From assembly GCA_963710415.1 (NCBI GenBank), contig CAVQAH010000021.1, positions 105,167-169,166 on the forward strand: a DNA stretch of 64,000 nt, read 5' to 3'. Both the position numbers and the translations under genes were made by a program. A model generated the notes under the pieces. It was not told the origin of the DNA. It made no database searches and saw only the letters and a program-made list of their open reading frames with translations. How positions within the stretch are numbered: position 1 is the stretch's first letter; each line of letters opens with the position of its first letter. Shown piece after piece: positions 1 through 64,000 of this stretch. Source of the stretch: an uncultured Acidobacteriota bacterium. GTDB lineage: Bacteria > Acidobacteriota > Vicinamibacteria > Vicinamibacterales > 2-12-FULL-66-21.

Positions 1-729
1 GGTCTCGGCGCCGGGCGGATGGAAAACCCTCGAGCCGAGGTGAAACAGGTTGCGCTCCGTTGCGCCGGCTCGTTGAATGACGACGTTGCCGCGTGCGTTG
101 ACCGTCACGGCGAGCCGGTCGGTGGGACCACCCCCGAATGAATAGTCACCGAGGATGGCCTTGCGATCGTCATCGGTCAGGCTCTCGTTCGTGTATCGAG
201 GCTCGGCGTCGCCGACAGTCTCGAGATACTTGACGACCTCTGCGGCGCCACCAAACTTGGCGTGATCCAGCAGCGGAATTCCGTGCGGTCCCCTCGTCCG
301 CTGAATCCCGGGTGATGCGGCGATCATGGCCTGCACGACGGTCAGCTGACCGAGCATCGCCGCCGAAAAAATCGTCGGCGGCGCTCCTGCTTTGAGCAGG
401 ACATCGGCGATCTCACGGTTTCCGACGTGGGACGCCGCCCCGAGGGCGGTCTCCCAGTCGCCATAGCCCCAATCCCAGGATGCCTTCGCCAGCGCGGGGC
501 ATCCCGACAGGAGTTCTCGCACCCGCGCAACGTTTCCGTGCGAAACGCCAACGGTCTCTCGCGCCAGCGCAGGATCGTGCGACGGAAACGACTCCGGGAT
601 GGGCCGCGGACGATCGGGCGCGGGCGCCTGAACATCAGCGACGTTGTTGACGATGGGGCCCGCCTGGCTTGCGGCGAAGACACTCCCGATCGGAACGATC
701 GCAAGGAAGGAACGACGTGAAAGCGACAT
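1..729 (-). CDS. Tat-signal ankyrin-repeat-like exported protein (3' end runs off the window)
   Basis: Not in the ORF track because there is no stop in the window. Manual translation from ATG 729 gives MSLSRRSFLAIVPIG... (twin-Arg motif), then SWDWGYGDWETALGAASHVGNREIADVLLKAGA and GPHGIPLLDHAKFGG (ankyrin-like). AGGAGG RBS lies 8 nt upstream; the frame is open to position 1. Confidence 0.75.
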   Translation of the reverse strand, partial: MSLSRRSFLAIVPIGSVFAASQAGPIVNNVADVQAPAPDRPRPIPESFPSHDPALARETVGVSHGNVARVRELLSGCPALAKASWDWGYGDWETALGAASHVGNREIADVLLKAGAPPTIFSAAMLGQLTVVQAMIAASPGIQRTRGPHGIPLLDHAKFGGAAEVVKYLETVGDAEPRYTNESLTDDDRKAILGDYSFGGGPTDRLAVTVNARGNVVIQRAGATERNLFHLGSRVFHPPGAET

Positions 730-858
730 GGCGCTCGACCTCCTGACGCCGACTCTGTGCGCGGCAAAGGCCAGCGCAAGCCAGGATCAGGCCAGGCTGA
801 TGTAAGTTACGAAGTCGAGGAGAGCCAGCGGGTTACAGAAGCAGGTGAGGCGAGCGTG

Positions 859-1735
859 TCAGTTGGCGGCGAGCTTGGCGGCAACCGCTGACGCGATGGA
901 TTCGGCAATCTCTGCCTGCACGGCGAGCGTGAACTCTGGCCGATCGTAGGTCTGCGCCCACACGTGGGCCTCATCCTTGACGCGAATCAGGTGAGCGATC
1001 AGCCGGACACGCGATTCATCGCGTTTGACCTGGGCGAGAACGACGTACTCCGCCCGGACGTCCCGGCCGATTTCCTGCAGGTCGCGAAACGACCGCGGCC
1101 GGCGAAGGGCGGCCGAGTTGCCAATGACGTCAAGACGTTCCACTCGTCCCGGAGCGGCGAGCCGGGCAACAGTCGCATCCGCAATTCCACGCGCGAGCCC
1201 ATCGAAGCTGTCCTGCCCCGTCTCGTTGTCGAACGGGACGACGGCGACGCGATGGATGGGGGCGTGCCGGGCCGCGACCGCATACCACCCGGCCGCCAGC
1301 CCGCCCGCCAGCAGCAACGTCGCAACCGCGAACCACTTCCGCGCCCTCTTTCCTGGGGGCGTCATCGCGGGAACCGGGTCGAGCACGTCCTCCACAGCCG
1401 CGACCTGCGGTTCCGTGCGGACTGGAGCAATGAACCGGTAGCCGCGGCGTGGCAGCGTCTCGACGAAGCGCGGGGATTCCGCCGAATCCCCGAGTGCGGC
1501 GCGGATTTGCGCCACGCAGAAGTTGAGCCCGCGCTCGAAGTCGACGAAAGTCCCGTCCGTCCAGACCTGCTGCCTGATCTCGTCTCGGGATACGACTGAA
1601 CCCGGCCGCTCGGCCAGGATGGCGAGAACGCGGGCCGGCTGTGGCTGAAGCTTGACGGGAACACCATCCCGCCACAGCTCACCGGTTACCGGGATCGAAC
1701 TCGAACACGCCGAACCGGAGCGGCGTGGTAGTCAC
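859..1735 (-). CDS. CadC/ToxR-like membrane-anchored transcriptional regulator (OmpR-type wHTH + TM + TolB-N-like domain); 1 frameshift near 1690
   Basis: GTG 1735 reads TTTPLRFGVFEFDP, then GELWRDGVPVKLQPQPARVL...FVDFERGLNFCVAQIRAALGDSAESPRFVETLPRRGYRF. It has a TM segment WFAVATLLLAGGLAAGWYAV and a VAVVPFDN domain. Confidence 0.85.
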
Positions 1736-1812
1736 GATGAGTAGACGATACCGCGAAACACAGGACCGTGCATCCGCCCGTGCCCTTGAGCACGTCCGCA
1801 CGTCGCAGATTG

Positions 1813-1970
1813 GATCCGCGCCCATCGCGCGTCCCGGACGATGGCACCGTCTCGTCCTAAGATCCGCGCATCCGCGTCCCGTGAACCGTGACGGAAATCC
1901 GCGTCGTCGGAGATGCCGCGACTCCAATCCACCCTCCGCCCCCCACCGTAGAACCCTCTGGAGATCCGCG
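1813..1970. repeat. Cluster of (G)ATCCGCG motifs, including a near copy of the terminal repeat of the element at 45472-45682
   Basis: (G)ATCCGCG occurs at 1813, 1861, 1870, 1897 and 1963. 1861-1885 GATCCGCGCATCCGCGTCCCGTGAA resembles GATCCGCGTGCAATTCGCGTCCCGTGAA starting at 45657. Confidence 0.55.
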
Positions 1971-2025
1971 ATATCCATCGACGGTTGCTAAAAAGGCCCG
2001 AAACTTGTAGAAACCAGGGGGTTCC

Positions 2026-3084
2026 GTGAAAAAGCTGCTCCTGATCCTCACCTTGCTCGCATTCGCGGTGCCGGTTGCGGCCCACCCGGCCCCCTTCAGC
2101 TACGTCGACGTACGCATCAATTCTGGAGAGTTGGCCGGCAAGCTCGTCATCCACGCCATCGACGCCGCCTACGAGCTGAAGCTCGCGGCGCCAGAGGAAC
2201 TGCACGACGACGCCGTAGTGACCGTCATGCTGCGGGCGCTCGAGAGAGTCCTGGCGGCCCGGCTGGAGTTTCTGGCTGACGGCAATGCACTGCCGTGGTC
2301 GATGACTGGCGCCCGGGCTCTGCCTGGTCTCGATGCCGTCGAGCTGACATGGCGGGCTCCGACGACGAGGGTGCCCGGCCGGCTGACGATCGTCGCACGC
2401 CTTTTTCCCTACGATCCGAACCACCAGACCTTCGTCAACGTGTACGAACGTGACGCCCTGGCCAGGCAGGAAGTGTTGAACCGCGATCGGTCGCGCGTGG
2501 ATTTCTTTACGGGCACCCGTCAGGGCAAATTCGCGGTGCTGACCAGCTTCGTGCAGTCGGGAATCCATCACATCGCAATCGGACCCGATCACATCCTGTT
2601 CATCGTCGGTCTCCTGCTCCTGGGTGGCTCGATTTCACGACTCCTCGCCATCGTCACCGCCTTCACGCTTGGGCACAGCGTCACGCTCGCGCTTGCGACC
2701 CTGAACATCCTTCAGCCGCCGGCCTCAATCGTCGAGCCAGCTATTGCCTTGAGTATCGTGTATGTCGGCGCAGATAATCTGCTCATCGGCACCCGCGGCC
2801 GCGATGTGCGGCCGTGGATCGCGCTGGCGTTCGGGCTCGTGCATGGTTTCGGCTTCGCGAGCGTGCTGCGCGAAACCGGGTTGCCCGACGGCGCGCTAGG
2901 CCTGTCGCTCTTCGCGTTCAACGTCGGCGTGGAGATTGGTCAGGCGGCAATCGTCATCGTGGTAGCATCTGCGCTGGCGTTCATTCGCAAGAAGAACGCG
3001 ATCGCTGCGCATCGGCTGGCGACCGCCGGCTCGGTGATCGTGATGCTCGCCGGCGCGTTCTGGTTCTTCGAGAGAGTGTATTGA
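2026..3084 (+). CDS. HupE/UreJ family protein (signal peptide, soluble N-domain, multi-TM C-domain)
   Basis: Signal peptide ending AAH; motifs GIHHIAIGPDHILF, TAFTLGHSVTL, VEPAIALSI, FGLVHGFGFA, FNVGVEIGQ. Confidence 0.88.
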   Translation: MKKLLLILTLLAFAVPVAAHPAPFSYVDVRINSGELAGKLVIHAIDAAYELKLAAPEELHDDAVVTVMLRALERVLAARLEFLADGNALPWSMTGARALPGLDAVELTWRAPTTRVPGRLTIVARLFPYDPNHQTFVNVYERDALARQEVLNRDRSRVDFFTGTRQGKFAVLTSFVQSGIHHIAIGPDHILFIVGLLLLGGSISRLLAIVTAFTLGHSVTLALATLNILQPPASIVEPAIALSIVYVGADNLLIGTRGRDVRPWIALAFGLVHGFGFASVLRETGLPDGALGLSLFAFNVGVEIGQAAIVIVVASALAFIRKKNAIAAHRLATAGSVIVMLAGAFWFFERVY

Positions 3085-3132
3085 TGACGAATCCCTTGAT
3101 GACGAATCCCTTGATGACGAATTCCTTGATGA
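3081..3132. repeat. 15-bp tandem repeat TTGATGACGAATCCC x3.5 at the stop/start junction
   Basis: Units at 3081-3095, 3096-3110, 3111-3125 (one mismatch) and a partial at 3126-3132; translates MTNPL-MTNPL-MTNSL-MM. Confidence 0.9.
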
Positions 3133-3995
3133 TGCAGCGACTGGTGCTACTTGGCGTGCTCGTGGCCGTGGGAGCGGTGGGAATTGCCGCGCGTCAGCAA
3201 GACAACACGGTCTGCACTGAAAAGGTTCGCGACAACCTGTTCATGATTCGCGGCGGCGGCGGAAACACGGCGGTATTCGTCACGACCAAGGGTGTCGTCC
3301 TCGTCGACACCAAGAATCCCGGCATGGGCCCGGCCATCATGGACCAGGTGCGCTCGGTGACCGACAAGCCGGTGACCACCATCATCAACACGCACACGCA
3401 TGCGGATCACAACGGCAGCAACGAACACTTCCCGACGGCTGTGGAGATCGTCACCCAGGAGAATACGAAGGCGAACATGGAGAAGATGACCGCCTTCCAG
3501 GGCGAGAAGGCGCAGTTCCTGCCGGATCGCACGTTCGCCGATCGCCTCACGCTGAACCAGGGACCTGACCGCGTGGATCTCTACTACTTCGGTCCGGGCC
3601 ACACGAACGGCGATGCCATCGTGGTGTTTCCAGCGCTCAGCGTCGCTCACACCGGCGATCTCTTCGCCAGGGCGGGCACGCCGCTCATCGACATCAAGAA
3701 CGGTGGGAGCGGAATCCGCTATCCAGAAACGGTCAAAAAGGCAGCAGCCGGAATCAAGGACGTCGAAACCGTGATCCCCGGCCACAGCGACGTGACGACC
3801 TGGACCGCCTTCGCCGAGTTCGGCGAGTTCAATCAGGCGTTCCTCGACGCCGTGCGCGCGGCGGCGCAGGCAGGAAAGACGGCGGACGAAGCGGAAGCCT
3901 CACTCAACCTGCCGGAGAAGTTCAAGGCTTACAACATGAGCCGCGTCAAGGAGAACGTCACGGCGATCTACGAGGAGCTCAAGACCGTCAAGTAG
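3084..3995 (+). CDS. Exported MBL-fold metallo-hydrolase (cyclase/glyoxalase-like)
   Basis: Motifs INTHTHADHNGSN, GPGHTNGD, HTGDLF and VIPGH, with a hydrophobic signal peptide. The start is ambiguous (3084 to 3132) because of the tandem repeat. Confidence 0.85.
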   Translation: MTNPLMTNPLMTNSLMMQRLVLLGVLVAVGAVGIAARQQDNTVCTEKVRDNLFMIRGGGGNTAVFVTTKGVVLVDTKNPGMGPAIMDQVRSVTDKPVTTIINTHTHADHNGSNEHFPTAVEIVTQENTKANMEKMTAFQGEKAQFLPDRTFADRLTLNQGPDRVDLYYFGPGHTNGDAIVVFPALSVAHTGDLFARAGTPLIDIKNGGSGIRYPETVKKAAAGIKDVETVIPGHSDVTTWTAFAEFGEFNQAFLDAVRAAAQAGKTADEAEASLNLPEKFKAYNMSRVKENVTAIYEELKTVK

Positions 3996-4035
3996 GCCGT
4001 GAACCTCTCGTCGTGAACCCTCGTCTGAACCCCCG

Positions 4036-5512
4036 TCAAGTGACCTTCGGCTGCGATGGATCGACTCGCTCGATCCACGCCAGGACTCCGCCTGTCAGGT
4101 TCTTCGCCTCGACGCCGTGCTCCTTGAGCAGCTTGACCGCCTTGGCGCTGCGCCCGCCCATCTTGCAGTGCACGACGATCTCGCGGTCATCGTCGGGAAG
4201 TTCGGCGAGCCGGCTGCTCAGCTGTCCAAGCGGGATGAGCGTCGCGTTCGGGATTCGGCAGATCTGATACTCGTGCGGTTCGCGGACGTCGAGCACGAAC
4301 GTGGGTTGACCGGCATCGAGCCGGGCCTTCAACTCCTCCACCGTTGTCTCGAGCTCTGGCGGCAAAGCGTTGCCGGCCGCTGCAGCACTGGGTTGAGGCG
4401 TGACGCCACAGAACTGGTCGTAGTCGATCAGCTCGCGAACGGTCGGACGGTCACCGCAGACCGGGCAGTCCGGATCGCGCCGTACCTTGAGCTCCCGGAA
4501 TCGCATCGCCCACGCGTCGTACAGCAACAATCGTCCGATCAGCGTGCCGGAGGCGCCGAGGATCAGCTTGATGGTCTCGGTCGCCTGAATGGTGCCGATC
4601 ACGCCGGGCAACACTCCCAGCACGCCGCCTTCGGCGCAGCTCGGGACCAGACCTGGCGGAGGCGGCTCGGGAAACAGGCAGCGATAGCATGGGCCGCCGC
4701 GGGTTGCGAAGACCGAGGCCTGCCCTTCGAACCGAAAGATGCTGCCATAGGCGTTCGGCTTGCCGAGGATCACGCACGCATCGTTCACGAGATACCGCGT
4801 GGCGAAGTTGTCCGTCCCGTCGAGGATGACGTCGTACTGCTTGAACAGCGCCATCGCGTTTGACGACGAGAGCTTCATCTCGTGGGTTTCGATATGCACT
4901 TCAGGATTCAGCGCGGACAGGCGGGCGCGCGCCGACTCGAGCTTCGGCCGGCCGATGTCAGGCGTGCCGTGAATGATCTGGCGCTGAAGATTGCTGGCGT
5001 CCACCGCGTCGAAGTCGACCAGGCCCAGCGTGCCGACGCCGGCCGCCGCGAGGTACAACGCCGCCGGCGATCCGAGGCCGCCGGCCCCTACGCACAGGAC
5101 GCGAGCGCCCTTCAGCCGCCGCTGACCATCGATGCCGACTTCCGGCAGGATCAGGTGACGGCTGTAGCGTTCGACTTCCGCGTTGGTCAGTTCCGGCGTG
5201 GTGGAGGCCTCGGAAGGCGATGTGTCCGACGCCGCTGACCCGCCAGCCACTGACGGCACGATGCTGATGGTGTCCCCTGCCTTCAGCGCCGTGGCCTCGC
5301 GATCGAGATAGCGGATGTCGTCGTCGTTCACGTAGACGTTCACGAAATGCCGCAACTTCCCGTCGTCGGCGTACAGGTGGCGCCGGAGATCGGTATAGCG
5401 GTTCGTCAATGTCGACAGGACTTCGCCGACCGTGCCGCCGTCGACCTCGACGGCGTCCTGCTGACCGGTATACGGTCGAAGCGGTGTCGGGAATCAGGAC
5501 CCGGTGTGCCAT
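4036..5512 (-). CDS. moeZ: Fusion of a MoaD/CysO-type ubiquitin-like sulfur carrier + ThiF/MoeB E1 adenylyltransferase + rhodanese (MoeZ-like); 1 frameshift near 5490
   Basis: ATG 5512 reads MAHRVLIP/TPLRPYTGQQDAVEVDGGTVGEVL...RHFVNVYVNDDDIRYL...ISIVPSVAGG (beta-grasp, GG at 5239-5244). It continues in frame to RYSRHLILPEVG, GAGGLG, SNLQRQ, CYRC, PSCAEGG, CPVC and the rhodanese loop HCKMGGRS. Confidence 0.9.
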
Positions 5513-5527
5513 CGCAACTCTCCCTCT

Positions 5528-5570
5528 GGGGTCAGGTCTTGAATTCCAGCGTTTTTCACGACCTGACCCC
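5528..5570. repeat. REP-like inverted repeat GGGGTCAGGTCTTGAA...TTCACGACCTGACCCC
   Basis: 16-bp arms at 5528-5543 and 5555-5570 with one mismatch; the right arm supplies the last codons and stop of the JAMM gene. Confidence 0.8.
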
Positions 5571-5975
5571 CAAAACCCCTTCATCGAATCCCGAACGATT
5601 ATCCCGCAGCCACCAGGCGGTGACGTCGCCGGGCACGCCGTTGGTTACCGAGATGATCACATAGATGAAATTGGGCCACGCGTGCTCGAGATCGTACGCC
5701 GACGGCCGGGCGGGCTCGTTCGGGTGCGAATGGTAGAAGCCCAGCAGGTCCGCACCGAGCGCACTCGCGCGCGCTTCAGCGCCGCGATACCCGTCCGGCC
5801 CGATCCGGAACCGTCGCGCGGCACCGCTGGCGGTCGTATTCTCCATGGCAAACGCTTCGAGGATGACACCGCCGCGGCCGATCAGCGCACCACAACACTC
5901 GTGGGGAAACGTCGCCGCACCGTGACGGCGAATCGCCTCGATCGCGTCGGTGGCAATCGTCAGCCGACCGGTCAC
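5556..5975 (-). CDS. mec: JAMM/MPN+ (M67, Mov34) metallopeptidase, Mec-like
   Basis: PHECCGAL followed by FYHSHPNEPARPSAYD matches the E...HxHx7SxxD JAMM motif; it lies between cysM and the Ubl-E1 gene. Confidence 0.9.
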   Translation of the reverse strand: MTGRLTIATDAIEAIRRHGAATFPHECCGALIGRGGVILEAFAMENTTASGAARRFRIGPDGYRGAEARASALGADLLGFYHSHPNEPARPSAYDLEHAWPNFIYVIISVTNGVPGDVTAWWLRDNRSGFDEGVLGVRS

Positions 5976-5977
5976 CC

Positions 5978-6025
5978 GTGGCGTCCGGCTTCAGCCGGAC
6001 CTCCGTGTCCTCCTTCAGCCGGACC
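5978..6025. repeat. Two GTAG-type REP copies (GTRGYGTCCGGCTTYAGCCGGACC family)
   Basis: 5978-6001 GTGGCGTCCGGCTTCAGCCGGACC and a degenerate copy at 6005-6025; same family as 10207, 10243, 24217, 24248 and 55287. Confidence 0.85.
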
Positions 6026-6039
6026 CCTCTGATCATCAT

Positions 6040-6954
6040 TCACCAGAAACTCTCCGTGAGGTAGCGCGTTCCCGTGTCTGGAAAAACCGTGACAATCACC
6101 CCGTTGTCGATGCGGCTGGCCAGGTCCAACGCCGCCGCCATCGCCGCCCCGCTCGACACGCCGACGAGGAGCCCTTCCTCCTGCGCCAGCTGTCTCGTCG
6201 CGGCATAGGCCCGCTCCGTGGTGATCCGCACGTCCTCGTCGGCAAGCGCCGGATCGTAGATGCCCGGGCGTATCGCCGTTTCCATGTGCTTCAACCCCTC
6301 CATACCATGGAGCGGCGAATCCGGCTGCACGGAGACCAGGTGGATGCCGGCGCGATGCGCGCGCAGCCGTCGGCCAACTCCGACGAACGTGCCGCTCGTG
6401 CCGAGCCCGGCGACGAAGTGCGTCACGCGACCGCCGGTTTGCTCGAGAATCTCGCGTCCGGTGGTCTCGAAGTGCGCCCGCCAGTTTGCGTCATTGTTGT
6501 ATTGATCGGCATAGAAATATCGATCGGGTTCCGCCTCGTGGAGACGCCTCGCCTCGCGAATGGCCCCATCGCTGCCCTCCATGGCACTGGTCAGCTCGAT
6601 CTCCGCCCCGTACGCGCGAAGGATGCGCAGGCGTTCGGGCGTGACGCTTTCCGGCACGCACAGCTTCAATTTATAGCCGCGTGAAGCCGCGAGCATGGCA
6701 TAGGCGATCCCTGTGTTTCCCGATGTCGCGTCAAGGATTGTCTTGCCGGCACGCAGCAGACCACGTCGCTCGCCCTCGTCGAGAATCGCCAGCGCGGCGC
6801 GATCCTTGACCGATCCACCCGGGTTCAAGAATTCGGCTTTCGCATACAACTCGACGCCCGGCTTCGCGAGCGCCTGGTGGCGCAGTCGCAGCAACGGCGT
6901 GCGGCCGATCGTCGAGCGTAACGTGCTGGTCGATTCGAGTGTCGAGCTGGCCAT
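6040..6954 (-). CDS. cysM: PLP-dependent cysteine synthase, CysM-like
   Basis: Motifs IGRTPL, KAEFLNPGGSVKDR (PLP lysine), ATSGNTGI, GLGTSGT, EGLLVGVSSG and FPDTGTRYL. Confidence 0.92.
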   Translation of the reverse strand: MASSTLESTSTLRSTIGRTPLLRLRHQALAKPGVELYAKAEFLNPGGSVKDRAALAILDEGERRGLLRAGKTILDATSGNTGIAYAMLAASRGYKLKLCVPESVTPERLRILRAYGAEIELTSAMEGSDGAIREARRLHEAEPDRYFYADQYNNDANWRAHFETTGREILEQTGGRVTHFVAGLGTSGTFVGVGRRLRAHRAGIHLVSVQPDSPLHGMEGLKHMETAIRPGIYDPALADEDVRITTERAYAATRQLAQEEGLLVGVSSGAAMAAALDLASRIDNGVIVTVFPDTGTRYLTESFW

Positions 6955-6960
6955 ATCGTG

Positions 6961-8812
6961 TCACGCGCTGCATTCACCTTCCTGGACCGCGGGTCTGAAC
7001 GCCGCCTCCTCGCCGAGATCGACGAAGTCCTCGGCAGTTGCCTCGCTCTGGGGACAGCCGGTCGAGTCCGCGAAGGGCATTCTTCACGATCGAGAGATCG
7101 ACGCGGCGAAAGAACGCGAGCGCCGATTCGTCTCGCGCGTGACTCTCGTGGTAGAGAGCGACCAACCGATCGATCGCCTCTCGACACCGGCGTGCTGGAA
7201 CCGTCGCCGCATGACGCCCGAACGTGGTAATGCCCTCTGCCGTGCCGCCGCCTACCATGACGAAGTAATGTGGCGCGGGACGCCCGCCTACCTTGCGCAG
7301 ACTGCCCTGAAAGCCAATCCCCGCGATGTGGTGCTGCCCGCAACCGTTCGGACATCCGCTGATCTTGATGTTCAGTCCGGGCACGCGGGCCACCAGGTCC
7401 TCACGGCCTTCCAGGTACTCGGCCAGCACCAGCCCCAACCCGCGTGATTGGGTAACCGCCAGCCGGCAGGACTCCGCGCCCGGGCAACTGGTGACATCCG
7501 CCAGCGTCCCCGCACCGGCTCGGCCCAGTCCCGCCGCACGCAGGCTTCGAAAGAAAGCCGGCAGGTGCTCGTCCGGCACCCATCGGAACAACAGGTCCTG
7601 ATCGATCGTGATCCGCACGGAGCCATCACCGAACGCCAGGGAAAGCTCGCCGAGCAGACGCATCTGCGCAGACGTCAGGTCACCCAGCAGCGTCGACACT
7701 GTGACCACGCTCCAGCCACGCTGGCTCTGCGGGCGGACGTTGGTCTGCGACCATCGGGCAAACTCGTTCCCCTCATTCGTAAGACGCGGCTCGACCCTGG
7801 GCAGGATTCCTGGTCCGCGCAACGGTGTGGTCGCTACGCGTGCAGCGATGGCGAACGGGGCTGGCGGCGTCGAGGCCCGCAACCGGGGGCGGCATCTCGA
7901 CGGGTGGGCTGTCCGGGTCGAACGGCAGCGACGGAACCTCCAGCCGCGCGGGCCCTTTCAAACTCCTGCTCGAACTCGCGACGAAAGCCGTCCCACCCGA
8001 GAGACTTGATCAAGAACTTCAGGCGATTTCGCTGCTTGTGCTGATAGTCGCCAAGCCGGTGGAACACACGCAGAGTTGCCTCGGCGACGTTCAGAATCTC
8101 CGAGGCCGGCAGGAATTCGAAGAGCTCGAGACCAGCCCGGCAGACGGTCGAGGTGCCGCCGGCTACCGTGACCCTGAATCCCTTGATGGACTTCCCGTCG
8201 ACGACGCCGTGCCGCGCGGTCCAGCCGATGTCGTTGATGCCGGTGGCGACGTGATCGACCGGGCACCCCTCGAACGCGATCTTGAACTTGCGCGGCAGGC
8301 TCGAGCTCAGCGGGTGCCGCAGCAGGTAGCGCGTCAACGCTTCCGCATAAGGGGTCACATCGAACGCCTCATTCGCCGCAACACCCGAATACGGGCAGGC
8401 GGTGATATTGCGCACCGAACTGCCGCATGCTTCCCGCGTCGTCAGCCCGGCCTCCCCCAGGTCGGCGCATGGCGAGCTCGATTTCGTGCAGCTTCACGAA
8501 ATGAAACTGCATGTTCTGCCGCGTGGTGATGTGACCAAAACCGCGCGAGTACGTGTCCGCCACGTCGGCAAGCGCGTCCAACTGCGGGGGCGTCAGCAGA
8601 CCCTGAGGGATCTTCACGCGCAGCATCTGCGCATCTTCGGCCTGCCGCTGACCGTAGGTCCCGCGAACCAGCCGAAACGCGCGCCACTCGTCGGGTCCGA
8701 CCTCGCCACGCTCGAATCGTCCCAGCATGGTCACGAATTCGTCGATATCAGCCTCGTCAGCAAACGACACTCGCGCTCGACCGAGCGTGTTCCGATCGTC
8801 CATTGCTGCCAT
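6961..8812 (-). CDS. Siroheme/[4Fe-4S] sulfite (nitrite/sulfite) reductase, ferredoxin-type; about 3 frameshifts
   Basis: Joined ORFs 8369-8812, 7834-8415 and 6974-7882 give GTYGQRQ, MLRVKIPQG, HITTRQNMQFH, RNITACP, LPRKFKIAF, RNRLKFLI, TSCPGAESCRLA and KISGCPNGCGQHH. The protein ends VQEGECSA* at 6961. Context favours sulfite as substrate. Confidence 0.88.
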
Positions 8813-9594
8813 GATTGCTCCTGTTCACGCCGCCATGTTCATCCCACATCAACATCGCCCTGAGCCGGACGACATTCCCGATCACGACCGTTCCCGCACG
8901 TCGATCGCCGTCATCCGATTCCTCAGACCGCTCGTGTTGCAGCGCTTCGAGCGTCAACGTCTTCGTCTGCGCTGACGGCGTGGAAGCGCCGAGCAGAACC
9001 GCTGCAGGCGTCAGCCTGTTCCACCCGCGCGCGATCAGCAGGCACGCCACGTCCGCGATCTGCGCCAGGCCCATCATCACGACGACCGTGACGCTATTGG
9101 GCGACAGCGGTTCAAGAACCGGCCGGTACGCGTCCTCCGAGTGACCGGACACCACGACGAACCCTGACGCGAGTCCTCGATGCGTGACCGGGATGCCGGA
9201 CAACCCCGCCGCAGCCACTGCCGACGTGATGCCAGGCACGACCTCGAACGGAATGCCCGCGTGAGCGAGGGCCAAGCGCCTCTTCCCCGCCCCTTCCGAA
9301 GACGAACGGATCGCCGCCCTTCAGCCGAACGACGCGCCTGCCTTGTTGCGCCGCACGAATCATCAGGCGGTTGATCGACGCCTGCGTCACGGCAGGACGC
9401 CCTGCCCGTTTGCCGACGAAGACCCGCCGCGCCGCCCGGGCCAGGTCGAGGACCCGACGATCGACCAGCGCGTCGTAGAACACCACGTCCGCCTCGGCGA
9501 GACACCGCGCCCCTCGAATGGTCAGCAGATCTCCGGATCGCCCGGACCAGCGCCGACAAGGGCGACGAATCCACCACGCCCAAGGTTCAGTCAT
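8757..9594 (-). CDS. cobA: Uroporphyrinogen-III C-methyltransferase (SUMT); several frameshifts
   Basis: Motifs [42 protein letters not shown] and VVPGITSA...IPVTHRG. Confidence 0.88.
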
Positions 9595-9602
9595 CGATCC
9601 AT

Positions 9603-10182
9603 TCACTGGACAGATCCGGGTGAGCGCTGCTCTATAGCATGCCTCACGAGCGCCTCGAGGAGCAACGGCCTGCGGTCGGCCATTGGCACGGCCTCGGCCA
9701 GCCACTGCTGCCGAGTTGTCCGTGCACACTGCATCCATCGCTCGAGATCGTCTGGAAGAACCGCCTCGAGCGCCTCGCGAATGAGCCCGGCGAGCGCCGG
9801 CGCGGCGCCGTCTGTAGAGATCGATATCGTGACGCCCGCGCGTCGCAGCACGGCGCCCGCGAATACGCTCGCGTTCTCGACGTCATCGACCGCATTCACG
9901 AGCAGGCCGCGTGCATGCGCCGCGGCGGCGACCTTGTGATTCACAGCCCGTGGCGCAGCCGCGACCACGAAACACACGCCGTCCAGATCGGATTCGTCGA
10001 ACGGCCGCTGACGCACGTCCACGCCTTGCGAGCGGATCTCCGCGGTGACGTCGGGGGCCACAACCGTAACCAGCGCACCAGTTTCGACGCAGGCTGCGGA
10101 GCTTCTGTGTTGCCACCGCTCCGCCCCCGACGAGCAAGACGCGACGGTCCTGCAGGCGAAGAAAGACGGGTAGAACCGGCAA
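9603..10182 (-). CDS. Precorrin-2 dehydrogenase/sirohydrochlorin ferrochelatase (CysG N-terminal half, Met8/SirC-like); frameshift near 10089
   Basis: TTG 10182 follows a GGGGAGG RBS; motifs [31 protein letters not shown] and [13 protein letters not shown]. Confidence 0.85.
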
Positions 10183-10206
10183 CTGACCTCCCCGATGACG
10201 TCTATA

Positions 10207-10266
10207 GGTCCGGCTAAAGCCGGACACTACGGGGGCTACAACGGTCCGGCTAAAGCCGGACACCAC
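10207..10266. repeat. Tandem pair of GTAG-type REPs
   Basis: GGTCCGGCTAAAGCCGGACACTAC at 10207-10230 and GGTCCGGCTAAAGCCGGACACCAC at 10243-10266. Confidence 0.92.
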
Positions 10267-10267
10267 G

Positions 10268-10308
10268 AAAACAAAAAAGCCCGGGGGCCGAATGGCCACC
10301 GGGCTTTT
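10268..10308 (-). terminator. Intrinsic terminator in the 5' leader of the cys operon (attenuator)
   Basis: Minus strand reads AAAA-GCCCGG-T-GGCC-ATTC-GGCC-C-CCGGGC-TTTTTTGTTTT, a GC stem plus U-tract located between the promoter and the first gene. Confidence 0.85.
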
Positions 10309-10360
10309 GGTCTCTCGAATCCAACCGATGCCGATCTATGGTGTCAGCATCGCTTCACTT

Positions 10361-10441
10361 TCACATTGGCAAGACCTCGGCCGCGCGGCCACCCGGGAAT
10401 CCCGGGCAACAACATACGCATGCGACAACGAGGTACTGCAC
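10361..10441 (-). CDS. Cys-rich leader peptide MQYLVVACVCCCPGFPGGRAAEVLPM (26 aa), probably leaderless
   Basis: GTG CAG TAC CTC GTT GTC GCA TGC GTA TGT TGT TGC CCG ... ATG TGA: 4 Cys in 5 codons. It starts 6 nt after a -10 box, has no SD sequence, and is followed by a terminator and the cysteine biosynthesis genes. Confidence 0.72.
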   Translation of the reverse strand: MQYLVVACVCCCPGFPGGRAAEVLPM

Positions 10442-10477
10442 GACCGAAGACTACCGGCTCGCGCAGTCCGCTGTCAA
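10441..10477 (-). promoter_or_regulatory. Sigma70-type promoter for the cys operon leader
   Basis: Minus strand TTGACA (10477-10472), 18 nt spacer, TAGTCT (10453-10448), 6 nt, then the G of GTG at 10441. Confidence 0.75.
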
Positions 10478-10561
10478 GGCACGCATCGCCGCGTGCGCTG
10501 GAGCAACGTCGTGCGCTACTCTGACATCGATCGACTTCGTAGCGGGAGGACCTTCGTCGAC

Positions 10562-11474
10562 TTGCAGAACCTGAACATCGTCGTGCCGGGCTCGATCAGC
10601 AATCTTGGGCCTGGATTCGACACATTGGCCGTAGCCGTCGAGCTGTTCCTGCGGATCCGCGTACTCGAAGTGCGCTCGGACGCACCGGATACGCTCGAGA
10701 CGGTATTTCCGGCTGGTCCGCCATCGGGAGGCAACCGCATCGAGGTCGCGTGGAAACTCGCTCGCGAGAGGTTTGGAAAGCCAGCACCGGGTTTGCGCAT
10801 CGAGGTCACCAGCGAGATCCCGGTGACAGCAGGACTGGGCAGCAGTGCCGCCGCAGCGGTAGCCGGCCTGCAGCTGTATGCCGCTGTGACCGAGGCACGC
10901 AGCGTTGGCGATCTGCTGTCGATGGCCAGCGAGCTCGAAGGACACCCGGACAATGCGGCGGCAGCCCTGCTTGGCGGCATGACGGTGAGCTGTCTGCGAG
11001 ACGATGGACGGTTGATTGCGCGATCGTGGCTGCCGCCGAGAGGACCTGCGATTCGTCGTGGCGACACCGGTTGCGACGCTCGAAACCTCCCGCAGCCGGC
11101 GCGCGCTGCCCGAACAGGTCTCGCTGGCCGATGCGGTGTTCAACCTGCAGCGCGCGGTCCTGCTCGTCAAATCGCTCGATTCGGGCCAGTTCGACGATCT
11201 CCGCGAAGCGCTTCGCGACCGGCTGCACCAGCCCGCGCGGGCACCGCTCGTGCCTGCCCTGGCCGAGGCGCTGGCGATTGACCATCCAGCCGTGCTGGGG
11301 GTGTGCCTGAGCGGCGCCGGATCGTCCGTGGTCGCCTTCGCAACGGCCGAGCGGGCAGCCGAAGCGGCCGCGATGTTGGGCGAGGTGTATCGCCGGCTCG
11401 GCATCCAACATACGATAAGAACGCTGCGTGCGCATGAGCCCGCGGCCGCAACGACTCTGCATCACAGCATATGA
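10562..11474 (+). CDS. thrB: Homoserine kinase; frameshift near 11035
   Basis: TTG 10562 follows GGGAGGA; motifs VPGSISNLGPGFD, IPVTAGLGSSAA (GHMP), LEGHPDN, DRLHQPAR and LSGAGSS. Confidence 0.9.
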
Positions 11475-12715
11475 ACTTCAGCCTCCGCTGCCATCTTTGC
11501 CACGCCACGTTCGCCCCCGCGGCGTTCTGGGTTTGCGATCAATGCCTGGGCCCGCTGGAAGTCGCCTGGGACTACGCGGCCGTCGCGAAGGTCATCAGCC
11601 GCGACGCAATCGAGTCACGCCCGAGAAACCTCTGGCGATACCGGGAACTGCTCCCGATTGAGGGAGAGCCGCAAACCGGCCTCCACTCCGGGTTCACGCC
11701 GCTCGTTCGAGCCGATCGGCTGGCGGCGCGGCTCGGCGTGCGTGAGCTGCTACGTCAAGGACGACTCCGTCAATCACCCGACCTGTTCGTACAAGGATCG
11801 CGTCGTCTCGATCGCCGCGACCCGTGCCGTCGAACTCGGGTTTCGCGTGCTGGCCTGTGCGTCGACCGGCAACTTGGCTGGCAGCGTGGCCGCGCATGCG
11901 GCGCGCCTCGGGCTCTCGTGCTTCGTGTTCATCCCCGATGATCTCGAGGCCGCCAAGATCGCCGGCGCCGGCGTGTACCGACCCCGTATCATGGCCGTGC
12001 ATGGCAACTATGACGACGTCAACCGGCTGTGCACGCAGGTCGCGGACCGCCACGGCTGGGGATTCGCGAACATCAATCTGCGCGCCTACTACGCCGAAGG
12101 TGCGCAAGACGTGCGCATTCGAGATCGCCGAACAGCTCGGGTGGCGGTTCCCGCAGCACGTCGTTTCGCCCGTCGCCGGCGGGACACTGTTGCCGCGCAT
12201 CCTGAAGGGATTCGAGGAACTGAAGACCGTCGGACTCGTCGAGGGAACTGTCCCCGCGATCCATGCTGCGCAGGCGGCCGGCTGCGCGCCGGTCGTGAAA
12301 GCGTTGGAGAGCGGCGCGGAATTCCCCGAACCCGGTGAAGCCGAACACGATCGCGAAGTCGATCGCCATCGGCAACCCCGCAGACGGCTTCCAGGTCGTG
12401 CGCTCGGTTCGGTCGACGGGCGGCTCCGGCGCCATGGTCTCCGACGACGAGATCATCGAGGGCATCAAACTGCTCGCGGAAACAGAGGGTATCTTTACAG
12501 AACCGGCGGGCGGCACCACAGTCGCGGCCACACGGCAGCTGATCGAGCGTGGCGCGATCCCGCACCATGAATCGATCGTCATCTGCGTCACAGGCAATGG
12601 ATACAAGACGACCGAGGCACTGAGCGGCCGGCTCGACGATCCGATTCGTATCGGTCGATCGCTCGCGGATTTCGAGGCAAGCCAGGCTGCGCCCGCGCTG
12701 ACGGCAGGTTCCTAG
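11471..12715 (+). CDS. Threonine-synthase-fold PLP enzyme, paralogue 1 (possible O-phosphohomoserine sulfhydrylase); about 3 frameshifts
   Basis: N-terminal zinc ribbon CHLC...CDQC; motifs [69 protein letters not shown] and TGNGYKT. ATGA overlap with thrB. Confidence 0.85.
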
Positions 12716-12725
12716 CGAAATCGTC

Positions 12726-14043
<1,318 letters not shown>

Positions 14044-14058
<15 letters not shown>

Positions 14059-14076
14059 AGCTACGGCGCGGCAGGC
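14044..14076. repeat. REP-like element of the CCGCCTYCGC...GCTWCGGCG type overlapping the thrC stop
   Basis: GCCCGCCTCCGCTAAAGCTACGGCGCGGCAGGC; related to 60993-61025. Confidence 0.6.
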
Positions 14077-14104
14077 CTTCCCGCTAAATCACGCGCGGCA
14101 AGCC

Positions 14105-15725
14105 ATGGACGCGCGCGATATCATAGGCCGCGTGAAAAAGAGCGTCGCCGCCGCCTCCATCCTGACAGTGTTCTGGTCCTTCGGTGGTGGCGCGCAGCAG
14201 GGGCCCGCGCCGTTCCAGATCGAGGAAACCACCATCGTCTCGATTCATGCCGCCCTGACGTCCGGGCAGCTGACGTGCCGGGGTCTGGTCGAACAATACC
14301 TTCGCCGAATCGAGGCGTACGACAAGAACGGCCCGGCCCTCAACGCCATCGTTCAGATCAACCCTGATGCTTTGAAGGAGGCCGAGGACCTGGATCGGCG
14401 CTTCAAAGCGAGCGGCCGCGTCGGCCCGCTCCACTGCATTCCCGCCATCGTCAAGGACAACTTCGAGACGATTGGCCTCCAAAGCGCTGCAGGGTCGCTG
14501 GCGTTGAAGGGATTCGTGTCACAGAAGGATGCCTTCCAGGTCAAGAAGATCCGGGAGGCTGGCGCGATCGTCCTCGCCAAATCCAACATGGCGGAGTGGG
14601 CGTTCACGCCGTACGAGACGGTCAGCTCGATTCTGCCGGGATACACGAAGAACCCGTACGCGCTCGATCGCGTGACCGCCGGATCGAGCGGAGGAACGGC
14701 GGCGGCTGTGGCGGCAAACATGGGTGCGATTGGCCTGGGAAGCGACACCGGCAATTCCATCCGCGGCCCGTCGTCACATCAGGCGCTGGTGGGAATCCGT
14801 TCGACGATGGGGTTGACGAGCCGCGGCGGGGTCGTTCCGCTCAGCGTGCTTGCGGATATCGCCGGTCCAATGACGCGTACGGTCACCGATGCAGTGGCCG
14901 TGTTTCAGGTGATCGTCGGATCCGGACCCTGACGATCCGTTCACCGTTCCTGGCTCGGCGGAGGCGCGCGCGTTCAGTCCGGGAAATCGTCCACGCCACC
15001 GTCACCAAGTACGCGGACGCGCTCGTTCGTGATGGTCTCAAAGGCGCCAGGATTGGCGTGCTCCGGCAGGCGTACGAGCGAGACACCACGGATCCGGAGA
15101 TCGTTCAGGTCTTCATGGCTGCCGTGGACGATTTGAAGCGTGCGGGAGCGGTGATTGTGGATCCCGCGCGGGTCGACCTCGAACAGGTCCGGCGCGCACA
15201 GGACATCGGACCGTGTGCCGGGTTCAAGCACGACATCAACCGCTATCTGGCCGGCCATGGCGATCGCATTCCGATGCACAGCCTCGAGGAGGTCGATCCG
15301 CTCGCGCCAGTTTCATCCGTCCGTCCAGCGGCGCCTCGAGCAGTCGCAGGAAGGTCAGGTCAACGGTCTCGATTCGCCGGCGTGCGCGGCGGAGGCGGAG
15401 TACCGGGAGAAGGTGCGCGTGGCGGTGCTGAAAACGATGAACGAGCAGAAGCTGGACGCGCTTCGTCTATCCGACCTGGAGCAACCCTCCCCGGCTGATC
15501 GGAGACCTGAACACGCCGCACGGGGACAACAGCCAGTTCTTCTCGCCGACGACCGGCTTTCCGTCGATCAACGTCCCGATGGGATACACGCGTGGCGTCC
15601 TGCCTGCGGGAATGACGTTCTTCGGGCGCGCGTGGGACGAGTCAACGCTGATCAAGCTGGCCTACTCGTACGAACAGTGGACGAGCCACCGTCGCCCGCC
15701 GCCGTCGACACCTCCGCTGCGCTGA
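14105..15725 (+). CDS. Amidase signature family protein (exported); about 3 frameshifts
   Basis: Motifs [26 protein letters not shown] and [13 protein letters not shown]-terminal [11 protein letters not shown]...[18 protein letters not shown]. Confidence 0.88.
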
Positions 15726-17414
15726 CACGTAGCTCTCAGCATGTCGGCTGGTACCTGCTTTCTTCTCGACCCGCGCGAATCGGATATCCCACACGCGGTC
15801 CTGGCTGATGCTCAGGCCTGTGACCTGACCCTGTGCGCTGCGTTGAAAGCGCACGAATCCGATGCCGCCGGTGAATCCATCAGCATACGCGGGTGTCAGC
15901 CGAATGGTCGTGTCAGGCCGACGCTTCAGCACGAGCGCGTCGTTCTCCACAGCGGCCGTGAACGTGACCTCCGCTTCGGTGCTGACATATTCACCGGCGT
16001 AGTCGGACAACGGCTTCGGCTTGCGGTCGGCAGCCGCGAGCCGCTCGTACGGCTCGACGCTTCCGTAACCATCGATCAGCTTCAGCCGGGCGCCGTCGAT
16101 CTCGACGCGGCGGCCATTCGAGGCGGTGAAGCGCGAGCCCGATTCAGCCTGCAGCGCTGCGCCCCCCTGAAGACGCACGGCGTTGCCGTCGCGGACGAGT
16201 TCGAGCGGTTCGCCCGTTTCGGTATTGCGATACAGACCGACCACCGCGTCGATCTCCTCGTTCTTCAAAGCGTAACGGTCCGCCGGCGCGCGCGATGCAG
16301 CCGCACTCGTGCCCGTCGTGATGGCCGAGCCCAGATAGAGGTCCGCGACCGCGTGCGCGTATTGCGTGGCCGCGCCGCTGCTGACGTTGCAGAGCACGCC
16401 GACCGAGACCTTCTGGTCCGGATAGTCCACGAGGTGCGCCCGATAGCCGGCCGTCGAGCCGCTGTGGCCGACCTCCCGTACGCCCTTGTAGGGTCCGATC
16501 ATCAGCCCGAGCGCATAGCCGTGGGCGCGGCCGTCGTTGAAGCGCCCGGGCTCCTGCTGTTCGTTCACGAATGCGGCATCGCCCACCACCGGCCTGGCGA
16601 AATTCGCCGTCCACCTGAGCAGATCGCCGACCGTCGTCAGCAAGCCCGCCGTTGCCGTGCACGTTCTCGAACGGCATGTTCATGCGGAAGACTGCCACCT
16701 GCGTCCGAGTACGCGATCGCGCGTCCCTTGACGACGCGGGTGAAGTCGTCGCGCCAGGACGTGCGCGTCATGCTCAGCGGCTCGAAGATGCGCGTGCGGC
16801 TGAACTCGGCAAACGACTCCCCGCTCACTCGCGACACGATGATCGCCGCAAGGTTGTAGCCGCTGTTGCTGTACGAGTAGCGCGTGCCCGGACGGGAAAT
16901 TGAGCGCGCGCTGCCGGCTGAGGATGTCGAGCACGTGCGCGTGGGTGTAGACACGCGTGGTTCGCGGCCAGCCGCCGATCCCAGCCACGCTGCCCCAGTC
17001 GCGCAGCCCGCTCGAGTGGTTCAGCATGTGCCGGATGGTGAGCGGCGCGCCGTAGTCGGGCAGCTCCGGCATGTACTTCCGCACCGGATCGTCCAGCGAC
17101 AGCTTGCCGTCCTTGACGAGCAGGAGCACCGCCGCAGCCGTGAACTGCTTCGAGACGGAGCCTGCCTCGAAGATCGTGTCGGCGCGGTTCGCCGTGTCGT
17201 GCTCGAGATCGGCCATGCCGTAGCCCTTCTCCAGCACGCTCTTGCCGTCCACGCTGACGCCAACCGCGCATCCCGGCGTCGTCTGGTTCCACCGCGCGAA
17301 GACCTGGTCGACTTTCGGCTCGAGCGACGCGCTCTGCCGCGGTGCCGCCGTCGCCGTCATGATGCCAGCCGCCGCGATAGCCGCCGCAAGAGTCCACAGC
17401 CGTCGATTCTTCAT
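15642..17414 (-). CDS. Serine hydrolase, beta-lactamase class C/D-aminopeptidase-like (exported); about 3 frameshifts; 3' end uncertain
   Basis: Motifs [10 protein letters not shown] (SxxK), [15 protein letters not shown] (YxN) and GHSGSTAGY; signal peptide. Confidence 0.85.
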
Positions 17415-17486
17415 ACGTCAGTCCTGGATCTTGTTACCCCGGGGCTTGATTCGACACGCCTCGACCTGAATGTGCCCATTGCCCAT

Positions 17487-18821
17487 TCAATCCGCAAGCC
17501 TCGCCTGTCGGAGAATCTCGCGGAAACTCGGCCGGGCACCGACGCTGAGCAGCCCGACGCGGAACAAGCGGGCGCCGAGCCGGATCGCAAACCAGGTGGC
17601 CACGAGCATCAGCACGATCGAGCCGGCAATTTCCCACCAGGCAATGGCGCTCGCATCCATGCTGGTGCGCATCATGATCGTGGGTCCGGCAGTGAATGGA
17701 ATCCAGGTCAGGACACGGCCGAAGGTGCCGTGCGGCTCGCGGATCAATACGCCCATCATGATGAGCGGCAGCGCCGCCAGCAGCGACCAGGCCATCGCCA
17801 GCTGCTGCGCCTCGCGCATGTTGGACCCGAGCGAGCCGGTGCCCAGGATCAAGCTTCCGAAGAACAGAAACGCGATCAGGAACAGCGGCACTGACAGGGC
17901 GACTGACGACCAGGGGATCGACATGTTGGAGCTGAGCAGAAGCGGCACGACGCCGATGCCGGTGCCGAGCGCCATGAGCAGCCACACCGAAATCTGCAGC
18001 AGCCCGGCGCCAGCCAGACCGATCAGCTTTCCCGCAAGAATCTCCTGGGGATTCGCCGACGAGAGCAGTACCTCGACGACCTTGTTTTCCTTCTCGGTTG
18101 CTGTCCCCTGCATCAGATACCCGGAGGTCATGAGCACGGACATGAGAAACAGCACCGTGAACACGAGGGGAACCGCGATCCTGAGGGCTGAGGCCGCCCG
18201 GCTCCCATCCACGACTTCGCCCGTCCGCGTCACAGAGAAGCGGCGCGGATCCTTCATCGGGCTGACGAGACGTTCAGCAAGCGTCGGATCGACCCGTCCC
18301 GCCACCAGACGCTCGCGAACCAGGTTGGCGAACGCGCTCCGCGAATCGGATCCCGTCAGGCTCACCGTATCCGGCGAGTAGACGTCGACGACGCCGGAGG
18401 TCATGTAGTCCTTGGGGAGGACGAAGTAACCCTTGACGTCACGCGCGGCGAGCGCGGCCCGCGCCGCCGACTCGTTCGTAAACGGCCGGAAAATGAAATT
18501 CGAATCTTCGAGCGCCGCGTCGAGGCGCGCGCGTGCACCTGAGCCCAGGGCCTCCATCGCCTTCTTGAGCTCGTCGGAGAGCTGCACCTGCGGCGCCGCT
18601 ACGTCCTCGGTGATCGACAACACCGCCGCCTCGTCGACGATGCCGTACAACGCCTTCTTGTCTTCGTCTTTTTGGGCAAAGTAGGCGGGGACCGCGACGA
18701 TCAGGCCGTAGCCCGCCACGAAGAGCGGCATGCCGAAGGTGGCGATCAGATAGCCGGCGCGCTTGACCGCGGTGAGGAACTCGAACGTCGCAATCGTCTT
18801 GACCTTCTTCAGCGACGTCAT
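17487..18821 (-). CDS. ABC-2 type exporter permease (NatB-like)
   Basis: One N-terminal TM, a large extracytoplasmic loop, TEKENKVVEVLLSS...ILAGKLIG, and further TMs. Confidence 0.88.
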   Translation of the reverse strand: MTSLKKVKTIATFEFLTAVKRAGYLIATFGMPLFVAGYGLIVAVPAYFAQKDEDKKALYGIVDEAAVLSITEDVAAPQVQLSDELKKAMEALGSGARARLDAALEDSNFIFRPFTNESAARAALAARDVKGYFVLPKDYMTSGVVDVYSPDTVSLTGSDSRSAFANLVRERLVAGRVDPTLAERLVSPMKDPRRFSVTRTGEVVDGSRAASALRIAVPLVFTVLFLMSVLMTSGYLMQGTATEKENKVVEVLLSSANPQEILAGKLIGLAGAGLLQISVWLLMALGTGIGVVPLLLSSNMSIPWSSVALSVPLFLIAFLFFGSLILGTGSLGSNMREAQQLAMAWSLLAALPLIMMGVLIREPHGTFGRVLTWIPFTAGPTIMMRTSMDASAIAWWEIAGSIVLMLVATWFAIRLGARLFRVGLLSVGARPSFREILRQARLAD

Positions 18822-19718
18822 GCAGCCTCCTCTCGCACGACGCGGAGGAAGATGTCCTCCATCGGCGCGAGCAACGGCTCGAACCGATCGATACGTGCGC
18901 CCGCCCGGATGAGATCAACCAACACTTCTGATGGCGCGCTGCCGTCAGCCAGGAGCAATCGAAACTCGCCGTCGCCTTCGTCCACAGAATTGACTACTTG
19001 TGGAATCCTGGGCAGCGGTTCCGGCGCATGGACGCGTACCTCGGGCAACGAATGCTTCCGCCTGACCTCGTCGACCGTCCCATACACGACGAGGCGTCCC
19101 TTGTTGATGAGCGCAACACGGTCGCACAGCGTCTCGACCTGATTCATGTGATGTGTCGAGAGGATCGTGGTGCGGCCCCGGTTCCTGCGCTCGAAGAGCA
19201 GATCCTGCACGAGGCGAACGTTGACCGGGTCCAGCCCGGTAGTGGGCTCGTCCAGGACGCAGAGTCTCAGGGTCGTTCATCAGGACCGAGGCGATCTGGA
19301 CCTTCTGCGACATGCCTTTGCTGAGGCGGTCGACCTTCCACGTCGCGACATGCGGCAGTTCGACACGCGCCAGCCACTCGTTGGCTCGTGTGCGCGCCTC
19401 CGCGCGGCTGAGGCCCTTGAGCGCGCCGAAATAGGTCATCACGTCGAGCACGGCGAGCTTCGTGTAGATGCCGCGCTCCTCGGGCAGGTACCCCAGCCGA
19501 TCGAGATGCGCGCGCGTCCTCGGCTCGCCGAACACGCGAACCTGGCCGGCATCAGGGCGAATGATGTCCATCAGGATTCGAATGAGCGTGCTCTTGCCAG
19601 CCCCGTTCGGACCGAGCAACCCGAAAATCTCACCGGCGTGCACGTCGAACGACACGCCGCGCAGCGCCACGGTCTGACCGTACGATTTGGTCAGGCCGTC
19701 GAAACCGAGAATCACCAT
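18818..19718 (-). CDS. ABC-2 type exporter ATP-binding protein; frameshift near 19265
   Basis: Motifs GPNGAGKST, GYLPEERG, LSKGMSQK, LDEPTTGLDP and LSTHHM; ATGA overlap with the permease. Confidence 0.9.
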
Positions 19719-19761
19719 GGCGGCGTAGAGATTACAGGACGCGGCCTCACCCGGCAACGGG

Positions 19762-21212
19762 TTAGAGGTTCGAAAGGGTCGACGAAGCAGCCGGACTCAC
19801 CTGTTTCGCATCAGCGAAGCCGGCCCCTGAGGTCACCTTCGACAGGACCGCTTCGAGCATCGGCGTCATCATCTTGAGCTGGCGGATGCGAATCATCATG
19901 TCCCACGCCGGCTCGAACTTCTTCCAGCCCGTGGCATAAAAGAAGTGCTTCGCCGCGTGCTTCACGGAATCATGGGACGCGGACGCGCGGGCGATCGACG
20001 ACCATCGATAGAACTCCCGGTACGCCCAGTTGTAGCCTCGCTCGAGCGCGGCCGGCGAAAGCCGCGCCGGGACGATAGACGACGTGACGCGTGTCGTACA
20101 GGTCCCAGTTCCGCGTAGTGAGCCGGCCCTGTTGTTCCATCCGAGCGTAAAGGCCCGTCCCGGGATAGGGCGTCTGGATGTGAAACGTGGCCGTCGTCAA
20201 CCCGTGCGCAACGGCCCAATCGACGGTCCGGCAAAAGACATCATCCGTATCGTCGTCCATGCCGAATACAAAGCTGCCGTTGATCATGATGCCGAGCGAA
20301 TGCAGGCGGCTGGTGACCGCTGAGTAGTCGCGCCCGAGATTCTGGCGCTTCAGGCTGCGTTCGAGGTTTCCCGGCGTCAGCGTCTCGAAGCCGACGAACA
20401 GGCTGCGGAGCCCCGCTTCGGCGGCACGCTCGATCAGATCCCCCCGCAGGATGGAGTCCACCGTCGCGGCTCCCTGGAACAACCTCCCCATACCGCGCAT
20501 GCCCGCGAACAGGGCGCGCGCGAAATGTGGGTTGCCGAGCAGATGGTCATCCAGAAAGTAGAGATGCCTGCCGGGCAGACGATCGATCTCAGCGAGGGCA
20601 TCGTCCACGCGCTGGGTATAGAAGGTCCGGCCGCCGCGGAAGAACGCGTCCTTGTAGCAGAAGTCACAATGCTGTGGGCAGCCGCGGGTCACGACGATCG
20701 AGTTGGGAACGAGGTAGTTGCGACGCCTGATCAGATCCCGTCGAATCGGTGGAACGGTGTCGAGCGTTCGACCGTTCGATGACTGATAGAGGGGCTGCGG
20801 GTGACCGGCTCGGAAGTCCTCGAGAAATTGCGGGAAGGTCTGCTCCGCGGGGCCGAGCACGATGGTATCGGCGTGTGGCGCTGCTTCGTGAGGCAGCGAG
20901 GTCACGTGCAAGCCGCCGAGCACGACGTACGCGCCCTTCGCGCGGTAACGATCTGCGATGCGGTACGCGCGGTAGGCGTTGGTGATGTAGACCTGAATCA
21001 GTACCAGGTCGGGGTCATCGTCTGTGGTCAGACACTCGACGTGTTCGTCGACGAGGACCGCCTGGTCGCCGGGGCTCAGATATGCGGCGAGCGTCGCGAG
21101 GCCGAGCGGCGGAAAGAGCGAGTACTTGATTGGCCGCCAATACGGACTGGTAGCCTCGGTCAGGGCTGGCAGGATCAGTTTGACCCGCAGGTCTCGTCTC
21201 CGTCGTGGGCAT
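19762..21212 (-). CDS. B12-binding-domain radical SAM protein; several frameshifts
   Basis: N-terminal VKLILPALTEATSPYWRPIKYSLFPPLGLATLA, then VLGGLHVT, TRGCPQHCDFC (CxxxCxxC), FVGFET and TPYPGT. Confidence 0.88.
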
Positions 21213-21266
21213 ACTTTGTATTGTAAAGTAATCGCACGCAGAGAGCCAGCACGGGATTTCGCAGCG

Positions 21267-21962
21267 CTATTTCAGGCGGAAACGGATCGCATAGTGACCG
21301 GGCACGACGGCGCTCTCCCCGGCCGGGGTCAAGCCGGCGGCCGTCGCGGCGGCGATCACGTCCTCGGCTTCGACACCGCTGCGGTCGGCGCCCGAGCCGG
21401 TCTGCGGAAAATCGACGATGAGGAGGAGACCGCCTGGCTTCAGCGCCTTGACGGCCGACGCCAGCATCTCTTTCGGGCGATCGAAGAACGAGTAGGTATT
21501 GACCATGGCGATCGCGTCAACCGACGCCGGCTCGAGACCGGACGAGGCCGTCTGGCCTTTGACCGCCGCGAAATTGGTCAGCCCCTCGGCCTTGGCGCGA
21601 TCGTTCATGTAGGCGACCATCTTGTCGTCGAGCTCGGTGGCGATGACGCGGCCGCCAGGGGCCACCTGTTGCGCAATGACCCGCGAGAGGAAACCGGAGC
21701 CAGCGCCAATCTCCGCGGCGGTCATCCCCGGCTTCAGCTCCATGAGCCCGGCAATCGCCACGCGATACCTGAACACCGCCCTCGACGGTTGCTCGAACTG
21801 CTCCGCCATCGCCACGGCGGTGCGGTCCTTGTACTGCTGCGCCCAGATGTTGCGGGATGCCTCCTGCGCGCTGGCCATCCCCAGGCTGGACAGCAGCAGC
21901 CCTGCAACGATCGAACGGCGACGGGATCCCGCAAGGAAAAGCGTCAGGGACATGTGCCTCAT
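21267..21962 (-). CDS. Class I SAM-dependent methyltransferase (with signal-like N-terminus)
   Basis: AAEIGAGSGF motif I; ALKPGGLLLIVDF. Confidence 0.82.
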   Translation of the reverse strand: MRHMSLTLFLAGSRRRSIVAGLLLSSLGMASAQEASRNIWAQQYKDRTAVAMAEQFEQPSRAVFRYRVAIAGLMELKPGMTAAEIGAGSGFLSRVIAQQVAPGGRVIATELDDKMVAYMNDRAKAEGLTNFAAVKGQTASSGLEPASVDAIAMVNTYSFFDRPKEMLASAVKALKPGGLLLIVDFPQTGSGADRSGVEAEDVIAAATAAGLTPAGESAVVPGHYAIRFRLK

Positions 21963-22082
21963 TTGACGATCTGATACAGCTCTATGGTGTTGCCGTCGGG
22001 ATCACGAATGGCCGCGTTCACTCGCGCCCATCAGCTCGCCATGCCCCTGCCCACCCCCGCCTCGCCAATGGCCAGCGCCCAT

Positions 22083-23610
22083 TCAACGCCCGGACGGCCG
22101 CCAAAAGCAAGCGTGCGGGGACGAGCGGCAACTAGGAGGCATGAAATACTGGGGAGTGGAAAACGCCGGACGCGTCACGCGGCCGAGACAGCCACGATCC
22201 AGTTCCTCGAAGTCACCGCGCTCCACGAAGCGGGTGACCGTCGTGTCGAGACATTCGAGACCCAGCAAACCGGCCCGGGAGTGGCCGCCGAAGGGAATCT
22301 CCAGGAGCCGGCTGTTCGACAGCGTTCGCGCCACCTCGGCGCCGTGCGCGGGCGGCGTCACCGGATCGAGCGTGCCGGAGAGGATGAGGACTGGCACGCT
22401 GGCGGTCACGGGCCGTCCGCGCCAGTCCGGCTCCGCGCCGCGCGGCCACTCCTTGCAGGCGGCGCGTTGCTCCCGAATCCGATAGGACCCGAGATACGTT
22501 GGCTCGTCGCGCGTCTCGGCACTGGCGGACACGAATGGCACGTCCTCCGCGCAGGTGATCGAGAGATAGAGCCCGTCGAACGTCCCGGACTCCCGATGGC
22601 GGATGAGGAACTCGGCGATCGGCGCGAAGTTGCCGCGCGCCGCGTCGTGGAGGAACCGTGGAACGTCTCCCGCGGACCGTGAGACGTACATCATGTAGCG
22701 GATGGTCTCGCCGACGTGATCGCGGGTCAGCGTCACCTGCGCCGCTCTGCCGCCATCCGGATGGGCGACGATCGCCGTGACCGATTCGCGTTTGAGCCGA
22801 TCGAAGACCGACTGCGTGTCGGCGCGGAGATTCGGGTACGCCGTTGCGCAGGCTGGTGTTCGTGCGCATTCGTCGAGCAGCGCATCGAGGCTCTGCTGCG
22901 CCAGGCAGGCCGAAATCTTCGGGCATGGGCACCGACGGCGGAACCGGACCATCGAGCACCACCGCGCGGACACGCCGTTCGTACTTCCGGACGTACTCCA
23001 TGGCGAGGCGGGTCCCATACGAACCGCCCATCAGGTTGATCGCGTCGAACGCGAGCGCCGCACGGATGTCCTCGAGGTCTTCGACCGATGCCGCAGTCGT
23101 GTACTGGGTCAGATCCGCGCGCACGGCCAGTTCGTCGCGACACGCACGCACCTTGTCGGGGGGCAGGAATTGCTGGAAATAGCTCTGCGGATCCGCGGGT
23201 GGACCATAGAAACGGCAGTCGAAGCCATTCGAGCGTCCTGTTCCCCGTTGATCCGCCAGCACGATGTCGCGCGTGCGGTGCAAACCGGAGCGAGCGGCCA
23301 TGCCTATCAGATCTCCGGCCGCCTGACCGGGCCCGCCGGCGAGGAAGAATACGGGATCTGCGGCGCGCCCGGCATCCGTTGCCGGCAGAATCAGGATATG
23401 GAGAGGGATCGTGCGGCCGCTGCGCGTCGCCCTGTTCTCGTAGACCGAGAGCGTGGCACAACGCGAGCCCGGCGGCACCGTTCCTTCGCAGGTGACGTCG
23501 ACGAGCGTGCCGGCCGGAGCGCCGTGGAGGGTCTCGGATCGGCAACCGCCACAGCCGACAGCGACCGCGAACAGGGTCGCCGCCGCACCGCCTCGCCACC
23601 TCCACCTCAT
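22083..23610 (-). CDS. Alpha/beta hydrolase, TAP-like (tripeptidyl aminopeptidase) exported protein; frameshift near 22910
   Basis: Motifs LAGGPGQ, DQRGTGRS, GGSYGT (nucleophile), VLDG, SGTLDPVTP and GGH. Confidence 0.85.
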
Positions 23611-23616
23611 CTGCGT

Positions 23617-24132
23617 CTACGGCTTCTGATGGGTCTTGATGTACTGCCGCGCAAACTCTTCGAGATGCGGCCCCTGTGTCAGCCCCACTTTCTTCGCCTC
23701 GACCAGCGCATCATCGAACGTCATGCCGTCGCGCAGCACCCGGCGGATCATCCAGAAGGCGCTCACGCGGATGGCCGCCGTGCAGTGAATGAACATGGGC
23801 CGGTTCGACGGATCGTCGGTGATCCGCAGGAATTCATCGGCGTTCGCATCGGTCGGGTTCTGGTAGTTCACGGGGATATTGAAATACTTGAGCCCGGCAG
23901 CTTTCACGGCCTCCTGCTCCTCGTCGGCACGATGCTCGCCCGGCTGACGAAGGTTCAGGACCGCCTTGACGCCGTCCGCCTTGAGCTTCGCAAAGTGCTC
24001 GACCCGCGGCTGACCGCCCGTGCAGAACTCGGGCGTGACCTGCATGAAATTTCGAATGTTGCCAGGGTCGGCCTGCCCGGCTGGCGTCTGGAAACCAAGA
24101 ATCCCGGAAACGAGGAGGAGGACTGTAAGCAT
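23617..24132 (-). CDS. DUF442/Blh-N-like (PTP-fold) exported protein, putative sulfurtransferase or phosphatase
   Basis: Motifs TGGQP, AVLNLR, YFNIPV and FIHCTAAIRV (Cys-x4-Arg loop); signal peptide. Confidence 0.75.
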   Translation of the reverse strand: MLTVLLLVSGILGFQTPAGQADPGNIRNFMQVTPEFCTGGQPRVEHFAKLKADGVKAVLNLRQPGEHRADEEQEAVKAAGLKYFNIPVNYQNPTDANADEFLRITDDPSNRPMFIHCTAAIRVSAFWMIRRVLRDGMTFDDALVEAKKVGLTQGPHLEEFARQYIKTHQKP

Positions 24133-24216
24133 GCCGTAACTATCCTTCCACTCCCCTGCCGCGTGCAACGGCGTTGTGACAGCCGGGTCGTCCCCGAGGT
24201 CCGGCCAGGCCCCCTA

Positions 24217-24271
24217 GGTCCGGCTAAAGCCGGACGCCGCGATGATCGGTCCGGCTTGAGCCGGACGCCAC
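24217..24271. repeat. Tandem pair of GTAG-type REPs
   Basis: GGTCCGGCTAAAGCCGGACGCCGC at 24217-24240 and GGTCCGGCTTGAGCCGGACGCCAC at 24248-24271. Confidence 0.88.
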
Positions 24272-24300
24272 AACTGACTCGCAGGGGTTACGATGGTACC

Positions 24301-25590
24301 GTGACCAAGCGGCTCGCAATACTCGTCGGCGGCGGTCCCGCCCCTGGCATCAACAGCGTCATCAGCGCCGCAACGATCCGGAGCCGGCTCGACGGCGTCG
24401 AGGTCGTCGGGATTCGCGATGGCTTCGAGTGGATCATGCACGGCGACATCGATCACGTGCAGCCGCTCGACATCGACCAGGTGAGCCGCATCCATTTCCG
24501 TGGCGGCTCGCACATCGGCATCTCCCGCGCGAACCCGACGCTCGATCCGGAGCACCTCGAGAACGCCGTCATCTCGCTGCTCAGGCTCAACGTCTCCACG
24601 CTCATCACGATTGGCGGTGACGACACGGCCTACTCGGCGATGAAGCTCGAGGAAAAGGCCGAGGGCCGCATCCATATCGCACACGTCCCGAAAACGATCG
24701 ACAACGATCTCGATCTGCCGCCGCACGTGGACACCTTCGGCTTCCAGACCGCGCGGCACAACGGTGTCGAGATCGTCAAGAACCTGATGGTGGACGCGAA
24801 GACGACCTCGCGGTGGTACTTCGTGATTGCCATGGGCCGCAAGGCCGGTCACCTGGCGCTCGGAATGGGCAAAGCGGCAGGCGCGACGCTCACGCTGATC
24901 CCCGAAGAGTGGGCCGGTCGATCGATCCGCCTCAAGGCCCTTGTCGACACGCTCGTCGGCGCCATCGTCAAACGCCTCAGCTACGGCAGACGTGACGGTG
25001 TCGCCGTCATTGCCGAGGGGCTCGTGCTCGATATCGACCCGGACGACCTCGCCCAACTCAACGACGTCGAACGGGACGCGCACGGCCACGTCCGCATCGC
25101 CGAGGTGAACATCGGGGAGATCCTCAAGTCGGAGGTCCAGAAACGTCTGCGCACGTTCGATCTCAAGACGACCATTGCCGCCAAGAACATCGGCTACGAG
25201 CTCCGCTGCGCCGACCCGATTCCGATGGACATGGAATACACGCGGGACCTGGGCTACTGCGCGGCCAAGTACTTGCTCGCAGGCGGCAACGCCGCCATGA
25301 TCTCCATGCAGGCCGGCCACTTCGTCCCGATCCCGTTCAAGGAAATGATCGACGGCCAGACCGGGCGCACACGGCTGCGACTGGTGGACATCAACTCCAC
25401 ACGCTACGCGATTGCCCGCCGCTACATGATCAGGCTGCGCCGTGACGACTTCGAGGATCCTCACGAGCTGGCCAAGTTCGCCGCGACCCTCGGCCTCTCA
25501 CTCGAGGAGTTCCGTCGCGAATTCGAATACCTGATCGAGCTCGAACCACCTCCGCTCGACGTTGTCTTTGAACGCAGTCTGGCACCCTAG
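24301..25590 (+). CDS. pfp: Pyrophosphate-dependent phosphofructokinase
   Basis: GTG start; motifs GGGPAPGIN, IGGDDT (GGDD marks the PPi type), PKTIDND, MGR and GYELRC. Confidence 0.92.
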   Translation: MTKRLAILVGGGPAPGINSVISAATIRSRLDGVEVVGIRDGFEWIMHGDIDHVQPLDIDQVSRIHFRGGSHIGISRANPTLDPEHLENAVISLLRLNVSTLITIGGDDTAYSAMKLEEKAEGRIHIAHVPKTIDNDLDLPPHVDTFGFQTARHNGVEIVKNLMVDAKTTSRWYFVIAMGRKAGHLALGMGKAAGATLTLIPEEWAGRSIRLKALVDTLVGAIVKRLSYGRRDGVAVIAEGLVLDIDPDDLAQLNDVERDAHGHVRIAEVNIGEILKSEVQKRLRTFDLKTTIAAKNIGYELRCADPIPMDMEYTRDLGYCAAKYLLAGGNAAMISMQAGHFVPIPFKEMIDGQTGRTRLRLVDINSTRYAIARRYMIRLRRDDFEDPHELAKFAATLGLSLEEFRREFEYLIELEPPPLDVVFERSLAP

Positions 25591-25597
25591 CACCCTT

Positions 25598-26596
25598 ATG
25601 CTTCTTGAAAACCGGCCCGCCACGAGATCCCGGCGGTGGACGTCCTCCGCCATGCTGCCCGCAGTCGTGGCGCTTTCGATCGGCTTCATCACGGTCAACG
25701 GCGCCGCTCACCAGCAGATTTCGTCTGCCGCACCGAGTCACACGCAGGTCGTGCTGCTGGGCACCGGCAACCCTCCTGCCGATCCTGACCGTTCAGGGCC
25801 AGCGACAGCTGTCGTCGTGAACGACACGCCGTACCTCGTGGACATGGGCGCCGGGGTCGTGCGCCGGGCGAAATCAGCCCTCGTCGATAAGGGCGTGGCC
25901 GGGCTGGACCCAGTGAAACTACGCGTAGTCTTCGTCACGCACCTCCATTCCGACCATACCGTCGGCTACCCGGACCTGATGCTGACGCCGTGGGTAATCG
26001 GACGACGCGTTCCTCTCGAAGTGTACGGGCCCAGCGGGATCAAGGCGATGACCGAGCACCTGCTCGAGGCGTACCGTTCGGACTTCGAGACGCGAAAACG
26101 GGACCGTGAGTTGTACACAGTGGGCGCATTTCCCGAGGGCCACGCGGTGAACGCCTACGAGATCCGCCCGGGTGTCGTCTACAAGGACTCCAACGTCACC
26201 GTGACGGCCTTCGCGACGAAGCACGCGATGGAGAGTTACGGATATCGGTTCGACACGCCCGACCGCAGCATTGTCATCTCAGGTGATACCAACCCCACGC
26301 AGGCGACGATCGACGCGTGCCGCGGGTGCGATGTTTTGATTCATGAGGTCCTGACGCAGGAGTGGCTGGCAAAGCGTGCGGACTTTCAGGGTTATGCGGC
26401 GCAGCATCACACAACGACCACGCAACTCGTCGAGTTAGCGGCCAAGGCAAAGCCGGGGCTGTTGATTCTCTACCACGCCTCGCTATCTCTCCGGCCAGCC
26501 GTCGATTCCGAACGGTCGACGCCTGCGACCCTGCTCCGTGAAATGTCGCCGTACGCGGGACGTGTCGTGATCGGACGCGATCTGGACGTCTATTGA
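25598..26596 (+). CDS. MBL-fold hydrolase, RNase Z/arylsulfatase-like, exported
   Basis: Motifs LLGTG, LVDMG, FVTHLHSDH, SGDT, DVLIHE and LILYH; alternative start at 25652. Confidence 0.85.
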   Translation: MLLENRPATRSRRWTSSAMLPAVVALSIGFITVNGAAHQQISSAAPSHTQVVLLGTGNPPADPDRSGPATAVVVNDTPYLVDMGAGVVRRAKSALVDKGVAGLDPVKLRVVFVTHLHSDHTVGYPDLMLTPWVIGRRVPLEVYGPSGIKAMTEHLLEAYRSDFETRKRDRELYTVGAFPEGHAVNAYEIRPGVVYKDSNVTVTAFATKHAMESYGYRFDTPDRSIVISGDTNPTQATIDACRGCDVLIHEVLTQEWLAKRADFQGYAAQHHTTTTQLVELAAKAKPGLLILYHASLSLRPAVDSERSTPATLLREMSPYAGRVVIGRDLDVY

Positions 26597-26610
26597 CCGT
26601 GACCAGTAGT

Positions 26611-26672
26611 GGGGTCAGACCCGTGAGGTCAGACACTGGTGTCAGACCCCACTCCGACCCCGGTCTGACCCC
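26611..26672. repeat. GGGGTCAGAC / GTCTGACCCC REP-like cluster between convergent genes
   Basis: GTCAGAC occurs three times in direct orientation, followed by GGTCTGACCCC inverted; abuts the TAG of the permease. Confidence 0.8.
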
Positions 26673-29136
26673 TACTCCGCGCGCAGGGCGCGGACGGGGT
26701 CGAGACGCATGGCGCGCCGGGCGGGGACATAGCTGGCGACGAGCGCGACGAGCTGCGATCACGGCAGGCACGATGACGAACGTCAGCGGGTCGGTGGGAG
26801 TGACGCCGAAGAGCAGCGTGTTCATTGCGCGTGTGAGCAGCCACGCGCCGCCGAGGCCGAGGGCTGCGCCGGCGACGGCGAGACCGACCCCCTGACCGAC
26901 GATCAGCCGCAACACTCGCCCCGGCTGCGCGCCGAGCGCCATCCGGATGCCGATCTCGCGGCGGCGTTGCTCGACGGCATAGCTGAGCACGCCGTGGATG
27001 CCGATCGCCGCGAGGAGCAACGCCACACCAGCCAGCAAGCCAAGGACGAGCATGGTGAAGCGCCGTTCGGAGACCGACCGGGAGACAGTCTCCGTGAGTG
27101 GCTCGAGACCGAACACCGCAAGCGCTGAGTCCTGCTCCCGAATCACGCTGCGAATGCTGGAGGCGAGCGCAGCCGGATCACCCGAGGTTCGAAGAAGCAC
27201 GACACCGTTGACCGACGGCGCCTGCGTGTGCGGCGCATAGACGGCGATCGGCGGCGCTTCGGCGATCCCGTGGAAGCGCTCGTTGCCGACGATCCCGACG
27301 ATCGTGCGGCGCGCGCCCCAGAACGCGATCTGCTTTCCGAGAGGCTCCTGGGATGCGAAGAACCGCTGCGCCGCAGCTTCGTTGATCACGATCACCGGCT
27401 GCGAATCTGTCGTATCGGACTGCTGCAGCAGCCGGCCGCGCACCAGCGGAAGGCTGACGGTCCGGAAGTACGTGTCGCTCACCCGCCTGATCGAAATCTC
27501 GGGCCATGTTCGCGCCTCTGCTTCGCGTCCGACGACGACGAAGGAGTTCGTGAACCCGGGGTCGAGCGGATGATGGCCGGCGATCGCCGCGGATTCCACA
27601 CCCGGCAGCGCGGACGCCCGGCGAAGGACGCCGTCTGCGAACGCATGGACCTCGTTGAAGTGTGGCCATTTCGAAAAGTCGGCGGGATACCGCGCTTGCG
27701 GAAGCTGATACTCGGCTTTGAGAATTCCGGCGGCCTTGAACCCTGGATCGACCTGCTGCAGGCGCCAGAAGCTGCGAATCAGGAGCGACGCGCCAATGAC
27801 GAGCATCACGGCCAGCGCCGACTCGGCGACGACCAGCGCGGAGCGCAGGCGGCCACGTTCTTTGCCGTCGGACCCACCGTGCCCGCCTTCCTTGAGATTG
27901 CCCTGCAGGTCGAACCTGAACGCCTGCAACAGCGGCACGAGACCGAAGACCGTGCCGGCGAGGAGCGAGACGGCCAGCATGATCGCGAGGACCCGCAGGT
28001 CCACCGACGCGTCGGCGATACGAGGAACGTCGGCTGGCGCGAGCCCGACGAGGCCGCGAAGAGCGAGCACCGCGACGCCCGCGCCAAGCGCGGCCGCCAT
28101 CAGCGCGAGCAGCACGCCTTCGGCGATGAACTGGCGCGCCAGTTTCGACATTCCTGCCCCCAGCGCGAGTCGCACCGCCACCTCGCGCCGCCTGGCGCTT
28201 CCGCGCACGAGCAGAAGATTGGCAACGTTGACGCACGCGACGAGCAGCACGAGCCCCACTGCCGCGAGCAGCACCAGCAATGCCGGCCGCACGGGGCCGA
28301 ACACCACCGACGACAGCGGCTCGACGAAGATTCCTCGGGCAGCGTTCTCACGAAACGCCCGCTCGAGATCGGCCGAAATCGACGCGAGCTCCGTTTGCGC
28401 AGACGCGACGTCCGCGCGCAGGCGCCCGACCATGATGATCGGATGCGTCGAGCGCGGCATCGTCTGGGCGCTCTCCTGGAACGGCAGCCAGATGTCCACG
28501 CCGGCTCGCGCACCACGATCCGCGAACGAGCGGGAATAGTCGGCGGCCGAGAGGATCTGAAACACGCCAAACTCTGCGCTGTGCGGCATGATGCCGACGA
28601 TGGTGTAGGGGGCGTCGTTCAACATCAAGGGTGCGTCCGATGGCGGCCGGGTCGCGGGCGAGCGCTCGCGTCCAGAAGGCTTCGCCAATGACCACCACGC
28701 GCGACCCGCCGGGAGCCGTTTCCTTTGCGTCGAAGCCTCGTCCGGCGAGCGGGCTGATGCCAAGCAGCGGCAGCAGATCGTGGGTCGCCTCGAGCGCTTG
28801 CAGCCGGATCGGCTCACCCTGTGCGGGAGCGAAGTTGACTTCCGAGCCCATGAACGCGGCGATCTGTTCGACCTGCTGGGCGCGCTGCTTGTAGTCGAGA
28901 TAATCGGGCAACGACCCCGGCTCGCGCGTCGTCCCGGAATTCCGATCGGTCTCCCAGATGACCGCAACGTGGTCGATGTCGCGAACGGGCGCCGCACGCA
29001 ACAGCACCGTGTCGATCACGCTGAAGATGGCTGTGTTGGCGCCTACTCCAATCGCGAGCGTCAGCAGTGCAACAATCGTGAAGGCGGGCGCGCGGCCGAG
29101 CGCACGTGCGGCAAGGCGGAAGTCGTGGCTCCACAT
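26672..29136 (-). CDS. MacB/FtsX-type duplicated ABC permease (ADOP-like); frameshifts near 28635 and 26750
   Basis: MWSHDFRLAARAL...TLAIGVGANTAIFS, LLVACVNVANLLL, RRREVAVRLALGA and RRREIGIRMALGA; ends ALRAE*. Confidence 0.9.
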
Positions 29137-29429
29137 GCGGAACGCTCCTGTCGTTTGCCTGAAACCCCGCTTCGCGGGGCGGCCGTCTTGGATGAGGACG
29201 CTTGCTTCGGAGTCTGGGCAAGTTCCCGCAGTGAAGACGGCTAATGCTAGAAACCTAGCATCTTGGACGGTACGCCGCTCTGGAAGGTTTGAACGCCGGC
29301 CCGAACGACAGTCCAACGCCCAATCGGCCTCTCCGGCAAACACCCGAATGTGAGATCACGTTTGACGTGCGACGGAACGTCACGGCATCAATCGATGCAC
29401 TGACTCCGCACGTTCTTCCGAAATCGACT

Positions 29430-30209
29430 CGATTCTTCAAATCGAGTTTCATTCTCAACCGTTCGCGGGAAATCCGGCAGCGGTCTGCATCCTTGGCGCG
29501 CAGGTCGACGGCGCGTGGATGCAGCGCGTTGCGCGCGAAATGAACCTGTCCGAGACGGCGTTCCTTCGTCGTCAGGAAGAGGGGTTCGAGCTGCGCTGGT
29601 TCACTCCGGCTGTCGAGGTGGACCTGTGCGGACATGCGACGCTCGCCAGCGCGCATGCGCTGTGGGAACTCGGCCACCTGCGTGGAGACGAGATGGCGCG
29701 ATTCCATACGCGCAGCGGGCTGCTGACCGCCGAACGGCGCAATGACTGGATTGAGCTCGACTTTCCTGCAACGCCACCCGTCGAGGCGCCCCCGCCTCCC
29801 GGCCTGCTGGCGGCGATTGGCGTCTCGCCCGACATACGTCGGGCGCAGCCGTTTCGACTACATCCTCGAAGTCGACAATGAGACGGTCGTGCGCGACGTG
29901 CGGCCGGACTTCGCGGCGCTTCGCGGCGTCGAAACCCGGGGTGTCATCGTCACCAGCCGGTCCTCGACACCCGAGCGGGATTTCGTGTCCCGCTTCTTCG
30001 CGCCCGCCTCCGGCGTGGACGAGGACCCCGTGACCGGATCGGCGCACTGCTGCCTCACGCCGTTCTGGAGCGCCCGCCTGAAGAAGGACGCGATGGTTGC
30101 ACACCAGATCTCAGCAAGGGGCGGCATTCTGAGGGTTCGAATCGAGGGCGCGCGCGTCCGGCTTTCGGGTCAGGCCGTGACCGTACTTCGCGGCGAACTG
30201 CTGGCGTAA
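29430..30209 (+). CDS. PhzF family isomerase; start codon not resolved, 1 frameshift near 29800
   Basis: Motifs QPFAGNPAAVC, AREMNLSETAF, RWFTPAVEVDLCGHATLA and SRFFAP...EDPVTGSAHC. Confidence 0.85.
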
Positions 30210-30218
30210 ACTCAAGAC

Positions 30219-30711
30219 ATGGTCACTCGACGCTCGCGCGCCGACGAGGCTGAAGCCGTAGCGGCGCTCATCACGCTGGCATATCGAGTCGAAGCGTTCT
30301 TCGTCACCGGCGATCGCACCGACGCGACAGACGTTCGCAGCGCGAATGCAGCGCGGTGAATTCCTCGTGGTCGAGGATCCTCCCGGCGTGCTGGCTGGTT
30401 GTGTCTACGTCGAACTGCGCAGCGGTCGTGGGTACTTCGGCATGCTCTCGGTCGATCCCGCTCGTCAGGGTCATGGCCTCGGCCGGACCCTCGTCGCAGC
30501 AGCGGAAGCACGCTGCCAGGCCGCCGGCTGCGACGAAATGGAAATCGAAGTCGTCAATCTCAGAACGGAACTGCCGCCGTTCTACCGTCGGCTTGGCTAT
30601 GCGGAAGGCGGCACGCGTCCGTTTCCATCGGACGAGCGCGTGACGCAACCGTGTCATTTCATCGTGATGAACAAACCGCTGGCGTCGGTGACGCAATCAT
30701 CGTCCGACTAA
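30219..30711 (+). CDS. GNAT N-acetyltransferase; frameshift near 30343
   Basis: Motifs GMLSVDPARQGHGLGR and FYRRLGY. Confidence 0.82.
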
Positions 30712-30757
30712 TCCACTTGTCCAGCTCAACCGCGCATTGACGCTTCTGCAATACGAC

Positions 30758-31060
30758 ATGCCGTGGCGGATCGTCCAAACTTCACGACGCATCCCTGCCA
30801 GTTACGAAAAACGTGCGGCAAATTCTCCGGTGAGTGATGGCCGCGAGTTTGCAATAAGGATCGGCATGGGTGCACGACGAGTTCTCGATCGACAGGCCGG
30901 TCAGGTTCCAGAAATCCGCGTGGAAGGCGACAACGTCACGTTCTGCCTCGACATCGCGGGCACGGGAAAATCGCGACGTCTTGTGCTTCGCTGCGACGCC
31001 GAGGGAAATGTCTGGGCATCGGTGGCGGAGCAGAACACTGGCGCGCGACGCAAGAACTAG
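30758..31060 (+). CDS. Small hypothetical protein (about 100 aa)
   Basis: Co-oriented ORF filling the gap between two GNAT genes, with a protein-like composition; no motif recognised. Confidence 0.5.
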   Translation: MPWRIVQTSRRIPASYEKRAANSPVSDGREFAIRIGMGARRVLDRQAGQVPEIRVEGDNVTFCLDIAGTGKSRRLVLRCDAEGNVWASVAEQNTGARRKN

Positions 31061-31165
31061 AGCCAACCTCACTGCCGATCTCATTTCTGGCCCCCTCGGC
31101 AATCTTCCCGGGGCCAGAACAAAACTCCTCACGACCAGAACACGCGACTCTCAGGGGTAGAATCC

Positions 31166-32109
31166 ATGCAGGAGACACCCCCTGACGTCACTCTTCGCCA
31201 CCGCTTCACTCGCACAGCGCATCGAGCGCGCTGAACGCCAGCTGATTGCCGAAGGCGCGTCGGCTGCCAACGCTCGGCTCGAGCGAGCCGCTCTGGTCGC
31301 TCCGATCGCCGGAGGCGCGGCGGTATTCGTCGAGCCCGGATCGCCGTTCAACAAAGTCGCCGGTCTCGGCTTCGATGGCGTGCCTGAGGACGGTGCGCTC
31401 GACGAGCTCGAGCGCCAGTTCGACGAGCGCGAGTGTCCGATTCAGGTCGAACTCGCGTCGCTCGCCGATCCCGCGATCGCCAAGCGACCTCACAGGCCGC
31501 GGTTACGAGCTCATCGGCTTCGAGAACGTGCTGGGGCTGCCGCTGGCGCAGGACGTCATCGACAGCCTGCCGCAAGGCCCGCCCGACCGATCGGTCGTCG
31601 TCCTGCGCGCGGGCCCCGCTGAGGCTGACGGCTGGATGCACGCGGTCACGACCGGGTTCCTCCACCCGGACACGTTCGATGGGCCGGCCAGTCACGAGTC
31701 GTACGAGCGGGAGTTGCTCGAGCGGATCTTCGCCGACATGAATGCGGTGCCGACCTACGAGCGGTACATCGCTCAGCGTGACGGCGTCCTCGCCGGCGGC
31801 GCCAGCCTGCGAATCGATGAGGGTATCGCTCAGCTCTGCGGCGCGGCCACGCTGCCCGAACACCGGCGGCACGGCGTGCAGACAGCGCTGCTGCATCACC
31901 GCCTCGTCAAGGCCTCGCGCCGCGGCTGCGATGTCGCCGTCGTCACGACGCAACCCGGATCGAAATCACAACAGAATGTGCAGCGGTTCGGTTTCGCGCT
32001 GCTCTACGCGCGCGCGATTCTTGTGCGGCCTGTCGGGGGTGGGAAAGAAACGCGTCAATTCCCAACTTCCAACTCCCAACTCCCAAAGGACTCAGAGTCG
32101 ACGGCCTGA
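31166..32109 (+). CDS. GNAT N-acetyltransferase; frameshifts near 31180 and 31493
   Basis: Motifs LAQRIERAE, PGSPFNKVAGLG, GAATLPEHRRHGVQ and TTQPGSKSQQNVQRFGF. Confidence 0.8.
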
Positions 32110-32373
32110 GAACTCATTGGGAGGATTCATGAATCTCCGCTCACCCGTCGGATGAAAATGGGGAGGTTCCTGGGCCTGGAGTGTGACGGTGCTGACGGAT
32201 GTGGCAACGATCACGAAGCGCCGCGACGTGCGCGACGTCAATATGTTTGGTGTCGTGGTCGTCGTGGTCGTCGCGATCGTTTCCGAGAATTCGCCAGGCC
32301 GTCGTCAGGTATCGACAGCGAACAAGCTGTGGTATTCAATTTCTGGGCAGTTTGGAGTTGGAGGTTGGGAGTT
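32056..32373. repeat. About 320-bp structured element bounded by inverted CAACTCC-type heptamer tracts
   Basis: Left tract at 32056-32086, complementary tract at 32344-32373; nested inverted repeat CGACGGCCTG 32099-32108 / CAGGCCGTCG 32295-32304. Confidence 0.65.
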
Positions 32374-32981
32374 AGCTCTGTCCTCTCTCGACAGGAAATC
32401 CCCGCTCGTTCCAATCGACCATTCCGCCAACGACGAGCCTGACGTCGCGGTCGTGACGGCGAAGAATCGAGGCGACGAGCGAGCTGCGGACTTCATCCCC
32501 ACAAATGACCGCCAGCGCGCCGTCCGGAGCGTCGCCGGCACGGGACCACGCTTCGGTCCAGGACAGCCACGAGGCACCCGGCACGTGTGCGTGCTTGAAC
32601 TCGAAGCGATCGCGCGCGTCGACAGTCACGAGTGAGGTACCGGCCTCTTTGAGGTCGTCGACGCTGATGACGGTGATCGTCCCGGTCGGCAACCCCGCGG
32701 CACGCCAGCCCGCCAGGCCACCCTCGAGATGTCCAAGGACGGTGAAGCCCGGCATCGCGCATCAGATCGACGGCGACTTTTGCGATCGCCTCAGGCTCGG
32801 CATGAACGATGTACTGCGGCTCGCGCGAGAGCGCCATGTCCGCACGATCGACGAGATCCGCACGGTTGAATTGCAGGTTCACGGCGCCGGGGACGTGGGC
32901 TTTCGCAAAAACCCGAGGCAATCGCATGTCGAGAAGGACCGCACCGGACTGTTGCGCCGCGGCGACCTCGAGCGGCGTCAT
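32372..32981 (-). CDS. Tandem rhodanese-domain protein (Cys-less first domain + Cys-containing second domain); frameshift near 32757
   Basis: Domain 1: LLDMR...AHVPGA...LEGGLAGW. Domain 2: VDAR...AHVPGA...VICGDEVRS...GGMVDW. Confidence 0.82.
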
Positions 32982-33764
32982 ACGGCCGCCTTCGCCTCGG
33001 CGGTCAGGCCCAGGTTACGTGACTTGATCCCAGCGTAGTTGCCTGGGAACGGTTTGGCGGTTTCCTTGACGAATCGCGCGAACGCCTCGGCATCGGGCTG
33101 CTGCATCGCCTGGTTGAAGCGCTTCTCGAAGTAGATCGTCGACGCTACCTTGCCACTCATGTTGATGCCGCCGCACGCCGAACCGCCGTAGTGTCCCGGG
33201 TAGACCTCGACGTGCTCCGGCAGGGTGAATAGCCTCGTCTTGATCGACTCGGTACTGCAGCCGGGCGCGCTCCGCTTCGTCCAGCACGTCGAGCGCCTGA
33301 TCGCCGATGAGCAAATCCGGGCGCCCCACGTCGCCAACGAAGAGTGAGTCACCCGTCAGGACGAACCATGGCTCGGCGCCGCGCGCGCGATCGGTGACGA
33401 CGAACGAGGCATGCTCGGGCGTGTGGCCAGGCGTCGCCAGTACCTGCACATGGACCTGACCGAGCTTCAGCAGCTGTCCGTCCTCGAGCGGAGTGAACGC
33501 GTACTTCACTGGGGCGGTGTGGAACAGGCAGTGCTCGGCACCCATGGCCTCCGCAAGCTCCCGGGCGCACGAGATGAAGTCAGCATGGATATGCGTCTCG
33601 AGCACATGCGTGACCGCCAGCCCGCGGTCGGCCGCCTCGATCACGTAATGATCGACGCCGAGGTCGGCAATCGGATCGACGACGAGCGCCTCCTTCGAGC
33701 GAGCGCACCCGACCAGGTACGACGCCTGACCGAGCTTCTCGAAGCGAAACTGCCTGAAGATCAC
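32978..33764 (-). CDS. Persulfide dioxygenase-type MBL-fold protein (CstB/Blh-like); frameshift near 33255
   Basis: Motifs ASYLVG, VDP, ETHIHADF, TPGHTPEH, TGDSLFVGDVGRPD, YPGHYGGSACG and EKRFN. Confidence 0.85.
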
Positions 33765-34009
33765 TCCTCGTCCTCCCCTTTGCGCACGTAAAACACGAGC
33801 ACGCCGCCGTCATCACGCCACTCGAGCAGCTCGTTCCCGCTGTCTTCCGCCCATGCGGGAAAGTCGGCGATTGCGCCGCGATCGGTCGCGATGACTTTCA
33901 GGATCTGACCTGTCGCGAGCGACTTCATTTCTTTGCCCGCCTTGACGATGGGCATCGGGCACAGCAGTCCACGGGCATCGAGCGTTTTGTCTTCGGTGAT
34001 GGCGGCCAT
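33761..34009 (-). CDS. tusA: TusA-family sulfurtransferase
   Basis: LDARGLLCPMP (CPxP) and ATDRGAIADFPAW. Confidence 0.9.
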   Translation of the reverse strand: MAAITEDKTLDARGLLCPMPIVKAGKEMKSLATGQILKVIATDRGAIADFPAWAEDSGNELLEWRDDGGVLVFYVRKGEDEE

Positions 34010-34037
34010 GGTGATCTTTCGCTTGAGGCTGCAGCGG

Positions 34038-34592
34038 TCAGACGAACAAGGTGACGTGCGACTTGCGCGCGTCGGACAGAAACGCGGCGGCACCGCCAAA
34101 CTCGACGCCCTCGATGAAGTCTTCCTGCTTCAACCCGAACACGTCCATCGTCATCTGGCAGGCAATCAGCCTGACCTCCGACTCGCGGGCAACATCGATC
34201 AGCTCGCGGATACTGGCCACGCCCTTCTTGCTGAACATCGACTTCATCATGCCCGTCGCCATGCTCTTCATGCCCGGCAGCGCGGTGATGATGTCGGGCA
34301 TCGGTACGGGCATGGGCATCGCCGGATTGCCGACCGGCGACACCTTGAGCACCTGTTCGAAATCTTTCCGGATGATGTTGAGGCCGTAGAACGTGAAGAA
34401 GACCGCGACCGACATGCCGGCCGCGGCCGCCGCCGTCGAGAGGATCAGGGGTGGATAGGCCCAGTCGAGCGTCCCTTTGGAGGCGATGATGCAGGCGCGC
34501 TTTGCCGCCGGGTCTTTTTTGAAGGCACGCTCGACTTCCTCGCGCACGATCTGACGGACCTGCTCGATCGTGATCGCTTCATCTTTGAGCAT
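34038..34592 (-). CDS. DsrE2 (DsrE/DsrF/DrsH-like) sulfur relay protein
   Basis: Motifs KGTLDWAYPPLIL, FFTFYGL, LIACQMTMDVFG and GGAAAFL...TLFV; AGGAGG RBS. Confidence 0.88.
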   Translation of the reverse strand: MLKDEAITIEQVRQIVREEVERAFKKDPAAKRACIIASKGTLDWAYPPLILSTAAAAAGMSVAVFFTFYGLNIIRKDFEQVLKVSPVGNPAMPMPVPMPDIITALPGMKSMATGMMKSMFSKKGVASIRELIDVARESEVRLIACQMTMDVFGLKQEDFIEGVEFGGAAAFLSDARKSHVTLFV

Positions 34593-35031
34593 GGGGCCTC
34601 CTGAGCGCGCTCCGTGAGGGCTCAATGCCGATCGTATAGCGAGGGCCGGGAGGGATGTCCAGCGGGAATCTCCCGCGGCGCGACATACGCGCGTCCGCGG
34701 GAGGGCGCGGCGGCCGCTTAGAAGCGGACGCCAGCGCCGATTCGTACCTGGCCGCCGAATCCCTGCAATTGATTGCTCTGGGCGTGAGCAGTGCTTGTGA
34801 GCGCGATCCCGAACCCAGCCATCGCCGTCGTCACGATCCGTTGCATGGTCGGGCACTCCGAGATCGATGCGGGACAGTCTGTCGACTATCTACACATCGA
34901 CATCGCGTGCGTTGGCTGGAGGTTTCAGAGCAACTGAGGTGCCATTGATGATGGGCGATTTTTCCGGAAGTTTTCGAGCGTGCAGGTGGGCTGACCGACC
35001 TCTCCAGAGGACGTTCCAGACCTTCGTTTAA

Positions 35032-37821
35032 CTATGGCAGGCCCACAAGGATGAACCCGCTCCACAGCACGGGGTGCTCGCGAAGGATCATGGATCCTGA
35101 CGAGGTCGCCACGCTCAGCTGGCCAGCGCGCAGCTGCTTCAACACGTCGATCTGCGCGCGACGGAGCGCCCGTGCCTTGTCGTTCTGAATCCGCAGCGAT
35201 TGATACAGCTTGGGCATAAGGAGTGCCGACGGTTCGTCCGCCACATCCCAGAGAGTGGCGACGACCGAGGACGTACCGGCATACAGGAACGCCCGAGCGA
35301 GCCCCACAACGCCATCGCCGGACACTTCGCCGAGACCGGTTCGACAGGCTGACAACACGACGAGATCGGCATTGAGCTCGAGAGCGTAAATCTCGCTCGC
35401 GGTGAGCCGGCCGTCGTCTTCTGACGCGGGCGTCGAAGCCCGCGACCCGGCGCGAGCGCTCGGCGCGGATCCAGCATCTAGCGCCAGGAACGAACTGAGC
35501 GGATCGTCGGCGCGAATCACGCCGTGCGTCGCGAAGTGGATGACGCGGCGATCGCCGGCCAGGCGGCGAACTCGCGCCTCGGTTGCCTGCGCACCCGCGA
35601 GCGATATCACGCTCGCCGCAGGAACGAGCGCGGCCACTTGTGCAATCTCCCGCTTCGTCCCGGGCAGCCGGGGCAGAGGCTTGCCGTTGGGCAGCAGCGG
35701 CGGCATCTGCGGATCCGCAACGAGCAGGAAACGACGCTCACCGGAACCCAACGGCCGGATGTGCTGCCCTGCCAGCTGAAGCACGACACCCGCCGGCGCG
35801 TAATGGATCGCATGCCGCTCGACGAGATACTGGCCCGTGGGGTTCTGAAGTGCCGCAAACGAGAGGCGGAACAACGGACCGTGGGGAACGACGGTCAGCA
35901 GGCTGCCAGCCTCTGCCGGGAGCAACGGTCGGATTGGATCAATCAGGAGCCCGTGAAGCGTTCGTAACGCTATCCCGGCCTGGTTGCCGAGCGAGATCAA
36001 CCCCTCGCCGCGAATGCGCGGTACCCATGGGGCGTTCCCGGATTTCGGTGCGGTTCGCGTCGAGTCTGTTTCCCCAGCGGCGTGTGCGCCCGCGATGGCC
36101 CACGTTCGGTCCACGAGCTGCGCCAGCCGGCGCTCCGTCACCGGGATCCGCGTGCCAGTCACGTTGCCCGAAGGCGTGACGACCCAGACATACGTTTCCT
36201 CGGGTGCGACCCAGTAACTCACGATCGTCGATCGCAACTGTGCGGCGAGCCGGACCAGATCGCTCGACGACAGTGGTGACGCCGATGCCAGGCTTCGCAG
36301 ATCTCGCTCCAGTCGAAGCGTGCCTGCCGGCGACGCGACGTCACCGCCTCGTGTCGCGAGCGGATCTGCCTTCGGTTCTTTCAGCGATACCGACACTCGA
36401 CTGGCCAGCAGATCCGCGAAGGCGCGGGCGCGGCCCTGCTCCGCCGTGTCGAGCGCCTCGCGATCCCGGCCGAGGCGAGTCAACAGTCCGATCGCGAGTG
36501 TGAAAAGGTATTGATGCTGCTCGCCAAACCCTCGCTTCATCGCGTCGGTGGAAATGACGTCCGTGCGCACGCGTTCGATGAGCGCAATCGCTTCGCGGGC
36601 GTCCGTGACAGCTTCTTCGAAGTGACCCAGCTTCTCTTGGGCAAGAGCGCGAATCCCAAACGCTCGCTCCGTCCGATCAAGCGCTCCGAAAGCGCGCGCC
36701 TTTTCGAGGGCACTCGTCGCGAATTGGACTGCCTCCGCATACCGTCCTAGTTCAAGGTAGCCTTCCGCCAGAATCCGATGGCTGTCGTAGTCCCGGGGAT
36801 CCTGTTGCACGAGGTCTTCCAGCAGGGCGATCCCACGAACTGGGTCAGTCTCGATGAGAAGCCCCGCGAGTGACCGGGCGAGGACGGCCGTTACTAACGG
36901 CGAGTCGGTCTGCCTTGCTCGTTCAAGCCCTCGTTCGAACCACGCGCGAGCCTCGCCAAGTTGCCCTAGGTACTGATACGCAACACCGATAGCGTTCATG
37001 CTTTGGATCGCTCCGAGGCGATCGCCGAACGTCTCTTGAAGCCGGAACGCCTGACTGTAGGCGTCGAGCGCCCGATCGTGATGACCGTGCGCGCGATGCA
37101 GGCGTCCAAGGCTCGTGAGCGCGCGGGCCAAACTCCCGCGTCCGGTTTCGCCCGCCGATTCCAACCGCTCGATGGCCAATTCGAGCTTCGCCATGGACTC
37201 CGCGAGACGGCCACCGCCGAACAGGGCATCGGACCAGGCGTGCAGGATGTCGCCCTGCAGCCAGACGGTGCCACCTTGCTGTGCGAGCGTGAACCCACGC
37301 TCGAGGATTCTGAGCCTCTCCTCCGAATCCGTCGTCACGAAGTACAGGTTGCGATGGAGGTTGGCCTGTTCGCCGATCTGACCGAGGACTTCGTGGACGC
37401 TGAGGGCTTTCAGATAGTTCTGCCGTGCGGCGTCCCAATTCCCCAGGAAGTACTCGACCGTGCCAAGGTCGTTGAGCGCAGCCGCGATTTCGGCCTGCGA
37501 TCCCGTACCCTCCAAGATCTTCAGCGATCGTTCGAGCGACTCCTTGGCCGCGGGATACTTCGTCTGGCGTGAAAACACGCCCGCGAGGCCGCGATATGCC
37601 GTCCCTTCCACGACCCGATTGCCTTCCGCGCGCGCCAGCTCGATCGTCCGCTCGTACTGTTGTCGGGCGGCGTCCAGGTTCTTCTGCTGCAGCAAGCGCA
37701 GGCCTTCCACGAGCGCCGCTGACGCTGGGGTCACGGCCGGCGCCGGCGACTGCGTCTGGCCGATCGCTGTCGCCAGGATCGTCAGTCGGACCGCCGTCAT
37801 CAGGATGGAGCTGGCCCGCAT
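35032..37821 (-). CDS. Exported TPR-repeat + CHAT (caspase-like) peptidase
   Basis: Signal-like N-terminus and many TPR-like helices; motifs VVPHGPLFRLSF, IHFATHG (His), LVVLSACRTG (Cys), VATLWDV and HPVLWSGF. Confidence 0.92.
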   Translation of the reverse strand: MRASSILMTAVRLTILATAIGQTQSPAPAVTPASAALVEGLRLLQQKNLDAARQQYERTIELARAEGNRVVEGTAYRGLAGVFSRQTKYPAAKESLERSLKILEGTGSQAEIAAALNDLGTVEYFLGNWDAARQNYLKALSVHEVLGQIGEQANLHRNLYFVTTDSEERLRILERGFTLAQQGGTVWLQGDILHAWSDALFGGGRLAESMAKLELAIERLESAGETGRGSLARALTSLGRLHRAHGHHDRALDAYSQAFRLQETFGDRLGAIQSMNAIGVAYQYLGQLGEARAWFERGLERARQTDSPLVTAVLARSLAGLLIETDPVRGIALLEDLVQQDPRDYDSHRILAEGYLELGRYAEAVQFATSALEKARAFGALDRTERAFGIRALAQEKLGHFEEAVTDAREAIALIERVRTDVISTDAMKRGFGEQHQYLFTLAIGLLTRLGRDREALDTAEQGRARAFADLLASRVSVSLKEPKADPLATRGGDVASPAGTLRLERDLRSLASASPLSSSDLVRLAAQLRSTIVSYWVAPEETYVWVVTPSGNVTGTRIPVTERRLAQLVDRTWAIAGAHAAGETDSTRTAPKSGNAPWVPRIRGEGLISLGNQAGIALRTLHGLLIDPIRPLLPAEAGSLLTVVPHGPLFRLSFAALQNPTGQYLVERHAIHYAPAGVVLQLAGQHIRPLGSGERRFLLVADPQMPPLLPNGKPLPRLPGTKREIAQVAALVPAASVISLAGAQATEARVRRLAGDRRVIHFATHGVIRADDPLSSFLALDAGSAPSARAGSRASTPASEDDGRLTASEIYALELNADLVVLSACRTGLGEVSGDGVVGLARAFLYAGTSSVVATLWDVADEPSALLMPKLYQSLRIQNDKARALRRAQIDVLKQLRAGQLSVATSSGSMILREHPVLWSGFILVGLP

Positions 37822-37824
37822 GAA

Positions 37825-38739
37825 TCACCTCGATCGTCGCGACAGCTCTTTCAATCCTGCGCATGCCTGGCTCGCGCGCGGACTGGCGCTCTGGCACAGC
37901 GGCTCCAGCGTGCGCGCGGCCAGATCGCTTTGACCCGTGCGGTGGTAGGCATACGCGAGATACCAGGCAACATCTCCCGCAAGATCCGGCTCACCCTTCG
38001 CCAGCCGCGCCGCGCGGTCGAGCGTGACGACGGCCTCGGCGTCGCGATTCAGGAACAGCTCGCTGACGCCAAGATGGAAAGAGCCTGTGGCGCTCTTCGG
38101 GTAACGCTCGACGAATCGCCGAAGCCTTCGCGCGGCCTCTGCAAAATCGTCCACCCAATACGGCTCCAGCGCGGCTGCGAAGGCTTCCTTTTCGGCGCCG
38201 GCAGGACTCCCCCGCCACAGCAGGTCGGTCGCGCCCTGGATCCGAGTCGGCGCCTTGTCGAGGACGAAGACCGATGGGTCGTTTGGCAGGTTGATGTCGT
38301 GAGACGCGCGAGCAGCGGTCTGGGCGGGCGGAACACTCCTCGATTGCCACAACAGAGAGAATCCAAGCGCCACAGCAATGAGCGCCGCAGCAGCCGCCAT
38401 CCCCGGCCACCATCGACGCCAGCGTAAGTGGCCGCCGTCGGTGACAATCCCGGAGCGAACGCGAGACATGATCCGCGTGCGCTCCTCCGGCGTCAACTCC
38501 CCGATTGACGGATCGTCGAGCGCCCCCGCCAGCGCCTGGCAGACAACGCACCGTCCGAGGTGGCCGGCGACCTGCTCCTGCAGTGGCGAGCCGAGCACAC
38601 CAGCCGCCGACGCCTGAAGGAGGTCTGGTGGTGGGCATGTCAGAGGGCGACGTTCGGAGGCATCGCGCCCGAACAGGGCCGCTGCCGCCGAGTCCTCGGG
38701 CTCGGCATCGCTCCACATCGCGTGTGGGTCTTTCGTCAT
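37825..38739 (-). CDS. Zinc-finger (HxxxCxxC) transmembrane anti-sigma factor with C-terminal TPR-like domain
   Basis: CPPPDLL...HLGRCVVC, TM segment WWPGMAAAAALIAVALGFSLLW, then TPR-like FHLGVSEL and WYLAYAY; ATGA overlap with the sigma gene. Confidence 0.8.
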   Translation of the reverse strand: MTKDPHAMWSDAEPEDSAAAALFGRDASERRPLTCPPPDLLQASAAGVLGSPLQEQVAGHLGRCVVCQALAGALDDPSIGELTPEERTRIMSRVRSGIVTDGGHLRWRRWWPGMAAAAALIAVALGFSLLWQSRSVPPAQTAARASHDINLPNDPSVFVLDKAPTRIQGATDLLWRGSPAGAEKEAFAAALEPYWVDDFAEAARRLRRFVERYPKSATGSFHLGVSELFLNRDAEAVVTLDRAARLAKGEPDLAGDVAWYLAYAYHRTGQSDLAARTLEPLCQSASPRASQACAGLKELSRRSR

Positions 38740-39197
38740 CGGGGCGTCTCCAGCTCCCGCCGCAAGATGGTGAGCGAATACTGCAGATGTCCCTTCACCT
38801 GGTTCTCGCTGAGACCGAGCCGCAGCGCAATCTCCGCCCGCTCCATCCCGTGCACGTAGCGCAGGATCAAACAGGCGCGATGAATGGGTTTGAGTGCTCT
38901 GGTGTCGCGCAGCCACGACTCTACCGAGGGCTCCAAGGTCCCCTCCGGTTCTGACAGCGATTCCAGGTACTTCTGTTCGAGCTGCGCATGCCGCCAGTGG
39001 TCCGTCGCCCTGTTCTTCACCACGGTAAACAACCATCCCGGCAACTGGCTGACATCGATGGTCGCCAGGTGTCGATGCAGTGCGAGAAACGCTTCACTCG
39101 TGATGTCTTCGGCGATGTCACGCCGGCCGACACACTTCAGCGCGTAGCGGAAGACGGCCGCGGCATGTTTCGCGTAGATCTCGTCGAACGCGCTCAT
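38736..39197 (-). CDS. ECF RNA polymerase sigma factor
   Basis: Region 2 AEDITSEAF...GWLFTVVKNRATDHWR; region 4 LILRYVHGMERAEIALRLGLSENQVKGHL. Confidence 0.9.
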   Translation of the reverse strand: MSAFDEIYAKHAAAVFRYALKCVGRRDIAEDITSEAFLALHRHLATIDVSQLPGWLFTVVKNRATDHWRHAQLEQKYLESLSEPEGTLEPSVESWLRDTRALKPIHRACLILRYVHGMERAEIALRLGLSENQVKGHLQYSLTILRRELETPR

Positions 39198-39389
39198 TGA
39201 GTAATACGAACAGGTCGGGCGAAACGGAATAAACGGGTGCGACGCTGAAAAACGTAATGACTTGTCGATCGACTCGACCGGGAAGGCGCCGAGAGTCTAC
39301 CACGTGGTTTGTTCCGCGCGCGGCACCTCGCGCGTAGTGCCAGTAGCGTAGGCGGGACTACATCCGCCGCACGCATCGCGAGGGATGTC

Positions 39390-41040
39390 ATGTACAAGGG
39401 CCTGCGTACCGCAGCCGGCGCGATTGCCGCCGGCGTCCTGACGTTCGTCATCTCGGCGTTTCAGCCATCGCCCCAGTCAGCCGCCTGCCTGGTCACGACT
39501 ATCAGCGGCGACGTGCAGGGCGTGATCGGCGCAGCCGCGTGCTCGTTCCTCGGCATTCCATTCGCCGCGCCACCGATCGGCAGCCTGCGCTGGAAACCGC
39601 CGCAGCCGGCACCGGCATGGGCGCCCGCCACGCTGAATGCCGTCACCGCCTCGCCCAGTTGTCCGTCGATCAATCCCCGGGCAGTACGACGACGGTAGGC
39701 AACGAGAACTGCCTCAGGCTGAACGTCTGGACGCCCAATCCTCCTCCAGCCTCCCCTGCCCCGGTAATCGTCTGGATCCATACGGGTTCCTTCCAGGCGG
39801 CGTCGGCAAACCTGGCGGACAGCAATGGCCGGAATCTGGCAGAACGGACCGGCGCCATCATCGTGGCCGCGAACTATCGACACGGTCCGTTCGGGTTCCT
39901 GGGCCACACCGCTCTGACCACCGAGGATCCCACTTATCCGTCATCCGGTAATTACGGACTCCTCGACCAACGATTGGCACTGGCGTGGGTGCGAGACCAC
40001 ATCGCCGCCTTCGGCGGGGACCCGAATAACGTCACGATCGCGGGGCAATCCGCCGGTGGCGCATAGCGTGAGCTTTCACCTCGTTTCACCAGGCAGCGCG
40101 GGTATTTCACGCGCGCGATCATGCAGAGCGGATACGCATCGAACCGGTTGGACACATTGGCCGACGCCGAAGCCTCGGTCACGATTTCGCTTCGTCAGTC
40201 GGTTGCACGGACCCCGCGCAGGTCCTGGCGTGCATGCGCGGGAAGACACCGGCCCAGGTTCTGCTCGCCTTTGCCAACGGCCAGCAGGAGTTCGCCCAAA
40301 CTCCGCGCGTCAGCTGGGGGCCTGTCGTCGACGGCCTCGATATTCCCGATCAGCCGCGCACGCTGTTCGAAAACGGGGCATTCACGCGCGTCCCTCTCAT
40401 CATCGGATCAACCCGGGACGAAGGATGGATTTACGTGGACAGAAGCTTTCCCGGCGGGTTGACCACGCAGCAGTACATGGATGCGGTGGAAGCGGAATTC
40501 GGCGCAACCGACGCGCCGGCGATTCTGGCTCGCTACCCGGTCGCGAACTTTCCCTCGCCGAAACACGCGCTGTCGCAGCTCGCGGGCGATGTCGAGGTCA
40601 TATGCGAGGCGCGCCGCGTCGCACGGCTCGTCGAGCGAACGGGCACGCCGGTCTACCTGTATTCGTTCGAACGCGAGGTTGGTGCCGTGGCCGGCGATCA
40701 GGTCATCCATGGACTCGACCGGAACTTCGTCTTCGGCAACAACTACGGGCCGCCCTCGAACTACCTGCTGAACGCGGATGACCTGTCGCTGTTCGACGCC
40801 ATCAGCGGTTACTTCACACGCTTTGCCGTGAGCGGAAATCCAAACACCAGTGATGAGAGCGCCGTCCACTGGCCGGCATTCAAACATCCGACGGGACGTG
40901 GGACGCGGGGCCGACAAGTACATCGTGCTCGATTGGCCGCTAGCGCGAGGGCAAGCGGCTGAACGAGAGCGCAGTGTGATTTCTGGGAGCCGTTCTTCCT
41001 GCGCTCGATTACCGCCGGACCCGTACCGGCCTGGCAGTGA
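39390..41040 (+). CDS. Type-B carboxylesterase (PnbA-like), exported; several frameshifts
   Basis: Motifs FLGIPFAAPPIGSLRWKPP, ENCLRLNVWTP, WIHTG, GNYGLLDQ and FGGDPNNVTIAGQSAG; ends ...PVPAWQ*. Confidence 0.85.
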
Positions 41041-41056
41041 GCGAATGGAGGATGCC

Positions 41057-41778
41057 ATGAAGTTCATCCTGGCCGTTCTCTGCACCATGTTCGCGCTGGC
41101 GTGCACGAATACCGAGCCGGCGCCGACGAGCCCCTCTCTCCCGAGCCCGCCGTTGCCGACCTCCACCCCCACCCCCACCGTCCGGGTCGTTCACAGTGTC
41201 CGGCGTCGTCCGCGCCGCTGGCGCGCCCGTCGAAGGCGCAAGAATCCTTGTGCTCGGAGAAGGACTGCCTCCCACAGTGACCGATGACAACGGGTTCTAT
41301 TCCATAGCCGGTGTGCCCGCAGCAGTTGACTCGATGTCCCCGTTACTGAGCGCATACAAGGCGGGTTTCTTCAGCGACGTTGCATTCGCGAACCCCTCTT
41401 ACGCGCCCATCGGTCGGGATACGCAGCTCGATTTCAACCTGGGTCCCCGTGGCCTCGATCGCTGTCGGCGACGTCGTCCGTGGCCATTTCGAGGGCAGCG
41501 AGCCAGCCTGTTCGCATTGGGGCTACGGCTCGGGTGCATGTCAGCGTTTTGCGGTGACGGCACCGACAACGGGGACGCTCGAATTGACCCTGACGGCGCC
41601 GGTCTTCGACTTCGATATCGACGTCGTGGCGGCGGGAGAGTTCGCCCTCTACGATCCTTTCTGGGCACCAACCAGGCGGATTCCAGTCTCCGTCCTGGCA
41701 GGATCTACCTACGAGATACGCCTCGTCGCCAGCTGTTGCCGGATCCGCGAATTCGAACTGACCACGTCGATGCGGTGA
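41057..41778 (+). CDS. Lipoprotein with Pro-rich linker and carboxypeptidase-regulatory-like beta-sandwich; 2 frameshifts
   Basis: MKFILAVLCTMFALAC lipobox, PAPTSPSLPSPP linker, VSGVVRAAGAPVEGARI...TDDNGFYSI. Confidence 0.65.
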
Positions 41779-41864
41779 GGTGGTTTGACCCGGCCTTTCT
41801 CGAGTCGCTCAGCCCTTCAGCGCTGCGGGTGGTGTTGGCAGCCGGTGAACGGAAGACCCAGGAT

Positions 41865-42696
41865 CTAACGGCCGGTCGCTGACTTCCGGCCTTCCGCGAC
41901 GACGAACTCGCCTGGGATCTCGAAGCCGTCGCCCCGCGCGTATGGGGCGATCGACTCGAGGTATGCCAGATGCGCTTCGCCGCGCATGTCGTCGTCGAAC
42001 CGCGAGTACGCCAGCGCGACCGGTCCGCCAGCGAACGCCGCGCCGCAGGCGTCTTCGGCGGTTGCATACGTCAGCAGCGTGTTGAAGCGCTCGGCGGACA
42101 CCGACACGAAGCCCGCCTGGGTCATGGTCATGGCCAGACGCTCGCCCGTACCCAGCTGGAAGAACATCGGGCAGACGTCTGATGCGACGCGCGATTCGAC
42201 GATGGGAAAAATCTCTGCCCAGCCGCAGCGGTTGCGCGCGCCCCATACGACGGACACCATGCGCCCGTCGGGCTTCAGGACGCGGAGCGTTTCGCGCATG
42301 GCTTTCAGGGGATCGGGCACGTACATCAGACCGAGGCCGCACAACACCACTTCGAACATGGCGTCGGGAAACTGCAGCGATTCGGCGTCCATGCGCGCGG
42401 TCGTGATGTGGCCGACGGAGCGACGGGCCGCTTCGCCTGCCACGTGCGCAACCATCGCCTCGGAGATGTCGGTCGCGACGACCGAGCCGGCCGGCGCCGA
42501 CAGCCTCCGCGGCGGGAAACGTAATGAGACCGGTGCCGCAGGCGATGTCGAGCACATGCTCACCAGACTTCAGTGACGCTCGAGCGAGCAGCCGCTCGCG
42601 GGACGGCGCCAGCTGTTCCTGCCAGTACCGTTCGTAATACGGCGCCGCCTTGTCCCAGCCATATCGCTGGATCCGCCGCTGAAGCTTCGCGTCCAT
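41865..42696 (-). CDS. Class I SAM-dependent methyltransferase (UbiE-like fold); frameshift near 42495
   Basis: MDAKLQRRIQRYGWD, VLDIACGTG, ATDISEAM, MDAESL and RVLKPDG. Confidence 0.85.
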
Positions 42697-42710
42697 GCGC
42701 TCGCTGCCGC

Positions 42711-43230
42711 TCAGGACTGCGGGCTGGCAATGCGCACGAGCCGGCACACGTCATGCGCGCGGGCGAAGACGTCTCGGTAGGGGCTGTATCGATCCGCGGT
42801 GTCCAGAACGCGCAGGACGTCCATCTTCAGATGCCGGGCTCGTGACGGTGACGGTGTAGCGGACCTGCGTGTAACCCGGAGGAACTTCGGGTGATATCCC
42901 CAGCTCGCCCCGGCTGTCGTAGTCGGCTTCGACCTCGACCTCGAGCGACTCGATCGGCACACCGAGGCGGAGCGCATACATCGCGTAACCGAGGGCCAGG
43001 CAGGAGCCGAGCGCGCCGCGGCCGAGCACGCCGGGGCTGGGGCCTGCGTTGGTGCCGCCGGACTTCTCGCCCATCGCCACAGTGAGGCGCCACGGGCCCT
43101 CGACCACCTCGCACTCGAGACCGGGCTTCAGCGTGACAGTCGTCCGGCCCGTGTGCTGGCCAATTGCCGGGCGAAGCGTGACGGCCTTGACGTTTCGCTC
43201 GATGATCGTGCGAATCTCGTCGTTATCCAT
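42711..43230 (-). CDS. OsmC-like protein; frameshift near 42830
   Basis: GGTNAGPSPG, ALGSCLA, EVEVEADYDSRG and ADRYSPY. Confidence 0.8.
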
Positions 43231-43252
43231 GGACTCATTGTAGTCCGCGATC

Positions 43253-43374
43253 CACGTGCGGACGTGCGGACGTGCGACTTGTACGTGCCGTGCCGACGTG
43301 CTGACGACGTCGTGACGACGGCGACGTGCACGTCGCACGTGCACGCGACAAGCAGCCGTGAGCCCGTGCACGTC
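43253..43374. repeat. Degenerate ACGTGC-core short repeat tract
   Basis: ACGTGCG x3 at 8-bp spacing from 43254, further ACGTGC and GCACGT copies in both orientations up to 43374. Confidence 0.7.
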
Positions 43375-43391
43375 GGCGTTCGAGCCCCGGA

Positions 43392-44394
43392 TTATCTGCA
43401 GACGGTTGGGGCCGACCAGCGGCTCGGGCCACCTTCGACCACCGAGAGCACGGCGCTGGACGGATCGACGTCTGGCGTGCGGTTGCCGGGCGCGCGTTGG
43501 AACGCGATGATCGCGCCGGCACGATCGAAGTCGGTGGGCTCCGGCCCAATCGCCGGATTCATGATGGACGTGCGGGTCTTGACGTGCTGATAGCCGAGGG
43601 CGTGCCCCAGCTCGTGAATGCGCAGCAGCCGCCGGCGGTTGTCGTTCCGATCGAAGTCGCGGTCGAGAAACATGGCGCCGCCGTTCACCGCGCCGTTCGG
43701 CTGATCGGCCCATTGCCCGTAGCCGATGGTGTTGACCATCGACACGATGCCGTTGTAGCGGCCGACGACGATCGACCCGATGCGCAGCGCGTTGACACGG
43801 GTGCCAGCGGCGGGACGCTCGACCTCGACCGACTCGAAGGACGTGTAGGTGCCCCCGGTCAGCATCCCCAGCCCCTCGGTCATGTGGGCGATCATGTCGC
43901 TGACTTCCTGGTCGGTCAGCTGCTCGGACTCCGCCTGATACTCATTGCCCGATCCGCTTCGATACGACATCACCGACGCCAGCACGACCAGCGAGGGTTT
44001 CGTCGTCCAGCGTTGCAGCCGGGAGTTCGTCGTGCGGAACATCTCGTCGAAGGCGGTCGAGGTCGAACGCGCTCGGTATCAGCGAGACGCGCGCGCGGTC
44101 ATCGGTCGGGGCGGCGATCGAGGTTTCGCGCTCGACGATACCGCTGCCGCGAATCGTGGTCTGGAAGGCCCCGGAGCGCCCGGCGTCCACGTCGAAGAAG
44201 CCCTGCGCATCGCTGGTCACTGCCGCGCCATTGCCAACCCGTACGGTCAGCCCCGGGTATCGCGCTGTCGGTCAGGGCACTGACCGTTTGTCCCTGCACC
44301 ATGCCCGGGTCCTGCCCGGATGGGCGATGAGGGGGATTTCGTGCAGGCAGCGAGCCCGACGAGCGTCACGAATGAGGAAGGCGGAGCTACGCAT
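43392..44394 (-). CDS. Lipoprotein with metzincin (matrixin-like) metallopeptidase domain; several frameshifts
   Basis: MRSSAFLI..VTLVGLAAC lipobox; IHELGHALGYQH (HExxHxxGxxH) followed by the Met-turn SIMNP. Confidence 0.75.
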
Positions 44395-44541
44395 GCCGGC
44401 CGTCACTGCAACCCGCGTGCACAATGTCTCTGCCCTCAAGAGAAGGGAATTGCCGGTCACACCGGGCGTTCCAGAACCGGCCGCTTACGATTGTGAAAAC
44501 GGGCTGACGTTCCTGCCGGTGCCGGGAGTACCATAGCGTCA

Positions 44542-45468
44542 GTGAACCTTCCGCGCTTCCTCCAGGCGCTGGTGGCGTTGATGGCGGGAATCTATGTCAC
44601 CGTCGGCGCCCAGGTCACGCGGGACCAGCGCGTGCTCCGCTCGGGCGTCGATGTCGTCATGGTGACCGCCACCGTTGTCGACGGCGACGGTCGCCTCGTC
44701 ACCGACCTGCCCCGCGAGGCGTTCGATATCTACGAGGACGGCGATCTGCAGACCGTCACGCAGTTCACCCACGAGCGCGTGCCGATCGGCCTCGGGTTGC
44801 TCCTCGACGTCAGCGACAGCATGTACGGCCAGCGGATCGTCGATGCGCGCGTCGCCGTCGAACGCTTTCTGTTCGAGCTGCTGAATCCTGCCGACGAGTT
44901 CTTCCTGCTGGCGTTCAACCACGCGCCGCATCTGCTGACCAGGTGGACCAATACCCCGGATGTCATGCGCCGTGCGCTCGACGAGATCAAGCCGTCGGGA
45001 GGGACCGCCATCTACGACGCGATCCTCAACTCGCTGCCGATGATCAACCAGCGCAGCCGACAACGCGCGGCTATCGTGGTGTTCTCGGATGGCGCGGATA
45101 CCGCGAGCGACGCCACCGTCACCGACGTCCGCGCGGCGCTGCTGCGCAGCGACGCCTTCGTCTACGCGGTGGCCATCGACTCGCCCAAGCGCCAGCCGAT
45201 CAACACGCGCGTCAATCCGGCCGCGCTGAGCGAGATTACGAACCAGAGCGGCGGCCACACCGCCGTCGTGCAGGACGCCGAAGGGCTCGCCGCCGCCACC
45301 GCGCGGATCGCCGAAGAACTGAACAGCCAATACGTGCTCGGCTACTCCTCTGCGCGGGCCACCGACGGCAAGTATCACAGCATCAGGCTGAGCGTTCGTG
45401 GCGGCGGCTACAAGGTCCGCGCCCGCAACGGCTACGTGGCGGGACCGCTGTCTACCCGCAGACGCTGA
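44542..45468 (+). CDS. VWA domain protein (acidobacterial VWFA type)
   Basis: MIDAS DVSDS, GGTAIYDA, VFSDG, IAEELNSQYVLGY and RARNGY. Confidence 0.9.
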   Translation: MNLPRFLQALVALMAGIYVTVGAQVTRDQRVLRSGVDVVMVTATVVDGDGRLVTDLPREAFDIYEDGDLQTVTQFTHERVPIGLGLLLDVSDSMYGQRIVDARVAVERFLFELLNPADEFFLLAFNHAPHLLTRWTNTPDVMRRALDEIKPSGGTAIYDAILNSLPMINQRSRQRAAIVVFSDGADTASDATVTDVRAALLRSDAFVYAVAIDSPKRQPINTRVNPAALSEITNQSGGHTAVVQDAEGLAAATARIAEELNSQYVLGYSSARATDGKYHSIRLSVRGGGYKVRARNGYVAGPLSTRRR

Positions 45469-45471
45469 TCG

Positions 45472-45682
45472 CACGGGACGCGGATTGCACGCGGATCACT
45501 GAACGCGAATTCCCGGCGAAGGCGCGGCATGCCAGGTGCGACGGATCGGTCAGCGCTGGCCAAAGGCGCAGGCTGCTGATCAGGTCCGAGCCGCGCCTTG
45601 TCAGCCTGCCGATTCGCGCCGAGTCGTCCATCTACGCGTTCCAGGAATGCGTCTAGGATCCGCGTGCAATTCGCGTCCCGTG
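45472..45682. mobile_element. MITE/REPIN-like element with 26-bp terminal inverted repeats
   Basis: CACGGGACGCGGATTGCACGCGGATC at 45472-45497 versus GATCCGCGTGCAATTCGCGTCCCGTG at 45657-45682 (25/26 complementary); inner IR AAGGCGCGGC/GCCGCGCCTT. No transposase, so mobility is inferred only. Confidence 0.55.
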
Positions 45683-45690
45683 AAGATCGG

Positions 45691-46992
45691 TTACTGCCCC
45701 CGCGTCAACCGATAGAGCAGCAACGCCGCGCGCTTCGTCTGTGACGGCAGTGTCCGAAGATCGGCGGTCTCGTTGACGGTGTGTCCGCCATCGCCCATCT
45801 GGCCAATGCCGTCGAGGATCATCGGAACGTGCTCGGCGACGAACGAGACGTCGGCCGCGCCCGCCATGTCGGGGTTGACCGCGGTCACGGGGCCCGCACC
45901 GACGTCACGGCTCGCCTGGTCGTACAGGGCCAGCAATCGGCGGTTGCCTTCGGTGGGGGCGAGCGGTGGATAGCCCTCGTCGAACGTAATCTGCGAGCTC
46001 GTCCCTGGAAGCGACGTGGCGACGATCGCTTCCATGGCTTTGCGCGCGTTGGCGAACTGTTCGAGCGACAGCGCCCGCAGGTCGCCCGACACGATGGCGT
46101 GCTCGGCGATGACGTTGTCCTTGCCGAACGCCGAACCCCTGGCTTTCACCGTATCGAAGTCCACCTGCGTGCCGGCCACGACCGCCGCCGGGTTGAATGT
46201 CAGGTGTGCCTCGCCGGCCAGCTTCTCTCGAAAGGTGTTGAGGATCCGCGCCGCTTCGAACACCGCCCCGTACCCGAGGTCTTTTCGGAAGATCTGCGAT
46301 GAATGCGCCGGGGTCCCCTTGACCTTCAGCGTCCACGCCGTGGTCCCGCGGCGGCCGATGACGGCGGTCTTCGGATCGCCGGCCCCATCCTCGAAGCCGA
46401 TGGCTACCGCCGCGCCCTTCGCGGCTGACACCAGCGCCTCGCGAGCGACGCTCTGTGGGTCTCCGGCAGACTCCTCGTCACCGGTCATCACCACGGTGAC
46501 GTGCAGGTTGTCCAGCGCCCCGACCGCCGCCAGCGCCTTCAGGGCGTGGATCATGATCACGTCCCCACCCTTCATGTCGATGATCCCCGGCCCGCGCGCG
46601 GCGTTCGGCCCCACTCGCTCGAACTTCTGGAACGGACTGTCGGCCTCGAAGACCGTGTCCAGGTGTCCGATCAAAAGGATCCGCGGTCCTTTGCCAGGCC
46701 GCTCGGCGACGAGATGGCCGGCGCGATTGAACCTGGTGCCATCCACCCACGTAGTCTTGAAGCCGAGGCGCGAAAGCTCGGCGTCGAACAGCTTGCCGAC
46801 CTCGCGGACGCCGGCGAAGTTCTGCGTCCCGCTGTTGATGTTGACCGCGCGCTCGAGCAGGGCAAGCGCTTCGTCGTTGTGCGCATCCACGTGCGCCACG
46901 AGCGCGCGCTCGTCGGCGGTTAGAGACATTGATGGCTGGCTCCCGGCGAAGAATGACGCCGTGATGATGGCGGTGGCAAAGAATCGAAGCAT
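45691..46992 (-). CDS. M20 family metallopeptidase (glutamate carboxypeptidase G2-like), exported
   Basis: Motifs GHLDTVF, GPGIIDMKGG, GDEE, AHSS, GAADVSF and GGHT. Confidence 0.9.
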   Translation of the reverse strand: MLRFFATAIITASFFAGSQPSMSLTADERALVAHVDAHNDEALALLERAVNINSGTQNFAGVREVGKLFDAELSRLGFKTTWVDGTRFNRAGHLVAERPGKGPRILLIGHLDTVFEADSPFQKFERVGPNAARGPGIIDMKGGDVIMIHALKALAAVGALDNLHVTVVMTGDEESAGDPQSVAREALVSAAKGAAVAIGFEDGAGDPKTAVIGRRGTTAWTLKVKGTPAHSSQIFRKDLGYGAVFEAARILNTFREKLAGEAHLTFNPAAVVAGTQVDFDTVKARGSAFGKDNVIAEHAIVSGDLRALSLEQFANARKAMEAIVATSLPGTSSQITFDEGYPPLAPTEGNRRLLALYDQASRDVGAGPVTAVNPDMAGAADVSFVAEHVPMILDGIGQMGDGGHTVNETADLRTLPSQTKRAALLLYRLTRGQ

Positions 46993-47108
46993 GGTGTCCT
47001 TACAAGATAACGTTCGCGGCGCGGCGCAGCAAGGTGACACGTTCGTCCCAGACTGCTAGGCCCTTCCGCCGAGCAGTGTTACGCTTCCCGCGCCGAAGGA
47101 GGTAGCCG

Positions 47109-47849
47109 ATGCGATGGTGGCGGCGAGGCCAGCCGGATCAGGAACCGCAGGCCGTTGCGGCTGACATGCCGCTCATTCGCCTCGAAGGCATCACCAAGAT
47201 CTTTCGTGGGGATGCCGACGAGGAAACTCGGGCGTTGTCGGACGTGACCGTCGATCTCCGCCACGGCGAGTACATCTCGGTCTCCGGGCCGTCGGGCTGC
47301 GGCAAGTCCACTTTTCTGGCGATTCTCGCGCTCCTCGAGTCGCCGACGTCCGGCAGGTACTGGCTGAAGGGCAAGGCTGTCGATCGGCTCTCTCCTGCCG
47401 AACGCGCGCGCGTGCGCAATGTCGACATCGGGTTGATCTTTCAGAGCTTCAACCTGATCGGGGACATGACGGTCTACGAGAACGTGGAGTACCCGCTCAC
47501 GCTTCACGGTGCCTCGGCCGCAGAGCGAAAGAACCGGACGACCGACGCGCTCGAGCGCGTCGGTCTCGCCGCCCGCGCCAAGCAGCGGCCCGGCAGCCTC
47601 TCGGGAGGACATCAGCAGCTCGTGGCGATCGCTCGCGCCATTGCCGGACGGCCTCCAATCCTGCTCGCAGACGAACCGACGGGCAATCTCGATTCCAAGA
47701 GCGGCGAGACCATGATGCAGATGCTGGCGGAGCTCCATGCCGACGGCGCCACGCTCTGTCTCGCGACGCACAACCCCGACTACATAGCGCGCGCCCAGCG
47801 CCATCTCTACCTCTTCGACGGCCGCCTGGTCGACACGCCCGTTACGTAG
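47109..47849 (+). CDS. ABC ATP-binding protein, LolD/MacB-like (stand-alone)
   Basis: Motifs GPSGCGKST, IFQSFNL, LSGGHQQ, LADEPTGNLD and ATHN. Confidence 0.9.
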   Translation: MRWWRRGQPDQEPQAVAADMPLIRLEGITKIFRGDADEETRALSDVTVDLRHGEYISVSGPSGCGKSTFLAILALLESPTSGRYWLKGKAVDRLSPAERARVRNVDIGLIFQSFNLIGDMTVYENVEYPLTLHGASAAERKNRTTDALERVGLAARAKQRPGSLSGGHQQLVAIARAIAGRPPILLADEPTGNLDSKSGETMMQMLAELHADGATLCLATHNPDYIARAQRHLYLFDGRLVDTPVT

Positions 47850-50800
47850 CGAGGCCCTCGCCGCCCGCGGGCGCCACCCGTCGGCTGGCGAACCCGCGCA
47901 GCACATCGATGACAGCGGACGGATCGATCGGTTTCGTCAGGTGAAGATCGAATCCGGCGCCGAGCGATCGCAGGCGATCTTCCTCACGCGCGTACGCGGT
48001 CAACGCAATGGCGTAGAGCCGCGGCGCGCCCGACTCGCGCTCTCGTTCACGGATGCGCTGGATGAGGTCGTGGCCATCAGCCCGCGGCATGGCGATGTCC
48101 GCGATGAGGAGATCCGGCCGCTGCGCGGCAAGGCATCGTTCGGCAGCGTCGACGGACTCCGCTGTCTCGACCTCCGCTCCAGCTCCAGCGATCAATAACG
48201 CCAGCATGTCGAGCGCGTCTTTCGAGTCGTCCACGATCAGCACACGCAATCCGCTGAGGAGGCGCTCCGAGTGAAGGATGAGGTCGTTGCGCTGGCTGGA
48301 CACGGTACTCGCCCGCGGAAGCACCGGCAGCTGGACGACGAAGGTCGCACCTTTGTTCTCGCCGGCGCTCTCGGCGCGGATAGTCCCGCCGTGGAGCTCC
48401 ACGAGGTGTCGCGCAATCGCCAGGCCGAGGCCAAGCCCGCCATGCGCCCTCGTCGTCGTGCTATCTGCCTGCCGGAAACGATCGAAGACAAACGGCAGGA
48501 ACTCGGGCGTAATACCTGCGCCTGAGTCCGCAACGCGAATCTCCGCCATCGGGCTGGCCTTGACCATCGACACGCGGATGCTCCCTCCGGCCGGGGTGAA
48601 CTTGACGGCATTCGAGAGGAGGTTGCCCAGGACCTGTCCGAGGCGCGCAGGATCGGCAAGCACGTCACCGGCCGCTCCGCCGGTCGCAGTGGCGAGATCG
48701 ATGCCGCGTGCCTTTGCAAGCGGGGCAAACGACTCCACTGCGTTGTCGACGAACGAGGCCAGATCGAGGCGCGTCAGCTCGAGCCGGATCTTGCCGCTGA
48801 TGACCCGTGACGTGTCGAGAAGATCCTCGACGAGTTGGGCCTGCGCTCGCGCATTCCGCTCGATGGCCTCGACGGCCCGCCGGACCTGCTCGTCGTCGTG
48901 CGGCGATCGCCGGAGCACTTGCGCCCACCCGAGGACGGCATTCAACGGAGTACGCAGCTCGTGCGACACGATACCCAGGAACTCGTCCTTCAGCCGGCTC
49001 GACTCTTCCAGATCCCTGTACAGTCGGGCGTTGTCGAGCGCGACGGCCGCCCGGTGGGATAACTCTCGCGCAAGCGTGAGATCCGCGTCGGTGTAGTGCC
49101 GGCCGCTGCTCGTCGTCACCAGGCTCATCGCGCCGAGCGTCTGGCCGCGGGCGACGAGCGGAAGAATGATGAGCGACACGGGTGCGATCTGCTTCATCAG
49201 CCTGGCGTGATCGGCCGACCGCGCCAGTCCACGCAACAGCGACGGCGGAACGGTCTCGAACAGTGACGGCCCGCCGCGCAGCGCCCGGGCGACCGGATGG
49301 TCGCCGTGCGGGCGCACTGGAAACTCGGCGCGGACCGCGTGCACCAGCGCCTGAATCTCCGGTGTTCGCGCCGCGACCGACGCCAACCGTAACGTCCCAT
49401 GTTCGAGCAGATCGACGATGCAGACGTCAGCCAGGAATGGCACGGGCAGTTGTGCCAGCGTGTCGACGATGCTGACGAAGTCGAGGGACGAGGTGAGCGC
49501 GGTGCCGGCACGAGCGAGGAAATCGGTCCGCTCCTCGAGTTGACGGCGCTCCGTCACGTCACGAATCAGGAAGACGACGCTGTCTGGTCCACTCGCGGAT
49601 GTTCTCGCTTCATACTGGCGTGATTCGGAGCCGACCTGGAGTGTGTAGTCGAACGACGGAACCGGTACTCCCGGCCAGGGCCTGCTCGAGGGCGTGCAGC
49701 GCCGGACGCGTCACGTCCGGCGGCATGACCTCGGTCATATGACGTCCGAGGAAGTGGTCGGGTGGAAGGGCCAGAGCCTCTTCCTTTGCCGCAGCGTAGT
49801 CGATGAGCCGGCCTTTCCGATCGACCCTGAACATCAGGTCGGGTATCGCCGAGAGCAACCCGCGAAGCTCCGCGGTGCGGGCCTCGACGCGGCGTTCGAG
49901 CGAGTCCGCATGTTGACGAAGTTCCGTGTCTTTCTGCGCGATCGCGTCGGCCATGGCATCGAACGCGTCCGCCATCTGCCCGATCTCGTCTCGCTGTTGC
50001 AGTTGAACCCGGCGCGTCATGTCGCCGCCTGCGAGCGCACGCGCCGCGCTGCCCACGTCGTTCAAGGGCCGTGACAAGCGCCGGGCAAAACCCACCGCCA
50101 GAATGAGCGCCAGGAGGCCTGTCGCCACCGCGACCCCGACATTCCGACGGCTCAGCACGTCGACCTGTGCCAGCACCGCGGCTTCCGGCACGATGATGGC
50201 GTATGTCCAGCGCCGATCGCGCATCGGTGCGGTGGCGACCTGCTGCAAGCCCGCGCCCAGATCAATGCGCACGATCGGATCGCTGCGATCGTCGTACATC
50301 AGCCAGCGGGCGCGCTGCACGAGCGAGTCCGCGCCAGCCGCGCGCGACACCAGCGCCGCCGTGCCTGGTCCGTACCGTTGCTCGGCAATCAGACGATCGC
50401 GGGTGAACTTCGGGAGGCTCGCGAGCGGCCGGAAGCGCCGATCCGGGGACGCCGGGCTGCTGATGACGATGCCGAGTTCATCCCACAGCACGCCGTACTC
50501 GCCGAGCCCGCCAAACCCCGTATCGCCACCAATGAGCCGATCGATCTGATCGAGCGGCACGCGCGCGCCCACCACGCCGATGATGCGCTGACGGGCGTCG
50601 CGCACCGGTGAGGCGACGTGCATGTCGACCTGATCTTCGTCGGCGACATAGCGCGGATCGTGCGCGCGCACCTGCCCGGCAATGGCCGAGAGGAAGTACG
50701 GCGCCGAAATCTGGTTGCGGCCCACGAGTTTCGAGTCCGTCGACGCGACGATGGTGCCGGTGTAATCCAGCACAAAGAGCTCCGGCAGGCGCTTCGTGAC

Positions 50801-51112
50801 CTTGACATTGGTCAACAGGGCCCGCAGTTCGGCCGCACGGTCGTGGCTGGCGGGGTCCTCCAAGACGCTGAGAGTCGGTGGCGCCAGGGCAACGATGGTG
50901 ATGTCGCCGACGAGGTCGCGCAGGTATTCATCGAGAAGGACGGCGGTGTTCCGCGCGCGCTGGAGGTCCCGCAAGCTCGCGTTCGCAACCAGTTCGCGGC
51001 GCATCATCACGTCGCTGTACACCGTGGACGCGAACAGCGGAATGCTGGCCGTCGTCACGAGCAGAAGGCCGAGCTTGAGCGCCCACGGCCAGTCGCGGAA
51101 GCGGAGGGTCAT
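47842..51112 (-). CDS. Hybrid sensor kinase: TM-Cache-TM-HAMP-PAS-GAF-HisKA-HATPase-REC; frameshifts at about 49560-49660
   Basis: HAMP RDEIGQMADAFD, PAS AIPDLMFRVD, GAF LPLVARGQTLG, H-box VSHELRTPL, N-box NLLSNAVKFT, G-boxes, and receiver VDD...ADIAMP...KP. Confidence 0.88.
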
Positions 51113-52659
51113 CGCGACGCTTCCCCGCGCGGCAGGCGCACGAGGTTGTACATGAACTCAGGAACGAGACCCCGGGCGTCATCCTGAGGGAGGCCGCGGA
51201 TGCCGATGCGGCTGATCGTCACGCGGACGTTTTCGACGAGAGGCGCAATCGGCAGATCCTCGGCCAGAATCTCCTGCGCGCGGAAATACGCGGTCGCGCG
51301 CACCGACATGTCCGAGCTGCCGCCGCCGCGGGCCAGAACCGCATCGAGCTCCGCGTTCGAATAGCCCATGATCTGGCTCCCGCCATGCGATCCGAACCGC
51401 GTCGTCAGGCTGTCCGGATCGGGACCTTGCGAGCCGGCCAGCACGGCGAGATCGAAATCGTGATCTTCGAAGAGCAGCTTGAAATACTCCTGCGGCGGTA
51501 CGCAACGGGTGCGGACGCGCAAGCCGACCGAGGCCAGCTGCGTGGCAATCGCTTCGGCGATGACCGCGCCAGATCCGAGAGCCGAACAGAGGAATGTCGC
51601 AACGTAACCCGGGGGCACGCTTGCGGCGATGAGACGACGCGCACCGGCAGGATCGAACGAGGGTGCACGCGCGTTCCCGTTGTAGGCCCAGGCGACCGAC
51701 GGCGTATAGAACCCGGTGGCCGGCGCACCGAGTCCGCCAAGCGCGTCGTTCACAATCGCGCGTCGATCGATGGCCATATTGATCGCGCGCCGCACGCGCA
51801 CGTCGTCGAGGGGCCTGCGGCGAAGGTTGAGCGTCAGGTAGGTCCGGCCATCAGCAGGCGCCGTCAGCACCCGCAGCTTGGGCGACTGCAGCATCGCATT
51901 CAGCAGATGGGCCGGCGCTCTGCCCATGAGCAGATCCGCTTCGCCTCGCAGAAGGAGATCGGCGCTCTCTTCGGCCGTCGCCGCGAACCGGTACTCGACC
52001 TGGTCCAGGTACGGTCCCGGCCCGAAGTAGTCGTCGTTCTTCTCGATGACGATGCGCTTGCCAGGCTCCCAGAGTTTCAACTTGAAAGGCCCGGTACCGA
52101 TGGGCTTGAGGTTGGCTGGATGATTGGCCCACGCGTTTGCGCCGTAGATGTGGGCAGGCAGGATGGACGTTCCGTACCACGCGAATGACGGCAGGAAGGC
52201 AGCCCAAGGACGATCGAGTCGCACGACGATCACCCGGGATTGCGGTGCCGTGACCTCGGCAATTCGCGCGGCGACGTCGCGGTTCGCGGACTCCTGTTTC
52301 ACGCGAAGCAGCGTGAGCCTGACGTCTTCGGCCGTCAACGTTCTGCCGTCGTGCCAGCGCACGTCCGGACGCAGATAGAACGTGTATGTGAGACCGTCGT
52401 CGGATTCATCCCATCGCTCCGCAAGTTCGGGAACGACGTTGCCATCAGCGGAGAGAGAGATCAGGCGGTTGAAGAGATTGGTCGTGACGACGAGGGCGGG
52501 CTCGTCAGGACCGAGATTCGGGTTGAGCGTTCGCGGCTCACCGATAAAGCTCAACCGTAAAGTGCCGTCGCCTCCCCTGACCCCGCGCGGCTGCGCAGCT
52601 TGTTGCGCGCAGCCAGCAAAGATCACCAGCAACGCCAGAGCCGGTTTGAAGCGGAACAC
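51109..52659 (-). CDS. Family 5 (OppA/DppA-like) substrate-binding lipoprotein
   Basis: Lipobox IFAGC; motifs PELAERW, YTFYLR..VRWHDG, PIGTGPF and DVRVRRAI..AIDR; GTG start. Confidence 0.9.
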   Translation of the reverse strand: MFRFKPALALLVIFAGCAQQAAQPRGVRGGDGTLRLSFIGEPRTLNPNLGPDEPALVVTTNLFNRLISLSADGNVVPELAERWDESDDGLTYTFYLRPDVRWHDGRTLTAEDVRLTLLRVKQESANRDVAARIAEVTAPQSRVIVVRLDRPWAAFLPSFAWYGTSILPAHIYGANAWANHPANLKPIGTGPFKLKLWEPGKRIVIEKNDDYFGPGPYLDQVEYRFAATAEESADLLLRGEADLLMGRAPAHLLNAMLQSPKLRVLTAPADGRTYLTLNLRRRPLDDVRVRRAINMAIDRRAIVNDALGGLGAPATGFYTPSVAWAYNGNARAPSFDPAGARRLIAASVPPGYVATFLCSALGSGAVIAEAIATQLASVGLRVRTRCVPPQEYFKLLFEDHDFDLAVLAGSQGPDPDSLTTRFGSHGGSQIMGYSNAELDAVLARGGGSSDMSVRATAYFRAQEILAEDLPIAPLVENVRVTISRIGIRGLPQDDARGLVPEFMYNLVRLPRGEASR

Positions 52660-52741
52660 CCGATTCGGGGTTATATCACACGTCTCTGCGGCTGATGGAT
52701 GTTAGCGAAGGGTGAGGGGAGCGCGCTGGCCGACGGCGCCG

Positions 52742-55183
52742 CTAGGGCCGCAGCGAACGCGCGTGCTCGCGAGCGATCGCTTCGCGCAGCGTCTGGAGCG
52801 TCGCATCCGATCCGGTGAACAGACCCTCCGGATAGTGGGCGTGCGAAATCATGTCGGAGTAGATGCGATCGCTCTGATAGAGGTTCAGTCCGAGACCGGC
52901 AAGGTACTGCAGGCGCAGATTCCGATCGCGGTTGATCATCGCGTCTCGCATCCAGCCACTGAGATCCGGCCCCCGGCCCGCGTAGGTCGAGAAGAGATCG
53001 ACGGCCGAGTAGATGCCGATCTCCGCCAGCGACTGGGCGACGCGCGAGTACTCGGGGCTCGAGAGGCGCTTCTGGATCTCGTCGACGTTGATAGGGCCCG
53101 GGTCCATCTGCGCGAGCAGCACCAGGTCGTAGCCGCGCCCTTCCTGTGTGTTCCCCCAGACGATGCCGTTCGGGAAGGCCTCCATGAATGTCGCGATCTC
53201 GCTCTTGACCGCTTCCGTGTTGCTCTCGTAGAGCTGCACGAAGAGCGTCACGACGCCGCCGGGGTTCAAATGCGACTTGACGATCTCGAAGAACTCGCGC
53301 GTGTACAGCATCGCCGCGCCCTTGACCCACGGGTCCAGCGGATCGGACGTAATCGCGTCGAACTTCTCGTCGGTGGTCAGGAGGTAGTGCCTCGCGTCGT
53401 CGAGGTGCACACGCGTTTTCGGATTCCGCACGACGTCGAAGTTGTGTTCGGCGAAATACGTGGAGACGACCTGGGGCACCAGCGGCTCGATCTCGGCGAT
53501 GGTCAGTTGCTTCAGCCTCGGCTCGATCGACACGGCGCCGGCCGTGACGCCCGCACCGCACCCGATCACGAGCACGCGGCTGGGGTCCTTCGGAATCAGC
53601 GTGGTGAGGTGTCCCAGCATCCGCTGCAGTCGCATGTCCTGCGGCTCGCTCGAGGCCTGCACCTTGCCGGCGTTGTGATAGTTCAGGATGCCGCCGGGAA
53701 GGCGCGAGACGGCAACCGACGCGTTCCACCCCTCGCCCATGTAGATGATTTCCATCGGCTGGTTCGCGCGGGTGGCGGCGTAGCGGCCGTAGGCAACGAG
53801 GACGCGCGGAATCTCCGGCACATTGCGGGCGAGCAGCGCCGCGATCACCGCGCCGATGACGATGGGGATCGTTCCGGTTAGTGCCGACCGGCGGCGGCCC
53901 TCTTCACCCGACGGAAGCGGCTCGAGGACGAGCAGCGCTGACAAGCCGCTGATGATGATGAGCGCCTGTTGCGCGTGCTGGCTGCCGAGCCACGTCACCA
54001 GCACCAGGCTGCCACCGAGTGCGCCGACGATCGCGCCAACCGTGTTCGCGGCGTAGACGCCGCCGACGAGCCGACCAGGATCCTGCCCGTTCGACGCGAC
54101 CGCCGCCAGGGCGAGCGGAAAGCTTGCGCCCCACAGGATGGCCGCCGGCAACATCACGAAGAGACCACGGGCCAGATCGAGGTGGAAGTTGAACCAGGGA
54201 TCGACGGCCAGAGATGGATCGATGGGCCAATACGGCAGCGACAGCGCCAGCATGTAGGCCGCCCAGGCGATCGCGCCGCACAGCAGCATCTGTGCCCAGC
54301 CGAGCGCGACCCGCGGCCGCTCGGTGGTCCTGGCAATGGCCGCCCCGACACTGCTTCCGATGCCGATCCCGAGGAGGAACACGGCCAGGATCAACGAGAA
54401 GGTGTAGGTGGACGCGCCAAATAGCAGCGACAGCAGACGAGTCCAGATCACTTCGGCGGCGAGCGCCGTCATGCCGGACAGTGCGATCGCGACGTAGATC
54501 GACCACGCCCCGGCGGCAGGCTTCACTTTCTGCGCCGGCTCGATGACGACTTCGTGGGGCGCCACGCTGGCAATCGCGAGGGCGATGGCAGCGACGGCCA
54601 CGTTGAGCGCCACGGCCACGTAAGTCGCGATAGCCATGTCGTGCACGCGCAACAGGTAGAAACCGGCGAGCAGGCTGCCGATCACCGCGCCGCACGTGTT
54701 TCCACCATAGAAGAACCCGAGCCACGACACACCCTGCGGCGTCATCTGCACCCAGCGGGACATCGCCGGCAGCGTCGCACCCATCAGCATCGTCGGCGGC
54801 AGGAGGCAGATAGCGGCGGCGATGGCCCGGAGGAAGATCCCGGCCGAGCCCGATCCCGCCCAGGCCGTATAGATGCCGGAGACCAGCGGCATCCCGAACA
54901 GAACGAGGATGCCGATGACGGCGATGCCCAGCTCGAGGTACGCGTACACGCGCAGCGGATGCTGGCCGGGCCCTACGTATCGCGGGAGCAGGAGACTTCC
55001 GAGGCACATGCCGCCCATGAACGTCCCGAGGAGAACGCCGAGCGAGATGGCCGACGACCCGATGACGAGCTGAAGCAGCTGAAACCAGACGACTTCATAA
55101 ATCAACGCCGCGCAGCCGCTGCCGACAAAGAGCAGTAGCAACGCAGGCGTGTAACGTCGCGAGGAGGTCATGACCGCACCCAT
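52742..55183 (-). CDS. Fused multi-TM membrane domain / spermidine-synthase-like protein
   Basis: SGCAALIYEVVW, GATLP, YAANTVGAIVG; C-terminal VLVIGCGAGVT, EIEP, DDAR and FDAITSDP. Alternative start at 55171. Confidence 0.88.
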   Translation of the reverse strand: MGAVMTSSRRYTPALLLLFVGSGCAALIYEVVWFQLLQLVIGSSAISLGVLLGTFMGGMCLGSLLLPRYVGPGQHPLRVYAYLELGIAVIGILVLFGMPLVSGIYTAWAGSGSAGIFLRAIAAAICLLPPTMLMGATLPAMSRWVQMTPQGVSWLGFFYGGNTCGAVIGSLLAGFYLLRVHDMAIATYVAVALNVAVAAIALAIASVAPHEVVIEPAQKVKPAAGAWSIYVAIALSGMTALAAEVIWTRLLSLLFGASTYTFSLILAVFLLGIGIGSSVGAAIARTTERPRVALGWAQMLLCGAIAWAAYMLALSLPYWPIDPSLAVDPWFNFHLDLARGLFVMLPAAILWGASFPLALAAVASNGQDPGRLVGGVYAANTVGAIVGALGGSLVLVTWLGSQHAQQALIIISGLSALLVLEPLPSGEEGRRRSALTGTIPIVIGAVIAALLARNVPEIPRVLVAYGRYAATRANQPMEIIYMGEGWNASVAVSRLPGGILNYHNAGKVQASSEPQDMRLQRMLGHLTTLIPKDPSRVLVIGCGAGVTAGAVSIEPRLKQLTIAEIEPLVPQVVSTYFAEHNFDVVRNPKTRVHLDDARHYLLTTDEKFDAITSDPLDPWVKGAAMLYTREFFEIVKSHLNPGGVVTLFVQLYESNTEAVKSEIATFMEAFPNGIVWGNTQEGRGYDLVLLAQMDPGPINVDEIQKRLSSPEYSRVAQSLAEIGIYSAVDLFSTYAGRGPDLSGWMRDAMINRDRNLRLQYLAGLGLNLYQSDRIYSDMISHAHYPEGLFTGSDATLQTLREAIAREHARSLRP

Positions 55184-55226
55184 GAATCAGACAGGAAACT
55201 TGGATGCTATCACGTATGATGCGGGG

Positions 55227-56423
55227 ATGCGTCGTGCGCCCTTTTTGCCCTTCGCCGCCGCGCTGATCGCGCTGACCCTTGTTGATGGTCCGGCTAAAGC
55301 CGGACACTACGTCCCTGCTCAGGCGCAGAACGACCAGCGGATCGTCGCCATCGGCGACATTCACGGCGCTGGTGACCAGTTCGTCGCGCTGCTGCGCACC
55401 GCCGGACTCACCGACGAGCGCGATCAGTGGATCGGCGGACGCACGCACTTCATCCAGACAGGCGACTATCTCGACCGTGGCGAGAAGGTCCGCGAGATCA
55501 TGGACCTGATGATGCGGCTCGAGGGAGATGCGAAGAAGGCCGGCGGCCGAGCGGACATCCTCATGGGCAACCACGAGGTCATGAACCTGCTCAGCGAGTT
55601 CCGTGACGTCTCGCCACAGGCGTTTGCGGCATTCGCAGACGACAAGTCGGAGGACCGTCGGCGACGGGCCTACGACGAGTACGCATCCGTCATGAAAAAG
55701 CGGAAGGACGCGTCGGCATCGCAGGACGACTGGATGGCCGCGCATCCGTCTGGGTTCCTCGAATACGCGGAGGCGCTCGCGCCCCGCGGCCGGTACGGGC
55801 GCTGGCTGCGCTCGCGCAGCGTCGCGATCAAGGACGGCGGCAGCATCTTCATGCACGCCGGCATCGCGCCAGGATCGGCGACCAGCATTGACGACGTCAA
55901 TCGCGACGTGAGCCGCGAGATTGAGAAATGGGATCAGCTCCGCGAGACGTTCGTGAAGCTCGAGCTGATCCGGCCCTTCTTCACGTTTCAGGAAACGGCT
56001 GATGCCGTCAACGCCGAGGTCGGCCGGATTGCTCTCGCGCTGGAGGCCAAGGAATCTCCTGGCGATCACGTCACGCGAGAGTTCGTGGACCAGCTCCAGG
56101 CGGTCGGAGCGATCGCCAAGTCGTCGCTGCTCAACCCGGAGGGCCCGCTCTGGTATCGCGGTCTGGCGCGGCTGGCCGATTCCGACGAACCGCAGGTACT
56201 CGAACTACTGAAACAACTCGGCGCCGATCGATTCGTCACGGCCCACACGCCGCAACTGCCGGGCCGCATCGCTGCCCGCTTCAGCAATCACGCGTTCCTG
56301 ATCGATACGGGGATGCTGACGACCTTCTTCAAGGGCGGTCGACCGTCCGCCCTCGAGCTACAGGGCGGACGCATCACCGCGATCTATCCGGACGCGCGCG
56401 AGGTGCTGGTGGAGGCGAAATAG
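55227..56423 (+). CDS. Calcineurin-like metallophosphoesterase (Shewanella-like phosphatase type), exported
   Basis: Motifs GDIHG, GDYLDRG, GNHE, HAG, GPLWYR, AHTP and IDTG. Confidence 0.88.
   Translation: MRRAPFLPFAAALIALTLVDGPAKAGHYVPAQAQNDQRIVAIGDIHGAGDQFVALLRTAGLTDERDQWIGGRTHFIQTGDYLDRGEKVREIMDLMMRLEGDAKKAGGRADILMGNHEVMNLLSEFRDVSPQAFAAFADDKSEDRRRRAYDEYASVMKKRKDASASQDDWMAAHPSGFLEYAEALAPRGRYGRWLRSRSVAIKDGGSIFMHAGIAPGSATSIDDVNRDVSREIEKWDQLRETFVKLELIRPFFTFQETADAVNAEVGRIALALEAKESPGDHVTREFVDQLQAVGAIAKSSLLNPEGPLWYRGLARLADSDEPQVLELLKQLGADRFVTAHTPQLPGRIAARFSNHAFLIDTGMLTTFFKGGRPSALELQGGRITAIYPDAREVLVEAK
55287..55310. repeat. GTAG-type REP inside a coding sequence
   Basis: Exact GGTCCGGCTAAAGCCGGACACTAC (identical to 10207-10230), read in frame as GPAKAGHY. 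Confidence 0.9.
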
Positions 56424-56437
56424 CTGAGCACGCTGCC

Positions 56438-56516
56438 GTGGTTCGTGGCTCGTAGCTCGTGTCTCGTCGAACGTTTCTGATCTACGGCGAGATACGGACT
56501 ACGAACCACGAACTAC
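56438..56516. repeat. 32-bp imperfect inverted repeat of heptamer units between convergent genes
   Basis: GTGGTTCGTGGCTCGTAGCTCGTGTCTCGTCG at 56438-56469 versus CGGCGAGATACGGACTACGAACCACGAACTAC at 56485-56516. Confidence 0.8.
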
Positions 56517-56524
56517 GGCTGCAT

Positions 56525-58675
56525 TCACTTCTTGACCGTCATCCCCACGTGCGCCGCGGTGAACGCCCACTGATCGGCGAGTTCCGCGATGCGCTTGTCG
56601 GTTGGCCGGTAGCCGTGCGAGCCACTGGTTTCGACCCTGATCAGAATGGGCTTGTCGCAGCCCTGAGCGACCTGCAGCGCGGCGGCAAATTTGAACGAGT
56701 GGCTCGGCACGACACGGTCGTCATGATCGGCCGTGGTAATGAGCGTGGCGGGGTAGCACGTGCCGGCCTTCAGATTGTGCAACGGGGAGTACTTAATCAG
56801 GAAAGCAAACTGCTTCGGATCCGACGACGAACCGTATTCGGTGACCCAGGCCTTGCCGCCGGTGAAGCGATCGTATCGAAGCATGTCCATCACGCCGACA
56901 GCGGGCAGCGCCACGGCGAAGAGGTCCGGGCGCTGTTCCATCACGGCGCCCACGAGCAACCCTCCGTTTGATCCGCCGAGCATTGCGAGCTTCGCTGGCG
57001 ACGTGATCTTCTCCTTGACGAGATGCTCGGCCACCGCGATGAAGTCGTCGAACACGTTCTGCTTCTTCTCCAGCATCCCGGCCTTGTGCCACGCCTCGCC
57101 GTACTCCGCGCCGCCGCGCATGCTGGCCGATACGAAGATGCCTCCCTGCTCCAGCCATGCTGGCACATCGGCACGGTAGGTCGGCACGGTGCTCACCGAG
57201 AACCCGCCGTACCCGTAGAGCATGGTGGGATTGCTGCCGTCGCGCGGCAGTCCCTTGCGGGAGGTGAGGAAGAACGGCACCTTCGTGCCGTCCTTCGAGG
57301 TCGCAAAGTATTGTTTCGTTTCGAACTGGCTGACGTCGATGGGCGACTTGGCCGCTTCGAACGGCGTCGATTTCCCTGCTGTCGGATCGTACGCAAACAC
57401 CGTCGCGGGATAGAGCGGCGATGTGAAGATGTACCAGATCGTGGGTGAATCCTCACGACCGGCGAGACCGGTCAGGACACCGGTCGATGGCAGCGTGATA
57501 TCGCCGAGACTCGCCCCTTTCAGATCGAACATCGATACCCGACTCTGCACGTCCACGAGATACTCGGCCACGACACGGCCGCCAATCAACGCGACGCTCT
57601 CGATCGTCTCTTTCCGTTCGGGAACGATCGTCTTCCACCCCGACGGCTCGGGTTTCAGGGCATCGACAGCGATGACCTTCCTGTTCGGCGCCTGTTGATC
57701 GGTCCGGAGATACAGGACGGATCCGACGTTGCCGATGGGCGAGAACTCGGCGCCGTCGGTTTCGATGACTGGCTTCACGGGCGCGGCGACGTTTGGTTGT
57801 TTCGCATCTCCGAGATCGACCATGTAGAGGCGATTACTGTTGCTCGAGCCTTCGCTCAGCGAAATGAGCAGGTAGCGGCCGTCCTCGGTCACGCCGCCGG
57901 AAACGAACCACGTCGGCAGGTCCTTGCGTTCGTAGATCAGGCGATCGTCCGACTGCGGAGTCCCGAGGCGGTGGTAATAGAGGGCCTGCCCCGAGAGCGC
58001 GGCCTGCAGCACCTGCCCTTTCGGCGGCTCGGGATACCTCGAATAGAAGAAGCCTTTTCCGTCTTTCGTCCACGACAAGCCCGAAAAGCGCATCCATAGC
58101 ACGGCGTCCGGCAGATCCTTCCCCGCCGCCACGTCCCTGACGTGAACGGTCTGCCAGTCGGCTCCGCCTTCCGCCGTGGTGTAGGCGAGATAGCGCGCAT
58201 CCGGCGACGGCGCAAAAGTCGACAGCGACGTCGCACCGTCCGGCCAGAGCACGTTGGGATCGATCAAGAGTTGTGGCTTCGCGTCGAGACCCGCGCGCAT
58301 GAAGATTGGCGACTGTTTCTGGAGCCCGCTGTTCTGGCGGTAGAAGAGCTTTCCGGCTTCAATGGTCGGAATCGTCGTCTTCGGATAGTCCCAGAGGACA
58401 CTGATCCGCTCCTTGAAGATGGCCCGCGCCGGCAAACTCGCAAGATAGCGATCGGTCACCGCATTCTGCGCGGCGACCCAGGCGCTGACGTCCTCCGAAT
58501 CGAGGTCTTCCATCCATCGATACGGATCCGCCACCTTCGTGCCGTGATAGTCGTCGACAACATCGCCCTTCTTGGCGGTCGGGTATTGCAGCGACTGCCG
58601 CTGTGCCTGGACGACAATCGCGGCGCTCATCGCCGCGCAAAAGCCGAGACTCCAGATCCCGCGCGAATTCTTCAT
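56525..58675 (-). CDS. Prolyl oligopeptidase (S9A), exported
   Basis: Motifs VADPYRWME, YGYGGF, RGGAEYG, GGSNGG (Ser), DHDDRV (Asp) and SGSHG (His). Confidence 0.95.
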   Translation of the reverse strand: MKNSRGIWSLGFCAAMSAAIVVQAQRQSLQYPTAKKGDVVDDYHGTKVADPYRWMEDLDSEDVSAWVAAQNAVTDRYLASLPARAIFKERISVLWDYPKTTIPTIEAGKLFYRQNSGLQKQSPIFMRAGLDAKPQLLIDPNVLWPDGATSLSTFAPSPDARYLAYTTAEGGADWQTVHVRDVAAGKDLPDAVLWMRFSGLSWTKDGKGFFYSRYPEPPKGQVLQAALSGQALYYHRLGTPQSDDRLIYERKDLPTWFVSGGVTEDGRYLLISLSEGSSNSNRLYMVDLGDAKQPNVAAPVKPVIETDGAEFSPIGNVGSVLYLRTDQQAPNRKVIAVDALKPEPSGWKTIVPERKETIESVALIGGRVVAEYLVDVQSRVSMFDLKGASLGDITLPSTGVLTGLAGREDSPTIWYIFTSPLYPATVFAYDPTAGKSTPFEAAKSPIDVSQFETKQYFATSKDGTKVPFFLTSRKGLPRDGSNPTMLYGYGGFSVSTVPTYRADVPAWLEQGGIFVSASMRGGAEYGEAWHKAGMLEKKQNVFDDFIAVAEHLVKEKITSPAKLAMLGGSNGGLLVGAVMEQRPDLFAVALPAVGVMDMLRYDRFTGGKAWVTEYGSSSDPKQFAFLIKYSPLHNLKAGTCYPATLITTADHDDRVVPSHSFKFAAALQVAQGCDKPILIRVETSGSHGYRPTDKRIAELADQWAFTAAHVGMTVKK

Positions 58676-59332
58676 TGTGATTTCTCCCGCCGCTCGAACT
58701 TCCGTTCGAGATCGGCGCTGAATTCCTGCTCTTCCTGCAGATGTGCCGCGAGGTCGGCGGCGGCCGGAGCGGCCGCCGCTCGCGTTTGCCAGAACGTGGC
58801 GAGCGCCGCGTCGATGGCCGGCACCTGAATGGATGCCGGGTCGAGCGCACGCTTGTGCCGGAGGTAGTCAACGATGGTGACGCATTCTTCGCGGCTGAAC
58901 ACCGACAGCCGGAATCGTGCATGATCCTCCCAGGTCATCGCGCCGTAGCGGCGCGGGTTGAGCAGCGACGCTGCCACCCGTTCGCCGCACGAACGTTCGC
59001 GCCACACCTGGGTAGTCAAACTCGCTCATCCGGAATCCGTGCGTCAGGTGAAACGTCGGATCCGCAGTATTCAGCTGGCCGTTGAGATCGGCGATGAGGT
59101 AGGCGGGGATGAAGAAACGGAATCCGGCCTCAGAAAAGAAACTCAGCGCCTCGTAGTGGGCGTCCAGAAAACCCGGCGCGAGTGTCCACCACTCCTGACA
59201 ACCAAAAAAGTTGCTGACGACGTCGTACGGCTCGCAGCCATCGCGGCTGCCGACCAGAAACGCGTCGCCAGGATACCGTCCGTCAGCAAACGCCGCGCGA
59301 ATGCGACCGGCGAGAGCGTCGGCGTCAGGCAT
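58672..59332 (-). CDS. Conserved hypothetical protein (DUF6714-like); frameshift near 58970
   Basis: RIRAAF...YPGD, ALSFFSEAGFRFFIPAYL and FSREECVTIVDYL; ATGA overlap with the peptidase. The family name is from memory, not from a search. Confidence 0.6.
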
Positions 59333-59365
59333 ATCGTCACAGCATGAGCACAGGCTGCCCCGCAG

Positions 59366-62245
59366 TCAAGCGACGGCCCCGGCCGTGTCGAGCCGAAGCC
59401 CTTCCGGGATGGAATCGCCGAACGCGCGGACGGAGTCCGCCTGACTCTTGGCGAGCACCTCGAGCAATGATGCTGTGCTCTCTCGTTCGAAACCGGCAGC
59501 GATCAATCGATCGCTGGCGCGCCGACGCAGTTCCTCGGGCACGTCGCGCGCAGCATCGCCCGTCATGGCGCCGATCTGCACGACCGCGCTGGCCACGTCT
59601 GCGGTAATCCCCTTTGCCGCCAGCAACAGCTCGATCCAGCGCGCGGCCGTCGCCGGCGGCACCGTCGAGCTGAGAGGGCCGTACAGAGGCATGCGAGCAC
59701 CAAGCCGCGAGACCGTCCACGCCCACGCGGCATTTCGCGGTTCCCGCGCCGCACGCTCGATCATCTCGTCGCCCAGCTTCACCCGCGTGGCGGGGTCGAG
59801 CCGCTCGAGGCTGCCGAGCAACCGCCAGCCTTCGCGCTCGATCTGTGGGTTCACCCGAGGCGGTTTGCGCATGCCGCGGCCGAGCTGCCCGCTGACGCGC
59901 TGCGCCAGTTCACGCTGCTGTCCCGGACTGAATCCAGCGGCGACGCGCTGCCACAGGACCAGCCACTCGACCTGACACTGAATCTCCTTCGGAAACGCCA
60001 GGCCCGCCGCATAGACCTTGCGCAGCTCCGAGACTCGCCAGTCGTCGAGCGCGCTCCCAAAGCCAGGACGCACGCAGAAACCAGTCAGATTGAGCCATCG
60101 AACCTCGAACGCCGGGCCGAGGCGACGACCCGCTTCGACGTCCAGCAGAGTGTCCGCGAGCTTCCGAATCACCGTCAACGGCCACGCATGGCGGCCATGA
60201 CCGACCGCATTCTCCAGCTCGCCGGTCAGCGCCTCAGGGGACGCGCGCCCGTTGGTGAAGCCGTCACGAATGAGTTGGGTGGCGGCGGCCAACCGTTCCT
60301 CGTCGATGACGACGTGATCGGACGACTCCGCAGCGTCGGCGGAAGACGGATCGTCGAGCGGATCGGCCTCTACGCCGCGCAGGTTGAACGACAGCCGCCA
60401 TCGATGATCGGTGGTGACGGACTCGCACCACAATTCGAGCGTCCCGGTTTCGGTGAACGCGGTGCGGAGCCTGACGCCGAGCGGCACTCTGCGCGAACGC
60501 TTGCCGAAACGAAATGCCGTGACGAGCGGAGCGTGGCGATGAACGTCATCGCCGGGAGCGCGCGACGGCAGGCGCGCGTCATCGATCGTCACGACCGCCC
60601 CCACTGCATCGCTGCGTTCGGTTGAACTGTAGAGCGTGAAGGCCAACGGCTGATTCGTGATGACCGAGAACTCGCGATCGATCTCGAAGCTCGTTCCCTC
60701 TTGAGTGCCTCTCGGCATCACGCTGATGGCCGCCAGTCCGGTGTCCGGGGGGCTCGAGGTCTGGACACCAACATAGTAGGCGCGGGCACTACCGGCCTTG
60801 ATCAGCAGGCGCCGCGCCGCCGCCGGATCGTGGCGCAGCCGACCGTAGAACGCCGCGCCGATGGCCACGGCCGCTTCGGGCCTCTCGTTCTCGAGCTCCA
60901 TCGGTCGTGTTCCGAACCACGACTCGAGCGCATCGAGGACGCGCGCCCTGGCGATCGCCGGTGTGAAGAATCCGCCGTTGAACAGGACAGCATCCGCCTT
61001 CGCGCGAGGCGCTTCGGCGGACCAGTCCATGGCCCGCGCGAGAAACAGCGCGAGATGCCTGGTGATTGCCGGTTCACTCTCGTACGGCAGACCCAGCTCG
61101 CGCAGGCCGGACCGGCGATCCCGCGCCGGCCAATCGTTCGCAGCGGTCAGCGGCAGGAATCCTTCGGTCAGGCTCCGCTCGACTTCCTCGCGAGTCAGCG
61201 TCGTGGACATCCCACCGGCGATCACGCCCCGGCCCGCTCCAAGAATCGTGATGGTCTCTTCTGGAGGCGCACCGGCAGACAGCAGACGCTCCTTGATCGC
61301 GCTGCTCTTCCGCAACAGGATCTGACGCTGGGTCAGGGTCAGCCTGACCGATCCACCGCCCGTGAGCTTCTGTTCGACGAGCGTTGCCAGCGCAAGATCG
61401 AGATTGTCACCACCAAGCAGCAGGTGCTCGCCGATGGCGACCCGCTCGAATCGCAGATCGCCGTCTTCTTCGAACGTCCGAATCAAGCTGAAGTCGGCCG
61501 TGCCACCGCCGACGTCACAAACGAGAATCAGCGCGCCGACACCGAGACTGCTCTGCGCCCGCCGCCGGTTGCGTGCGATCCAGGCATACAGCGCGGCCAG
61601 CGGCTCCTCGAGCAGGCGCAGGTTGGTCAAACCTGCCGCGCGGGCCGCGTCGACGGTCAGCTCGCGCGCCTCTTCATCGAACGATGCCGGCACGGTGAGG
61701 ACGATCGGTTGTGACGCCAGCCGCAGCCGTTCGTCATTTCGCGCGAACTCGTAATCCCACGCGTCGCGTATGTGCGCGAGCAACCGAGCTGATGCGTCGA
61801 CAGGCGACAACTGCGGACCCGCTTCCGCGCCCCATGGCAGCAACGGCATGGTCCGATCGACCGCAGGATTCGCAAGCCACGATTTCGCGGAGGCCACCAG
61901 ACGGCCGGGTGCAAGCGACCCGTGGTCTCGAGCAAACACGCCGGCAATTGCCGTGACCTCCGGCTTCGATCCTGCCGGCAACGTCGATACCCAGGGCTGC
62001 GCAACCACCCCGGACGCAATCTCCTGGTCCACTGGCAGATACAGAAACGACGGCAGCGCCGGCGGCCGGCCGATTTCACCAGCGGCTACGAGCTGCGGCA
62101 GGTCGAAAATGCGGATGGTCTGACGGCCGCTGGGAGCCGTCCACGCGAGCGCCGAGTTGGTCGTCCCCAGGTCGATGCCGACGATCTTCGCTGGCGTCCC
62201 TTCGACTCCGCTCAGGGCAGGCCGGTCAGTCGGCGTCTCGCTCAC
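59366..62245 (-). CDS. Atypical Hsp70-family protein with long C-terminal extension (DUF3731-like)
   Basis: Motifs GIDLGTTNS, LPSFLYL, LTVPASFD, LEEPLAA, DVGGGTADF, LLLGGDNLD and VLFNGG; C-terminal RWLNLTGFCVRPGFG...DDWRV and R..LYGP. Confidence 0.9.
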   Translation of the reverse strand: MSETPTDRPALSGVEGTPAKIVGIDLGTTNSALAWTAPSGRQTIRIFDLPQLVAAGEIGRPPALPSFLYLPVDQEIASGVVAQPWVSTLPAGSKPEVTAIAGVFARDHGSLAPGRLVASAKSWLANPAVDRTMPLLPWGAEAGPQLSPVDASARLLAHIRDAWDYEFARNDERLRLASQPIVLTVPASFDEEARELTVDAARAAGLTNLRLLEEPLAALYAWIARNRRRAQSSLGVGALILVCDVGGGTADFSLIRTFEEDGDLRFERVAIGEHLLLGGDNLDLALATLVEQKLTGGGSVRLTLTQRQILLRKSSAIKERLLSAGAPPEETITILGAGRGVIAGGMSTTLTREEVERSLTEGFLPLTAANDWPARDRRSGLRELGLPYESEPAITRHLALFLARAMDWSAEAPRAKADAVLFNGGFFTPAIARARVLDALESWFGTRPMELENERPEAAVAIGAAFYGRLRHDPAAARRLLIKAGSARAYYVGVQTSSPPDTGLAAISVMPRGTQEGTSFEIDREFSVITNQPLAFTLYSSTERSDAVGAVVTIDDARLPSRAPGDDVHRHAPLVTAFRFGKRSRRVPLGVRLRTAFTETGTLELWCESVTTDHRWRLSFNLRGVEADPLDDPSSADAAESSDHVVIDEERLAAATQLIRDGFTNGRASPEALTGELENAVGHGRHAWPLTVIRKLADTLLDVEAGRRLGPAFEVRWLNLTGFCVRPGFGSALDDWRVSELRKVYAAGLAFPKEIQCQVEWLVLWQRVAAGFSPGQQRELAQRVSGQLGRGMRKPPRVNPQIEREGWRLLGSLERLDPATRVKLGDEMIERAAREPRNAAWAWTVSRLGARMPLYGPLSSTVPPATAARWIELLLAAKGITADVASAVVQIGAMTGDAARDVPEELRRRASDRLIAAGFERESTASLLEVLAKSQADSVRAFGDSIPEGLRLDTAGAVA
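60993..61025. repeat. REP-like palindrome inside the Hsp70 gene
   Basis: TCCGCCTTCGCGCGAGGCGCTTCGGCGGACCAG with TCCGCC/GGCGGA arms; read as WSAEAPRAKAD; related to 14044-14076. Confidence 0.6.
62198..62223. repeat. CCCTTCGACTCCGCTCAGGG-type REP-like element inside the Hsp70 5' end
   Basis: CCCTTCGACTCCGCTCAGGGCAGGCC, read as RPALSGVEG before GIDLGTT. Single copy in this window; the family is recognised from memory. Confidence 0.55.
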
Positions 62246-64000
62246 GGATATTCAGCTCGAGTTTCCAGCGCTGATCGCGCTCGCGGCCAACGCACCACAA
62301 CTCAAGAGTGCCGATCTCGGTCACGTGGCTCTCGAGCGTCACCGGGATCGTGTCAACGTCCCGGCCACCGCCCGGGAGCAGAGAATGGCAGCGTGACCTC
62401 GAGAGGACTGAGCTCCTCGAGGTCGTCGCCCCAGTCTTCAATCAGTGTCCCGACGGGATCGACCTTCCGTACGTTCGAACTCAGGAATCTGAACTCTGCC
62501 GGCTCGCCGACGATCAACCCGAACTCGAGGTCTCGGAGCGAGGCCCGGGTGCCCTCCTCCATCCCAAACGGCACCACGCACAGTGCCTTCAAGGGCGCGG
62601 GAAGTCCCGGCACCGCCGGCATGGCGCTCTCGATGCCGACGTAATAGCTTCGCGGAGCGCCACTGCGAATCCTCACGCCCTTGCCTCGCCGCGCCATCCC
62701 GTAATAGGCCGCGCCACGCGCAACCGCATGGTCCAGGTCAGGCGCTTCCAGCACGTGGTTCTTATCGAGCGCCTCGAAGCCCTCCTGCCTGCAGCCACGC
62801 GCTCAGGACCTCGACGACGCGGCTGCGGAGGAGTTCGGCCTTCATGACACCGCCGTTGAAGAGCACGTGTGTAGGACACGCCAGCCCACTGGGCCCGCGG
62901 CGAATGGTGGCGGTGCTTTCAGTCGCAACGTCCGACTGACGCCTCAGGAAGCGTGCGAGGTGTCTGGTGACGCCGGCATCGGCAGCATAGGGCAAACCCA
63001 ATTCCTGCAATCCAACGCGCCGTTGCCGCGCCGGCATCTCGTCGCTGCCGACCCGTGGAAAGAAACCCTCGAGCAGTACCTGATTGACGTCATCGATCGT
63101 CAGCGTCGTCGTGATCGTTCCGCCGATGAGTTTTGAGCCCTTGCCGAGCAGCGTGACAGGCCGTTCGCGTGTCGACGGATCGTTCAGCAGCGCTTCCTTC
63201 GCCATGCGCGACTGGTGCCACAGCCCCTGAAGCTGGAAGCTGTCCACGCGGTGCCCTTGCGCTTCCAGCCGCTGTTGCAACAGGCGGGCGAGCGCCAGAT
63301 CCATGTTGTCGCCACCGAGGAGAATATGCTCGCCAACGGCGACGCGCTCGAGCACGAGGTCGCCTTCCTGTTCGGCCACCGCTATCAGGCTGAAGTCGGT
63401 CGTGCCGCCGCCGACGTCGCAGACAAGAATCAGGTCGCCGACCCCGATCCGGCGGCGCCACTTGTCACCCATCGCGTCCAGCCAGGCATAGAACGCCGCC
63501 TGCGGTTCCTCGAGCAGCGTCACGCGCTCGAGCCCGGCGGCTTGAGCGGCGCGCAACGTCAGCTCACGGGCCGCCTCGTCGAACGACGCCGGCACCGTCA
63601 GCAACACTTCCTGGGAGGCGAGCGCCAGTTCCTTCGAGCCGCGGGCGACGTCATGATCGAACGCCGACGCCAGATGCCGGAGGTAGGCCGCCGACGCGTC
63701 GACAGCTGACAGGTGAGGGACCTCGGCTGGCGCACCGAAGGGGAGGATCGGCGCCGTCCTGTTGGCGCCGCCATAGGACAACCACGATTTCGCGCTCGCG
63801 ACGACCCTCGCCGGGTTCTCAGCGCCTCGCTTTCGAGCGAGCTCGCCGATCACGTTCTGGGGCTTCTTGTCCCACGGCAACGCAAGACTGCCCTTGGGGA
63901 AATCGAGCTCGCCCGGCAAGTAGAGAAACGACGGCAACAGCGTCTGCCGGCCGGGTTCGCCGGGGTTGACGAGCTGCGTCACGTCCTGAACCTGAACCTG
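62226..64000 (-). CDS. Second atypical Hsp70-family protein (5' end outside the window); frameshifts near 62770 and 62370
   Basis: Motifs LPSFLYL, SAKSWL, LTVPASFD, LEEPQAA, DVGGGTTDF, ILLGGDNMD, VLFNGG, AVARGAAYYG, RSYYVG and GTLELW; ends NIRERDAD*. Confidence 0.9.

Follow-up and report, generated by a model that had tools for sequence, protein, structure and literature searches.

In the window (the whole 64,000-nucleotide stretch of soil-bacterium DNA that was analysed), a minus-strand gene lying 3' of cysM and of an intact JAMM gene encodes a CysO-like sulfur carrier and a MoeB-rhodanese enzyme in one polypeptide. Since an E1-like enzyme of this family adenylates a free C-terminal glycine, the question is how a carrier that is translated in fusion with its own E1 can be activated. 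We propose that, with good probability, the adjacent JAMM protease cuts after the Gly-Gly that precedes a variable linker, freeing the carrier for activation and for sulfur delivery to a CysM-like enzyme.

Layout of the locus

The features are as follows.

4036..4344, minus strand: C-terminal rhodanese domain with active loop CKMGGRS, plus the stop (PF00581)
4459..5166, minus strand: ThiF/MoeB (E1-like) adenylation domain of the MoeBR type, with both CxxC motifs (PF00899, E 7.5e-84)
5170..5238, minus strand: Ser/Ala/Thr/Pro linker, 23 residues up to RYSRH, hypervariable, without start codon (sequence, alignment)
5239..5244, minus strand: Gly-Gly, with the predicted scissile bond right after it (codons at 5244-5239, conservation)
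5239..5512, minus strand: CysO-like ubiquitin-fold sulfur carrier, 91 aa, C-terminal PSVAGG (frame analysis, same-genus orthologue, structure relatives)
5488..5490, minus strand: one extra base put into a short run of C by the assembly, an artefact that splits ATG 5512 from the remaining frame (relatives' contigs, orthologue)
5556..5975, minus strand: Mec-like JAMM/MPN+ metalloprotease, 139 aa, with intact E...HSH-x7-S-x2-D motif (Prok-JAB, E 1.9e-22)
6040..6954, minus strand: CysM-like PLP cysteine synthase, 304 aa, EGLKHM subtype (PALP; TIGR01138 at 345.7 bits, which is below its cut-off; aligned with actinobacterial CysM)
6964..8812, minus strand: sulfite/nitrite-reductase-family gene (sir), 5' of cysM, in four pieces here and intact in a same-genus genome (profile matches)
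8757..10299, minus strand: siroheme synthase (cysG) pieces, frameshifted (TP_methylase, NAD_binding_7, Sirohm_synth_M)
10550..11474, plus strand: homoserine kinase gene thrB, oriented divergently to the sir operon, frameshifted, with an approximate start (TIGR00191, GHMP)
11471..12715, plus strand: MetM-like threonine-synthase paralogue, in four pieces here and intact in relatives (orthologue comparison)

In the ORF 4036-5409 the ThiS, ThiF and rhodanese domains all score above the Pfam cut-off. The nearest solved relatives of the carrier, whose same-genus orthologue has a mass of about 9.9-10.0 kDa, are 4N6E_B of the ThiS/MoaD family (E 9e-27) and the CysO 3DWG_C (E 2e-25), with other ubiquitin-like proteins far behind in the profile search. 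The E1 domain matches the folds of Uba4, MoeB and ThiF; its C270/C273 and C344/C347 are invariant across 44 aligned rows, as is the catalytic C442 of the rhodanese domain in the alignment. The JAMM has 2KCQ and PfJAMM1 (5LDA) as PDB relatives, and its metal motif is intact in 75 of the 78 matches. The sir-family gene is the likely sulfide source. No Rfam match was found in positions 1-20000 of the window, and RNA runs contained only 5-7% of its sequence words.

Reading frame through the junction

The first-pass annotation had described a carrier ending in PSVAGG that runs stop-free into MoeB-rhodanese through a linker lacking in-frame ATG, GTG and TTG, next to a JAMM gene and cysM. These points are borne out: the Gly-Gly at 5244-5239 is followed by TCA, the frame is open to the E1 motif RYSRH, the linker holds a single CTG at 5190, and the Prok-JAB and CysM/CysK-family genes lie adjacent. 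What had been overlooked is the one-base insertion near 5489. The true start of the carrier is ATG 5512, which is preceded by GGAGAG and is in a frame other than that of the rest of the ORF. The extra base is an assembly error, because it is absent from close relatives' contigs (4/4 runs from four studies, and 4/4 runs in a second comparison) and because a same-genus genome has an uninterrupted frame from MAHRVLIP. The window is rich in such errors, with sir and the thrC-like gene in four pieces each.

It had also been advised that the junction be checked, TCA being one substitution from a stop. The contigs from three studies (X5, X6 and X7), which come from close relatives rather than from raw reads of this strain, span 5236-5244 with no difference there, and 31 of 41 related genomes, this strain's own counted, have a stop-free match over the full length. 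TCA stands at this place in no other correctly parsed locus of the set compared, which answers the concern.

The junction across Acidobacteriota

The fusion layout is real and common in Acidobacteriota: 85 of 126 distinct loci are fused and 41 are split, and ThiS and ThiF lie in one protein in 120/120 among the homologues listed. It is noted that the genomes surveyed are kin rather than independent, and that some tails could be assembly errors. The Gly-Gly is present in all 126 loci by selection, the motif being the search pattern; it is also invariant in the 29/29 fused loci aligned and in 80/80 loci found with a looser pattern. In the 29 fused loci PSVAGG has zero entropy, while from the next residue on the entropy is 1.9-3.3 bits. 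The linker ranges from 16 to 43 residues without conserved sequence, and residues 87-98 of the AlphaFold model of an orthologue have pLDDT below 50, which is consistent with a disordered junction in the model.

Split carriers are not free at the Gly-Gly either, as 40 of the 41 carry 1-24 residues past it, and the translated end lies exactly at the Gly-Gly in only 1 of the 126 loci. A free C-terminal Gly-Gly is thus absent as translated, and processing is required. Internal translation starts were considered and rejected as a general solution, with an ATG in 3 of 85 linkers and an SD-like motif plus start codon in 6 of 85.

On the tree at least 11 fused/split state changes are found, seven of them forced by well-supported branches, with the fused state dominating whole subtrees. 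Of 80 loci, 76 have a JAMM within 6 kb and 61 a CysM, and a JAMM with intact motif was found in 51 of the 53 fused genomes examined. Two fused genomes (G119 and G138, fragmented into about 400 and 620 contigs) gave only RadC-like matches, with no Mec-like JAMM and no operon-type CysM found in them, and their MoaD/ThiS end at the Gly-Gly; in two others (G186 and G189) the only JAMM is a distant one, at about 40%. The co-occurrence of JAMM with the locus is also explained by cysteine release alone.

The JAMM as a probable trimmer of carriers

The tails are not confined to this carrier. Of 38 MoaD or ThiS in genomes with a Mec-like JAMM, 19 are extended past the Gly-Gly, versus 0 of 15 in genomes without it; in the operon-bearing genomes the extended forms are 9 of 20 for MoaD and 10 of 18 for ThiS, and in the nine control genomes without a Mec-like JAMM all 15 ThiS/MoaD end exactly at the Gly-Gly. 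From these tails, those on the split carriers and the swaps of state, we consider it probable that in these genomes the JAMM trims ubiquitin-fold carriers in general. Loss of a stop codon would then be cheap and the fusion would come and go, so that the fusion is likely the longest tolerated tail for the JAMM rather than a dedicated 1:1 device.

Proposed pathway

Based on the above, the pathway would proceed as follows. The carrier, E1 and rhodanese are translated as one chain, as is visible in the sequence. The JAMM would then likely cut after the Gly-Gly, as conservation and precedent suggest. The E1 would adenylate the free glycine and the rhodanese persulfide would convert it into a thiocarboxylate, which is established chemistry of the family. 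The CysM-like enzyme, the likely acceptor, would condense the carrier thiocarboxylate with a serine ester, most likely O-phosphoserine. Finally, the same JAMM would release cysteine, by analogy with Mec.

The precursor cut by the JAMM, advanced in the first-pass annotation, stands as the best reading: it would account for a fixed Gly-Gly followed by varying residues, for tails on 40/41 split carriers and for restarts in only 6/85 linkers, and it has precedent in MoaD-MoaE and SAMP1-MoaE. That a 1:1 stoichiometry is the selected purpose of the fusion looks unlikely, because the two states swap so often.

Predicted acceptors of the carried sulfur

A substrate-loop Arg and a C-terminal tail are features of the O-phosphoserine-using, carrier-dependent actinobacterial CysM. 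The enzyme here is 40% identical to an actinobacterial (Tsukamurella) CysM, lacks the tail and has Lys222 aligned with that Arg; Lys is found at this position in 61/61 orthologues, and the basic residue is thus kept. Its sequence resembles E. coli CysM more closely than mycobacterial CysM. It belongs to the CysM/CysK family and is not a straightforward orthologue of actinobacterial CysM. Its use of O-phosphoserine and carrier thiocarboxylate is predicted, with indirect support from the scarcity of cysE, which was found above the cut-off in 0 of 54 genomes and at E 1e-30 or better in 11 of 54. A link of this subtype with the Alistipes enzyme SulA proved wrong, SulA being an unrelated acyltransferase. 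Judged by gene content, transsulfuration may supplement the carrier route in the genome of the window, because two Cys/Met-metabolism PLP genes and a cystathionine-beta-synthase-like gene are present.

The freed carrier, which likely feeds CysM, perhaps feeds the MetM-like enzyme (11471-12715) too. Intact orthologues of the latter are 47-48% identical to a Nonomuraea thrC-like gene preceding a CysO-like carrier, a reference that is not an authentic MetM, versus 27-36% to other thrC-like proteins. No dedicated free carrier was found within 1.5 kb of the thrC-like gene in 30 loci, and in five of these the fused carrier gene lies directly downstream. It is conceivable, and we put it forward tentatively, that a single protease-gated precursor is the source of the only E1 in Vicinamibacterales cells and of a shared carrier for making cysteine (CysM-like) and homocysteine (MetM-like) from phospho-amino acids, with the same JAMM as genome-wide maturase also licensing MoaD and ThiS.

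Alternative explanations

Processing may occur as proposed while the fusion itself is selected, either by fixing a 1:1 supply or by letting a tethered pseudo-substrate inhibit the cell's only E1 until the JAMM acts. This reading can stand together with our explanation, from which it departs only as to the reason for the fusion. That fused loci are the majority and that no full MoeB-type E1 other than the fused enzyme was found in the genome of the window would suit it; the repeated state changes, the linker's free length and sequence, and the drift past the Gly-Gly in unrelated carriers of the same genomes make it rather unlikely.

It is improbable that some other protease, be it a further JAMM or a housekeeping peptidase, frees the carrier and that the adjacent JAMM only strips cysteine from the carrier-Cys adduct. 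Two further JAMM-like genes lie on contig C23 of the genome, and four fused genomes are without an operon-type JAMM. Against this, the adjacent JAMM must recognise carrier-Gly-Gly-X anyway for cysteine release, it stays beside the carrier even in loci without a nearby operon-type CysM, and Mec is given as the MetO maturase of mycobacterial-type systems in the available part of GapMind S1D.

There is only a slim chance that the ubiquitin-fold domain stays attached in a structural or regulatory role, like the N-terminal fusions of ThiF in the accessible text of PMC1779556, with CysM using free sulfide from the adjacent sulfite reductase. The position of sir directly upstream, the best PDB matches of CysM (O-acetylserine sulfhydrylases B) and the fusion in G119 and G138, where no JAMM was found, would fit such a role; the invariant Gly-Gly followed by free drift, the separate gene for the same domain in 41/126 loci and the CysO-type nearest solved relatives speak against it, as does the finding of no other CysO-like carrier in the genome of the window (78% complete).

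Finally, that misassembly produced the fusion or that an internal start yields a separate E1, as a frameshift-rich window with TCA right after the Gly-Gly might suggest, has a negligible probability given the junction in three studies' contigs, the 31/41 relatives, the 120/120 listed homologues and the rarity of internal starts; the artefact is rejected.

Significance

If the proposal is true, a bacterial ubiquitin-fold protein naturally arises in fusion with its own E1 and must be released, which gives a simple parallel to ubiquitin precursor processing. If the tentative extension is also true, one small protease controls sulfur transfer to cysteine, methionine, molybdopterin and thiamine, like deubiquitinases freeing ubiquitin from fusion precursors. 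Tails found only where the JAMM is, together with repeated fusion and fission, make a clean candidate for maturase-enabled neutral drift. A sulfur amino acid route is also suggested for an abundant, mostly uncultured soil lineage largely without cysE and metX; pathway tools would miss it because the annotations read simply MoeB for the fused gene and threonine synthase for the MetM-like one.

Comparison with known systems

The M. tuberculosis CysO/CysM/Mec+/MoeZR pathway, as described in the available text of PMC3227635 and PMC12910592, likewise has a CysO-type carrier, an E1 with C-terminal rhodanese, a JAMM and a PLP cysteine synthase. Here, by contrast, the carrier is fused to the E1 or tailed past the Gly-Gly (bar 1/126), while the actinobacterial (Tsukamurella) CysO ends at it; moreover, the acidobacterial E1 is of the MoeBR type with both CxxC, the CysM is of another subtype, and the cluster also holds sir and cysG. 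In the accessible part of PMC3227635 the mycobacterial MoeBR type failed to activate CysO, which counts against our proposal. The Streptomyces MetM/MetO route to homocysteine (Hasebe et al. 2024, as outlined in parts of PMC13759103 and PMC12172450) shares a thrC-like paralogue beside thrB, with Mec and an E1-rhodanese available; here no dedicated free carrier lies near the synthase, which would share the fused one with the CysM-like enzyme.

The predicted operon type 4c (Iyer, Burroughs and Aravind 2006; PMC1779556) combines ThiS/MoaD, E1-rhodanese, JAB and cysteine synthase and is listed for an acidobacterium. The available text also proposes JAB release of fused ubiquitin-like proteins, and describes neither a carrier-E1-rhodanese fusion in that operon nor tails on split carriers. 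Our literature search found no experimental study of the carrier-E1-rhodanese architecture; Burroughs 2009 may describe the fusion.

HvJAMM1, which is needed for activity, cuts SAMP1-MoaE exactly after Gly (PMC4443979); DRJAMM cuts a natural MoaD-MoaE (PMC8832034); the tailed carriers QbsE/QbsD and CxnE/CxnF have been described or proposed (PMC5925218). As in SAMP1-MoaE, MoaD-MoaE, QbsE and CxnE, a JAMM is predicted here to expose the C-terminal Gly-Gly of a tailed or fused carrier, and as in the JAMM-matured MoaD-MoaE type the Gly-Gly is kept at the junction with an unconserved linker after it. The operon type and the JAMM cleavage of MoaD-MoaE fusions are thus already published, and the E1-fused layout is a variant of known sulfur biochemistry, differing from SAMP1-MoaE and MoaD-MoaE in having the activating E1 itself as fused partner and an amino acid as product.

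Locus, reading frame and assembly errors

Four genes are read from the minus strand in the following order:

6964-8812, minus strand: sulfite-reductase-family gene (sir), the first in the gene order
6040-6954, minus strand: cysM-like gene, between sir and the JAMM gene
5556-5975, minus strand: gene of the Mec-like metalloprotease (JAMM), between the cysM-like gene and the fused frame
ending at 4036, minus strand: single ThiS-ThiF-rhodanese reading frame, the last of the four

This gene order, together with the domain matches, bears out the first-pass annotation, which had placed a JAMM gene and cysM next to the carrier gene. As also claimed there, the carrier ends IVPSVAGG and runs on without a stop, with the GG codons at 5244-5239 and TCA coming next, and the linker between TCA and the E1 motif RYSRH has 0 stop codons and 0 ATG, GTG or TTG codons. 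What was overlooked is the true start of the carrier, ATG 5512, which a single extra base near 5488-5490 places in another frame. This extra base is missing from the contigs of close relatives in 4/4 runs from four studies and in 4/4 runs of a second set, and a same-genus genome encodes an intact fused protein of 483 aa. As to the junction, which had been held to need confirmation in reads and orthologues, contigs from three studies span GG with 0 differences, and stop-free full-length matches are present in 31 of 41 related genomes, the source genome counted. The fusion is real and conserved.

The assembly is noisy. Compared with the same-genus proteins, sir is broken into four pieces and so is the thrC-like gene, and many single-base frameshifts are present in sir, cysG, thrB, the thrC-like gene and an amidase gene within window positions 1-20000. 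These frameshifts are typical of an unpolished long-read assembly, and the broken genes are not to be read as pseudogenes. Elsewhere in the source genome, a JAMM/thiolase/surface-antigen-like block occurs twice on contig C23 (1-4100 and 10400-15100), inverted and near-identical, representing a duplication or a misassembly. At window positions 59366-63982 two Hsp70-like genes lie side by side, one with a DUF3731 domain.

Conservation of the fusion and of its junction

In the phylum-wide sample, stop-free full-length matches occur in 23/151 genomes and an E1-rhodanese match in 68/151, the latter tally alone taking in an unpublished genome (G062). With an N-terminal query of 125 residues against proteins of 265-846 aa, 7428 of the 7999 scored candidates matched; among the matches listed, ThiS and ThiF domains are present in 120/120 and PSVAGG in 119/120 (the remaining one being not parseable), and the two proteins with taxon names belong to Vicinamibacterales and Acidobacteria. 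The commonest taxon of the Atlas clusters with ThiS, ThiF and rhodanese domains is Acidobacteriota, Methanobacteriota or Pseudomonadota, with few labelled members.

Across 29 fused loci (L029, which was wrongly parsed, being excluded), the entropy is zero over PSVAGG and 1.9-3.3 bits at the eight positions after it, and conservation is back at the E1 domain. The linker is 16-43 residues long in the best 80 of 590 confirmed loci. Modelled with AlphaFold from a 44-row alignment, the intact orthologue has a mean pLDDT of 83.8 and consists of a folded carrier, residues 87-98 with pLDDT below 50, the E1 domain and the rhodanese; its best fold matches are Uba4, MoeB and ThiF, and the best solved relatives of the carrier profile are 4N6E_B and CysO 3DWG_C. 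Both E1 CxxC motifs and the rhodanese cysteine are kept in 44/44 alignment rows.

Split orthologues

Among the best 80 of 590 confirmed loci of the genome collection, a script classified 43 as fused and 34 as split, leaving 3 unclassified, with JAMM (76/80) and operon-type CysM (61/80) lying at most 6 kb from the carrier. The pooled and de-duplicated set, from which three further loci with truncated E1 are excluded, contains 126 distinct loci, 85 fused and 41 split. In 40/41 split carriers 1-24 residues follow GG, L138 being the only one GG-terminal, and the Aliarcobacter plasmid copy ends GG-Ile; since nearly all split carriers, this copy included, have residues after GG, the operon carrier would be a pro-protein whether fused or split. 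In a FastTree phylogeny built from the carrier and E1 sequences, leaving out the linker, there are at least 11 changes between fused and split states, 7 of them forced by starred branches, versus a mean of 34.6 with shuffled states, the tree giving the changes with no direction of fusion or fission.

A different paralogue, 36-39% identical, fills the upstream cysteine synthase position in one Vicinamibacterales clade (L083, L095, L096, L102, L105 and related loci); a rhodanese domain lies between it and JAMM, and the carriers are mostly split. The split cysM-JAMM-carrier(GG-Ile)-E1 cluster of Aliarcobacter cibarius (L219, plasmid NZ_CP043858.1) is interrupted by IS elements; next to it are cysE, cysK and a family 2A encapsulin that has a cysteine desulfurase as cargo.

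JAMM and the tails of other carriers

Of the fused genomes examined, 51/53 have a JAMM with intact motif, either beside the carrier gene or at another site and in many cases paired with cysM; in G186 and G189 the sole JAMM is a distant one (~40%). In the other two fused genomes, G119 and G138, RadC-like matches were the only ones; no Mec-like JAMM and no operon-type CysM was found, nor any sign of a trimmer in their MoaD and ThiS. These two genomes count against a strict JAMM requirement for the fusion, while a missing contig is possible because they are in ~400 and ~620 contigs. At L070, L071, L180 and L181, cysM and JAMM are neighbours at a site separate from the carrier gene; the open frames that cover the JAMM match are 480-740 aa long there, which suggests CysM-JAMM fusions in some genomes.

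As control, 20 genomes of the phylum with no E1-rhodanese match were taken, of which 4 with a strong JAMM were excluded and 7 had no ThiS-family match; in the remaining 9, 15/15 ThiS/MoaD proteins terminate exactly at GG. In 20 operon-bearing genomes, where 43 of 50 other ThiS-family matches were inspected, tails are present on 9/20 MoaD and 10/18 ThiS (19/38 together) and on 0/5 further Ubls, with at least one tailed carrier in 13/20 genomes; the genomes compared are kin, and therefore significance is not claimed. The MoaD and ThiS tails in JAMM genomes (L034, L241-L278) have 1-45 residues past GG. MoaD of the source genome (L034, G000:C11:146568-146798) ends GG-Ser, as does that of G001, and the frame of its ThiS continues beyond GG. 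The pattern fits a JAMM that would trim whatever follows GG on several carriers, and we infer that the fusion is less a dedicated device for stoichiometry than a tolerated side effect of such general trimming.

Candidate enzymes fed by the carrier

The nearest solved structure of the CysM-like protein is E. coli CysM, and the protein scores below every NCBIfam cysteine-synthase cut-off. It shares 40% identity with an actinobacterial CysM encoded in a clpS-mec-cysO-cysM cluster but has Lys222 at the Arg position of the latter and lacks its C-terminal tail. Lys222, at what we take to be a phosphate-binding position, is conserved in 61/61 orthologues. In the operon-bearing genomes cysE scores above cut-off in 0/54 and reaches E 1e-30 or better in 11/54, and none was found in the source genome (78% complete); this scarcity of cysE favours O-phosphoserine as the probable substrate.

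thrB, followed by two thrC-like genes, is oriented divergently from sir:

11471-12715, plus strand: MetM-like (first thrC-like) gene, after thrB and in tandem with the second
12754-14058: second thrC-like gene, itself perhaps the real threonine synthase and only 27-29% identical to the first

Intact MetM-like orthologues share 47-48% identity with a Nonomuraea thrC-like gene that has a CysO-like carrier directly 3', versus 27-36% with other thrC-like proteins. This Nonomuraea tandem agrees with the MetM/MetO route as given in GapMind 2026 (PMC13759103, Table 2, S1D) and PMC12172450, the latter also cautioning that a cyanobacterial MetM homologue is not fully MetM in behaviour. The MetM-like paralogue is present at 50% identity or more in 40/61 genomes, and metX-like matches in 13/61. 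A free carrier within 1.5 kb of the MetM-like gene was found in 0/30 loci, and the fused carrier gene is directly downstream in 5/30. It is plausible, with the chances about even, that the MetM-like enzyme shares the carrier of the fused gene.

Proposed pathway and comparison with known systems

The sequence itself shows the gene order, the fused frame, which domains are present and that the catalytic motifs are intact. In the CysO system as described in PMC3227635, the carrier can be adenylated only with its C-terminal Gly free, sulfur comes from the rhodanese, CysM makes the carrier-Cys adduct and Mec frees cysteine. The fused precursor is almost certainly processed, and the first cut, after GG, is probably made by the adjacent JAMM. 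The E1 would then adenylate the freed C-terminal Gly, with the rhodanese providing sulfur, the CysM-like enzyme would form the carrier-Cys adduct with O-phosphoserine as substrate, and the Mec-like JAMM would release cysteine.

In a literature search covering mainly article texts, no test of the carrier-E1-rhodanese fusion was found; Burroughs 2009 may describe the fusion. The most useful additions here are the correction of the assembly error, the finding that fusion and fission have recurred, and the tail control with its indication of a general maturase. Iyer et al. 2006 (PMC1779556) listed the four-gene operon, with an acidobacterial example included, in row 4c, and also proposed the freeing of fused Ubls by JAB. 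A Ubl-E1 fusion of a different kind is mentioned for Thaumarchaeota (PMC2948915), and PMC5925218 describes short-tail trimming of QbsE and proposes it for CxnE. For linear fusions, the JAMM cut after Gly has been demonstrated with SAMP1-MoaE (PMC4443979) and with MoaD-MoaE (PMC8832034).
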